A program made the position numbers and the translations under genes. Below are positions 1-64,000 of a stretch of DNA of 64,000 nucleotides, in pieces; position 1 is the stretch's first letter; each line of letters opens with the position of its first letter. This DNA is from Eutreptiella sp. 'Long Island Sound 2002' (lineage: Eukaryota; Protista; Euglenida): NCBI GenBank assembly GCA_964036045.1, contig OZ038378.1:95976001-96040000 (forward strand). The letters are read 5' to 3'. Under the pieces are notes generated by a model, which saw only the letters and a list, made by a program, of their open reading frames with translations, ran no database searches and had not been told where the DNA came from.

Positions 1-134
1 CCCAATTCGAGCTGCATCTCTTTGGGCCCTTTTTCGGTTGGGACCAGTCCCCCCTCACTGCTGGTTGGTTGGGTGGGTTGAGGATGATGGTTGACCAACT
101 GCGGCAAGGAGCATCCCAAGAGTAAGTACAGAGC

Positions 135-1290
135 GTGCGGCTTCCAGAGGTTCTGTACCAACATCCTACCCTTGCCAAACCAGAGGCAGGTGTAATTTAC
201 AAGTTCAAGGGGGGGGGTTTGGGGGTGGTGGGGCAGTGGCTTTGGAAGCCGTGGAAGAAGCATGCAAAAGCCCTCGACCCTTGGGGATTTTTCCCCCTCC
301 AATGTGACCAATTGTTGAACTGGGAGCGAATCATGGCCAACAGGAGGGTTGGGACATTGGAGATGCGGCTGCGCCTCGAAACGGGGGAAGTAGAACCAAT
401 CCACCTCGGGGTGACCCTCCCCGATTTCACAGAGTGCGCATTGCCCTACATCCTCATTAAGCATGAGGACACAAACTGGGTAGGGTGGCATGACATTGAG
501 GGGTTGGAGAGAGTGTGCCACAGAGATGAATTGCCGGACCACGCGAAGACGCCTATACAGTTTCTGATCACCAAACCCCTCCAAAAGGCCCAAACCTATC
601 CCAGCCCCCCCCCGGTCAGCTGCCTACCACACTGTGTCCCTGCCTGTGTGGAAGATGCCCAAAGTCTCTTGGACAAGGTACACTTCTTGGAGGATGACTT
701 CTGCACACCCTTGGGGTTGTATGTGGTATCTTTGCTCCATGGGGTGAGAGAGTGTGGGGGGGGGGGGGGGCGATGAGTGTGCCCCACATGCCGTTCACCA
801 TGGACATATCCTGCACTGTGGTTGGAAGCCATTGCCGCATCGTGTGAAGCGGTATGTACCTTGAATGGTTGCAGCGAAACAGAAGCCTACATCAACTGGC
901 GTTCGATTCGGAGGGGGAAAACCATGACATGACCCTTGTGGTGACGGGCTCTGAGGAACATTGGACAACCTCCATGGATTGCTTAGGCGCACCGTGGAAC
1001 ATTTGGGTGTGTGTGTGTGGAACATTAGAGGTTCCGTATGGATGGTACTGTGTCTGCATGGAACATCATGGGTCGCCGGCCGACATCTGAGGATCTGTAT
1101 TGTATGCTTGCGGTCTTTGTGCAATGTTTGCTTCCACGGACCAATTCAGGGTGTCATGAAACAAATCAGTCCAGCGACAACCCCCCCCCCCCAAAAAAAA
1201 ATCCCACGACGTGTACTCAAGATCCCCCTGAGGTGATCCAAGTTGGTGTGATTTCCTTGCCTTGGCGCAATGAGTTGCACCCCTAGAATG
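135..1290 (+). pseudogene. Degenerate ORF(s) of unknown protein with Cys-rich motifs, probably TE-derived
   Basis: 213-aa ORF breaks at a G-run (~755-771). Downstream frames contain CPTCRSPW and CIVCLRSLCNVC. No family recognised. Confidence 0.25.
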
Positions 1291-1384
1291 TTTGACAAAC
1301 TATGTGGAACATTTTGGCGGTCCAAGGAACGGTTGAGCGTCTCCGTGGAAGAATTTGCACCTCCAAGGAACGTTTGAACCTCCA

Positions 1385-3620
1385 TGAATTATTTCACCCC
1401 CTCTGCGAATCATTTCATACCTCGGTGAATCGTCTGCCCCCCTCCGTGAATCATTTCATACCTCCGTGAATTATGTAACCCCCTCCGCGAATTATTTCAT
1501 ACCTCCGTGAATTGTTTAGCACCCTCTGCCAATCATTTCATATCTTCGTGAATTGTTTACCGGCCTCCGCGAATTATTTTGTACTCTCGTGAATTGTTTA
1601 CCTCCCCTCTGCGAATTTTTTGATATGTCCCTGAATTGTTTACCCCCCTCTGCCAATTATTTCATACCTCCGTGAATTCTTTGACCCCCTCCGTGAATCA
1701 TTTGATACCTCTGTAAATTGTTTACCCCCCTCCGTGAATTATTTCATACCTCCGTGAATTAATTTATACCCTCTGTCAATCATTTGATACCTCCGTGCGT
1801 TATGTAACCCCCTCCGTGAATTATTTGATACCTCCGTGAGTTCTTCAACCCCCTCCGTGAATTTTTTCATACCTCCGTGAATTGTTCACCCCCCTCCGTG
1901 AATCATTTGATAGCTCCATGAATTGTTGAGCCCCCTGCGTGAATTATTGGATACTTCCGTGAATGGTTTACCCCCCTCCGTGAATTATTTCATACCTCCG
2001 TAAATTTTTTAACCCCCTCCGTGAATTATCTGATACCTCCGTGAATGGTTTACCCCCCTCTATGAATCATTTCATACCTCCGTGAATGATTTCATACCCT
2101 CCGCGAATTATTTCATACCTCCGTGAATTGTTTACCTTCCTCCGTGTATTATTTCATACCTCCGTAAATTATTTCATACCCTCCGCGAATTATTTCATAC
2201 CTCTGTGAATTGTTTACCCCCCTCCGTGAATTATTTGATACCTCCGTGAATTGTTTGCCCCCCTCCGTGAATTATTTCATACTTCCGTGAATTGTTTACC
2301 CCCCTCCGCGAATTGTTGGATACCTGCGTGAATTGTTTACCCCCCTCCGTGAATTATTTCATACTTTCGTGAATTATGTGACCCCCTCTGCGAATCATTT
2401 CATGCCTCAATGAATTATTTAACCCCCTCCGCGAAATATTTGATACCTCCGTGAATTGTTTACCCCCCTCTGTGAATTCTTTCATACCTCCGTGACGTGT
2501 TTACCCCCCTCAGTGAATTACTTGATACCTCCGTGGATTGTTTTCCCCCCCTCCATTAGTTATTTCATACCTCCTTGAATTATTTAACCCCCTCCGTGAA
2601 TTGATTGATACCTCCGTGAATTTTTTAACCCCTTAGTGAATCATTTCATACCTCCGTGCATTGTTTAACCCCCTCCGCGAATTATTTGATAACTCCAGGA
2701 ATTGTTTACCCCCCTCCGTGAATTATTTGTTACCTCCGTGAATTATTTACCCCCCTCCGTGAATTATTTCATACATCCGTGAATTATCTAACCCCCTCCG
2801 CGAATTATTTGATACCTCCGTGAATCGTTTAACCCCCTCCCTGAATTGTTTGATACCTCCGTGAATTATTTCATACCTCCGTGAATGCTTTAACCCCCTC
2901 CGCGAATTATTTCATACCTCCGTGAATTATCTAACCCCCTCCGTGAATTATTTTATACCTCCGTGAATTATCTAACCCCCTCCGTGAATTATTTTATACC
3001 TCCGCGAATGGTTTAGCCCCCTCCGTGAATTATTCCATACCTTCGTGAATTATTCAACCCCCTCCTTGAATTATTGGATACCTCCGTGAATTGTTTACCC
3101 CCATCCTTGAATTATTTGATACCTCCGTGAATTGTTTACCCCCCTCCGTGAATTATTTCATACTTTCGTGAATCATTTAACCCCTACGCGAATTATTTGA
3201 TACCTCCGTGAATTATTTAACCCCCTCCGTGAAGTATTTGATACCTCCGTGAATCGTTCCCCCCCCTCCGTGAATTATTTCATACCTCCGTGAATTATTT
3301 AACCCCCTCCGCGAAGTATTTCATACCCCAGTGAATTAGTTAACCCTCTCGGCGAATTATTTGATACCTCTGTGAATCATTTAACCCCCTCCGTGAAGTA
3401 TTTGATACCTACGTGAATTTTTTAACCCCCTCCTCGAATTATTTGATACCTCTGTGGATTGTATACCCCCCTCCGTGAATTATTTCATACCTCTGTCAAT
3501 TATTGAACCCCCCCTGGGAATTATTTCATACCTCCGTGAATTATTTAACCCCATCCGCAAATTTTTTGATACGTCCGTGAATTGTTTACCCCCCTCTGTG
3601 AATTTTTTCATACCCCGGAG
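1385..3620 (+). repeat. 41-42 bp dimeric minisatellite, about 54 units
   Basis: Alternating 20-bp (CCTCCGTGAATTATTTCATA) and 21-22-bp (CCTCCGTGAATTGTTTACCC) subunits share the core CCTCCGTGAATT, e.g. starts at 2221, 2241, 2262. Confidence 0.95.
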
Positions 3621-3715
3621 GGGAATGCCAGACCATTTTCGACATCTGGCCACCCACATTGATGGGAACATTGTGTTGTTGCGTACCAACACATCAAAAA
3701 TAATGGATTCAAGGT

Positions 3716-4511
3716 TTGGCCCCGGACGCTACTGCCACGTCCGCTACAATTTTGAGTCCGGGTATGGCAGAAGCCAAAGTGTACCGTAAAATCGAGGAGA
3801 TGGGCGAAGCCTGCGAACAAGCATGCGTGATCGCCATTGGTGAGGCCGAACGTGATGAGCGCCGGCGGGGAGGACATTACCGAGGCGCCAGCTATGACCG
3901 CTCGTTGCAGGTAGCACCTTTGTGTGTCTTGCATGGCATATTGGGGACACTGGTGTACACAAGAGGAACGTTTGGGCAGTTCTACTTGCGAAGGTTGCAG
4001 TTGGGTGTCGGTGGGAGCAAAGGGCATACAACGAAACGGGATTGTCGCCGGTCACGGCTTGTGTAGGGCACACAAGAGCATGGCCCCCTTCTGCTGATGG
4101 TGAACCACATTGCAAGGGGGTTGGTGCCAGAGTGGTTCACAAGGACTACAATACAGCTGTCATGCAATGAAATGACACCTCCCCATCAACATGGTTTTGA
4201 CTGTACCCCATGTGTTCTCCATGGGGCAGCACGTGGGTGGTGAGAATTGGGTGGAAAAGGGAGGCGTCGGCAGTGGACCGCGTGGCAGACCAGGGAGAAG
4301 GCGTTGCCCAGATGGCATTAAGCGTGCGGGCCATAGGTAGCGTGTCGACAGGCAACCTGTAGTGGTCCGCGCTGGGGCATGGCATGCTACTTGCCCATGG
4401 GAAGGGGACAGGCGATTGGTGGTGCTTTACGGCCGTGGAGAATGGCACAGGTTGCCTCCATCGCACCGCGAGTTCTTGCACCAGCATGCCTTCCGCCTAC
4501 CTGCAGGGTAG
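3716..4511 (+). pseudogene. Decayed TET/JBP-like 2OG-Fe(II) dioxygenase domain
   Basis: The frame of ORF 3716 continues past TAG 4064 as WFTRTTIQLSCNEMTPPHQH (H 4184; the HxD Asp position reads CAT). After a frameshift near 4209 it reads VFSMGQHVGGENWVE...PVVVRAGAWHATCPWEGDRRLVVLY (distal H 4383, Arg 4410), with an in-frame TAG at 4338. Confidence 0.65.
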
Positions 4512-4548
4512 TGGCGGTCCGCAAGGTGGAGCACGGCAACGGCCATGA

Positions 4549-5400
4549 GGCATGGTGAACCCCCCACGTCACAATTGGTGTTGGCTTGGTGCAACATTGC
4601 AATGCCTCCTGCTGGCCTCTGGCGGACAGGAGGCCTTCCATGCTGACTGCCCAGATGATGTGGTGGTGTGGGCTACACTTTGACGCAACATTGTGGCCGG
4701 TACGACAGGTGCTGTGTACCATCCACATGCCATTGCACGTCTCTTGGCGGAGGAGGGGCAGCCAGCTGTTACTGTGTGCCCGTGTAGTGGTCGGTGTCAA
4801 TGTGTTAGGAAGGCTCCCAAGTTTGAGTGGATCCAGCACTCCGAGATGGCGAAGTGCTGGAAGCACATGGTACCAAAACTGGTTGGTGCTGGTGTTCGGT
4901 CTCTGTCTGACTGCTTGTCTCATGATCAATGGTGGCAGCGGTGCCCAGTATGTGACAAGGAAGTCCTCCAAGCTGGAGCTGAGTTGGCAATGGCTGCCCA
5001 AGTGTTGCATGTTACTAACCAGGGCCAAAGTGTGCGGGTGCAAATGAGGGAGGGAATGAAGGGCCGTTCGTTGGGCCGCCCTTCAAACACCCCCCCATGT
5101 GGCTGTGGGGGGGATCTCAAAGAGGCCATTGTACTATCGTCACTGTTGTTCAACAAATGGGCGGCACTCCATGTCCACAATCAACAGCTTCATAGCTTGA
5201 CTGTGAATCATGAGTTTGTGGATGTCAACGGGTACCATTGGTCCCTCCGGGCCATGGTGCTACACATTGGAGCACCTAGGGAGGAAGGGCATTGTGTTGT
5301 TCACATTTTAGTTCGCGATGAGTGGTGGTTGTGTGATGATGTGTCAGTGACCACGGGACTGCCCCCAGCCAATTCGCGAAAGGTGACATTCCTATTGTAG
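4549..5400 (+). pseudogene. Decayed ubiquitin-specific protease (peptidase C19/USP) domain
   Basis: Cys box GMVNPPRHNWCWLGATLQCL (Cys 4579-4581) and His box WSLRAMVLHIGAPREEGHCVVHI...WWLCDD (His 5290, Asp 5335) lie in one frame, with a TGA at 4681. Confidence 0.8.
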
Positions 5401-5989
5401 GAGCGTACTCCCACAGAGATGGTGGGTCTGTCACAAGGCGGTTCACAAAGGGGTGCCTGCAATCGTGGTGCATTTGATGCCCCCTCTCAGTCTGCAGCAA
5501 CAACTGTTGACAGGCATTTCCGCAGCATTCCGAGTAGCACCCCGTTGCCAGCCATGGCGGTGGCAACGGCTGACCCAGAGTCTACCAACCACCTTGGGGA
5601 AGCACAACCCTCCCCTCGCAGCCTGCAGCACCAACTGTCGACAGGCATGCCCCGAGCTTGCCAAGTAACACCTAGTTGGCAGCCATGGCGCTGCCAACGG
5701 GTGACCCCGCATATACCACACATGTGGGGGATGCGCAGCCCTCCACCGAGTTTATAGAAGCTGTGGCAAAGCTTGTACAAAAACAAAGGGTACGATGACA
5801 CAGCATTTGTAGGTCCGTGTGCAAGCCCACCAGGTTCATCTCCGGGCACGTCATGAGAAGGAGTGGGATGAGAGGCATACATGTCAGGGCATGTCACACC
5901 GGTCTGTTACCGAGTCCATAGAACAGGATACAGCCTGATCTGCTGCATTGGCAGCAGCGGGGAGCAATGCTTTTCCTGTGATGATGGGG

Positions 5990-7477
5990 GCAGCTCCCAA
6001 GCAACAAACATCAGGGCGAAAGACACTGCAAGCCTTTGTTGATGGGCAATGGTAGTTGCAGTTCACTATTGAAGGGGGTGTAATGTGCATATGTTGTGCA
6101 TGGGCTGCTCAAACGGATTGTCCTGGGGTGAAGCGCCTACCGGAGGCTGCTACACCCTTGATGAATGGAACGTATGGCATGGGCATGCGTGTGATGATCG
6201 CTCGACCAAAAGGATGGCGTAAAGATGTCCTCGAGGGTCACCTTGGTGTGTCACGTGGCACGACCACCAGCCGCAGGAAAATTGATAATCCTGGCCGCCA
6301 CCACTTGGCCGCCGAGGAGAGTTTCCGGGTGCATCGTGCGGAATGTTTTCGGGCACGGTGCCCTACTGCATCTGCGTGTGTGGTCAATGTGGCAGAGAAG
6401 AGCACTGTGTTCATTAGGGGGGAGGGCATGGAGCTCGGGGTACCTATGACCGACGCGGTGGCAGCCATTTTGTCAAGCTTGGTGGAGGTGTACATTGGCC
6501 TCCACATCCATCCGTGCAATCAGTGAACGGAGTATTCTGCATTGTGCGTTGACCTCCGAACCGGGCCATCATGCCTCTCGACGATGCATAGTTGACAAGG
6601 CCATGGTCGCAATGCATGGTGCCATGCAAGATGGTGTGTCGGAGACCCTCCAAAGGGCATTGTTCATTGCCTTGTTGTTGGATGGATCTGACCGGCAACG
6701 GCATCGCATCAATGAGTATGCCATCCTGCTCTTCTTCCCAGGCACTGGGCCAGGGGGAATGTGTGAGGTGTTCCTTGGTGTGGTGGATGTGGCTTCAGGG
6801 GAGGCACATGAGGTGACGGCACAGGTGGAGGCAGTGCTGCTATCCTTGATGCCTTACCGTGCCTGGTGGGCTCAGAAGGTTGTGGCTCTTGCTGTGGATG
6901 GTGCCTCTAACCTTGGTGTGCGTGGTGCCACTGCACGACAAGCTATTGCTGTGTCAACAATGGAGCACAATGTGTTTGACATGCTTGTGAAGTGGTTGTT
7001 CTTTCTAACCCCCATAGGTGAGCCATGCCATGTGGTCCAGCGCAAGCTAGGTGATGTGGGTCGCCAACGTGCATTGTACAACGGTGCGCGCCAGTGGAAG
7101 GACCTCGAGAGGTGTGTCCAAACGCAAAGCAGACGCGATACACGTAGCGGGTTGCGTTTGATCCCTGCCATTCACCGTATTTGGTGGTCTGAGGCAAATG
7201 CCCGGCGCAACAAGGTGTTCTTGGCCAATGTTCCATGGGTGGTCACGCATTTGGATTTCGAAACGCACCTCACCAGCAAGGAGTGTACCTGCGGCTCCCT
7301 GGTGGGTAAGTGGAAATGTGAAGTTGGGGCTCATTTGGGGCTCAGTTGTGCATTGCGATGTCTTTGTGCTTGTTTGTTGTGCGTTTTGCATGCTAGGTAA
7401 TGTGCATTTAATGTTTTTAGAAGTTTTAGATCCTCACTTGGTCAAGGTTCAAGGGGGGGTTTACTTTTTGGGCGACG
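5990..7477 (+). pseudogene. hAT-family transposase (TTF zinc finger, ZNF862/DUF4371-like), 3'-truncated
   Basis: W*LQFTIEGGVMCICC and LEGHLG (Zn finger); FIALLLDGSD (first Asp); FLGVVDVASGEA; KVVALAVDGASNLG (second Asp); PCHVV; IHRIWWS (RW-like). Frameshift near 6500; cut off at 7477. Confidence 0.85.
7306..7429 (+). other. Probable spliceosomal intron in the hAT transposase
   Basis: GTG G|GTAAGT ... TTTTAG|AT CCT. Splicing gives in-frame SLV-D-PHLVKVQGGVYFLGD. The interval is T-rich. Confidence 0.5.
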
Positions 7478-7513
7478 CTCAGTGAGCGCTCAGTGAGAGC
7501 TAATTGGGGCTCA
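7478..7513. repeat. Fragment of a palindromic MITE-like family (CTCAGTGAGCGCTCA)
   Basis: Its reverse complement matches 9973-10008 at about 32/36. Confidence 0.7.
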
Positions 7514-9460
7514 CTCAGAGGGTCCCCCCCCTGTCCGCCTCTCCTCCGCCCCCCTATCCGCGTACCCATCCATTCCTTCTCGCTCCCATAGGTCCTCTCT
7601 TTCACACCATTTCTAATGTCGTCCCAGGCCTGGAACCAGCGGCTGCAAAGGCTCTCGCGTCTTTCCTTAGTCGCCCCCGGTTACCTACCGCTTTCACAGA
7701 GGCAGCGTACCCGGGGGTGCCTTCGATGGACCTAGAGCCCTTGAAGCTGTGGGCCCAGCAGCTTCCTGCCCCTTCCCAAGAAGTGGTCCACATTACCGTG
7801 TCCAATGTGACCCTTCTTGGAAAGAGCTGGATGCACCGGTGCAAACAAATGTTGCGCCAGGTGCATCCCGCTCTTCGTGCCGTACGCTTCCGCTTTCCTG
7901 TGGCTGCTGTCCAAGATTTGGTGCAGCAGTCCTCAGGAAAGCTAATCGGTACCCCCCACGAGTTCAGGACACGGGTTCATGACACCAAAGATCTCCAACA
8001 CGGTTGGACTGTAGATCTTGGTTTCAGCCACGTTGCACCCAAGAAGGGACTCCTTGAGGCCCTGCCTTTCGGGGTCGGGGTGGTGTCAGGGGAATGGTGG
8101 GAAAGCCTTTCGGCTTGTCCCATCATTCCTGAGTGGTGCCATGTGGTGCCCGACTACACCACCCCAGTCCTGTACAGGACCAAGGAGTCCATGTTCCTCC
8201 GCGGTGCCGCCTCCCCTCCCCCCTACATCTCCCTGGCTGCCCCGGTGTTCTCACATGAACTCCCGGCTCATGACTTTGAGTCGGATGAGTCCTTGTGCGA
8301 CTTGGGGCTCCGGGTGGTTAGGGGGGCGGTAGAGGCCAAGGAGTGCGAGAACTGGTACCGCATTCTCGTCGACTCCTGCGGCACCCAGCCGGATGCAATT
8401 TTGGATCTGCTGTCCAATGCACCCTCTCGCGAGGAGTGCTTGGCTGATCCCAAACTGCCACGGCGCTTGGGTACTCGGCCCGGCAAGCTTATCTCAATGT
8501 TGGGAAGGGACCCCTTGCAACGGGCTAGTCAGCAGTGCAGTGCTGGCTGGCCCGAGATGAGTGATCTCTTCCCAACGTAGTGGTCGGCAATCGCCACCGG
8601 GGAAGATGCTAGGATGCAGACCTGGCATACTGACGTTGATGATAAAGTCAGGTACGCTCCCTAGCATGGGTGAGCTGCCCGGGCATCTCTCAATGATGCT
8701 TGTCCTCTCGGACAAGTATCATTTGGAGGTGCACTTGGGCAGCCGCACCGGTGACCTTGACGCTCTGCGGGTCGCGACCTTCGAGTTTCAGCGTGGGGAC
8801 ATGGTTCTCTTTGCCTCCACGTTGAGACATCGGGGCCTCGACGCGCTGCCGTGGGTGAGCAAGCAGGTTGTTCTCTTCCGCTTCCTGACCCCCGACGAGC
8901 GTCACAAGTGGGTGGACGTGGAACGGTTCATCCCTGACCCTCTGCCAGGGGCCAAGGATGAGCTGGCTTCACGGCCACGGGGAGACGGGCCGCTGCCCGA
9001 CCCTAGGGCTCTCAGCCACTGGGGGCAGTACTTCGCCTTCGGCGAGGGACTGCAGGGCGCGGTTGGTCTGCCGCGGTTTTAGCAGCTGGACGACTGGCTT
9101 GCCCCCCTGGGCCCATGAGGCCCCGGCTGCCCATACCACCCGCTGCTGCTGGCCAGGCCTGCCCTAGACGCCGCCGACCCCATGTGCCACGTGTACGTGG
9201 AGGAAGGCGACGTCTTGTGGACAACCGGGCCATCATGGCTCGACCTGGCTAACAATGGACCCGGGGAGGCCGCCATGCTGCAGCAGTATTGGGCCCCCTC
9301 CTCCTGCCCCATCTCTGCACAGCAGGCTTTGCTGCTCGGCTTCTCCTTGCATCGCGGGCCGGAGAAACGGTGTACAAGGAGCGATGCGGGCGCCGAGGTC
9401 CCGCTTTTGATGCGTTGCATCTGCAGCGGCAAGGTGTTACTCCCTTCTCCCCCTGCATTG
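7504..9460 (+). pseudogene. Decayed ORF containing a PhyH-like 2OG-Fe(II) dioxygenase domain
   Basis: The 358-aa ORF reads through TAG 8578 into MQTWHTD (HxD). After a frameshift it reads HLEVHLGS...FEFQRGDMVLFASTLRHRG...KQVVLF (distal His; CAG possibly from Arg CGG). The frame continues through stops into ORF 9182. Confidence 0.7.
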
Positions 9461-9840
9461 CAGCATTCACACCGGGGTGTTGGGGGGAATATTGGTAGGG
9501 GGCGCGGCTGGGTGGTGGTGGGGTGCACCAGGGTGTTTGGAAAGTTGGGTTGGGGGCTGTGGGCTTGTGGGGCTGTGGGCTGGCAGGGGGTTCTTTGTGT
9601 GTCATGTGTGTAATGCCCCACGAGCGGGCTTAGCATGTGCACAGGCCGCCCCACGAGTGGGCTTAACATGTGCACAAGGTGGCCAGCACGTGGGCCTCCT
9701 GCACTGGCCGTGCGAGTCTGCTGCTGGCCTTTACGGGGCCTGTATGGAGGCCTGTACGGGCCCTTTGTGTGGCCTGCATGGGGCTGTGCTGAGGCAGCTT
9801 CAGCATCCTGCCGCCAGTTGCAGTTGCCAGTCTGGAGGTG

Positions 9841-10018
9841 CAACTGAGAGCTGACTGAGCCGTCTGGCGCGCACAGTGAGCGCTCACTGAGCCATTTGGC
9901 ACGCTCACTGAGCGCTCAGTGCGCCATTTGGCGCGCCCACTAAGCGCGCCAAACGGCTCAGCGAGCGCTCATTGAGCCCAATTAGCTCTCACTGACGGCT
10001 CAGTGAGGTCTCAGTGAG
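9841..10018. mobile_element. Palindromic MITE-like element
   Basis: CAACTGAGAGCT ... AGCTCTCACTGA ends with internal TCACTGAGCGCTCAGT palindromes. Confidence 0.65.
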
Positions 10019-10268
10019 GTGGAACCCGGGACCAGGCCGTTGCAGTGCTTTGCTGCCGTTTGCATCTTTATTGAAACTGGTAGTTTTGGAGTAGCCCCCC
10101 CCCCCCTACATTTGCAGGCTCAATTCCCCCTTGCACGAGGCTTTGGTTGATGCAAACGGCAGCAAAACACAGAGTCAACGTTCGCGCCCGGTAACGTTCG
10201 CGCCCCCCACGGAAGGTGCCAGTAGTTCCTCACGACCACCGCTTTGACGGCAACTGCAACTGGCGTCA

Positions 10269-11745
10269 GTGACGAAGGAGCCGGTGCCGGGGGCATCGGA
10301 AGCGGAGCCCGCAATGCTGACAGCCGCGGGCGAGAGGGCAGCGGCGGTTGACAAGGGTCAGGTGCCGGTGGGCCCATCACTCGCCGACCTGGCCATCGGG
10401 TCCCCGGTCCCTTTCCCCCCGGTACAGGCACCCCGGGCCAGTGATGTACGCGCGGGCTACTTGGGGCTCTACATTGCCCCGGTCAACAAGCAGCCCACAC
10501 CGGCGGACCTCCTCAACAGGACGGTTAACGTGAAGGGGGTATTGCGGCACTCCACCGAGAGGTGGTATTGGATCGTCACCCTCAACGCGGTTACCGCCGC
10601 ACAGGCAACGACGCCCAACCAGATGCACCTGCCGTGCAGGGTGACCGTCTCCGAGGATTGTGGGCTTGTGGCAGGGGAGGGGGGATTTTTTGTAGCCCGC
10701 TTTGCCTACCGGCCGGGGTCCAAACTTTGGTGCTTGGACCGAGCCGTAGGGTTGGAGGAGGGGGGGGTGATGGCCCGCGCTGGCTCAATCGCTTTTAAGC
10801 AGCTGGCGTCATGGGAAGTGTAGGGGGAGGGGTTTTTCTCGGAGGCTTGGCACGCCATGCGTGGCCATGTCGCCACCTTCCGTGCCAGCGCTCTGGGGGA
10901 GGACGTCATCGACCCAGAGGTGGTCAGTGATGGGGAGGTGACGGATGGGGGGAAGAGTGATGGCGCCCGCATTGATCGGAGTACCCGCAGTGGGACCGGG
11001 AAAGGAAAAAGACGGGCAGCCAAGGACAGCAACCCCCCCGCCCCCCCCCAAAAAGTTGGCGGGAAAGGGAAATGCACCCGCACCACAAAAGGCGGCTCTC
11101 AGGAGCCCCCTTCGTGAGCCAGGGTCACCGGGCACCGTGCCATTGACCGTGTACCGGGAGGCATGCCGTGACCGTGACCAGTTCCGCCAGGAGCGGGATG
11201 CTGCCCGCCTGGCAGCGGAAGCAGCCTCCCGTCTCATGGAGGAGCTGGACACGGTCAAGCGGCAGCGGGATGACCTGCAGGCCAAGCTCGTGGACTCTGA
11301 GCGCCAACGGGCTGGCAGTGAGGCACGCCCGGAGGTGCTGCAGCGGTCCAAGGGCTTGAAGCACATTGAATTTGGGCTGGGGGCTGCATCCCCCTCCTAG
11401 TCAAGGGTTCCGGCGGCACCCCCCGCCAACTACAGCGCGCAGTCCATGCAATTCCTGGCATCGGGACTGTTGGAGTACGCCTACTTGGCCACGCGGCTGA
11501 TGGCCGACGCCAAGTCGTCGTGCCAGCAGCTGCAGACCATTGCGGGGCTGGCTCGAAGAACCACGATGCCGGACCTGAGCCCGGACAGCCTGCCGAAGGT
11601 TGAGGCGGAAGTGTCAACCCGCCTGCAGAACGCCGACCGCCGGTATCGGTCGGATGTGGTGGCGGCTGCTCAGCAGCCTGGCTGGAAGCCAAAACCCGTG
11701 GTTGGCAGTCCGGGTTCTCCGCCTGGAACTGCGGCTCTGTGGTAG
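10269..11745 (+). pseudogene. Decayed ~490-aa ORF with a coiled-coil segment, unknown function
   Basis: ORFs 10269 and 10857 share a frame, as do 10945 and 11446, each pair separated by a single TAG. Heptad-like RQERDAARLAAEAASRLMEELDTVKRQRDDLQAKL. Confidence 0.4.
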
Positions 11746-12325
11746 CGACTGGACCCCCACTACGTGGTTCGTAGATGTGTATGGTATATATTGTTCTTGA
11801 GCACTTCATGGTGCTGAAATTTCTTTTGGGGGGCTCGGGCCACAGATTGCAGCGTGCTGTGCACTTCCTGGGCCACCACTTTTTGCCCTGCTGTGTGCCT
11901 TTCTTTCACACGTAAACGTGCCGTGATTCTGGCCGTGTACCAATTGCAGTTGTATGTTACTTTGAAAATATTCACGGAGCTGAATTTTTTCAAGGCGGCC
12001 AGGGGCCACCACTTTCAGCTCTGATGTGCGCCTTTTTTTCACACAAGCCAGGGGCCAGCACTTTCAGCCCTGTTGTGGGCCTGTGTTCAAGACCAGGGCC
12101 AACTCTGGCCCCTGTGGTATGTTGCGCCTTTTTTTTTTCAAGCAGGCCAGAGGCCACCTCTTCCAGCCCTGTTATGGGCCTGTGTCAACAACACGTGGGG
12201 GAGCAGGGCCAGATCTTGCCCCTGCGGTATGTTGAGACTGCAAACAATCTTTTTGAAAAACGTATTGGCCTCTTGTGTGGTGCCTGTGTAGTGCCTGTCT
12301 TTAGGTGTGCAGTGACTGGAAGGTA

Positions 12326-12449
12326 ACGGAGAGCTGACTGAGAGCTTGCTGAGCGCTCACTGAGCGCGCGAAACGGCGCAATGAGCGCTCACCGAGCGCT
12401 CACCGAGCGCTCCGTGAGTGCGCCAAACGGCTCAGAGAGCTCTCAGTTG
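12326..12449. mobile_element. Palindromic MITE-like element, same family as 9841-10018
   Basis: GAGAGCTGACTGAG start; AGCTCTCAGTTG end (12438-12449) is the exact reverse complement of 9841-9852. Confidence 0.65.
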
Positions 12450-12619
12450 GGTGGATGGCCGCCACAAACTGGTGGTTGTGGGCAGGGGGTGCGAGGGGGA
12501 TGTGCCAACTACCACCAGGGACTGAAAACAGGGTGTGTGTGTGCCAGGGCGGTGAGGGGGGGGGGCTGCAGCGCATATTATCGCATCAACCGGGGGGAGG
12601 GGGGCATGAAAGGGGGCAT

Positions 12620-12720
12620 GATGGGACAAACACCCTGGCGGCGTCCCCGGGGGGGGTATGACGGGACAAACACCCCGGCGGCATCCCCGGGGGGGGGGGG
12701 TGATGGGACAAACACCCTGG
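12620..12720 (+). repeat. Three ~40-bp tandem units
   Basis: GATGGGACAAACACCC...GGCGGC-TCCCCGGGGG repeated three times. Confidence 0.8.
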
Positions 12721-12846
12721 TGCAACCCCACTACCCCACCCCGACGAAGAGTGTCAATCCTGCAGGGGCAAGGGGGGGGAAGGCTAGGGACAACAATCAA
12801 GGGGAAACAGGTGGGGGGGATAGCAAAGAGATGTGAACAGAGATAA

Positions 12847-13335
12847 GTGTGCCGCAAGCACGGGGACTGCATGTGGCACTACACCTATGCCACACGTGCT
12901 ACACGCAATTTGGCTGACCGACAAGCCCCGTGTGAGGACACTGTGGTCGAACCAGATGGTAGTCCTGCTCAGCATGGTGGCAACCATGACTTCTTCACTT
13001 TCCGAAGGGGCATGGACTGTGCAGTGTACAGGCAGTCTATGCGCATCTGGTGCAACACATGTATGGTTTGCCACACATGCTTTGTCAAGGATCCAAGACC
13101 GTGTGCTGAAGCAGTGTTGCAGGTTGTGGATGATGCAGCCGAGGTTGCTAAAAATAACAGTGAAGAGGAAGCAGTGGCACCACGGAACTCCGACCCAAAG
13201 TGTGCCTTGGCCCGTGCACAGGCCAAGCTGGTATGTGCCGCAAAGGCAGCCACATTGCGTGACTGGACGTGCGCTCACATCTGTGATTGCTTGGGTGCCA
13301 CGGGTGTGAAGGTGCCATATAACATGAACCGGTGA
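12847..13335 (+). pseudogene. Cys-rich ORF fragment, probably TE-derived
   Basis: CRKHGDC and WCNTCMVCHTC motifs. No family recognised. Confidence 0.25.
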
Positions 13336-14184
13336 CAAAGCGCAGGACATTGCTATGCAACAAGCATTACCTTTGCTAGCCCAAATGGACTGTGATTGGG
13401 TCCCCCCAACGGATCGTGTTACCCGTTCTGCTGCACCACCCAGCAGCTGACAACCATCTTCCTAGGTGCCGGTGGATGACTTGGATGGAGTCATTGATGA
13501 ATGACACAGTTGGGGTTGCAGTGGTATTCTGGTTTTGCATGCTTGCTGTGCCAATCCCCATGGTACCCATGTTCTCCTTCTCTGCAGGTCCATTCATAAA
13601 TTAGCAACCATCAGCATGAATTGTACTTTTTATTTTCTGTCCGATGTTTTGCTCTAACGTTTTCCCATTTCCCTTCGTTTTCCCTTTCCCACATTTTCCC
13701 CAATCCCCCATTTCCCAAGAGGTTTGGGTGTTTTTTTTTGGGGGGGGGTCACTTTTGCCACATTTTCCCCAGAATTGCCTTTCCCACCTTTTCAGGCCCC
13801 TTATTTTCCACAACCCATCATTTTCTTGAACTGAACGGTTGTGTGTTTGGGGGGGGGGGGACCCTTGTATCAGACTTTTCCTAGAGTTCCCTTCTCCACA
13901 TGTTCCATTCCAACCCCCCCTGTTTTCCCCAACCAACACTTTTCCTGAGGCGAAGTCGTTGTGTGTTTTTGGGGGGCGCTGGCACTGCACTTTTATCACC
14001 ATTTCCTTGATGTGGAGTTGCTGTGTCTCGCTTGGGGGGGGGGGTCTGCACTCTTATCACCATTTTGCTGAACTCAATTTCCTGTGTTTCTAGGGGGAGG
14101 GGGGGGGGCTGCACTTTTATCAAACTTTTTCTTGGATGTGCTGTAATATGGGTCTGTGACGCAACATGCCAAATCTGACTTCAC

Positions 14185-17100
14185 ACTTCAGACTTTATAC
14201 CCGTAGCTGTCCCCCCTAGCAGCTTGGTAGTGCGTTGCAGGAGTTGCACTGCCCACTGTCCCAAGGCGGTGTGGGAGTGCGCTGCAGGAGTTGCACTGCC
14301 AGCTGCCCCAAGGTAGTCATGCAGTGCAATGCACGAGTTGCATTGAGCACTGCCCCCGGGCAATGAGGCAGTGCCATGCATGAATTGCGACGCCCACTAC
14401 CCCTAGGCAGTGCGGCGATGAAATTCACGACTTCCACTGCCCACTGCCCCCTGGCAGCTTGGTAGTGCGTTGCAGGAATTGCACTACCCCCCCCCCCCCA
14501 AGGCGGTGTGGCAGTGCGCTGCAGGATTTGCAATGCCCAGTGCCCCAAGGCAGTGGGGGAGTGTGCTGCAGGAGTTGCACTTCCCACTCCCCTGAAGCAG
14601 TGTGGTACTGTGTTGCAGGAGTTGCGCTGCCCATTGCCCCCAGGCAGTGAGGAGTTTGTCGCAGGAGTTGCACTGCCCACAGCCCTAGGGCGGTGTGGCA
14701 GCGCACTGCGGGAGTTGCGTTGCCCGCTACTCCAAGGCACTCATGCAGTGCATGGCGCGAGTTGCATTGACCACTGCCCCCGGGCTGTGAGGGTGTGTCA
14801 TGCATGAATTGCCCTGCCCACTACCCGCAGGCACTGCGGCGGTGAAATGCCGGATTGCCAGTGCCCACTCCCCGCTGGCTGTTTGGTAGTGTGTTGCACG
14901 AGTTGCACTGCCCACTGCTCTGAGGCGGTGTGGCAGTGCGATGCAGGAGTTGCACTGCCCACTGCCCCAAGGCAGTCCTGCAGTGCATTACACGAGTTGC
15001 ATTGAGCTGTGCCCTCGGGCAGTGAGGGAGTGCCATGCATGAATCGCACTGCCCGCGGCCCCCACGCAGTGAGGCAATGTGTTGCACGAGTTGCACTGCC
15101 TACTGCCCTCAGGCGGTGTGGCAGTGCGTTGCAGGATTTGCACTACCCACTGCCCGTAGGCAGTCAGGCGGTGCATTGCAGGAGTTCCGTTGCCCACTGC
15201 CCCCAAGCAATGAGGTAGTGCGATGCGGGAGTTGCACTGCCCACTGCCCCCACACAGTGAGTTAGTGCATTGCAGGAGTTCCACTGCCCACCGGCACCAG
15301 GCAGTGAGGCAGTGCATTGCATGAGTGCAGTGCCCACTGCCCCCAAGCAGTGAGGTAGTGCGTTGCACGACTTGCACTGCCCACTGCCAGGGGTGCAATG
15401 CTGGAGTTGTACTGCCCACTTCCCCAGGCAGCTGCCGCGGTGAAATGCAGGAGTTGCACTGGCCACTGCCCCCATGCAGTGTGGCAGTGTACTGCATGAT
15501 TTCCGCTGCCCACCGCCCCCCGGCAGTGTGGTGGTGTGTTGCGGTGATTGCACTGCCCACGGCCCTAAGGCGGTGTGGCGGTGTATTGCAAGAGTTGCAC
15601 TGCCCGCCGCCCCAGGCAGTCCGGCAATGCATTGCAAGAGTTCCACTGCCCGCTGCCCCCGTGTGGTATCAGTGAGGCATTGCGCTGCGGGAGTTGCACT
15701 GCTCAATGCCCCCAGGCGGTGAGGTATTGTATTGCAGCAGTTGCACAGCCCGCTGCCCCCAGACAGTGAGGTAGTTCGTTGCAGGAGTGGCAATACCCAG
15801 AGGCCCCAGGCAGCGAGGTGGTGAAATGCGGGAGTTGCATTGCCCAATGACCCCGGCTAGTGAGGCATTGTATTGCAGGAGTTGCGCTACCTATTGCCCC
15901 GGGCAGTGAGGCAGTGCACTGCGGGACTTGCACTGCCCACTGCCCCCAGACAATGAGGCAGTGTATTGCATGAGTTTCACTGCCCACTACCCCCAGACGG
16001 TGAGGCAGTGTATTACAGAAGTTCCACCGCCCACTGCCTCCAAGCAGTGAGGCAGTGCACTGCAGGCGTTGCACGGCCCACTGCCCCAGGGGGTGGGTCA
16101 CTATATTATAGCCTTCCACTGCCCACTGCCCCCAGGAAGGGAGGCAGTGTATTGCAGGAGTTGCACTGCCCTTTGCCCCCAGGTAGTGAGGCACTGTATT
16201 GCAGGAGTTCCACTGCCCATTGCCCCTAGGCAGTGAGGCAATGCACTGTAGGACTTGTATTGCCCCTTGCCCTAGCGCTTGAGGCAGTGCATTGCAGGAG
16301 TTCCACTCCCCATGGCCCCCGCGCGGTGAGGTAGTGCATTGCAGGAGTTCCACCGCCCACTGCCCCCGGGCAGTGAGGCAGTTTATTGCAGGAGTTCCAG
16401 TGCTTGCTACACCCAGGCAGTGAGACAGTGCGTTGTAGTAGTTCCACTGCCCATTGCCTCCACGCAATGGGGTAGTGCATGGCACGAGTTGCACTACCCA
16501 CTGCCCCCAGGCAAAGAGGCAGTGTATTGCAGGAGTTGCACTGCCCTTTGCCCCCAGGTAGTGAGGCACTGTATTGCAGCAGTTCCACTGCCCATTGCCC
16601 CCGGGGCAGCGAGGCAGTGCACTGCACGACTTGCACTACCCCTTGCCCTAGGGACCGAGGCCTTGCATTGCAGGAGTTCTACTGCCCATTGCCTCTAGGC
16701 AATGGGGCAGTGCATGGCAGGAGTTGCACTACCCACTGCCCCCAGGCAGTGAGGCAGTGTGTTGCAGGAGTTCCACTGCCCACTGCCCCCAGGCAAAGAA
16801 GTAGTGCATTGCAACAAGAGCGGCAGCTCCATTGCCTAGTGCCCCCAAGCAGCGAGGCAATGTTTAACAAGAGTTTCACTGCCCACTGCCCCCCGGCGAG
16901 GAGGCAGTGTATTGGAGGAATTGCACTGCCCACTGCCCCGAGGCAGCGAGGCAGTGCATTGCAGAAATTCCAATGCACACTGCCCCCATCAGCGAGGCAG
17001 TGCATTGCAAGAGTTGCAATGCCCACTGCCTCCAGGCAGTGAGGCAGTCTATTGCAGGAGTCCCAGTGCTTGCTGCACCTAGGCAGTGAGACAATGCGTT

Positions 17101-18130
17101 GTAGTAGTTCCAATGCCCATTGCCTCCACGCAATGGGGCAGTGCATGGCACGAGTTGCACTACCCACTGCCCCCAGGCAATGAGGCAGTGTATTGCAGGA
17201 GTTGCACTGCCCTTTGCCCCCAGGTAGTGAGGCACTGTATTGCAGGAGTTGCACTGCCCACTGCCCCCAGGCAGTGAGGCAGTGCACTGCACGACTTGCA
17301 CTGCCCCTTGCCCTAGGGACTGAGGCCTTGTATTGCAGGAGTTCCACTGCCCATTGCCTCCAAGCAATGAGGCAGTGCATGGCAGGAGTTGCACTACCCA
17401 CTGCCCCCAGGCAGCGAGGCAGTGTATTGCACGAGTTCCACTGCCCACTGCCCCTAGGCAAAGAAGTAGTGCATTGCAACAAGAGCGGGAGCTCCATTGC
17501 CCAATGCCCCCAAGCAGTGAGGCAGTGTTTAACAAGAGTTCCACTGCCCATAGCCCCCTGGCGATGATACAGTGTATTGGAGGAGTTGCACTGACCATTG
17601 CCCCCAGGCAGTGAAGCAGTGCATTGTAGAAATTCCAATGCACACTGCCCTCATGCAGCAAGGCAGTGCATTGCAGGAGTTGCAATGCCCACTGCCCCCA
17701 CGCATTGAGGCTGTCTATTGCACGAGTTCCACTGCCCACTGCCCGCTGGCAATGAGGAAGTGCATTGCAGGGGTTGCGCTGCTCACTGTTCCCAACCCGA
17801 GAAGCAGTGCATTGCAACAGGAGCGGGAGCTCCACAACCCACTGCCCTCAGGTAGTGAGGCCATTTTTAACAGGAGTTCCGCTACTGTCGCCCCCCGGGC
17901 GGTGAGGCAGTGTATTGCAGGAGTTGCACTACCCACTTTCCTCAGGCAGTGAGGCAGTGGTTGCATGAGTTGCACAACCCACTGCCCCAAGGCAGTGAGG
18001 CAGTGCACTGCAGGAGTTCCACTGCCCACTGCCCCTAGGCAGTGAGGAAGTGCGTAGCAACAGTTCCACTGCCCACAGCCTCCAGGCGGTGTGGCAGTGC
18101 GTTGCAAGAGTTCCACTGCCCACTGCCCTC
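14185..18130 (+). repeat. 47-bp minisatellite array, about 84 degenerate units
   Basis: Unit GCAGGAGTTGCACTGCCCACTGCCCCCAGGCAGTGAGGCAGTGTATT with period 47 (17195 to 17242). It contains an internal CACTGCC/GGCAGTG inverted pair. Confidence 0.95.
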
Positions 18131-20045
18131 TGCCCACAACTATAGTGGAGCAGGGCACACACAGTGCAGTGCAGTGCAGTGCACAACACCAAGCAATGCG
18201 GCACAACACAGAAAGCACTAATGGTGCAGCGCGGCACGCACGGTGTAATGGGCCTATGAGACCCTGTGTCACTGCGCATAGGTGTCCGCAGTGCAACGCC
18301 GGCCAAGTGCGAGTGTGCACTGGTCCAGCTATGCAACACGCACTAGCACACAGCGCGCACTTAGACACACTGCACTCCCGTTTACTTGTACCCGTGGGTA
18401 GACATCCCGGCCGTTGCCTTTTGGTAACAGTGCCTTCGGCACACCACACCACACTCCACTGCACCGGTGAGCCGTCATCGTGGGGATGTTGTCAATGGGG
18501 TGCGCCGTAATGTGGCGCCGCTGGTCACTATCGAACCAGTTGAGGGGGAGGCCGCTACCCAAGGTGTAATTTGCCCGCCATCGGGATTCATAACCGACCC
18601 CCGCCGGTATGTAGGCACAATCTTGCCACCAATCTCTCAGCGCCGTTGGGGAGAGCTGTCACTGGTCCCGGTAGGTCGCCGGGGGAGAAAGGAGAAAGGG
18701 CGTCGGAGGAGCCATGTCAAGTCCGCTTCCGGCAGCTCTTGGGTCGCTGCATCTACGCGGATATTTAGATCCGTTATATGGGTATACGAGTGTATGGGGG
18801 AGGGGACGGGGAGGCTTTGCCGAACCGTCCTCACTAGGCGTCGCTCGCTGTTCCTGAAGCCTGAGCGTCTGGTACTAGGGAGCCGCGGGCTCCCCGGCCG
18901 GTGTTTGGCATTGCGGCGCGCGCATACCCGACACTGTTAGTACCCCACCCATTGGGCGGAGCGCGGGCACTGTCCTTTGGGGCTTCGCACCCCGCACGTG
19001 GCCATTGGGTGGAGATGGGGAGTACTTAGGGTGTGGTGGGGTGCAGTGCAGTGTGGTGTGGTGAGCCGAAGGCACTGTTACCAAAAGGCAACGGCCGGGA
19101 TGTCTACCCACGGGTATAGGTAAAGGGGAGTGCAGTGTGTCTAAGTGCGCGCTGTGTGCTAGTGTGTTGTTGCATAGCCGGACCAGTGCACACTCGCACT
19201 TGGCCGGCGTTGCACTGCGGACACCTATGCGCAGTCACACAGGGTCTCATAGGCCCATTACACCGTGCGTGCCGCGCTGCACCATTAGTGCTTTCTGTGT
19301 TGTGCCGCATTGCTTGGTGTTGTGCACTGCACTGCACTGCACTGTGTGTGCCCTGCTGCATTGTAGTTGTTGGCAGAGGGCAGTGGGCAGTTGAACTCTT
19401 GCAACGCACTGCCACACCGCCTGGAGGCTGTGGGCAGTGCAACTGTTGCTACGCCCTTCCTTACTGCCTAGGGGCAGTGGGCAGTGGAACTCCTGCAGTG
19501 CACTGCCTCACTAGCTTGGGGCAGTGGGTTGTGCAACTCATGCAACCACACCCTCACTGCCTGGGGGAAGTGGGTAGTGCAATTCCTGCAATACACTGCC
19601 TCACCGCCCGGGGGGCGACAGTAGCGGAACTCCTGTTAAAAATGGCCTCGCTCCCTGAGGGCAGTGGGTTGTGGAGCTCCCGCTCCTGTTGCAATGCACT
19701 GCTTCTCGGGTTGGGGGGAGTGAGCAGCGCAACCCCTGCAATGCACTTCCTCATTTCCCGGCGGGCAGTGGGCAGGGGAACTCCTGCAATAGACTGCCTC
19801 ACTGCGTGGGGGCAGTGGGCATTGCAACTCCTGCAATGCACTGCCTTGCTGCATGGGGGCAGTGTGCGTTGGAATTTCTGCAATGCACTGCCTCATTGCC
19901 TGGGGGCAGTGGTCAGTGCAATTCCTCCAATACACTGCCTCATCGCCAGGCAGTGGGAAGTGGAACTCATGTTAAACACTGCCTCACTGCTTGGGGGCAC
20001 TGGGCAATGGAGCTCCCGCTCCTGTTGCAATGCACTACTTCTTTG
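17470..20045. repeat. Long inverted repeat (arms ~1 kb, 17470-18465 and 19030-20045) with ~570-bp spacer
   Basis: The minus-strand ORF 17715-18464 and plus-strand ORF 19135-20064 translate to nearly identical text, including the unique 330-bp non-satellite part. Confidence 0.9.
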
Positions 20046-20890
20046 CCACTGCCCCTTGCCCTAGGGACTGAGGCCTTGCATTGCAAAGATTCTACTGCCC
20101 ATTGCCTCCAGGCAATGGGGCAGTGCATGGCAGGAGTTGCACTACCCACTGACCCCAGGCAGTGAGGCAGCGTATTGCAGGAGTTCCATTGCCCACTGCC
20201 CCTAGGCAAGTGGTGCATTGCACTGCCTCACTGCCTGGGGGCAGGGGCAGTGCAACTCCTGCAATACAGTGCCTCACTACCAGGGGACAAACGGTAGTGC
20301 AACTCCTGCAATACACTGCCTCAATGCCTGGGGGCAGTGGGTAGTGCAACTCGTGCCATGCACTGCCCCATTGCGTGGAGGCAATGGGCAGTGGAACTAC
20401 TACAACGCACTGTCTCGCTGCCTGGGTGCACCAAGCACTGGAACTTCTGCAATAAACTGCCTGACTGCCTGGGGGCAGTGGGCGATGGAACTCCTGCAAT
20501 GCACTACCTCACCGCGCGGGGGCCATGGGGACTGGAACTCCTGCAATGCACTGCCTCAAGCCCTAGGGCAAGGGGCAGTGCAAGTATTGCAGTGCACTGC
20601 CTCACTGCCTGGGGGCAAGGGGCAGTGGAACTCCTGCAATACACTGCCACACCGCCTGGAGGCTGTGGGCAGTGCAACTGTTGCTACGCACTTCCTCACT
20701 GCCTAGGGGTAGTGGGCAGTGGAACTTTTGCAGTGCACTGCCTCACTGCCTTGGGGCAGTGGGTTGTGCAACTCATGCAACCACTGCCCCACTGCCTGGG
20801 GGAAGTGGGTAGTGCAACTCTTGCAATACACTGCCTCACCGCTCGGGGTGCGTGGGTAGCGGAACTCCTGTTGAAAATGGCCTCACTGCC
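19370..20890 (-). repeat. 47-bp minisatellite array in inverted orientation
   Basis: Reverse complement of the 14185-18130 unit. Confidence 0.9.
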
Positions 20891-22379
20891 CCCTAGTCCT
20901 AACCGCCCAGGCTCTGGGAACGGCCAGGAACGTCTAAGCAGGATCGTTTCGCTAAGCCTCCCAATGCCCTCCCCCATATACGCTCGGCTCAGCATGCACC
21001 TCCCCCCTACCACCGCCCCAGCGAATCCTCCACCACCCCCCCCAGTGCCTAGCCGCACCCCCTGCCCCGCACGAGCAGCGGTCGTGCGAGAGGTAGCAGT
21101 GCCTACCTGTGGCCCGGCCGGTAGCCACCAAGGGCCGGGAGAAGAACTTGCCTCCATGGGCCCGCCCAAACTAATTGCCCCTCACGTGGACTGGCCATCG
21201 GAATCGAAGCCCCCCAAAGTGGGAAGGGTCCCAGCGGGAGTGGGTAGTGGGGAGAGCACGGCCACGCGTAGGGCACGAGGGATGGCTTCGGAATGCCGCC
21301 CCTCCCCCCTGTGCTCTTGAGCCTGCACTTCAGGTTGGTTCCCTATGTTGGGCGGAACACTTTCAGCCTTGTGGGTCGTGCCCCGTGCCGGGTGGATCGG
21401 TCCAGAAAATGGGCAGGGGTCCCAAGAACCCAACTGTTCCATTGCGCTGTCCTATCTTGCTTTTCTTGGTTATTGCGGCCACCTGTCCGACTCCCCACCA
21501 TGGTAATGGTAACATCAACCTTGTTTCAGTATGGGTAAGGTAGAAGCCCCACGGCCACCACCACGGTGCCCACACTAGAGGGGGCGTCCGGGAGGGGTAA
21601 CAGCCCCTTGAAAATCCAAAGGCAGCCCCAATGGTCAACGCACCACCAGAGAGGGCATGTTTGCAGGGTAACAAACTACACCGAGTAGTAAATTTGACAT
21701 CCCGCACTACTGCCATATTTGATGCTCAAAAAGTTACAAGGCCTCCCCCATGTCTTGTTAAGTGCGCCCCCAGAAGCGGACTCAACAGGCCGCAATGAGG
21801 CCAAACCAGTTCACCTAGGTATCGGGGGCCAGACAAAATTGGCGGTTGTCAAACCTCTACGCATCTCCGTGGGGTTGAACTGCCCAAGGTGGCCCTAAGT
21901 TTCGTATTTGTTCAGCAGTTAAACCCGGGCACAATTTAGGGGGTCTCATTGAAGGGAGTCGCACCCGCTACTGGTTGGAGGGGGTGTCGAGGACCTGCTA
22001 CTGCTACCTAGGAATTGTGACCCCTAGTGCTGCTTGTCTACTCTACTTGCTTGCAGCCCCCCATTGGTAGATGGGATACGAACACCTCCCCTAGCGCGCG
22101 AAATGGCGAGGAAGACCTCCCTCAAGGCTACCCCCCCCCCTTTCAAAACCCTCCAACAGTATGTTGCGGATGGGCAAGTCCGATGCACCACAGTTCCGAT
22201 GCCCCATGCGGTGGGTGTGTTGGTCCTGACCCGCGCCGCCTTCCGTTTTTTAGGTGTGTAACCCCCCACCCCATTTGTTTCCCGCGGTCCGGACCTTAGG
22301 TGTCGCGGTTAGGTGTGCTAGGGCACCCGATCGTACAGCAGCGGCGGTGAGGAGTCCGTAGGGTTTGCGGACCCAAGGA

Positions 22380-23800
22380 CACAGCCCCAAGCCCTACGGA
22401 TGGGGGAATCCACGCTACGGAACCTGGGAAACACGGCTAGGCAACGACCACCCACTGGGAAGGACGCCTTGATCCCCCACCTTGTGGGATCGCGCTGATG
22501 GGGGCTCCCCGCCTCTCGTGGGTGTTTCGTAGGCAGCGACCATCGCTTGGGCACGGCTCTCCATCCACGCAGCTGTTGGACCCGCGCTGCTGGGGGCTGT
22601 CATCCCCGATACGCGCTCATTAGGCAGGGACCACCGCTTGGGCATGGCTCCGCGTCCCCATCGGCTAATGGGCATGCGCCGCTGGGGGTTGCCTTCCCCT
22701 GTTGGCACACCGTAGGCAACACCAAGGGCTTGCACAAGAATGCCCGTCCCCTTGCCGGTGGGCCCGCGCCACTGGGGGCCGCCAGCCCCCGTAGGCGCTC
22801 CTCAAGTAGCGACCACCGCCTTGCCAGGACTCCCTCTCCCCCCAGCCATAGGGCATGCGGCACTGGGGGTTGCATTCCCCCGTTGGCGCTCCCTAGGCAG
22901 CGACCACCGCTTGGGGAGGACTGCCCGTGCCCCCAGCCGGTGGGCTTGCACCGCTGGGGGTTGCCTTCCCCATTTCGCACTCCCCAGGCAGCGACCACTA
23001 CTTGGGCGGCACTCCCTGTCCTCCCAGCTAGTTGGTGTCTGCCGCTTAGGGGACCATAGACCGCAGCGGCGCGGGCCCACAAGTTGGGGAGGAAGGGAGT
23101 CCTAGTCAGGCAATGGTCGGTGCCTACGGAGTGCGTATTGGGGATGGCAACCCCCAACAGCGCGGGCCCATCGGCTAGGAGGGCAAGGAGTCTTGCCATG
23201 GCGGTCCTCGCTGCCTTGGGAGCGCCCCTGGGGGATGGCAATCCCTAGTGGCGCGGGCCCATGGGCACGGGAGACGAGGATCCGTGCCCAGGCGGTGGTC
23301 CCTGCCTATGGAGCGCCTATGGGGGACGGCGGCCCCCGTTGGCGCGGGCCCACCGTCAAGGGCGATGGGGAGTCCTGCCTAGGCGGTGGTCATTGCCTAC
23401 GGAGCTCCTCCGGAGAATGGCAACCCCCTCCTGCGTGCTCCTTAGGCAATGACCACCGCCTGGGCAGGACTTCCCGTGCCCCAAGCAAATGGGCCCGCGC
23501 CGCTAGGGGTTGCCATTCCCCGTAGGTGCTCAGTAGGCAGAGACCAACAGCTGGGCGGGACAAGTGGGCCCGCGATGCTGGGCGCTACCGTACTTTGTAG
23601 GTGCTCCCTAGGCGGAGGGCATTGCTGTGGCCGGACTCGCCATTCCCTGAGCCGGTGGGCCTGCACCGTTGGGAGCTGCCATCCCCCATTGGCGCTTCGT
23701 AGGCTATGACCATGGGATGGAGGGCTCTCTTTGTCCCACTAGCCCGCAAGCCCGCGCGGTTAGGAGCCGGGGACCCCGTAGGCACTCCATTGGCTACGAC
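22380..23800. repeat. ~91-bp GC-rich minisatellite with orientation switches
   Basis: GCGACCAC anchor at 22809, 22900 and 22991. Reverse-oriented units run from about 23060 to 23420. Confidence 0.8.
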
Positions 23801-26800
23801 CAAAGGCTGGATTGAGGAGACTCCCCGTCACCTTAGCCCGCGGGCCGCACGGGATTGCCGCCCGTGGATAGCTACTTGGAGGGCGTGCAGTAAGTCCCCA
23901 TATTGCTGGCGCCGTGACCTCCTTGCCTCTTAGGCTTGGTTGCCCTTCTCCCCTTTGCTGTGCGCAGGGCCATGTCGCGCTAAGTGTAGCGCTCCATGAA
24001 CCCCAAAGGTCGGGTGCCGAAGCCCACTCCCGCGAGTGCCGGAGTAGGGGCCGGTGCCCCGGCACGGGGCGGCCCGGCTTAAGGGACCGCGGTGCCGTTG
24101 AGTGAGCAGGCCCCTATCCCTGTCCGCTGTCTTTGTAAAGCCCAATGACACAACATCTTCCCCACCGCGCCTAACACCCCATGTGTTCATGGCCCTCCCA
24201 TGCCGGGAGGCCCTCTAGTGCCACACCCTAAAGGGTCCGCTGGCTACTCTGGGACGGCGCCCCGCTATACCCACAACTCCTACGCGCTTCATCAGGTGCC
24301 GCCAAAGATTCACTCGCAGCCGGCCTATCCGGCTTACCACTGAAGTGAGCCGCGTTATGGACTGCCCCTCCACCCCGGTTGTACTCACTAATGCCGGTAG
24401 TCCCGCCCCGTCATCAGCGGGATCTAGAGATGGCCTACAACCCGCACCAACCGCCGTCGCCCCAGGCTCAGGCCCGGGCGTACAACCCCCCCCCCCCCCG
24501 TAGATACGACGGTGCCACGGAGCGCCGTATCTACCGGTCGGGCATGGGGGGCTGTCTTGGGCTCCCAGTCCGGTCGGCGCCGCGTGTCCGGGATGACATA
24601 GCGCAAACGCCGCGCCGTGTCCGGATTCCGTGAACCCCTTCCCCAAAGGTGGTGCGAGGCAGGCCACAGCCAAGGTGGCTGCCGCGGCGGGCGGAGGCAC
24701 GGTTATCGCCACCTCGGTGGTAGCCCGGGTCATCCGCGTTGCGCCTCTACAACGACGGGTCGTTACAGCGCTACGCGGTACTGAGCAGGACGGACCCGTG
24801 CGCAAACGCAAGCATGAGGACGGCAAGGCCAAGCCAGCGGAGGACCAACGGGCCGCGGCGGCCAGGCACCACCTGCCAGCCCATACCCCATTGGAACCAC
24901 CCCGCGAGCCGCCACGCAAACGACGACGAGCCTTGTGGCCCGCAGCCCGCAGGCTGTACCGTCTCCTCAAGCCGGGGACCCACACACGCCCCACAAGAAG
25001 CGGGTTGAAGCACCCAATAGCAGCACCGGAGTAGGTAAGGGCTCACAGTAATCCACGTGTAGTGCCTCCTTGTCGGGTGTCCGCGCCGCCACCTTGTGGA
25101 CCATTTCATGTGGATTGAGGGGGCGGTGGGGGTGGCGGACACCAGCTTCGGGGCTGAGATGCATGGGTATCTAACCTTCCGCTCACACACCCATGCGGTG
25201 GCTGCTTGCGCAGTGGTAAGTGCTTCCCCGCGTACAGCTGCGCCCCAGCCGCAGCCGGGACAGTTGCCGCAGTGATGCACTGCATACACTACAAAGTGAC
25301 ATGTGGCCCCATGCTCCGCAAACACGACAATACCCCTCTTGGAGGGCGGACGGAGGTGACGCCTACCCATGGCGCGCCTGCGGAACAACCCCCCTCACGA
25401 ACGCTGACGTCCGGCGCCTCGCATCCACGATCGTTCGGCAACCGCCGCCGACGCATACCTCGCGGGTAAAGCACCGTACCTAGAAGCCCGCGGCGAGCGA
25501 TGCTATGCTGCTCCCACCTACGAACCAAGGCCCCCGCGGTACACCCCGGTGTGCAGGCGGCGCCCTTGTCCCCTAGCCCAGAGCACCAGCCTGTCGCGCC
25601 CCCAACGGCTGCGTCCAGTCCTCCACGAAAGTGCTCAGGCGACCGCGCCAATGCGCCCAGGCCCGGGTGGGTGACACCGCGCCGGGCAGCCGCCGGTGTA
25701 GCGGCCAGTGCAGTCGCCAGCCCCCCTCAATGCGGCAACATTCCAACTCCTTTCCGGGACCGGCCCTTCGCCAGCCGAGCCCCATGGATGGGGCCTAGCT
25801 TAGCCCCGTGCATGAGCCCCTGTGCATGGCCCGTGTGCTCCCCATCGGCCCGTATTGAGCAATCCCAAGAACTCACGGAGGTCTACCCCTCGGATAATGA
25901 GCCCAGGCTTCCACTTGAGGAGGGTGAGCTAACCAAGATGGCCGCTGCCCCGTCTGCGGATGGCCGGCTCCCGCCCCCCCCCCCCCCCGGCCCCACGGAG
26001 CCCACACGCTCACTTGCCGGAAACCCCGCCCTCGCCGGACAGCCTTGGTTCCGAACCACGCCCGGTTTGGTGTCACGCAAGCCGCATATGGAACCTCCGC
26101 CCGTGTGACCGGTGTGCTCAACCGCCCGACAGAGCCCCCGGAGACGAATTGGCCCCGTGGTCTCCCGGATGCGCCGACCAATACGGCCTACGGGGCCGAT
26201 CGGCCCCGTGACCCCCCCCTCCCCCCCCACATTACAGTGGACGCCTCCTAGGGCACAACCACTCGTCTAGCAAGTTTGGCGGGGGGGTGACGTTGTGAGC
26301 TTGGGCCTCCGTGGTGTCACGCCAACAGCAGACGCCTCGAAAGACGAGGTCGAGCCGTGCACCAAGGCTGTGCCCTTGGGGCCCGGGGCCGTGAAACCTT
26401 TGACAACGGCCAGCAACCCTTGTCTTGCCCAATTGCCTCCATCCCTCATACCGCCGTGCAGGAGGTTAAAACCTGCAGTGCCATGGATGTCGCTGTGTTC
26501 CTAACCAGTGAGCATCTGTCGGTGGTGCGGCGCCGCATGCGAGCAACGAGCCCGGATACCACCCCCATCCCTGGCCCCCCACTCTCCTGGGAAGGATGGC
26601 CTCCCCCCCCCCTTGGCCCAATGCCAAGAGCACTCATGAGCCGCTTGAAATCGTTGACTTCACCTTCGGACTCCCCTCCTTCTTGCTTTCCAGCTGAATC
26701 CCGACCCTCCACCCGCCAGGGCCCGGGATCACGGTGTACAATGTTAACAAGGGGAAGATGGAGCTCCGACTCCCAACCCTAGTCGGGGGCAGCCGCCCGG

Positions 26801-27161
26801 GCTGGGGGTCCAAGCAATGGCATATGCATATGCCTAGTCTGCCCCACCCCCACCCTTGGCGGTGCCACCCGACAGCCGTACCTTTGTACTGGTGTGCCAG
26901 TGCCCGGTGCACGTGCTGCGCGGCACTTCGGTATCCACCCCCCCCCCCCCCGCCCGATGCAAGTCTGCGGCAAGCGGCACGACCGGTAGCAGCCGGTCGA
27001 TGCGGCCGGGGCTGACGTCGACGACCACGGGGTGACCGTCACCCCATCCGGGGGTCCCCCCTAGTGCTCACCATGTCCATGGGTGCCAGGGCCAACTATG
27101 ACAGGGCCCGCGTCGCGCCGGTCCACTCAGCCTCCACAGCCCAATTGCTCAGAGACGCAGA

Positions 27162-30100
27162 GTGGAAGGGTTGGAGTGTTGGCTTGAAGAGCTACGCGAA
27201 GGATCTCCAGCTGGCCTGCCCTCCGGGTTTCATGGTCCCGGTGCGCAAGCCCCGGCCCTGCACCCTGCCGATGTGAAGACGGGGGCGGGCCTCATTGTGT
27301 ATGTCCGCTCCGGGACCACCACCTGGGCAACCTGCAAGGGGAAGGTAAGGATGGAGTGTGCTGCTGCCATCCATTTCATGTGGAACAGGGGTTGGGAGAG
27401 GGTAATAGATGCTTGCCTACAACACCCCAGTGTGAGGCAGCATCAAGTAGGAGGAAAAAGTTGGGAGTCCGTGTGCAATACATGGTGGGAGAAATTTGCA
27501 AGCATGTGTGCATTCGCATGGTTCTCCGGGGCTGACTTGGGGCGGCTCCGGAACCATAACATAGCCATGGCCACCGCCCACAATGAGCTCAAGTGGGGCA
27601 AACTTCTGTGGACGCATCTTTGGATCGACCACATGTATTATCTTGCAGAGAAGTGGAGAATCTTATCAAAGTTCTCTTGCTTTGCCATCCCTATGGTACA
27701 CGCTAGCATACCCAATCTCGTTCTAGCCTAGAATGCGGTAGAGCGGCCAGAACGAAAAATAGAGGGGGGTACACCGACCCATGGGCATAGGGGGGCGGGG
27801 GTATGAAGGGTGCAAATTGGACCCCTATTACCATACTAGGGGGTCCATACCTTTTTTTTCAGAAAAACACATTTTTGACATGAAATTCAACAAGTACAAA
27901 AAACCGTTCCAGGAACGTTCTAGCGGCGCTCTAGCGCCGCCCCGCTAGAACGGCGCTAGAACGGTTCGCTAGAACGACGCCGGAACAAACCATGCACACA
28001 CATTTGGCAAGTAAAACACACCAATGTGGGAAGGGGGGGGGGGTTCCATGACACATAGACACATGGAAACCATCACATTTGGTACATGTCTAGTCATATG
28101 TGCGCGCACACACACACACACACACACCTGCACACACACATTTTGACATAGGCGCGGGCACTGTGGGGGTGCCCTCCCTTCAAGCCCTTAGTGGGGGGGG
28201 GGGGGCTTTGCTTTTGTCACACATTTTCCGGGGGGGGGGGGGCTTGAGAACTACCTTGGGGGGGGGTTGGACTCAGGCGTCGGGGAGGGTGTTCCGTTCT
28301 TCGTTTTACAGGTGGTTTTTTCTTGGATTTTTCTGATGTTGATGACGAAATGCAATTTTGAAGTTGAATTTTGAATTTGCACGTATGCCATGCAATGATG
28401 TGCAGTGTTGTGGTGTGTTGTGGTCTCATAAGGTGTAAAGTGGTGTCATGTGGCGTGGTGTGCTGTGGTGTGCTGCAGTCTGCTATAGTGTGTGATCTGC
28501 TATGGTGTGTTGTACTGTGCGGGGGGGGGGGGTAATGTGTTGTGGTCACATGACGTGCCCCGTGGTGTGCTGTGTTGTCATGTGGTGTGGTCGGGTGTCA
28601 CGTGGTGTGGTCTGGTGTCATGTGGTGTGGTGTGGTGTGGTGGGGTATCGTGCGATAGGGTTGCCTGTCTGGTTGGTTGAAGGGTGTGTTGGTTGCTTGG
28701 CAGGTGGGGTTGTTTGGCAGCTTGGGTTGTTTGTTGGGTGTTTGGCTGGGTGGGGCACGATGTGTGGTGTGTGCACCCTGTGGTGTTAGGTGCTATATGC
28801 TGTTGTGTGCTCTGTGATGTCATGTCTGTGGGTACCATGTAATTACTGCCATTCCAAGGGAGGGGGGGGGGCTGATAAGCAGTCACTATTCTTGTTCTAG
28901 CGGCGTTCTAGGGAGGCGTTCTAGCGGTGATCTCGCGGCGCTCTACCGGCCGCTAGAGCGCCGCTAGATCACCGCTAGAACAGTTCCTGCGAACGCCGCT
29001 AGAACAAAAATAGTGACTGCTATCAGCCCCCCCACCTTCCTTGGAATGGCAGTAATTACATGGTACACACAGACATGACATCACAGAGCACACAACAACA
29101 TACGGCACCTAACACCACAGTGTGCACACACCACACAGCGTGCCCCACCCAGCCAAACACCCAACAACCCAAGCTGCCAAACAACCCACCTGCCAAGCAA
29201 CCAACACACCCTTCAACCAACCAGACAGGCAACCCTATCGCACGATGCCCCACCCCACCACACCACACCACATGACACCAGACCACACCACATGACACCC
29301 GACCACACCACATGACAATACGGTGGTCTCGTAAGGTGTAAAGTGGTGTGGTGTGCCCTGTTGTAGTCTGTTGTGGTGTGTGATCTGCTATGGTGTGCTG
29401 TACTGTGCAGTGGCGTGGTGTGTTGTACTGTGTGGGAGGGTAGTGTTTTTTGCCCTGTGGTGTGCTGTGTTTCAATGTGGTGTGGTTGGTGGGGTTGGTT
29501 GGATGGTGTGTTGGTTCATTGGCAGGTTGGGTTGTTTTGGAGCTTCGGATATTTGTTGGGTGTTTAGCCGGTTACGGCATGCTGTGTGGTGTCTGCACCC
29601 TGTGGTGTGTTCTGTGGCATTCTGCAGTATGCTCTGTGATGTCAGATCTGTGAGTACACCTTTATTTGCTGCCGTTCCAAGGGAGGGGGGGGGGGCTGGT
29701 CAACATTAAATATTTTTCTTCTAGCGGCGTTCGCGGGAACCGTTCTAGTAGCGTTCTAGCTAGAGCGTCGCTAGATCACCGCTAGAACGGTTCCCTAGAA
29801 CGCCGGTAGAAGAAAAATATTTAATGCTTACCAGCCCCCCCCCTCCCTTGGAATGGCAGCAAATACAAGTGTACTCACAAATGTGACATCACAGAGCATA
29901 CAACAGAATGCCACATCACACACCACAGGGCACAGACACCACACAGCATGCCGCAACCGGCTACACACCCAACAAATATCCGAAGCTGCCAAACAACCCA
30001 ACCTGCCAAGCCACCAACACACCATCCAACCAACCCCACCAACCACACCACATGAAAACACAGCACACCACAGGGCACGTCATGTGTCCACAACACACTA

Positions 30101-31000
30101 CCCCCCCACACAGTACAACACACCACAGCCAATCACACACTACAACAGACCGCAGGTCAGCACACCACACCACACCACACCACACCACTTGACATGAGGA
30201 CATGCCACATGACACCAGACCACACCACATGACATTGCAACACACCACAGCGCACCCCATGAGACCACAGCACAACACGCCACGCCACTGCACAGTACAT
30301 CACACCACAGCACATCACACACCACAACAGACTGCCACACAACACACCACACCACTTTACACGTTATGAGACCACAACACACCACAACACTGCACAACAC
30401 TGCATGGCATACCTGCAACTTCAAAATTCAACTTCAAAATTGCATTTCGTCATCAACATCAATAAAATCCTAGAAAAAACCACCCGTGAAACGAAGAACA
30501 GAACACCCTCCCCGACGCCTAAGTCCAACCCCCCCCCCCCCTAAGGTAGTTCTCAAGCCACCCCTTGAAAAATGTGTGACAAAAGCAAAGCCCCCCCCCC
30601 CCCCACTAAGGGCTTGAAGGGAGGGCACCCCCACAATGCCCGTGCCTGCGTCAAAGTGTGTGCGTGCATGTGTGTGCGTGCATGTGTGTGTGTGTGTGTG
30701 TGATAATTTTTTTCTTCTACCCAGGCTATTATATTGTTCTAGTTTTGATCTCATCTAGGCTAGAACGATCTAGCTAGAGTGTTCTAGGCTCGATCAAGAT
30801 TGGGTCTTCTAGCTTGTAGCAAGGGATGGAGGGAAGGCACCGGAGGCTGAAGCGCATGTTGCGCAACAGCGGGGGCCTAAAACTCCTCCGCGGGAGACTA
30901 CGGCTGCAAGTGGTTGTGGACAGCCACACCATTGATTATAGCCTGTGATCCCATGGGTGTGATGCGACCAAAAGGGCACACAATGGGCAAGGGCCCATGA
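27162..31000 (+). pseudogene. RAG1/Transib(CMC)-like transposase C-terminal region, split by an insertion (copy A)
   Basis: Removing 27689-30825 plus one AT restores HLWIDHMYYLAEKWRILSKFSCFAMEGRHRRLKRMLRNSGG. H-x4-H followed by Glu at +20 matches the RAG1 H937/H942/E962 spacing. Confidence 0.7.
27689..30825. mobile_element. Non-autonomous CACTA/EnSpm(CMC)-type element, 3137 bp
   Basis: CCCT...AGGG termini, ~45-bp imperfect TIRs (CCCTATGGTACACGCTAGCATACCCAATCT vs CCCTTGCTACAAGCTAGAAGACCCAATCT), 2-bp TSD AT, and excision restores the host reading frame. Confidence 0.85.
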
Positions 31001-31569
31001 ATGTATAAACGTATGCAAGCCGTAAAAGAAGACAGCTTCTAACCGACATGCAGCACCTTCACACTCTACAGCTCCGGTGTCGCAAGAAACGGACATGAGA
31101 TCACAACACGAACCTAGACCATTGTTGCCTGTGGCCAGGGTGCATGCAGGGATGCATTGGAGAGCGTACCTTGGGTGTTAGGACAAATCACGGGGTGCAC
31201 ACGGGTAACATTTGTGTAAAATCACGTGCATTCACGTGAAATTCGCACAAAATTCGTACGCAATTCGTGCGAGTCTGGTACGAATTCAGGTAAATTCACG
31301 CCTATGAATCAGCTACAAGGTTGCCGGGTTTCCGCACCTCTCGTTTGGGGCGCTATTTGGGCATGGTGGATGCTTTTGGGGCGGGACCTTCACTGGATGA
31401 TGCGTAAAGAAGCCGAGGGAAGAACTTTACCCCGGCAATTCCCTCACAAGGAACCAAAAATATGGTGTTTCCCCCAGAAAACCTCAAAATTGGGGTCGAT
31501 TCACGTGAATATGCCCGCCCCATTCAAACGGCCATTGATCCCCCGTCCACGAAGGGTAAACCTGCTCCG

Positions 31570-34500
31570 GGGCCACAGGATGCCAATTCCCTCCGAATGG
31601 AGATGCTCAACCCGTGGGGGAAGCATCTCGTGGTGGCGGCCCACAACCCCCGGATCAATATTCCCTGTGGGCCCTACATAATGTGCTGGACAGACATCCC
31701 GTGTGAGGTTACCCGCATTGTTGACCGGGCGTCTTTGTTGGTTGTGGCTGACACCAACTTGGCCCGCGGACAGAATGACACCGTGCCCCGACGACTCGGC
31801 CTATCGCACGCTCTTGACGGCCTTCCCCCTCAGGAACCCGGTGGACGTGCCGCCTGTCCCCGTTGAGACATACTCATATTTCCACGGGAATTCATGTTCC
31901 GTATCAACACGGTCGCGTGCCGTAGCGATGCGACGATCGCCGTAGCGTCCTACCACTATTGGAGAAGCACCCTCGTATCCGACCATGCCGTCTCCCTCCT
32001 GTTTGCCCTCACACACGCCGTGGTCCCGCTGGATAAGCCCTACCCCCACACGGTGTCCCGCACGCCCGAGTACCACCTGGCGCCAGTGGTCCTTTCCCCG
32101 GCGGATAAAGCCGATTTTAGGGCCTCGATGCTCATCAGGCGGTACAATGCCCCCAACTTGCCCGGACTTCACGGCTGAAATGCCTGCGGCGCGCCATCTA
32201 TGATTTGGCGAAGGCTGCGGGCCCCTTCCCTCAATATCCGGCACTACCGCCTCCGGTCGCGCTCGGCGGAGAGGGCCTTGGCATCCCTGCACCACAGCTG
32301 GTAACGCCTCCAAGGGCGCAACTACTGCATCCAAAATGGCCCCTCGAGGTGGCAGGTCTTTCAGACTTACCTACACCTCCTTCCGAGGCCCCCTCCACGA
32401 GACCTAGGTGAGTATGTGCAGCCACGGCACTTGAGCCAAGTGTGAGCGGAGAAGATGTGCAGGCCAAACTTGGCCCTTCCGGAGGCCGATTTCTGCATCG
32501 ACATCATGTGGTACCGTCACTTCAGTGACACCCACAAGCAGACCCTTTGCCACATCATGAGGACCAATCCCCCACGTCTTCTGGTGCGTGGTCGAACGTG
32601 AAGGGATTATACACGGTGTGCACGTGGGAGCTACAGTGGCCCCCCCGTTCGTCCGGTGCATGGGCCCGGCGTATGCCATGGACGTGTGCCGTCCCCTTGG
32701 TGCACCACCCCATGGTGATGTGCGCCGATGATACCATCACCATCGTCGCTAGGGGTGAGGGGCCGCCCGTACAAGGGGCCCTAGTGGACCGGCGCACGTA
32801 CCGCCACGGGCTACTACGGGCCTCTGTGGTGGCCAAGAAAGTCGAGCATCGCTCTACCCGGGATTCCATATCCCTGCAGCCCCCCGCCCCGGATGCGGTG
32901 GATGTGCACGTGGGGTCCACCTGGGTCACACACACCGTGGAGACCAAGGAGCGAGCCCACCGACACTCCACAGAGCTCCAACCGTCACCGTGCTTCGGTA
33001 CATGGGCACCGATTTTTTGCTACAGAGGAACCCCACGGCGCCCCGCAACATCTTGGCCGTCAAGGAGGACATCCGGGGGCAAATTAAGCACCAACGCTTG
33101 GCACCAACGCGGCAATGATGGCCTTGGCCTCCAAGGTCATGACAAAGCTGTTCGCCGTGGCCATTGTATGCCGCCCCACGGCCACCACCTAACAAGTGAA
33201 TGACGCGCTGGTGGTCCGGTGCCGGAGGCACGGCACCGGTACATGCCCCGTCCACACGGAGTCGCTTTGGGGGCCATCGAGGGATGGCTGCATGGGGCTC
33301 CACCGGTCTGAGCACTTGTGGCAGGTGGCTGTAGCCCGAGAGTGGGTTTGCTAGGGGGCGTGGGTGAACGACCACTTCCGGCGGGCCCAGGGGGCCTACT
33401 GGGCGTAGTGCCACGCCCACCATGGAGGGTGCACAGCGGTGATCGCCCCGGGTCAATGGACCCACCACCGTCACTACCCCGACTTGCTGCGACGTCTACA
33501 ATTGGCAGTTGACTAGGTGGTCTTGCCCATGTGGCTCCCAGGGCAACGCCACGGAGCGTCCCCCATCATCGCTCTCGCCCCGAGCCCCCCTCCCCAAGCG
33601 GGGACTACCTCTGCAATCGCACCCGGAGGTCACAATGTACTACACGGCGTATGGCACAATAACCCTCGTCCGCGTGCCCCGGGTAGTCTTCTCCGCAGCC
33701 TTAGCACTGGGGTACGACCACCTTGGGGACTTCGAAACCTCGGAGGGCGCGTTGCGCAGTGCCAAAGACCTGCGAACGCGGGTGCCCTGGAGCCGCATAG
33801 CTGACACGAACCGGGCGTGCCTCTAGCAGGACGATGCTTTGCTACGGCCCGTGGTAGGGGCCCCGACCCGCAAGGCGTGGCCCCCACGACGTGGGCGCCA
33901 TGCCCGATATGGCCGGCCGCCACCACGGCGGTCATCGGCAAGGGGGAGGCCGAGACCACCCGGAATTGGGTAGTGTATCAGCAAGGCCGGGCCATACAAG
34001 TGGCCACGGCGATAGAGGACCTCATGGGGGTCATAGGATAGTCCGTGGTGTTAGCTGTCTACGAGCAGCCACACCCGAACCTCCTTAGCGACATCCGCCT
34101 CCACCGACTGTTGGTGAGGCTGCTGCCGCCCGCAAGTCGAACCCCCCCCCTACATGTGTGCCTATAGGACGACGGGGCAGTGACCACGCTCCCGCGGCTG
34201 CAGGCCCCAGACACGGAGGGTCCCACGATCGTGTGGCACTGCAGCCGGCCGGATAGCCACTACTTGACTTGGGTGACTCGGGCGCAGCACACGGTGCTAA
34301 CCGTCACCCACACCCCACCACCAGACCCGTGGGTTGAGCTTTCCCCGGGGCGGTAGCCCTATTCAAGACCCCACCCGGTGCCTTACCCAGAAATGCCTGC
34401 GACGTCCTCATCGGGGCCCGCTCTACATGGCCCTACATGCGCCGGAGGCCGTGCCGTCAGAGCTAGGCCCGGCGCTTCGGACTCACCTACGGGAGATTTC

Positions 34501-36160
34501 GTGCGGCATGCGGCGCCCAACCCCCATCGGGCCCCAATGGCAGCTCCCATGTACTCGCAGCCCCGGAGGGAGCCCGGGAAATGGTTCCATGACCTCCCCC
34601 CACTAGTCACAATTTGTGAGGCCATAGTGACCACCGACGCCGGAACCATCTCGGCAAGCAGGGCGATGGTGATCGCACATGAGAGTGCGCAAGGGGAGTA
34701 CGAGACCGTGACAACATCGGGGGTGGGGACTTCCCAAGAAGGAGAAGCCTTGACCTTGCTGCTCTGCGTCACGCAGCTGTCGTCTCAGCAGGGCACCTAC
34801 TGGGTGGTACTTGACAGTGGGGGCCCTCCGGACGTACCAGGAGGGAGGAAAGTGTGGAGACGGGATACACCACCTACACGGGCAAACTTTGGGGGCAGAG
34901 CGCCTATCCCCGAGGCTGCTGACAAAGAATTTGTCAATGTGCACAAACTAAGCACAAAACAGCCTGATGATGTTGATGCGGACCAAAGGTGGATGTGGGT
35001 CGACCCGATCAAGAAGGCTGTATGGAGGAACAAGACCACAACGGATGCGCTGGTGCGGTATAATTACTGCAAAGTGCATCCGTGGGAGGTTGCGTTCAAC
35101 GTGGTGGTCACTCCCTCCCACTGGATCACCTCCATCGATCTTTGGGTGGACGTGGCAACCACGGGCGGGTTGTACTTGGATGTTGCGGCACCCGTACGCC
35201 TGTCTGCCCGGTATGGTACGGGGACCATTGCTAGCTAGCTCCGACTTGCCAGATTGGTTGTAGGAACAAGCGGCGGTACCCGCACAGGTGCACTCCAAAG
35301 CACCATTGGGGGCCCAACTACCAACCGGGCTTGGGCCTGCCCCTGGACTGCTTCACCATCAACCAGCAACGGCACGTAGTGCCCCACCACATACGCAGCC
35401 TGCCCACCATGACGGTGTTGGCGGAGCGCGCACACCGCAACGTGCAAATGCCCGTGCAGCGCCTACTATGCGGTAGTGGTCCAGAAAGAGCTCAGCACTT
35501 GTGGGAGTGCCCGGTGCAGGCCCACAAGTGGCACCCGGCTAGATAGCGCTTGCACTCATGGCTCAACACCTACGTCGGGCTGCGGCCTCGCATGTGCACA
35601 ACTAGCTGTGGGACCCAGCCGTTTAGGAGCAGTGGGCGGCGGCCATCGCAACGCTGTCCATGGCCCAGCTAGGACTAGCGGGACCGCATGACATCAGGCT
35701 GGAGTTCATCAGGCAAGTGGTGACGGAGTCCCACAAAGTGTGACTCTCACATGCCAAGGCACGAGAGGGCCTCATCAAGGCCTGAGCAGGCCCTTGGGGC
35801 ACCATGACATGGGCCCTACGGGAGCTGCAGCTGCACCAACAGGCGGAGCGGCAGGGTCCCCAAGATGGCCTTGAACTAGGCCCGTCCGACGCTAGGGCAC
35901 ACCTGGCCGCCGCACAGGTGCTTAACAAACCCCTGCCCGTTTTGCTATGCCCGTAAGCAAGACATTCCAGCCTTTGCCTTTTGGTAACAGCGCCTTCGGC
36001 ACACACCACACCACACCACACCACACCACACCACACCACACCACACCACACCACACCACACCACACCACACCACACCACACCACACCACACCACACCACA
36101 CCACACCACACCACACCACACCACACCACACCACACCCCACCACACCACACCACACCACA
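31570..36160 (+). mobile_element. Decayed, 5'-truncated non-LTR retrotransposon (APE endonuclease-RT-RNase H-Zn finger)
   Basis: APE: VVADTN, TYSYFHG, FRINTV, SDHAV. RT: MCADDTITIV (~32718), FCYRG, PSRDGCMGL. RNase H: VTTDAG, TSQEGEAL, WVVLDS. ZnF: LLCGSGPERAQHLWEC. Ends in a (CACAC)n tail. Confidence 0.85.
36001..36160 (+). repeat. (CACAC)n microsatellite, ~32 units, forming the LINE 3' tail
   Basis: Near-perfect pentamer array directly after GCCTTTTGGTAACAGCGCCTTCGGC. Confidence 0.95.
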
Positions 36161-36761
36161 AGTAGGGGAGCTGCAGAGAGGGGGGCGCAATGTGCTGTTT
36201 TTAATTTCAACGGATGTCTGAGATAGGCAGGAATTTTTCTTGGTTCACAGACACTTGAAGGGCCTCACTAAAGGTGTTGCACCACCTGAGTACCCTGCAA
36301 GCTTTGCCACAGTGGGTTGGTTACCCTACGAGAGGAGAGGTTGCCTTATGTGCCTCAACTTAGATGTTTAGTCCAACATGGCAGCTTTGCTTTGGACGTG
36401 GCTTCCACTGCGAACTTAGATGTTTAGTCCAACATGGCAGCTTTGCTTTGGACGTGGCTTCCACTGCGATCCCAGCACTGTTCCCACCCCCTCAACTGTA
36501 GGGTTGCCTGCAGCAAAGGATCGGATCTTCCATTTACAGAGATTGCTGAGGGCTATACCACTGATGTAGAGACTATGAGCCATTTCCCGAGTGCATTCAG
36601 TGGCATTGTAACGCATCGCTGGTTTGTACACTGGCCAGAAGCAACAAAGAAGTCCTGTGCATGAGCTCTGCCCTGCTTTTCCTGTGTTTGCTCTTGCGCT
36701 TTTACGTCCCCATCTCAGTGGCTCTTCTTTGCTGTCCGCAGCTCTGCACACGTTTGCTTAG

Positions 36762-37031
36762 GAGAAGGTGCCAAAAGTGGACTACCTCATCAACAACGCT
36801 GCCATCATGGCTGTGCCCGAGCAGACCAATTCAAGGGGCTGGGAGCTGCAGTTTGCAACCAATCACTTGGGCCAGTTCGCACTGGTGCAACACCTGCTGC
36901 CGCTCTTGAAGGCCAGCAAGACTCGCATTGTGAATCACGCCTCCTCTGCTGCGCACATTTTGTGGCCTGTTCACCCTATCAACCTCACCGACGTCATGTT
37001 CCAGAAGGGTCGCCCCTACGATCCTGCTGTG
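36762..37031 (+). CDS. Internal exon of a short-chain dehydrogenase/reductase (retinol dehydrogenase/WWOX-like)
   Basis: EKVPKVDYLINNAAIMAVP...GWELQFATNHLGQFALVQHLLPLL...RIVNHASSAAH...YDPAV. Pyrimidine tract and TAG acceptor before; GTATTT donor after (donor choice inferred). No stops. Confidence 0.85.
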
Positions 37032-37089
37032 GTATTTCAGCCTGTGCACCTGGTAGTGGTGTGATGCATGCTGTTAGCTCCATGCTGCG

Positions 37090-38290
37090 GGTTGCTGCTG
37101 CTGCTGCTGCTGCTGCTGTTGTTGTTGTTGGGATGAGAATGCGATGCAGGGACCTCCACTCGCGACAGCCTACCATCACGTTGTGACCCAGCAAACACAC
37201 ACAACGGCCAGACAACCACACACACTAGCTGCCTCGTGTAAAGCAAGTGGCACCCTCCCGCAAGGCGGTCCCAAACCCTGCAGACAGGAGCACCATGAAA
37301 TAATATGGTGGGTAACTGGCCGCCAAGCGGTGCTGGGCATCCAGTGCTGAGCCCGAGTTGCGCCAGAGGGAGAACATCCTCCGCCTGAGGACCCCACACC
37401 CACCACACCAGGCACCAGGGTCCTGAAGCTGGCAAACTTCTCCACCTCGCACGACCAGCACGCGCTCCCGCGAACGCTCCTGTGCGCGCAGCAACCGCGC
37501 CACGAGCACTGCGGAAGAACGGAGTAGTGCACGCCGTGCGAAACCGCGAGCCCCGCGACACCCACCGATGAGCGGCAGCTAGATCAGTAACGGGGCGGGG
37601 GTTAGTTGCAGTGAGCTGCTGCATCTGCAGCATGTATGCTGCAGCAGAAACGTAGCAGCTGCAGCTGCAGCACAAAAGCAGCAACTGCAATGCTGCTGCA
37701 TGACAGCTGCAGCAGACAAGCTGCCGCAGCCACTGCAGGTACAACAACTGCTGCAGCGGCAGCAGTCGGAATAAGGCTGCTGGTGCAGCAACGCCATAGC
37801 CATGTCACACCTATTGCAGCCGAAAAGCAGCTACTGTGACTGTAGCACGAAAGGAGCAGCAATGCTGCAACATGACAGCTGCAGGAAACCCGCCGCAACC
37901 CCTTATCACGACTGCAGCAGCTACTCGCAGGAAGGCTGCTGGTGCCGCACCCCATAGGCCCTAGGTTGGTAACGGGGCGGGGTGGCTGCAGAAAGCTGCA
38001 GGGAGCAAACTGGAGCAGCAAAAGTGCTTCAGCAACTGTAGCATGACAGCCGCCGCATTAGGGCTACAGCCAAGCAACTGCAGAAAGTGGAGGGTGGAAA
38101 GGAAGGGGAAAGTGAAGCTGTGGAGGGTGCAAAGGAGCAGGTACAACACCCACATACTCCCTGGATTGGTAACAGGACGGGCTAATTGCAGACCAGCAAC
38201 TGCTGCATGGTAGAGAGACTCTACTTAGCGGCTACAAAGTGGCTGCTACATAACAGAGACTGCTGCATAGCAGAGAGTGCACTGTCCCTC
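37090..38290. repeat. (CTG)n(TTG)n microsatellite and degenerate CAG/CTG-rich low-complexity repeats
   Basis: Trinucleotide run at 37090-37130; repeated GCAGCAACTGC/ATGACAGCTGCAG blocks at 37600-38290. Confidence 0.75.
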
Positions 38291-38899
38291 CCTTCCTCTC
38301 TGCCTCCCTCCTGGATAATGGTTCCATGAGTGCAGTGCTTTTGCAAGCTGCTTGGGTTGCGGATTAGTGGCTAATGGGGGGGAGGCGTGTGGCATGGTGT
38401 GAGTGTATGGTATGGGATCGAAGGGAGAGTAGGTGGGAGGGAGAGGGGGCGCGTTTTTGGGCAAGCATTGTAGCACATTTGCCCAAATATTGCGCAGTCA
38501 TTGTGCCCCAAGACTGTGCATTTTGCCCAACAAACAAGTGTGGATCACAGCTGGTGGGATGCCGCAAGATGAGCCCATGTGTTGGGCCCCTCGCCCAAAT
38601 GTATGTTATCAGCAGCCCCTCATGGGCTACTACTGCCAGAATGCACTAGTGGCCATTGGCCAATGTATCACCCAACTCCCATGGTAGCGCATGTGTTGGC
38701 ACTCCTACATCAGTAGATGGACTTTGACTTGGGTGTGCGCAGCAGTGGGATGCTGCGTGGAGTGCATTCTGGGGGCAAGTGAGGTACGAGTTGAGCATGA
38801 TGTGTAGGATTGGGGCGTTCACATGCAGTGAAAGCCAATGGACATGTGCCAAACGTAAGTCGCTTATTTTTTTATTTGGCGTCAGTCAGTTATCATTTT

Positions 38900-39330
38900 T
38901 TTTTAGGTCTAAGTTGACTGTGAAAAAAAAAAGTAGAATGTATGGCACGCGACTTACAATTTTTTTTTGTGACGCGACCTAGATCTACAAACGAACGGTG
39001 CGCGCTTTATGCCTTATTTTCCCAAAAGAACAGCGAGTTACGCTTTTTTTGTTGCACGACCTACGGTTTTTTTGATACGTGACCGACTGCCAAAAAAAAA
39101 ACAAATAAGCGATTTACGCTTTTTAAAAAAAGCGAGGTATGCTTTTTTTGGTATACGACCTACACTTTTTTTGATTTGCGACCTGCAACCTAAAAAATGA
39201 ATAAGTGAATTACGCTTTTTCTTTTTTTTTTTTTGCAAAACAATGAGGTACCCTTTTTAGTTGCGCGACCTACGCTTTTTTTTATACGCGACGTACTGCC
39301 AAAAAAGCAAGGTGAGTTACGCTTTTTCTG
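38900..39330 (+). repeat. A/T-tract-rich degenerate repeats (GCGACCTAC motif)
   Basis: Recurrent GCGACCTAC...TTTTTT...AAAAAA blocks. A related block lies at 45440-45600. Confidence 0.6.
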
Positions 39331-40960
39331 ACGGGCCATTTCTGATTTTGTCCCTCGACAAGGCAAGGGTGAGGCATCCACTTCTGATTTGCTCCTCTTG
39401 TTTCGGGACCCCTGAGAATGCAGGGGTTTGAGTAGCACCTCCGCCCACTTGTGGGCCCCCAAGAACGCAGTGGTGAGGCAATCACTTTTGGGTTTGTCCC
39501 CTTGTTTGGGGACCCCCGAGAGTGCAGGGGTTACGTAGCACTCCCGTCCTCTTGTGGGCCCCCGAGAGGCAAGGGCGAGACAACCACTTTTGAGTTTGTC
39601 CGCTTGTTGTGGGACCCCCGAGAATTTAGGGGTTACCTAGCGCTACCGCCAACTTGTGGCCCCCGAGGAGGTACGGGTGAGGCCACCACCTCTGATTTTG
39701 TTCCTTTGTTTCGGGACCCTCGAGAATGCAGGGGTTACATAACACTTCTGCCCACTTGTGGGCCTCTGAGAAGGCAAGGTCGAGGCAGCCGCCTCTGATT
39801 TTGTCCCCCCTTTTTGGGGACCCCCGAGAATGCAGGGGTTACATAGCACATCCGCCCTGTTGTGGGCCCCTGAGAACGCAGGGGCGAGGCAGCCATTTTT
39901 GATTTTGTCCCCTTTTTTGGGGACCTCCGAGAATCTAGGTGTTACATAGCACTTTCGTCCACTTGTGGGCCCGCGACAAGGCAGGGGTGAGGCGGCCACT
40001 TCTGATTTTGTCCCCTTGTTTGGGGACCCGTGAGAATGCAAGGGTTAAGTAGCACTTCCTCCCATTTGTGGGCCCCCGAGAAGGTAGGTTCAAGGCTCCC
40101 ACTTTTGATGTTGTCCGCTTGTTTGGGGACCCCTGAGAATGAAGTGGTTGCATAGCACTTCCCCCCTCTTGTGGGCCCCCGAGAACGCAACGGTGAGGCG
40201 GCCCATTTTGGTTTTATCCGCTTGCTTGGGGACCCCCGAGAATGCAAGGGTTACACAGCACTCGTGCCCACTTGTGGGCCCCCAAGAAGGTAGGGGTGAG
40301 GCAGCTACTTCTGATTTTGTCCCGTTGTTTGGGGACACGTGAGAATGTAAATATTACGTAGTACTTCTGCCCACTTTTGGGCCCCCAAGAAGGCGGGGTC
40401 GAGGCATGCTCTTCCAAATTTGTCCCCTTGTTTCGGGACACCCGAGAATGCAGGAGTTACGTAGCATTTCCGCCCACTTGTGGGCCCTTGAGAAGGCAGC
40501 GACGAGGCAGCCACTGCTGATTTTGTCCCCTTGTTTGTGGACCCCCGAGAATGCAAGGGTTACATAGCACGTCCACCCTATTATGGGCCCCCGATAAGGT
40601 AGGGGTGAGGCAAGCCCTTTTGGTTTTGCCACCCTGTTTGGGGACCTGTGAGAATGCACGGGTTACGCAGCACTTCCGCTCACTTGTGAGCCCACGAGAA
40701 GGTACGGTCGAGGCACCCAGTTCTCATTTTGTCCCCTTGTTTGGGCACCCCCGCAAACGCAGGGGTTATGTATCACTTCCGCCCTCTTGTGGGCCCCCGA
40801 GAAAGCAAGCATAACGCGGCCAGAGTTACACTTTTTATAGAAAGCAAAAGGGTGTCATGTTGTTTTCTTGCGCAAGGTACGCTTTTTCTATCCCTTGCTG
40901 TGAAGCATTGGGGACCCCCTAGACGGCAGGGGTGATGTAGCCACTAGGCCCACTTGTTGG
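39330..40960 (+). repeat. ~102-bp minisatellite, ~16 units, two hairpins per unit
   Basis: GAGAATG-like anchor at 39414, 39518, 39620, 39722, 39826. Hairpins GTCCCC-ttgttt-GGGGAC and GCCCAC-tt-GTGGGC. Confidence 0.9.
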
Positions 40961-41970
40961 CCACGTCCGATCTTGCCCCTCACTTGGAGTTGGGGTCTAG
41001 GACTAGCTACTTTTGCTTTTTGTACTTTGCACTAGGACCCTAGCGTGCCTCGAGCGTGTTGGCGAGCAGGTACAACGGCTCATCACACCGTTAGGTTTGG
41101 GGTGTTGTGCCCCCCTTTGCTTTGCACACAGGGGCGTCCCAGACATACCCATTTGATATTGGCATTTCTTTGCACACGTGGTGTGAGCGGGGAGAGGTTA
41201 TGTGGCCTTGTTGGCTATGGTCTGCGACCACCACTTGGAGTTGCTATGACCATAGGCAATACACTTGCTGGCGCCTACAAATGGCATATAACATATATAG
41301 GTAGTGCCGCAACGACTTTTCTTTGCCTGTGCGCACTTATAAAAATGTGCCATGGTGTGATAGGGTGGTCAGGTACACAATGCATGTGTGGTGTTGCTTT
41401 GGCGACGGGAATTGCATATGGACAATGTGTAATTCTCTGTTGACCGCTGGTGATGTATTCACAAGACAATGGTCTTGTGAATATGCCGTAGCTATGGCCA
41501 TAGAAAAGTGATCACTCGCGAGGGGGCAATAGGTAGCCAAGGGGCATCCTTTTGTCACTAAAGGATGGCCTTTTACAACAACACGGACGCTAAAATGGAG
41601 CTTAGAAAGGCCACACTCGAGCCGTTGCGTGTTAGCCGCCAATGGGGTTTGTGCGCAGTAATGTTGTAACAGTTTTTGTATTATTCTAACTTGCGTGGCA
41701 TGTGACAGGGCCCATCCATCTTGTGATGCCCATGCTTGCCACTCCCTCCAACGTAGCTAAGCCGTTGGATCCTGGCATGTCGAAGTAGGAGAATACTACT
41801 ATCCCTGTGACTCCAGCACGGATGGTGACCCGTCGGACACCCGCTGATAAAACCAAGCCTCTTGTTGTGGGAGATTGGCTGAGCAACAAGGACATTCTTG
41901 TGTGGCTTCGCGACAAGTTGCGCCACAATGAGCTCGATGAGCCACGGTCATGGACTACGGTAATAACATA

Positions 41971-43194
41971 GGGTATGCAGTTAAACATAGTAAAATTTTT
42001 TTTTCAAAAATTTTTTTTACTAGGTAACAGTTCACTAGGTTCACTTTTTCTTTACTAGGTATCGGGAACCTAGTAAAAAAAATTTCTTTTCTTGCTAGGT
42101 TTCAAAACCGCCAAAAACAAAAGAACTAGGCTGTAGAACTTTCGGGCCACTTGTTGGCCACTTCTGATCTTGTCCCCCGCTGTAAGGGGCTGTTTTCCAC
42201 TGGCCAGGTGAGGCAGGGTTGTCCCTTAGGACCAATTTTTTTTTGTTAAGGACCGCCCTTAAGGACCCCCACTATGGGATTTTTTCCAGGAGCCTGGCGC
42301 GGGCCACTTTTGTTTCCCTCCCCTTCTGTAGTGCACCCCGAGAACGCGGGGGTGACGTAGCTCTTCCGCCCTTTTTTGGGCCCCCGAGACGCTAGGGGTG
42401 AGGCAGCCACTTCTGATTTTGTTCCCCTTTGTTGGGGAACACTTATGCTTTTGCTCCCCTTTGTTGGGGATCCCCGGGAATGCCATTTTGCCTCCCACGT
42501 TCTTTCCTTTTATTTTTGATCCCCGCGCTTTCTTGCCTGGTCCCTCAAGTTGGGGTTAGGGACTCACAATCCACGGCTGGGAATTTTGCTTGAACTAGTA
42601 CAAGGCGAAAAAATGGGTTTTCACCCATGTGTCTATACTCAAAATACTCAGTTTTTTCAGGAGAACCAAATAATGTATGAAAACCAAATTGGCCCAAATA
42701 TCAATACCACCCCTGTGCATAAGTGTAACAGAGATGCCTCATACCCTAGTGGATAAAGCAGTGTCTTTGCAAAGTGGATGGTCATGGGTTCAAATCCCAG
42801 CGGGGGTAATCTGCTGACCCTCAGGCCCAGCCATAGACATCATGGGGGAATCTTCGTTCTTCGTTTTTTTGTGTTTTGATTTTGTCCCCTTTGTTGGGGA
42901 TCATTGAGAATGCAGGGATGACGTAGCATTTCCGCCCACTTGTGGGCCCTCAAGAAGGCAGGGCTTAGGCAGCCAATTGTGATTTTGTCCCCCTTTGCAA
43001 CCCCCCCCCCCCCCCCGGAATTGACCTAGTAAGGATTTTTTTTCAAAATTTTGCTTTTTTCACCTAGTAAAAAAAAACTTTTCAAAAATTTTTTTGAAGA
43101 ATTTTTCTTTTTACTAGGTTTCACTACATTTTACTAGGTTTTGCTACATTTTACTCGGTTTTGCTACGTGCATACTAGGTTTCACCAAATGCCC
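41971..43194. mobile_element. Non-autonomous Mutator-like element, 1224 bp
   Basis: GGG...CCC ends, 22-bp TIR at 16/22, degenerate 9-bp TSD (AATAACATA/GGTAACGTA), subterminal ACCTAGTAAAA motifs. Excision restores the Ulp1 frame. Confidence 0.7.
42736..42808 (+). ncRNA. Degenerate tRNA-like sequence (pseudo-tRNA or SINE head)
   Basis: A-box-like TAGTGGATAAAG, B-box GGTTCAAATCC and T-arm ATGGG/CCCAG. The anticodon and acceptor stems pair poorly. Confidence 0.5.
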
Positions 43195-44479
43195 GGTAAC
43201 GTACATTTTGTCCCGCGTGAAAATGATGAGGAAGTACAAAGACAGTAAGGGCACCAACCATACAAATGTTGGTTTGGCTTGGAGGCGCCGCCACATATTT
43301 ATTGGCAATAGTGACGATCGCGAAGGGCTCCATTGGTTTCTTGCTGCCATGGGCTGCAAAGTGCGAGTTTGGGCCTTCAAAGTCCACATTTGGGAGTAGC
43401 CTTTTGGTACTTCTCTGATCCGGCCAATGTTGAAACACTTCCAATCAAAGCGTGTTGTTGCACATGCTCGGGCTTTGGGTTTTCAAGAGGATGGTTGCTC
43501 ATGTGGGCATGAATCGCTGCATCTTTGTTATGAGGTTGGTGCCCATGGGGGAAGACTACACGACGTTGGTGTTATACTTTTGGTGAAAGGACTCCTCGAG
43601 CAGGCACTACACAGCATCCATGCATATTGCTCCCTCCGAGTAGCCGGCTATGAAGCTCAAGCCAGCGATACGAAATTGAGCCCAGTCATCACGGGCCGAC
43701 TATATTCTTCGCATGCACCCACAATGGTGTGGAGCAAACTCCAAGAAGTCGCCGAACACATGCTTGGAGATTAAAGTTGTTGGTATGTCCCACACCTTCG
43801 GCTGCGCAGGCGCATTCATGTTCCGCGCATAAGCGTCACGGATATCCTTCACAAAGAACTCCGCCAGCTCTCGAATAAATCGTTGGTTGCTCACCAACTG
43901 ACCCTCTGCGCCCTTTCGGTGCGCCTCGGGGAGCTTGACACACTTACCACGGATGCACACGTATGGACGGGCATCATCACTTGTGGGGGGGGATTGGAAA
44001 AAGAAGTGGACTGCGGGGTTTGTGGCGCGGGCTTAAAACTGCCCCTCACTGACTTCTGTTCTAGTGGCAAATACTCCGGTTTGGAGGCCGGGAAAACAAG
44101 AAACTCTCCTACCGTTGGTTCCGAGGAGGAGGCAGCAATCTTGCCCTTGGGTTCTGAAAGAGGTTCTTCTTTATCAAAAAGGAGGGGGGGAGTAGATGGG
44201 AGCGGGGACCCAAGGTTGGGGGCTAGAGCAGGACGTGACTCTCCACGCTCCGAATACTGGCGCTAGCAGCAATATGGTTCTTTTGAATCCCGCCTGCCAA
44301 AGGGCAAATGGCCTGTTTTGTTTGCGGTCATGATCAGTGTGCTCCACGCTATTGCCGCCGTATGCCGGCGATGTGTTTGAAAACCACCCTTTACGCCACG
44401 GCTGATTACTTTGCCTGTGTTTTTTGAGTCCCGGAGGTACTCAAAACGTCCGTGGGGGCTATATGCCTCACCTCCGTTG

Positions 44480-44940
44480 GTATCTATGGGGTTACATTTG
44501 TAGGGAGTATTCCGACAACTTTACCAATGTGTTTGTGTATGCATGGCAAACGGTATGGCTATCTGGAGGGGACATGGCAAGGCTACACCAATGTAGTAGA
44601 CGAATGGGTAAGGCCAACTTAGTGTTATAGTGGCCCAAGTTGCTGTGGTCACATTTGTGTATTCACCACATGTATTTCTTTGCCCGCAAGTTGAGATTCC
44701 TCTCCAAATTTTCATGCTTTGCTGTGGGATGCAGGCGCCGTAGGCTGAAGCACACGCTGCGCAATAGCGGTGGCGTAAGCCTCCCGCGTGGCCTCCTAGG
44801 CCTGCAACTTTTGGTTGACCATCACACTATAGATGACAGCCTCCGTCCGCGGGGATGTCACCAAGTGATCCATGCGTGGACAAGGGCCCATGACACTGCG
44901 GCAGTTAGCGGGGCGTGCCCGCAAGAGGACACTTAGTGAC
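44480..44940 (+). pseudogene. RAG1/Transib-like transposase C-terminal fragment (copy B, same family as 27162-31000)
   Basis: LLWSHLCIHHMYFFARKLRFLSKFSCFAVGCRRRRLKHTLRNSGG...VDHHTIDDSL aligns with copy A. The catalytic Glu position reads Gly. Confidence 0.7.
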
Positions 44941-45510
44941 CCCCACTATGTACATGTCCTCTCACGGCGTTTCAGATTCCGCAAGCGGCGGGCCTAGGAC
45001 ATGCGGAAATGCGGCCATGGCTTGTGATGGCTCCGGGTACTTGAGTTGTTGGACGCCACACGGTTGAGGTGCGCGTGTGTGCAAAAATCAATGCGACCAT
45101 TGCGCGATTTTCACGGGAATTCAGTGAATACTCGCAGACACGGAGAACGCGGAGGATGGGAATTGGCAATTTTCGGGGGCATAATGGCACCGTAGGACCT
45201 CAAAAAAGGGCCATTTCTTTTCTTAGGCTCTCGGGTCCTAAGTTTCGAGAAATTTGAAGAATACTGCTACCATCCCACCTCAATGAAAAAATTTTTTTCG
45301 TGCCAAAACTGTACATTTGTGCACCCATATTCGCGTGATTTTCGCTCTGCATTCACACCTTCCGTTACCAAGTGTTTGCAAAGGGTACATGTTTGGTGTT
45401 TCTTGTGTTTCGCCGCTTTTTTCTCTCTCGCGAAAAAGGTGTTCTTTTTTCATAGGTGACCTACACCTACAAAAATATCTGCCGACAAAAAAGCAAGTTA
45501 CGCGAAAAAA

Positions 45511-46990
45511 TCAGGTTGCGCGACTTGCACCGAAAAAAAAAAGAAAAAAGCGAGTTCCGCTTTCCACAATCGAGGTACGCTTTCCCCAATCGAAAGACCC
45601 GCAGCGGAACACAGAAAGGGGGTAGTGGTAGTGGCAGTGAGCCTGGGTGTGTACGGACACCGCATAATATTCGCAAGCGGCGACGGCCTTGATTTTCCGG
45701 ATTGCGGTTATATCCCCTCCGAGGGTGGCATGGCACGACAACGTACAACATGGTACGGCACCCCAGAGCATGGCACGGCCAACACAAGGGGCACCGGGGA
45801 TGATAGCGAAAATGGGCACGGGCAGCCACGGACAGGTAGGCACCTCCACGGAATCATCACACATCAAGCTTTGGCGTCGTGAAATTGGGAGATACCATGA
45901 TAACCGCGCCCCGATGGACCAACAGGAAGAGAAGGTCACATGTGGTGCGAATATTGGGGCAACTCCCTTGAAATCGGTATGTAGTCTTTCGATCAGACAG
46001 ATAATGGGCATAAAGTTGCGGGAAAGCATAGTGACCATATGCTTGTACGGGTGCCAAACCCATAGATGAGGGGGAGGCTTGACGAGTGCAACTGGAAGTT
46101 CCATGAAGTGTAACTCTGCCCATACAGGTCTTTCAAGAGCTTCCACACACACAGGTAAATGATGACGGGGTGCATGCTGCACATGGCGAATTGAATTTAG
46201 AAGTTTCAAGTTATCCAGTTTGGTTCCACACTGTAGTTGAAACAGCATCATGGGTTGCCAGCGGAGAGATAGCACATTCTGCTGCACAATGTCTAGGGGG
46301 ACGCTAACAAAGGTACACCGAATCATGTCAGGAAGAGCATAAACCCGCCGAAACAGATCCACATGACGAAGTTGTAAAGCATCAACACGTGCCCCTATTG
46401 TATGGACGGCATGAATTAGTGAGACATGACCCGGAAATGGTGGTGGCGTTGGTGAATGTGACACGGCCAAAGCTGTGCAATATATGGAGTGGTGAGGACG
46501 CAAGGGGTCCACCCCATAATTCTTTTTCACCAAGCTGTCGTACGAGAGCGCCATCTGATGGTTCTGCATGCTTTGCGAAAGCCAAGTTGCTTGTGGTTGT
46601 GCATTGGCAATAAGTGAGGGCATAGCTGCATGTACAAATCCTGTCGGAGCCAACAATCGGCGTGTCCTCTGGCTCAGTGAAATAGGCATTGGTACATCCT
46701 AGGTTTGTGCATGAGGGGCTGCCATCTTTCTCAAAAGTCGCCACAAGCATAGATTTGAGAAAACAGTGTACCAACAAGGCTTCTTCCGTATTCCATGGGC
46801 AACCAGCAACCGTGTGAGATCCTTCGGTGAGCGTCGATTTAGTCTAATTGCCAGGGCCGAGACAGCCAATAGCCTTGCAGACTCCCCATTGGCAACATCC
46901 GTAATGCGGTCATGAACAGTTCGAAACTCACGACTTGCCACAACCACCCTTAGCAGTGCCGGACCCATGTCCTGTGGTCACCTCACAGTA
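45511..46990 (-). pseudogene. Long degenerate ORF, possible unclassified DDE transposase
   Basis: ORFs 46699-46968 and 45511-46689 share a frame. Motif VWHPYKH. Family not assigned. Confidence 0.3.
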
Positions 46991-48589
46991 AATACTCACA
47001 TATTTGCCTCACAAGAGGGAACATGCTGTATACCAAGATTGTCGGAATGTTCATAAAATTCATCAAACGCACAAATTTCGGTACAAATCAAATCAAATTA
47101 ACATACACAAACGCAAATACACAATAAGGGCATTAAATGATCAAATAATGCAGGAGTGACGAAATTTCGCCTTTCATGAGTCAAAAGATGCATGAAAAAG
47201 GGTATGATATCGGCCAATTTCAAAGCAGTGGCGAAATTTTGCTTCCTTTTTACAATTTGGCTGATTTGGGGGTTGAAATTGACTATTCGGAATTGGAACA
47301 TTGGTATGGTTTAGAAAAAGGCTTTTAAAACACAAACTGAAACAGTGACTCGCCCCCCCTGCATTTCATACCCTAAAAAAACACCCCAGTTCGGGTTAAC
47401 AAATTCGACTTCTTGAGGGTCACCAAGGCGGGCAATTAAGGCCTCCTAAGTTTTTCCCTCATCTTTCCCTCCACATATGGCGCAAGTGCAGCAACGACGG
47501 GCGCAAGGAGCGTGGAGGAACATTGCACAACTCACGTGGGGCGCAGTGACACCCCATCCCCGTCCTACACCACATGAGCGCAGCTTTCATACCCTGCTAC
47601 CTGCGCAACGGCACAGGGAGTGGACTCAAGATGAACCTCTCAAATAGAGGGGCCTTGCGGCATCACCCAACTCAGATCTGCACCACTCTGCAAGCCGCAG
47701 AGCGCGCACTACGGTGTGGGGACTAGTCACCCAATGAAAATCAAATTGCTAATTTTCAATGGGGATGAAATGAACAACTTAATATGTTAATCCGCCAAAT
47801 ATTAACTCCCTCCTCTCCTTCTTCTTTTTGTTGTTCTCCTACTTCTCCCTCTGCTGCCCATTCGAGGAGTTTTTGCTTCACTGCTTATGGACGGCGGGTG
47901 GAGACTGCCCACGCTTGTTGAGTTGGGGCTGAAGCTTGAGCCGGACCTAGACGTGGATCTAGGGCTCCAACGCCACGTCGTTAGAAGACCTCTGCATCAA
48001 CCTGATGTGGGCAATGTCACACATAGGAATGTTTGCCTACCATCATCAACAACAACGCCCCAACACGCATCCGACGGCCCTAAGCAATGTTGCAATGCAA
48101 CTGGGGATCACTAAAGGGGGGCCACCCCAGCAGCTTGGGTCGTAGAGAGCCTAAAGGTCAGATAGGCCCCAAACAAACTCAAAGCTAGCGCACTGCACGA
48201 CGAAGTAGCACATAGAGCAAAACTTAACGGTTCTTTGGACGGTAGGACATTCTGCTACCGCAAAGAAATACAGCCCTTATTCGCCAATGGCATATGGTGC
48301 CCGAGCAGCAGTAACGGTGACGCTAGTGCATGGAGAGCAGGCCCTTAGTGTGGATGCACATGAAAACGGAGCCTTTGACACCCTAATTCGCACACATGTC
48401 CCACTCTGTCACCCTCCTTATTTGTCAAAACACCAGAGGTATTCTCACGGGGGGAGGCGACATGCTAATTCTCGACAGAGGGTATGGTTTGCCCAAACTA
48501 CCCTGTTTTTTCGAAGGGGCTGAAAAATTGTGTTAACACCCGTTTCGCACATTTGAGTTTTGTTGATTTCTCCCTGCTTGCCACCGGTC

Positions 48590-49360
48590 CCCGGGTCCCA
48601 ATCTGTGCACCCCGCAGCCCCTGCTGTCACACCAGCAATTTTTAATTTTTAGTCTGATGCTCACCAGAGGTCTCGGAGTCCCAATTTCTGCACCCTGCAG
48701 CCCCTGTTGTCATAGCCGGAATTTTTAATTTTTAGTCTGATGCGTGCCAAAGGTGCCAGGGTCCAAATTTCTGCACCCCGTACCAGCAACCCGCAGTACT
48801 GCAACCGCAAGCAGCGCAACAGCTGCAAAGCGGAATAACTCGTCAGCACCAAGTGTTGCGGCCAAACAGCGCAAGACATAAGGCAATGAAGGCGTACAGT
48901 CCCTGCATGTTGAATGTTACATGTGGGGCAAAAATATCGCCACCGGCGGCCCCCCTAAAAATTTCCGCCGGTGTGCCAAAAATGCTGAGGCCGACCTATC
49001 ACAAAAAAAATACGTCCCGAAGTATTTTGTTGCAGGACTCAAGCTTTGTTGCATGGTGGGAACACCCCAGCTCGGGTCACAAGGCGGAGCGGTCCCGGCA
49101 CGTGCCCGGCTTAGCCGTGGAGTGACGCTACAAGAGAAGTTTGTGAGCAACAGCCACACATCCAACTGAAAATTAAAAATTCCTGGTACAACAGTACGGG
49201 CTGCAGGGTGCAGAAATTGGGACCCTGAGACCAATGGTAAGCATCAGACTAAAAATTCAAAATTCCTCGTATGACAGCAGGGCTTCCAGGGTGCAGGAAT
49301 TGTGGCCCTGGGACCTGTGCCAAGCATCAGTCTAAAAATTATAAATTCCAGTGAGGGTCA
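48590..49360. repeat. Inverted clusters of ~84-bp subterminal-type repeats (MITE-like)
   Basis: AATTTTTAATTTTTAGTCTGATGC units at 48636 and 48720 with inverted copies at 49160-49350. A flanking direct repeat lies at ~48500 and ~49455. Confidence 0.65.
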
Positions 49361-50187
49361 CGCGGTGCTTTTTTGCCTTGGTTTTCGTTCAATATAAAAG
49401 TTGTCCCTTTTTTCAGCGGGCAGGTTTGAAATGTGCAAAAACCCCCCAAACTACTGCTTTTTTCGAGGGGGCTGAAAAATTTGGTTAACACCCCCATGTG
49501 CAAAACTTGCATGTCGCCCCCCCCCCCCCCTGGGTATTCTCCCAGGGCTGAAGCATTGCTGCCACATATGGTACGTGGTACTACACATACTCCGTACAAG
49601 CGCAGCAAATATAGGGGAAACCAGCTGAGTAGTCGAATAATGTTGGTTGGTTGCTGCTCCCAGCCCATTTGGTTTCACGGATGACCGCCGTAACATTGAG
49701 AGAAGCCCAAAGGGTATAGAACGCAAGGTTCACGCAGGCCACAGACCCGCTCAGCAGAACGGCATGGCCAATAACCTTTCCAAGGAAGAGTAGACAGTCA
49801 TCAAACTGGGACCACGGTCGATTTCGACGAGTTGTGGGCCACATTACCGTGCAAGGCACGGTCACGGTAGCCTCACACGCTATCCCGGGCGCGCTGGGGA
49901 CGGATATGTAACCAAGCTCGTATTTGCCGGGCCTAGGGCCCAAAGTCAGCAAGAAAACGAACAAAACCGACAGCGCTTGTGTACCGTTATCCCCCCCTCC
50001 ATTCCATCGGCACCCAAGTGTCGGCATGTATATGTTGTAGCCTCGATTGATTTCCCGGCCCGGGGATCTTTCGTCTCTACAAGGGCCAGATAAAAACTGC
50101 GGCCGGTGATGAGCGCGGTATTGAGGATGTTTGTCAACCTCCCCCAAAATACTCCAGGGGCCGCCCTGACGTTCCCCATTAATCATT

Positions 50188-50990
50188 TTGTATAAGGAAG
50201 GGGACACAATACCAACAAAGGTGAAGCTCCTTCATATGGAGAAGACAATACTGGCGCTTTGTCTAAATACTGGCACTTACCTACCAAGAGTTCAGGCAAA
50301 ATTTGATGCATTTGTTGTGGTGGCGCAGAATGGGCCACTGACGGACATGCCGTCTAAAAGCAAGGAGCTACTTTTGGGGTTGAAGGTGTTTTGAAGGAGT
50401 ATTGCCAAGCTGCATTTAGGATTGGTGTCTTCGCGACGGACTGCAATTTGGCTGGTAGAGATCCCGGAAGTGGGAAGAATACCTTGCCAGTGCTGGAGTC
50501 CTGTTTGTTGGTTATGCTTTCTTTGGTGGGGGATCAATGGGAGAATGTGGAGTACATCAAGACATTGGTGGCCGCTCTGGTTACATGGCATTGTTGGCAC
50601 TCTCGAACGCCCGGTGGTATTCACAGTGAGGAATATGGGGAGGCAATGTTGAGCAGTTTGTGCGCACAGTGCCGGATTTGGACTACCATCACATCTCCGA
50701 GTGGCACCTCCGAAACTTTTGTAACGTTGAGTCAGACCCTGATAGCGAGGAAGAACCTACGGTTCTCACTGACGGAGAAGTGTGTGATGCGGTATGGGTC
50801 CAATCTGAGAAAGTTTGTCTATTGCATCCTTGCCCATTGTGCAAATCGAAGACCCCACCGCTTCGGGTTGTAGAAGCAGCTGTGTTGCGTAGTGTAGATG
50901 ACCTTCGTTTTCCCAGAACATTTGCGGCAGCTCCACCACGTAGGGTGCTGTTCAGTGTCTTCCACAAATATATTAGCCCTTCTTCGTAAA
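50188..50990 (+). pseudogene. Degenerate ORF, possible unclassified transposase C-terminus
   Basis: KLLHMEKTILAL...FLKEYC...WHSRTPGGIHSEEYGEAMLSSL across a frameshift. Confidence 0.35.
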
Positions 50991-53226
50991 AATCCCCGAA
51001 ACAATGACCCTCTTACGTTTCTACAGCAAACAATGCCTCCGTCAACGATCGCAGGGCAACGGAATGCGGATATTCAGCGATTGATGCACATTACCCGCCC
51101 GCCTAAGCCCAAACCCAAACCGAAACCCAAACCAGGGAAAGCCGTTACAAAACCAGCCCCCCGCCCCCAGGAAGGGTGCACCCATCACCAAATTTGCCGC
51201 AAGGAATCCAAAACCACCAGCCAAATGTGGCCCACATCAACCAGTACTGCAGAATAGAGTGCAACATCCAAATTGGGGGGGGGGGGGGGGGGGCAGGTGC
51301 GGACAATGCTAGCGATGACGAGGACGATGGCCCTGAGGTGGCCTTGTTTGCAGTCCACAGTGACGGTGATGACAGTAGTGTTTCGGATGACGACGACGTA
51401 GTAGCAATTCTGGATGAAGAAAAGGTTTTCGGATAGGATACTTCACAATGGGACTGACATACGTGTTGTCTACACAAGATACCAGATAGTGTCCCTTGAT
51501 TGTCGTGTTTTTGCATTGAGTGGCGAAATTTGGCCACATCTGGCGTATTTGGTCTTTCAATTGTGTATTTAGCATATTTTGGTTTGAGACGGGAAATTTC
51601 GCATGCTTTTGGGTTTTGTATGTTTTGAGTCTGTGTGCTAGAGGGTTGTGTTACAGTGCTGCCACTCGTACCAACAATGTGCCATTCATTTTTGTGTGTG
51701 CTCCCGACTCTCTTGATTTGATGTACTACATTTTGCTGAGAATATCATGATTTGTGATCTAAGGTCCTTTCTGCAGGTTTCCTAGTTTCCTCTTTGCAAA
51801 GGCTATAAATTGGGAATAATGGGTTCAGAAATAACAGAATCCCCACTGTCTGTCAGTGAGATCCATGCCCAGAGCACCCTAATTTTCTCCTAGGCCCAAC
51901 TGTCATGTCATCTGTACCCCCAAAAACAAATACCAGTGTGCTTGTGGGCCCTGAGCCACCCTCTTTATCACAACCCTCGCACGGGTCTTCCGAGGGCCCC
52001 AGTCAACGGACGCCGCACGGGTGGGGAAGCAAGAAGGGACCTTCGAAAACAGTCACTCTAGCAGATGCAGTCCAAAAGACAGTGGTGTTATCCCGCAAGG
52101 TCCTGCCGGTGGATGTGAACCGCGAGCATGGGCAAATCCGGAAGGTCAGCGAGACCAGATTGAAGCTGCGGCTGGAGAAGTTGGCAACTGTCCCTCCCGT
52201 GGGGATCATCAAAGGATTACTGGTCTGGCCTGACAATTGTATGTTGCTGCATGTGCACCTACACCTTTGTCGTTTGTTTTATGTCCTGGGGACAAATTTT
52301 GTTCTGCTATTGCTGCAGTGGGCAGCTTCTGGACCATTGGTGGTCAGCATGTCTTTTGTGCGGCAAGGAGACTAGCAAGTGAACTGGAGAAAAAGAATCC
52401 GGACCCTTTGAGATCGCACCTGGAGTTTGAGTGTATGGTTCTAAAATGGGATACTTCCTCGCACCAGAGGAGATGCCTGACCGGCCATTAGCACACAGCA
52501 CAGACTGTCCAGAGGAGTTGGTTCACCCATGCCGCAGTATGTTAAGCAGGCATCCCGAAATGCACTATGAAACCATCGAATTATGCTGATAGTGGCGAAA
52601 TGTCGCGTCTCATGCCGAAACATGGTGTGGACACCCTTTTTTCTTCATAACAGGAAATACATCCGAGATTGCTACGTTACAATGTCATATCAAGGGGATT
52701 GGTGCATTGGAGTTCCGCTGTGCAGACTGGGTGTATACTGATGACTTGCCTATACCTCTCTGGAACTCCGTGTGCAAGGCTGAAATGTGGACATCCTCAA
52801 AATAAGTAGACTTCAGGAGCCACCTAGCCAGACCCCGTAGTTCCTTATTCCACACTCCGAAGGGAATGTGGTTCACTGAAAGACATTTTGGTTCTGGTGC
52901 AAATGCTACTGGCGGTGAGTCCCCCTTTCAGCTTTGTCTTCTGTATCGTACTACCATTTTGAATGCTACTGTCGTTGGGTTGCCGTTCATGCTGGCTGTT
53001 GTTGAGGTTCCAAAAGGCTGGTCCATTGGTCTACCACCTCTTGATTTGCGACATGTTTCAATGGGGAAAGCATTAGTGGTTGCTAGTGCATTGGCAGACG
53101 TTCGAATCATCATTAAGCTGCTGCAGACTGACCTAGCTGAGGAGTGAGTCAATCACGTGAGTGTCATGGTGTACAACACTGGCAGCTGCAGTCCGAAATT
53201 CACTATGATGCAATCGGTGATCATGA

Positions 53227-54129
53227 TTGTCACGTTCACTCCCATTCCAAGAAAGGTGTATTGCCCCTTGTGAATTGTACCCCGAAAAACCCAAATCTCA
53301 ACATCGAGCGAAATTTCGCCACTCCCGTCCGTCATTTTGTCCTCTTTGCACCATCTATTTATCTGCCGATGTACCTACGTTCGGTGAAGGCCCGTTGCCT
53401 AGTATCCTGTGTCCTGAGACTATTCAATGGGTGCTGAAAGTCCCTATGAAACTTTCCAACTTGGTGTTGGTGATGTCCTCCTCCCCAAATCCGGCTTTTC
53501 AGCTGCACACTTGTCTCAAGGCGGAACATTTGGTTGTATTTGGTTTCGTCAAAGTTGCGGTTGATGAACTACCAAAGGAAACTATAGAGCTCACACGTGG
53601 TCATTTAAGAGAGGCTGACTCTCTGGCCCGAATCTACTGGGAGTTTGTGTTGCCGCAAATGCACAAGGGTGTGCCTGTGGACAGCACTGGAATGGCCTAT
53701 GTACCCGATGACCCTAATGAAGACGATTGCATCGATAGTATGCCGGACGTGGATGCCAAGCCCAACGGAACCCCACAGCCTAAGGCGTCTAAGCCAAAGT
53801 CCAAGAAGGGGATTGCCAGCAACCCCCTTGGTGGGCATGCAGGTGGCCGTGCCGAACCCCAAGCAACACCTACAAAAAGGGCTCGATCACCCTCTGTTGA
53901 GACTCGTACGGCGCAAGAGGATGAGGAGCAGACACAACAGCAGAGTCAACAGTTGGTCACACCACACAAAGGAAATATGCATCCACTGTTTGAGCCGAAA
54001 GGACAGCAACGGGCACCAGAGGGATTGGAGAAGTTTGCGAATTTGGTGAGTGGTGGGACAGCACCAGCAACCCAGCCACAGCAGCAACCTCGAAAAGGAA
54101 CGCGTTTGGGGAACAAACGACGACCGTGA
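53227..54129 (+). CDS. 300-aa ORF of unknown function (CPLC motif, K/P/Q-rich tail), possibly a TE accessory gene
   Basis: Open for 300 codons with protein-like composition. An upstream frame (52550-53147) also looks coding. No family recognised. Confidence 0.3.
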   Translation: MSRSLPFQERCIAPCELYPEKPKSQHRAKFRHSRPSFCPLCTIYLSADVPTFGEGPLPSILCPETIQWVLKVPMKLSNLVLVMSSSPNPAFQLHTCLKAEHLVVFGFVKVAVDELPKETIELTRGHLREADSLARIYWEFVLPQMHKGVPVDSTGMAYVPDDPNEDDCIDSMPDVDAKPNGTPQPKASKPKSKKGIASNPLGGHAGGRAEPQATPTKRARSPSVETRTAQEDEEQTQQQSQQLVTPHKGNMHPLFEPKGQQRAPEGLEKFANLVSGGTAPATQPQQQPRKGTRLGNKRRP

Positions 54130-55249
54130 TTTAGTGTCGACTGCTATCATGAGACATTGGTGAATGCAGAACCACCATCCTCTGAGCAGTTGACTTGAAT
54201 TTTAATTTGTGTCCGACTTTATTTGATTTGTCGTTCTCACTCACCCTTATGGGTGTTGGCACATGGAGTTGCCTTTTGTAGGCAACATTTGGTGGTTTCT
54301 GTGATGTATGTTTGTGTCTTGATTGATTGTGAAGACTTCCTTGTGGTTCGAATCGTATGTCTGTGATATTCTGTATCAATCACGTAATGTCGCCATCGGG
54401 CCATGGAGTGACACTATTTTGTACCTCAGTATACTGCATTTTGCCAAATGTGGTGAAATTTCGCGAAAATGGGGGTCTGTTTCACCATGCATCAATTCAG
54501 TCTGTCACAGAGTGTCACCTGTACACGGTAGAAAGTCTTCAGTGGACAATGCAATTTGTGCTTAAGTGCTATTTCTTTGAATTTGGATGCCTGTTTTGGA
54601 TGGTTTACAAGTGTCCTCAATTGCAAGCAAAAAGGGCCAAGTGGACAATATGGGGCATGATGTGAGTGAAAAACTTCACTCGTTGTGCGATGTGTGCAAT
54701 TGGGGGGTAGTAATTTAGCTTTTTTTTTCCACCCCATGAATGGCCTTCATTTCGCAGACCCCCCCCCCCCACCCCCTGAGCAATTAAGGCCTCCTAAGAA
54801 AAAAGCTTGTTAATTTTTTATCCCCAAAATTAATTTATCCCAATTCATATTATCGATCGAAAATTCATTCATACATTAATTATTAACGACATCACGGCTT
54901 ACTATTAATCTACAAAAATTACTGAAAGCAACGCAAAAATTCCCCGAAACGCACAATCAAGCGGGCATATGCAAAACACTCCAGGACTTGATTGTTTGTT
55001 TTGATCGTGTCGCCCAACATCCGCTTCATCTCCAATGCGTGCATGGCAAGGTGAACAAAGAGTTGGGGGTGGGGAAGCAAGATTGGAAAGTAGAGGGCTA
55101 CGGGTCGCCATGAGTTTGGCCATGCTACATGGGACGGTATGGAAGGTCCGGTAGTTGCGTAACAGGAGGTCGAGCTTTAAGAACGAACACTCCCAAACTT
55201 GTAAAAACAACTCTACCTCCCTTTATACTTGCGTTGCCCCTTGCACCCC

Positions 55250-55576
55250 CCCCCAGTTGGCCCGTGTGGTCATTGTGAGCGCTTGACGATGGCGTTGGCG
55301 CTCTCAACAATGTCCGCACACAAGGCACACACCCCACACCCTAAATGGCCCGTGTTGGCCTCGGCCTCGGCAACATCCGCCTCCAAGTATAGGAGGTAGT
55401 GGGATTTGCACGCCTCCATGGAGCAATGTGCGCGGTAGGAGTGCGCCACTAGGTCTCTGCGGGGGCTGCTTGTCCGTGTACAAATCCCCGAGGACATCAC
55501 GCATGGCCACAACGACTTGCCACTCACCATCCTCAGGGACGTAGTCCAACATCGCTCCAGCTTCATTACCCATCAT
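55250..55576 (-). pseudogene. Second-family RAG1/Transib-like transposase C-terminal fragment
   Basis: Joined frames give LDYVPEDGEWQVVVAMRDVLGDLY...SHYLLYLEADV...CADIVESANAIVKR, resembling RAG1 ESGNKLFRR. Confidence 0.45.
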
Positions 55577-56378
55577 CTAGTGACCAATTTCGAATTTCGT
55601 ACGAAATTTGGTACAAAATTCGCAACCTCGAATTTGGAACAAGTCTTGTGTCAATTTTGGCGAATTTGCACCAGATTTGACCGAACAACACCGAATATGT
55701 GGAGACCGTTGGCTAGTTAACACCTTCAATCGAAGATAGCACCAAAAACGAACACTATGGCACCAAGTTACACGCAAAACACAGCAAAAAGTTGCCAATT
55801 TCGCGCCTCCGCGAATCCCCGATTCAAACGGCCGCTTAACGAAGGGTACGACTTGCTGCCCGCTTCACGTTCGATTTCTTTGGTTGGGTCATTTGTACCC
55901 TTTTTTTTCATGCACATATGACGACCCCTAGGGGGCGTTATGTGGTACATTGCTGCACAACCGGATAGTGGAGAGGTGCCAATGTTTCCTGGTTTGGTGT
56001 CTTGGACACCCCCGGGCTGTTGTGCACTATCCTCTCCACTCCCCAGACAAACCCACGTACTTGTGGGTGATAGGGATTGCTGTGTGCGGGGAAAGGGAGA
56101 TTGCCGCATGGGCAACGATATGGGCCGAGGACTTGCAGGTTTGTGGCCCATTGGTTGTTTGTTGATGTTTGCGTTGTTTTTTTCGGATTGAAATCTGTTT
56201 TTCAGTTAATATTAACGCCAAGTGAAAAATAAACTTAATATCAAACTCGGGAAATTAGTCCAAACATTAACCCATGTATTTTTCATAGGTATTGCAGTCC
56301 ATACACAATTACAAGAAGTTGTACCAGGAATTGTGCTAGGTGCCAAGTGGGTTGGTTGTGGGGTGAGACCAACCCCTC

Positions 56379-56837
56379 ATGCCGTGCCTTATCAGTGTCT
56401 CTATTTCGCCCATGATGGGCTCTATTTACAATACGGGGGTATGGGACGAGACTGCGACGGCATGCGTCAACGTGGCGAACCAAAGCACATTGGATAGTGA
56501 TGCAACGGCCCGACAGTGCTACAAGGAGACCGGCCGTAGCTTGGACAATCAGGGGTGCTTAGGGGAGGCACACATTTTGGTGCATGGATGTGTGATCTTC
56601 CTATGCATCCTCAATTGTTGCATGGCTATTGGCCGGCTCGAGTTGGCGTTCATCGAGGCACCCCTTGTGGACCTCCGGAAGGTGGGTGCCTCGGCGACAC
56701 CCAACGAAGAGGAGGTCCATGCATTGTTTCTCGCGTGGGGCATGAATTATACCCCCTCAACTCCCTCTAAAGCAACCACAAATGTGGCGGTTTGGTCAAG
56801 AAAACAGCAAACCTTTGGTAAATTCGCGCAAATTTGA
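56379..56837 (+). pseudogene. Possible RAG1/Transib-like transposase middle fragment
   Basis: IFLCILNCCMAIGRL resembles RAG1 DALHCDIGN if N replaced H. Weak match. Confidence 0.3.
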
Positions 56838-58194
56838 ATCCTCCATTCAAGCAACCGCTTATCGGTCGTTCACGAAGGGTGCTTGACTTCAAGGGGCAGG
56901 CAGGTTGCGGGAGGGAAGGTAAAGGTTGAGGAAGAGGGGGCTGGACGCAGGGGTAATAGATGGGCCCCGGGACGGGGACACCGAGGGGGAGGAATTTGAG
57001 CAAGTGGACCCCCGCCCCCCGAGGTGCAAACCACCCTCCCCCAGTGGCTCGAAGGCAATGATCTTACCACTCAAGCTGCTTGCTTGTAATGTCGCATGGC
57101 ACCTCGATGGGGCAAAACATGACAATCAAGGTATCGAGGCTCAAGTAGAATGTGTCATTTTTTTATTATTGTGGTGGATGCTGAGAAGTAGCCATGGAGG
57201 GAAGTCCATCGGCCGCGAGAGGAGCCATCGAGGGATGGGTTGGGTATTGCAAATACGGTTTTCAAGGCCCTATGCCCCACCTCTGCTACCCCTAGGAAGG
57301 CGCGGCTGTTCCCCAGGCCAGCCCAAGTTCTTGAGCAGGGCTATGTAGGGGACTAGCCAGTTAGTTGCTCCCCCCACCACAGCCACATGACGGTCAATTG
57401 AATTTTCCTTCGGCTAATGCGGTGCCTCCTTCGCCTTCACGGCGAATCCAACGGTACCTGGGGCAAGGATGGCAACAGTGGGGGGATTTGGGTCTCGAAA
57501 TCCCACACTGGAGCCCCCCTCTCCTCCTCTGCTAAGGAGCACATCAATGTAGGCAAGTTGCCTGCCCTAAATTTGCTTTATGACCCACACCTCGTCTGTA
57601 TCCCAATAGGCCATTATTACTGAGTGCTATTGATGCCAGCTGGGCTACTGCAAGCAGTGGCGGCAAGACAAGGCCGTTGTGTTTGGGCCAGTGCGGGACA
57701 CAATCCTCGCCCTGCCGAGACCATTGTACGACCCTGGTTGTCAGGCATCCTACAAGAGGGTGCTGCCGAACACCTGGCTAGGCGGCTGCGAAGGCCGCCA
57801 ACGCGGCCAAACTGGCCGCCGCAGCGCCTGAGGCTGCTAGCCCCGGCGACCCCGTTGAGGGCCCCAATGCGGCCTCGCTTTTCCGACATGCCATGAGGGC
57901 AGTGCAGTCGCTAGGGACCAATGGAGCCCTTGAGGTACGGTACTTGCATGTAGATCAATGTTTAACTCGCCGGTGTTAAATTCCTGAGAGTGATAGTTAT
58001 TTTTTTCGCCGCAGTTGCCCACATCAAACGGTAAAGGTGAATATCAATGTCTAACAATTAATATAGTCGCTACAAAAATTTACCTTTCCAGTGTTTTTTT
58101 TTGTGTGTTTTTTGGATGTTCTGGTTAACACCACCCACACCAGGCCTATCCATGTGGCCCGGACAGATGCAGAGGGCACCTAGGAAGTACACCA

Positions 58195-61100
58195 GTGTGC
58201 CTTCATCGAATCATGGCTCGAGATCCACCCTTTGGCCTTGATATCCTTTTTGGCCTACATGAGTGGGAGACCGCTCGGGTGGTGTCCGGCTTGTGGGTCG
58301 CGGCACGTCATTTCCGGCCCGGTGACTGGGCCCGCGTGCAAGAGGTGGGTTATACGGGGGAGGGGGCGGATGAGCAGTTGTGGGGGGCCGTGGGAGGGGG
58401 TGGGGGTAAGCGGCGAGGAGGAACAGGGGGCGTCCACCACCACTCCAAAAACCCCACCCCAAGCCCAGCCCGCCCCCTCCCCCCTCCCCCTCCCTCCAGC
58501 CCCCCGGCGAAAAAAAGCGCCCCTCCTTCAAGTTCGACGAGTCGGATGCCTCGGCGATCGTCTGGGCCAAAAAGAACGAGTAAACCCCCCGCCCCCCCTG
58601 CCTCCCCCCCCTCCGCAAAGGCCTTGAAGGCCGTTCCCGCCCCCAAGGCCACCACCGCCCACAAACCCCCTCCTTAAGGCCGCGGACCCCCCAAAGAACG
58701 GGTGGGAGTCAGCAGCGAGGCAGGGCGACCGTCCGGACGATCCCATCGTCGGGGAGGTCCCCCACGTTCCCTAATCCTCAAAGGCTCAAGGGTAGAAACG
58801 GGCACCTTGCACGGTGTCCATTGGCGAAAGGGTGGTGTTTTTTGGCTGGAATATCTAGGCAGCACCACCGTTTATGAGGCTGCCCGGCACCTCCTCTTCC
58901 CCATCCCCGAGGCGCCCGAGCGGCATCGGCAAGATGCCCAAGGGGGGCAAGGCGGCAAGCGGAACCCCAACATAACCCGCCCCCCCCCGCTCCCCAGGCC
59001 CCTGCCGGGCGCACCCCCCACCAAAGGGAGTGTGGAGGTTGACCGAGGCCCACGTCGGAAACCCCTCCGTGCGGGCTGAGGGCATCGGAGGGTACAAACA
59101 CAGGCCAACTTTGGAGTGTGGCCCAACGCAGGACGCCGTGGGCATCGAGACACACAACCATTGACCCACAGGATACGCCCGGGTAGCGCCTACTTGAGGG
59201 CCCCACAGCACGTCAAGTAGAAAGCATACCGAGCACAAGCCAGTGACACAGGCCAAAACATACCGGAAGAGGAGAGACACATAGTCAAAAACTCCCTCCT
59301 TTTCCCCGCCTTGAGCGGTGGATAAGCTGGCGACGACCGGCGTGGGGAGGGGGCGAGAGACACAAGCACTACGCACACAGCAACTGACACCATGCATCGC
59401 GCCTGCACAAGTGACTGCTTTGCGGGCACGAGAGTCACATGTCACACGCGCTTACAGCCAGACGCTACAGATCCCCCCAACCTTCTCCACATACATGCTT
59501 GCAATGACGTGTCCATACCATGTACCTCCTCCCTCCTTTTTTTTGTGTCAGAGGTGCACTTCGCCCCTTGGGGGCTCCACGCCCGCCACGCGGCGAGCCT
59601 CCCTCTTGGGGGCGCGACTGACCTGTGCAAGGGAGCACCCTTGTCACTGCATTGGTCACCCCGATGCAGCCGGCCTGACTTTGTCCTCCCAGAGTCCTCT
59701 CCAGCCTTGGCATCATGTCCGCACCTCCGAAGGTGCCAGGCTCCTCCCAACCCCCCTCCGGTAAGCGCGAACGGTCCTCAAGCGGATGGGCTACCCACAA
59801 AGCTCGGGACGCTCGGCGTCAAGCGGAGTACTTCGAGAGTAAACAATCTTTGGAGAGCCGCAGCTATACGCTGGGGATGTTGGATGATCACCAGCTGCAA
59901 ATCCACTTGGCGCCCCCGCTGCAGGAGAAGTACGCGGCGACCGCATTGTTCGAACGATTCAAAGGGGGGCTGGTAAGGCGTCCACGCCCGAAGTGGCCAG
60001 CAGCGGTGGTCGTGCGGATGGAACGAGATAAGCCGACGCGACATTACTGCACATCTGGAGGCTGCAATTTGGCGGCACAAGGGCCCCGGACCTCTTCTTA
60101 AGTGTCACCTTCACCATCTTCGCCACCACAGAGCAGCGGTTTGTCTTGCGAGGAAAAGCCCGCGTCATCCGGGAAGTCGGTGCTCGGCTTTTCCCAACAA
60201 CGACGGCACAAGCGTCTCCAGCCGGTGCTGCGCACACACACTCTGCCCCGCCATGATGTTAGACACTTTCGCCGGCCTCTAACCTTCCACATCTCTGCAT
60301 GTGTTCAGTGTCCTGGTTCCTAACCGGCCGGCTGGCACACATTTGCTGCGTGAGGGTGAGTGCATGCATGTGGCGCGACTAGGGGCTGAACCTCCCTCTC
60401 CACATCCCCGCTTTGGGCAGTGGCCAGACTGCCATTAGCGGTCCCAGCGGTAAGGGGGGGGGCGCCCCCAGTGGGGTCTCCTGCTGTGCCTGTTGTGCCT
60501 TCCTAACCGCCTACCATGCTGCCTATCTTCTCAGTTTGGCATGCCTGCTTTGCTTGCATCTCTCATTGACCTCCTTGGCCGGTTTTTACGCGTGTTGGAG
60601 CACAGCACTAAGCCACGCCCGCAGTCGCTGCTGTGTGACTACACGACAGATGTCCCACTGCCTGCACTGCACAAGGCAATCAGGGCACTCGGTGACACCG
60701 CGGGAACCGCGCCCGGCAACCTCTGTGACACTTGGCGCCGCCTCACACTGGAAGTGGAGCTCTCTGCTGCCCGTGACCTGCAAGTCATGCTGACTACCAA
60801 TGGTGTTCTATTGTCAGTTACTGCCGATTTTAAGACTCTCACGGGGGTACAGATCATTACCCACTGCCCGGCGGCCATGGCTCAGTCTCTCCCTCTCTTG
60901 GCATTCACACAACCCGCACACGCTACCTCCCGGGAACTGCTCCTGAGATGGAACCCCTACTTCCGGCTCATTCACGGCAACTCGTTCCGGTCTAGGCTGC
61001 GGCAGTTGCTCGGGCGTACGGAAGCACATCAATCTCATGAGGCCCGGGGCACGCAGTATTGGAAGTTGGTGGCGGACCCCATTTTTGAGCGATTGCCACC

Positions 61101-63469
61101 ACAGCTATGATCACCATGGGCAGAGTGGCAGAAGAAAGATGGAACGGGACAATGGGCGGTTATCCTGGACATGCCCGCTAGGCCCCTCAACACCCCGCAT
61201 GTGGCACCGGACGTCCTGCACCAGTCTCACCCTTATTTTTTGTGGCGGGCAGCCGACCTGGTCGCCAAACCGCGGCAGAACTTCCCGGTGGGCTCTTCCG
61301 CCAACGTCAAAGTCCGCAAAGTCCCTGCCGAGCAAGCGCCGCGCGTGCTCCAAGCATCCACGCTGCTCCTCCGCAATGATGAAAGGGCAGGCCAAGTGAT
61401 GGATCTTGTGTAACCCAATGGGCACCGGCCTCGTTTCTGGCGTTGCACCTGGCTTCAGGGTTGAGAGACCCTATGTCAAGGTGCTCCCTGCAGGAGTTCC
61501 TCCGCACCCCCCGTTTGCCGGAGTTGTCTTTGGAGCCGTGGACTGCAGCCAGGGAAGCAGCTGACCCCGCAAAACTCGGCGGGTTCCTGTTGGATGATGG
61601 CCTTTCCCCTCCTTCAGCTAGCTCGACGGCCCACACAACGAAAGAGGTTCCGGATAAGTTGGTGGACGGGGACTCTATGCCCATCGACCTGCTGTTGCAG
61701 TTTGAGGCGGGAGTCCGGCCGGGGCCTACTGTACAAGACGACGGGCAACTGCGCAAGCTAACCGAACAACATCGCCAAATGTGCGACACCCATAAGCGAC
61801 AGAGGATGCTCTGTGTTAGGCACCCCAAGACCTGGTCCATCAAAGGATGATGCACGATGCTGCTACAGAGCGCCTGCAATCCCGCATTAACGACCTGCAG
61901 GTCCAAGTCACCAAGACGGTGCAGACCCTGGATAGCAGCCGCACTGTCACGGAAGGAGCGGGCACGGGAGACGCGCGCGTCCAACGGGTTGCGAAGACCC
62001 TGCTTTCTCTCGCTCGCAAATTTCCTCCCCCAGGCACGTAATTTCCCGATGCCTTGCACGCTTTAGAGAAGCTGTGCCCTGCCAACTACCCACGGATTGA
62101 AAAGCATCATGTGGCATGGTATCTGTCTCTGCCACTTCTTTTGACGGCCTGGGTAGCGAGGGGATCCCTGACCTTTCAAGACTTGCGGGTCTTCTTCGCG
62201 CAGTTGGATTCCACGCTTGACATGCCTCCAGCGGCTGCGACTTTGGCGGCGAGGTCTCTCCGCGAGTCCCCCATTGTCCATCTCACAGGCATTGACGACC
62301 GGGTGCCCTGAGCCTCGCTGATGTAGACAGGTGAGTCTGTGTCACTGGACGTGACGCTTCCGGTAAATGGCGGAGGAGGTCGCACTCCTCACAGTGTGCC
62401 TCCGGTGTTGAATGGCTTTCTCACTTGGCTCAATATGGTGGACGACCAAAATTTAGGGGGCCTTGCGCGTGCCTTTCATTTAGCTATGCAACTGGCGGGC
62501 TGCAATGTACCCAACTTTCCACATGATGCACTGCGGCGACAGTGGGAGCGCCTTCGGGCATCCTTGCCGTTGAGGCCCGCCGTCACCCAAGTGGTCGCAG
62601 CCTTGTACAAAGCCCACCCGCAGGATGACCCCTCGGTCCCGGCAGCCGGCCACCAGCCGGCAGTGCAGGCACAGAAATCCAATCAGTCCACGGGCAGCCG
62701 AGGTTCGGGGGGGTGGGCTCATTCTGATCCGGCGCCGTTTCCTGTGGGCTGCAATCTGCAATGGACTGCTGTCTCAGACCCCCCTTCCCAACCCATGTGT
62801 GCGAGAGTGCTAGCCGGCTTTCTGCGCTCCCATTTTCACGATAACCTTTGCACCGTGCTGGATGAGTTTGTCCGGGCAGAATTTTCCTTTGCTGACATGG
62901 GGATTCGCGAAGAGGCTCGGGCACGGGTAGAGCAAGGAGGCACAGTCACAAGGGGGGGCTTGAGAGTTCAGTGGCAGACGTCCTACTGCCCCCGGCCCCC
63001 TTCACCAGGGGGAGCGGAGGTTTTGCACATAGGTCCGCCCTGGCGATGTGGCAGGGGGGCGGCGGCGGCGCCTCCCGCCCCTGCCCCTGAATGCACGAGT
63101 GGCTCAGATGAGGGAGACCAACGCCGACACAAGCGGTCCCGTTCGGAGACGAGAGAACGTTCCCGTTCCCCTTCCAGGGAGCGCCGGCCCCACGAATGGC
63201 GGGCCGCGCCGGTCCAAGTCCCGGCGCGGCACGTGGATTCCTACTATGGAAATGAGTACCTGCGCAACCCCTTGACTTCCTCCACAGGGGCACCCTTTCA
63301 ATACGGGGCAACCTACGGATACCTGCCAGTACACAGTGGCGCGGCCACCCCCGCCCCCGCGTATCAGTCACCCCCCCCCTCCCCCCGCGCGTTGGGACAT
63401 AGCCTGCTCCCTTCGCCGGGAAACGGGCCAACCACGTATCCAAGTCCGGCCAGCACCCTACAATCGTGA
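58195..63469 (+). pseudogene. Series of long co-oriented degenerate ORFs (gag/ORF1-like, unassigned)
   Basis: 60493-61413 is one frame with one stop. 61847-63469 is one frame with a few stops and ends in RS-rich and Y/P-rich tracts. No RT, recombinase or transposase motif was seen. Confidence 0.35.
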
Positions 63470-64000
63470 CCTCAAACGCGGTTGACCAATTTTTCCGCCC
63501 CCAAGAACCGCCTGGTTCCTTGAGACCTGCGGCGGAATGTGTGCTACAATTACCCCCTCAGGTGCGAAATCAGCAGTGGCCGTATGTGCTCGACCGACAC
63601 CAAACGGTATGACACCTGGCGCTCCCCCTGCCTTTGGACTCACTGACGTCAGCACCGGGGGCTTTGACCAATGTTACTCTTGTTCGCACGCACGTTGATT
63701 ACACCGGTTTGCGTGCGCAATGGGGCTCACATTGTGTATCAGCTGTTTACTCAAGCGGTGGCGCGTCTGCAAGACCTTTTTGCGTGAGAGAGGACTTTTC
63801 CGCTAGAAGAGGGGAGGGTGTACTACCTCCCCTCTAAGTATTTTCAAGGGCTAAACTCAGCCTGGTACCAGTTACCACGGGGTCTCTCACCCTTCTGTTG
63901 ACGGTTCTTAACCCTGTTACCCTTAGATGCCTTTTGCACAAGTTAGGTGGCCCAGTGCACGGGTCTCTACGCTAGTTGCAGGTGGCCTTGTCTTCCTTGC

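Follow-up and report, generated by a model that had tools for sequence, protein, structure and literature searches.

Transposons of the hAT superfamily (Ac, hobo, Hermes and Tol2, together with a TTF-finger/DUF4371 'ZMYM1/FAM200' branch) are elements of 3–5 kb, and in Hermes the D–D and D–E spacings are 68 and 324. The family described here, of which a damaged copy lies in the window (the whole 64,000-nucleotide stretch of DNA that was analysed), resembles them in its 8-bp TSD and short CAG TIRs, in an N-terminal TTF-like finger followed, in the order typical of hAT transposases, by the motifs D, D, CxxH, RW and E-R-x-(F/I)-S, and in its subterminal short repeats and internal-deletion derivatives. 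Compared to Hermes, the D–D spacing is 72 and the D–E spacing 375. The family departs from the known hAT elements in its size of ~20 kb, in the USP domain fused to its transposase, which also has a Cys/His-rich tail, and in its additional components, namely ORF1, a putative helicase gene and an internal satellite of kilobase size.

Ulp1 (C48) protease domains occur in plant MULE/CACTA elements, and OTU-like proteases in some Helitrons. As in these elements, a transposon protein here carries, or is fused to, a ubiquitin-like-specific cysteine protease, but the clan (USP C19 plus OTU-like) and the transposon superfamily are different, and two protease-like domains flank a dioxygenase-like domain, hereafter X. 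The replicase polyproteins of Betaflexiviridae contain AlkB–OTU–protease modules and thus likewise place a 2OG-Fe(II) oxygenase domain beside an OTU-like protease in one polyprotein of a selfish genetic element. These are, however, RNA viruses with a recognisable AlkB, whereas X showed no AlkB match (hhalign, X profile versus E. coli AlkB: probability 0.1). We know of no description of a deubiquitinase-fused transposase, nor of a ~20-kb hAT element that keeps helicase, OTU-like and dioxygenase-like domains plus its own satellite under selection, and found neither in the searchable papers.

The TET/JBP-carrying hAT7 elements of rust fungi (Puccinia) were described along with other fungal TET+ DNA transposons, namely Kyakuja/Dileera/Zisupton and Plavaka (Kojima, 2025; PMC12730594). 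They share with the present family a dioxygenase-like gene upstream of a hAT-type transposase in the same orientation. In contrast, the hAT7 genes are recognisable as TET/JBP and their TSDs measure 7 bp, whereas the present family has TSDs of 8 bp and a domain X that is at most a candidate TET/JBP member. The initial annotation knew of no hAT with TET/JBP plus USP cargo; hAT7 of Puccinia shows that TET/JBP-carrying hATs are already published, while for the combination with USP or OTU no paper was found, and ubiquitin, OTU and Ulp1 are mentioned nowhere in PMC12730594.

Extent, ends and 5' part of the element

Window positions 3613–7283, together with 1–3612 and 12862–14209, very probably represent a dead, internally damaged copy of a ~20-kb hAT-superfamily DNA transposon family that is present in hundreds of copies in the genome. 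The unit had been placed at 3716–7477; comparison with other copies moves it to 3613–7283, and 7284–7477 starts another repeat. Two copies are bounded by TIRs of 14–15 bp starting with CAG and measure 19.7 and 20.4 kb, respectively. The former runs from L007 position 4724 to L004 position 15195 (19,711 bp), with TIRs CAGCTCTGTGTATA and CAGCACTGGGTATA identical at 12/14 positions and a TSD of CTCACTGC / CTCACTAC (7/8 match). The latter is the window's own copy, whose left end we located on the contig of the window itself (L008 position 3720, coordinate −6146, outside the window) and which extends to 14209 (20,356 bp). Its TIRs, CAGCTATGGGTATAA and CAGCTACGGGTATAA, agree at 14/15 positions, and its TSD, CCCCCCCT / TCCCCCCT, is a low-complexity C-run with a 7/8 match, so that both TSDs carry one mismatch. 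The right TIR ends ...TATACCCGTAGCTG at 14209 and is followed by the 8-bp flank TCCCCCCT; the right ends of five copies align up to this position and then diverge, and the terminus is kept even between subfamilies with an overall identity of only 60%. Inside the window we found neither a partner of the right end nor inverted repeats around 3600–7500; the right TIR lacks a partner there, the left end being 6.1 kb upstream of the window start. As the initial annotation had supposed, the dioxygenase-like, USP and transposase domains lie inside one hAT element, because in both bounded copies one TIR/TSD pair encloses all three.

Read from its left TIR, the intact element would comprise, in this order, a gene for an SF1 helicase, an internal satellite of kilobase scale, ORF1, ORF2, the subterminal repeats and the right TIR. 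ORF1 would encode an OTU-like protease domain and the 2OG-Fe(II)-dioxygenase-like domain X; ORF2, predicted to lie in the +1 frame and to share 26 nt with ORF1, would encode in one protein a USP deubiquitinase, a linker, a TTF zinc finger, a DDE hAT transposase and a Cys/His-rich tail. All features of the window copy lie on the + strand. The tail of a putative SF1 (Upf1-like) helicase gene region occupies 1–900 (window 221–848 versus L004 1858–2475, 60%). On fragmented L007 ORFs, the Pfam models AAA_30, AAA_11 and AAA_12 scored 23.5, 21.1 and 26.4 bits, just below their 27-bit cut-offs, with E values of 5e-5 to 3e-4 for AAA_30/AAA_11 and 6e-6 for AAA_12. The helicase is followed by the internal satellite (946–3614), which starts with degenerate units at 946 and becomes a regular 41-bp array over 1378–3614 (TRF, 39–40 copies, 80% match). 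At the equivalent place, other copies have arrays of 41 bp (L003), 52 bp (L004) and 88/24 bp (L005). The helicase, the satellite, the OTU-like domain and the ~20 kb size had been overlooked in the initial annotation.

The 3' part of the window copy is interrupted. Unrelated repeat DNA at 7284–12861 replaces ~1 kb of the element; it has 84–91% copies elsewhere, in L004 (15216–17961) and L005 (1–4459), both on the minus strand, and holds a separate PhyH-like dioxygenase ORF and GCTCAGTGAGCG-type repeat arrays. Many contigs break at 7283/7284. An inverted repeat at 7478/10007 was considered as the ends of the insertion and rejected, because other copies show the repeat from 7284 to beyond 11606. 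The element resumes at 12862, from where it matches L003 13518 onward at 79%, and ends at 14209. Its last part (13619–14209) is a 3' subterminal region of ~120-bp tandem repeats and TCAGAC-type heptamers that closes with the right TIR.

Domains of ORF1 and ORF2

The description of three co-oriented decayed domains proved accurate: all quoted motif strings are present on the + strand, and their recurrence in the same order in four other loci is far beyond chance. Upstream of these domains, ORF1 begins in the window at 3613–3898 with the C-terminal two thirds of a putative OTU-like cysteine-protease domain, aligned to residues 100–195 of the relative P0089 at 70–81% (tblastn). Its motifs are DHFRHLATHIDGNIVLLRT (3631–3687) and GGHYRGASYD (3869–3898); the front of the domain, including the Cys motif, is missing, and the frame changes from 1 to 2 at ~3722. 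In fold searches, OTU structures recurred only weakly, and Pfam, NCBIfam and PDB profile searches, as well as PHROGs (run for ORF1 only), did not recognise the domain.

Domain X follows at 3899–4511, aligned to P0089 residues 196–399. In the window it reads in frame 2, with TTIQLSCN (4145–4168) and PPHQHGFD (4178–4201), then in frame 0, with GQHVGGENW (4224–4250) and AWHATCPWEGDRRLVVLY (4377–4430), and contains 3 stops; the ORF1 stop codon lies at 4509–4511. Frame 1 upstream of the USP Cys box was considered as the true end of X and rejected, since codon-position analysis favours frame 0 as far as position 4511; it is ORF2 that begins in frame 1. In the family consensus, the metal motif is P-H-Q-H-x-x-D, that is H-x-H-x2-D, and HxD is absent; W-H follows 67 residues later and R-R-L-V-V-L-Y 9–10 residues past that His, which gives both a distal His and an R-x5-aromatic motif. 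Searches with X against Pfam, PHROGs, NCBIfam and PDB profiles returned nothing. On these motifs and the Atlas feature matches detailed below, X appears to be 2OG-Fe(II)-dioxygenase-like, and is at most a candidate member of TET/JBP.

ORF2 is predicted to start with the ATG at position 4486, which is shifted by +1 against the frame of ORF1 and gives the two ORFs a 26-nt overlap. The position of this first ATG is not conserved between subfamilies. The ORF2 start and USP (C19) domain, at 4486–5400, align to residues 1–374 of P0245 at 79%, with the Cys box NWCWLGATLQCL (4573–4608) and the His box GHCVVHILVRDEWWLCDD (5287–5340; GHCVVH...WWLCDD) in frame 1 and zinc-ribbon Cys pairs at 4777–4803 and 4942–4959. 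Three stops fall in this region (4546–4548, 4681–4683 and 5398–5400), the last of which is abolished in other copies by a T at 5400. Pfam UCH (PF00443) reached 27.3 bits in P0245 against a cut-off of 23.9, and the decayed piece in the window at most 12.8 bits with UCH_1 (E 0.09). The Atlas score for USP was 0.93, UCH being present in 10/10 of the best family-bearing matches; PDB sequence and profile searches gave nothing meaningful. Among the domain families that the initial annotation had named for HMM searches, UCH was thus confirmed above cut-off in P0245, whereas Tet_JBP, 2OG-FeII_Oxy and DUF4371/hAT had no match.

The ORF2 linker (5401–6022) contains a 131-bp tandem duplication (5481–5744, TRF). 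In P0245 (697 aa, 13 members) and P0009, USP and transposase form one ORF, with the frame open from the USP His box through the linker to the TTF finger. The C19 USP described as cargo is therefore genuine but not a separate gene, because it is fused in-frame to the transposase.

The TTF-like zinc finger (6023–6103) and the N-terminal 455 residues of the putative hAT transposase occupy 6023–7283, aligned to residues 1–455 of P0177 at 79–81%. P0177 is an intact 1036-aa transposase that stands for 231 member sequences and shows, in order, D240, D312, C355xxH, R422-W423 and E687 in VERAIS. The window retains D1 (LLLDGSD, 6672–6692), D2 (AVDGASN, 6891–6911), CxxH (CHVVQRK, 7026–7046) and a mutated RW motif (HRIWWSE, 7173–7193). 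Other copies have 8 nt more at 6502 and 48 nt more at 7051, and the 8-nt deletion at 6502 shifts the transposase frame in the window. P0177 residues 456–796, and with them the catalytic Glu and the C-terminal motif of hAT transposases, are absent and replaced by the repeat at 7284–12861; the C-terminal extension follows at 12862–13618 (P0177 residues 797–1036, 73–78%), with a Cys/His-rich motif at 12979–13083. The transposase gave an Atlas score of 0.89 to DUF4371/FAM200-ZBED5 RNase-like clusters and no match in Pfam (including hAT, DUF4371 and Dimer_Tnp_hAT), NCBIfam or the PDB profile search; judged by its sequence, it is too divergent for the Pfam hAT models. The assignment of the candidate transposase, OTU-like and X domains to their families accordingly draws on motifs, protein-language-model features and the TIR/TSD pairs.

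In total, comparison with intact relatives reveals 10 or more in-frame stops and 4 or more frame changes in the window copy, which also lacks the OTU front and 341 transposase residues. It is dead, and none of the activities proposed below is possible in it.

Conservation of the array and the nature of domain X

In principle, the array could have arisen by nesting or by chance, with a hAT element lying among host-gene fragments, captured or adjacent, that do nothing for the transposon. Nesting is common here: the window copy itself harbours the unrelated repeat at 7284–12861, and the L004 copy sits within the terminal array of another repeat. The domain order, however, is the same in all five DNA copies examined (the window, L003, L004, L005 and L001), including subfamilies only 60% identical; the four other loci share 60–82% nucleotide identity with the window, and L001 is an internal-deletion derivative that keeps X, USP and the 3' end without the transposase. 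Thousands of contigs from public runs cover the unit, and dioxygenase, USP, linker and transposase are connected by contigs that come from two organisms and an estuary metagenome; a search for DinoSL spliced-leader relics gave no match. Moreover, between the window and L004, pN lies well below pS for X (0.30 versus 0.69–0.71), USP (0.25 versus 0.90) and the transposase (0.20 versus 0.62), and X and USP show a third-codon-position excess. All coding parts are under purifying selection between subfamilies. Conserved order, the single TIR/TSD pair around everything in two copies, the ORF common to USP and transposase, and selection already contradict a nest or juxtaposition, which we consider highly improbable.

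Within a single hAT element, the nature of X can be read in two ways. That X is a TET/JBP-family DNA-base dioxygenase, oxidising thymine or 5-methylcytosine in the element's DNA and so evading or resetting silencing with the aid of the deubiquitinases, we regard as doubtful. Its C-terminal motifs fit the general 2OG pattern of H-x-small followed by R-x5-aromatic (WH(A/G)T ... RRLVVLY), and in the Atlas feature search X scored 0.96 against the cluster 'Fe2OG dioxygenase domain' and 0.88 against one with Tet_JBP in 27% of its members, although the recognition value of the X query, 2168, is under the tool's level for treating a high score as strong evidence. Many fungal DNA transposon lineages, hAT among them, carry TET/JBP genes (PMC12730594), and Euglena DNA has base J, whose synthesis involves a JBP-type thymidine hydroxylase (PMC1874636). 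The proposal of the initial annotation that X is TET/JBP-like is nevertheless not supported. Pfam Tet_JBP (PF12851) had no match up to E 10 in the intact relatives P0055, P0065, P0068, P0089 and P0086, nor in any of the 93 aligned family members. The metal motif is H-x-H-x2-D instead of HxD, and the His-to-Arg spacing of 9–10 compares with 16 in JBP1, whose iron and 2-oxoglutarate ligands are H189, D191, H239 and R255 (PMC1874643). AlphaFold2 did not yield a fold, with a mean pLDDT of 34 for X alone (26 sequences) and 48 for ORF1 (93 sequences), X staying below 50 both times.

Alternatively, X may tentatively be taken for a 2OG oxygenase that acts on proteins, like the prolyl/lysyl hydroxylases, or for a cupin-type metalloprotein; it would then share with the two deubiquitinase-like domains a protein substrate and not DNA. 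Two ubiquitin-protease-like domains flank X, and its His-to-Arg spacing agrees with PHD2-type enzymes (H374 and R383 in PHD2). The best Pfam-labelled Atlas cluster was 2OG-FeII_Oxy_3 / prolyl 4-hydroxylase (0.90, 173 shared features), ahead of the Tet_JBP cluster, and H-x-H with a following acidic residue resembles cupin motif 1. This assignment too is tempered by the 2OG-FeII_Oxy families, which had no Pfam match to X, by the failed structure model, and by Atlas support that is weak by the tool's own criteria.

Proposed roles and significance

The transposase would cut and paste the element like other hAT enzymes. Purely by inference, the fused USP would act in cis at the transposition complex, where it might either spare the transposase from ubiquitin-dependent removal or strip ubiquitin off nearby chromatin proteins, and ORF1 would supply a second deubiquitinase-like activity as well as an oxidising activity on a DNA base or a protein. 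In Euglenozoa, the synthesis of base J begins with the conversion of thymine to 5hmU. It is imaginable, if improbable, that the element carries an epigenetic toolkit, in which ORF1 hydroxylates a DNA base (e.g. thymine to 5hmU) and the OTU-like and USP domains remove ubiquitin marks, together setting or erasing chromatin and DNA marks on the element itself or at its target sites. If true, transposons would thereby have a counter-silencing module of a new kind, from which base-modifying enzymes of the host might also derive.

The window copy itself is only another example of the family. The satellites, unlike between subfamilies yet at the same position, also suggest one way in which satellite DNA is seeded by transposons. 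Should the enzymes prove active, the family would make it possible to study directly how a DNA transposon interferes with the ubiquitin signalling of its host, and perhaps with the modification of DNA bases; if the genome is that of a euglenid, the lineage concerned is one whose DNA contains unusual bases.

Domains and copies of the element

All motif strings quoted in the initial annotation, which described a hAT transposon with a TET/JBP-like dioxygenase and a USP deubiquitinase, are present on the plus strand of the window, confirming that observation. The dioxygenase-like motifs TTIQLSCN (4145–4168) and PPHQHGFD (4178–4201) lie in frame 2, and GQHVGGENW (4224–4250) and AWHATCPWEGDRRLVVLY (4377–4430) in frame 0. 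They are followed by the USP Cys box (4573–4608) and His box (5287–5340) in frame 1, a TTF-like finger (6023–6103) and hAT-type motifs at 6672, 6891, 7026 and 7173. Searching the window's own pieces against Pfam yielded a sub-threshold UCH_1 hit (E 0.09) as the sole match. Protein-language-model features placed the USP piece with UCH (0.93; 10 of the 10 best family-bearing matches) and the transposase piece with DUF4371/FAM200-ZBED5 RNase-like clusters (0.89). Mapped onto intact relatives, the window copy lacks residues 1–99 of ORF1, the upstream reading frame, and transposase residues 456–796, the catalytic Glu among them, and has accumulated ≥10 stops and ≥4 frame changes. The window copy is a dead fragment of an unusual hAT family.

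We aligned contigs from four public runs (two organisms and an estuary metagenome) to window 4060–10059, where 131–3274 contigs per run matched with 85–99% likeness. Overlapping contigs bridged the junctions from dioxygenase to USP (4131–4678), from USP to linker (5207–5726) and from linker to transposase (5489–5895, 5709–5983, 5949–6474). The element is thus repeated in many copies, and its domain order is constant. In other copies, the contigs carry 8 additional nt at 6502, restoring the transposase frame, 48 additional nt at 7051, and a T at 5400 that removes one stop; many contigs from the four runs break at 7283/7284. An exhaustive HMMER search with the USP piece returned 54 proteins, nearly all fragments of the same repeat, with ordinary USPs first appearing at E ~5e-4. 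Through the matched proteins, further loci were found in one long-read assembly (ENA ERZ25074135), which also contains the window. Window 3620–7283 matched locus L003 (8957–12521) at 82% and L004 (9152–12885) at 62%; the match to L005, at 81%, includes an inversion. The element resumes at window 12862–14209, corresponding to L003 13518–14689, and the intervening 7284–12861 is unrelated repeat DNA that replaces about 1 kb of element and occurs elsewhere in L004 and L005. Missing the transposase but retaining the dioxygenase-like domain, USP and 3' end, locus L001 (60%) is an internal-deletion derivative.

The second repeat, also high-copy, spans window 7284–12455 and recurs on the minus strand of L004 (15216–17961) and L005 (1–4459), its copies being 84–91% alike. 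It harbors a PhyH-like 2OG dioxygenase reading frame (7504–9082; WHTDVDD near 8640, LRHRG near 8850), frameshifted in the window, with one base at 8641/8646 absent in other copies. Arrays of GCTCAGTGAGCG-type 11-bp repeats lie at 7478–7513, 9843–10018 and 12316–12455; the giant hAT copy spanning L004 and L007 is inserted within an array of this type. In three runs, summed contig depth at window 7260–7459 was ~10x that of the adjacent bins. The initial ~200 bp of the repeat (7284–7483) seem to be much commoner than the rest, and perhaps represent a short non-autonomous derivative.

Element ends and internal organization

In five copies, the right-end alignment holds to ...TATACCC(R)(K)(W)GCTG, preceded by TCAGAC-type heptamers, and diverges beyond. 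The left end of the L004 copy lies in L007, 19.7 kb upstream, with a TIR agreeing at 12/14 positions (CAGCTCTGTGTATA vs CAGCACTGGGTATA) and flanks agreeing at 7/8 (CTCACTGC and CTCACTAC); for this case, we estimated ~0.07 fuzzy 14-mer matches expected by chance over 20 kb, to be multiplied by ~4e-4 for flanks agreeing at 7/8. For the window copy, the left end is at window coordinate -6146 in L008, the window's own contig, its TIR agreeing with the right end (14209) at 14/15 positions and its flanks, CCCCCCCT and TCCCCCCT, matching at 7/8. This copy measures 20,356 bp from left TIR to right end. TIRs and 8-bp TSDs enclosing both copies support the proposal that all domains belong to one hAT element.

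Two further parts separate the left TIR from ORF1. One is a putative SF1 helicase gene (AAA_30/AAA_11 and AAA_12, E 3e-4 to 6e-6), the tail of whose region occupies window 1–900; the other is a satellite array of constant position with units of 41, 52 or 88/24 bp depending on the subfamily. The arrays (window 946–3614; L003 13–4231; L004 2880–6609; L005 4896–5661) each separate helicase and ORF1, and the 41- and 52-bp units have a common TCCGT(G/C)AA..ATTT-like core. Such internal satellites may be expanded transposase-binding sites, or a source of genomic satellites. On the other side, from window 14210 onward, the element's right end abuts a satellite-bearing foldback (14185–20890), so that the stated start of the foldback overlaps the last 25 bp of the element.

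Proteins encoded by intact relatives

ORF1 is encoded by P0089 (400 aa, 21 members) and P0083–P0086, and comprises an N-terminal OTU-like domain (AGACFFYA, WGGRPDHF...VVLLR, GGHYRG) followed by the dioxygenase-like domain X; the frame is closed by a conserved stop that follows ...RL(P/H)AG(A). The relative P0245 (697 aa, 13 members) begins 26 nt before this stop in the +1 frame and runs from the USP through the linker and TTF finger into the transposase without any stop, and P0009 shows the same continuity. Therefore, the USP is part of the transposase protein, rather than the separate cargo initially proposed. The profile search on relatives sustained the USP call, P0245 exceeding the Pfam UCH cut-off (27.3 vs 23.9 bits). 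An intact TTF-transposase is represented by P0177 (1036 aa, 231 members), with D240, D312, C355xxH, R422-W423, E687 within VERAIS, and a Cys/His-rich tail.

At window 4486–4511, ORF2 (USP-transposase) has its start codon 26 nt before the ORF1 stop and in the +1 frame, and the position of the first ATG differs among subfamilies; ORF2 might be reached via frameshifting, reinitiation or splicing instead of its own start. Within the linker, a 131-bp tandem duplication (5481–5744) encodes a repeated Pro/Ser/Thr-rich peptide, present as 2–3 units in P0003, P0009 and P0245 and varying in number by copy. The C-terminal extension of the transposase contains a conserved Cys/His-rich motif (GNHDFFTFRRGM.C..C...C.TC.VCH.CF; 12979–13083), also kept in the transposase-less L001, that looks like a zinc finger of unassigned type.

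For domain X, we gathered >150 family proteins and found no relatives outside the family. Searches of Pfam, PHROGs, NCBIfam and PDB profiles gave no match, hhalign detected none between the X profile and E. coli AlkB, and two AlphaFold2 runs produced no usable model. The conserved pattern (P-H-Q-H-x-x-D, G-Q-H, W-H-(A/G)-T, R-R-L-V-V-L-Y) supplies, through its last two elements, a distal His and, 9–10 residues on, R-x5-aromatic, as in 2OG oxygenases, whereas the proximal motif is H-x-H-x2-D in place of HxD. By Atlas features, X scored 0.96 (215/256 shared) against the cluster "Fe2OG dioxygenase domain", 0.90 against a prolyl-4-hydroxylase-like cluster and 0.88 against a cluster that is partly Tet_JBP, at a query recognition value under the tool's reliability mark, and we therefore call X 2OG-dioxygenase-like without naming a subfamily. 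The TET/JBP label could not be upheld, given the absent profile matches, the H-x-H-x2-D motif and a His-Arg spacing that differs from that of JBP1 (H239, R255; PMC1874643), and the escape from silencing put forward in the initial annotation is a hypothetical function. The OTU-like domain, with a confidently modelled core (residues 105–177, pLDDT 70–95), motifs, and recurrent though weak similarity to structures of OTU deubiquitinases, is a lead, namely a candidate OTU.

Relation to known transposons and selection on the cargo

In fungi, eleven lineages of DNA transposons carry TET/JBP genes, among them hAT7 of Puccinia, whose gene is placed upstream of the transposase and co-oriented with it (PMC12730594). 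The combination of a hAT and a dioxygenase is thus, in itself, already known. Literature searches for a hAT or transposase with a deubiquitinase, USP or OTU, and for Euglena with hAT, returned nothing relevant. Among hAT transposons, this family is a new and unusual form. In dinoflagellates, TET/JBP homologues make 5hmU, marking silenced transposons (PMC11572971), and base J occurs in Euglena (PMC1874636).

Nei-Gojobori counts between the window and L004 copies, based on tblastx alignments somewhat biased toward amino-acid similarity, gave pN and pS of 0.30 and 0.69 for the N-half of domain X, 0.30 and 0.71 for its C-half, 0.25 and 0.90 for the USP, 0.38 and 0.65 for the linker, and 0.20 and 0.62 for the transposase. 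Third-position differences were ~2x those of first and second positions. The lower pN together with the third-position excess indicates that the initially assigned frames are coding frames. Judged from these substitution patterns, the cargo was kept by selection as the family diversified.
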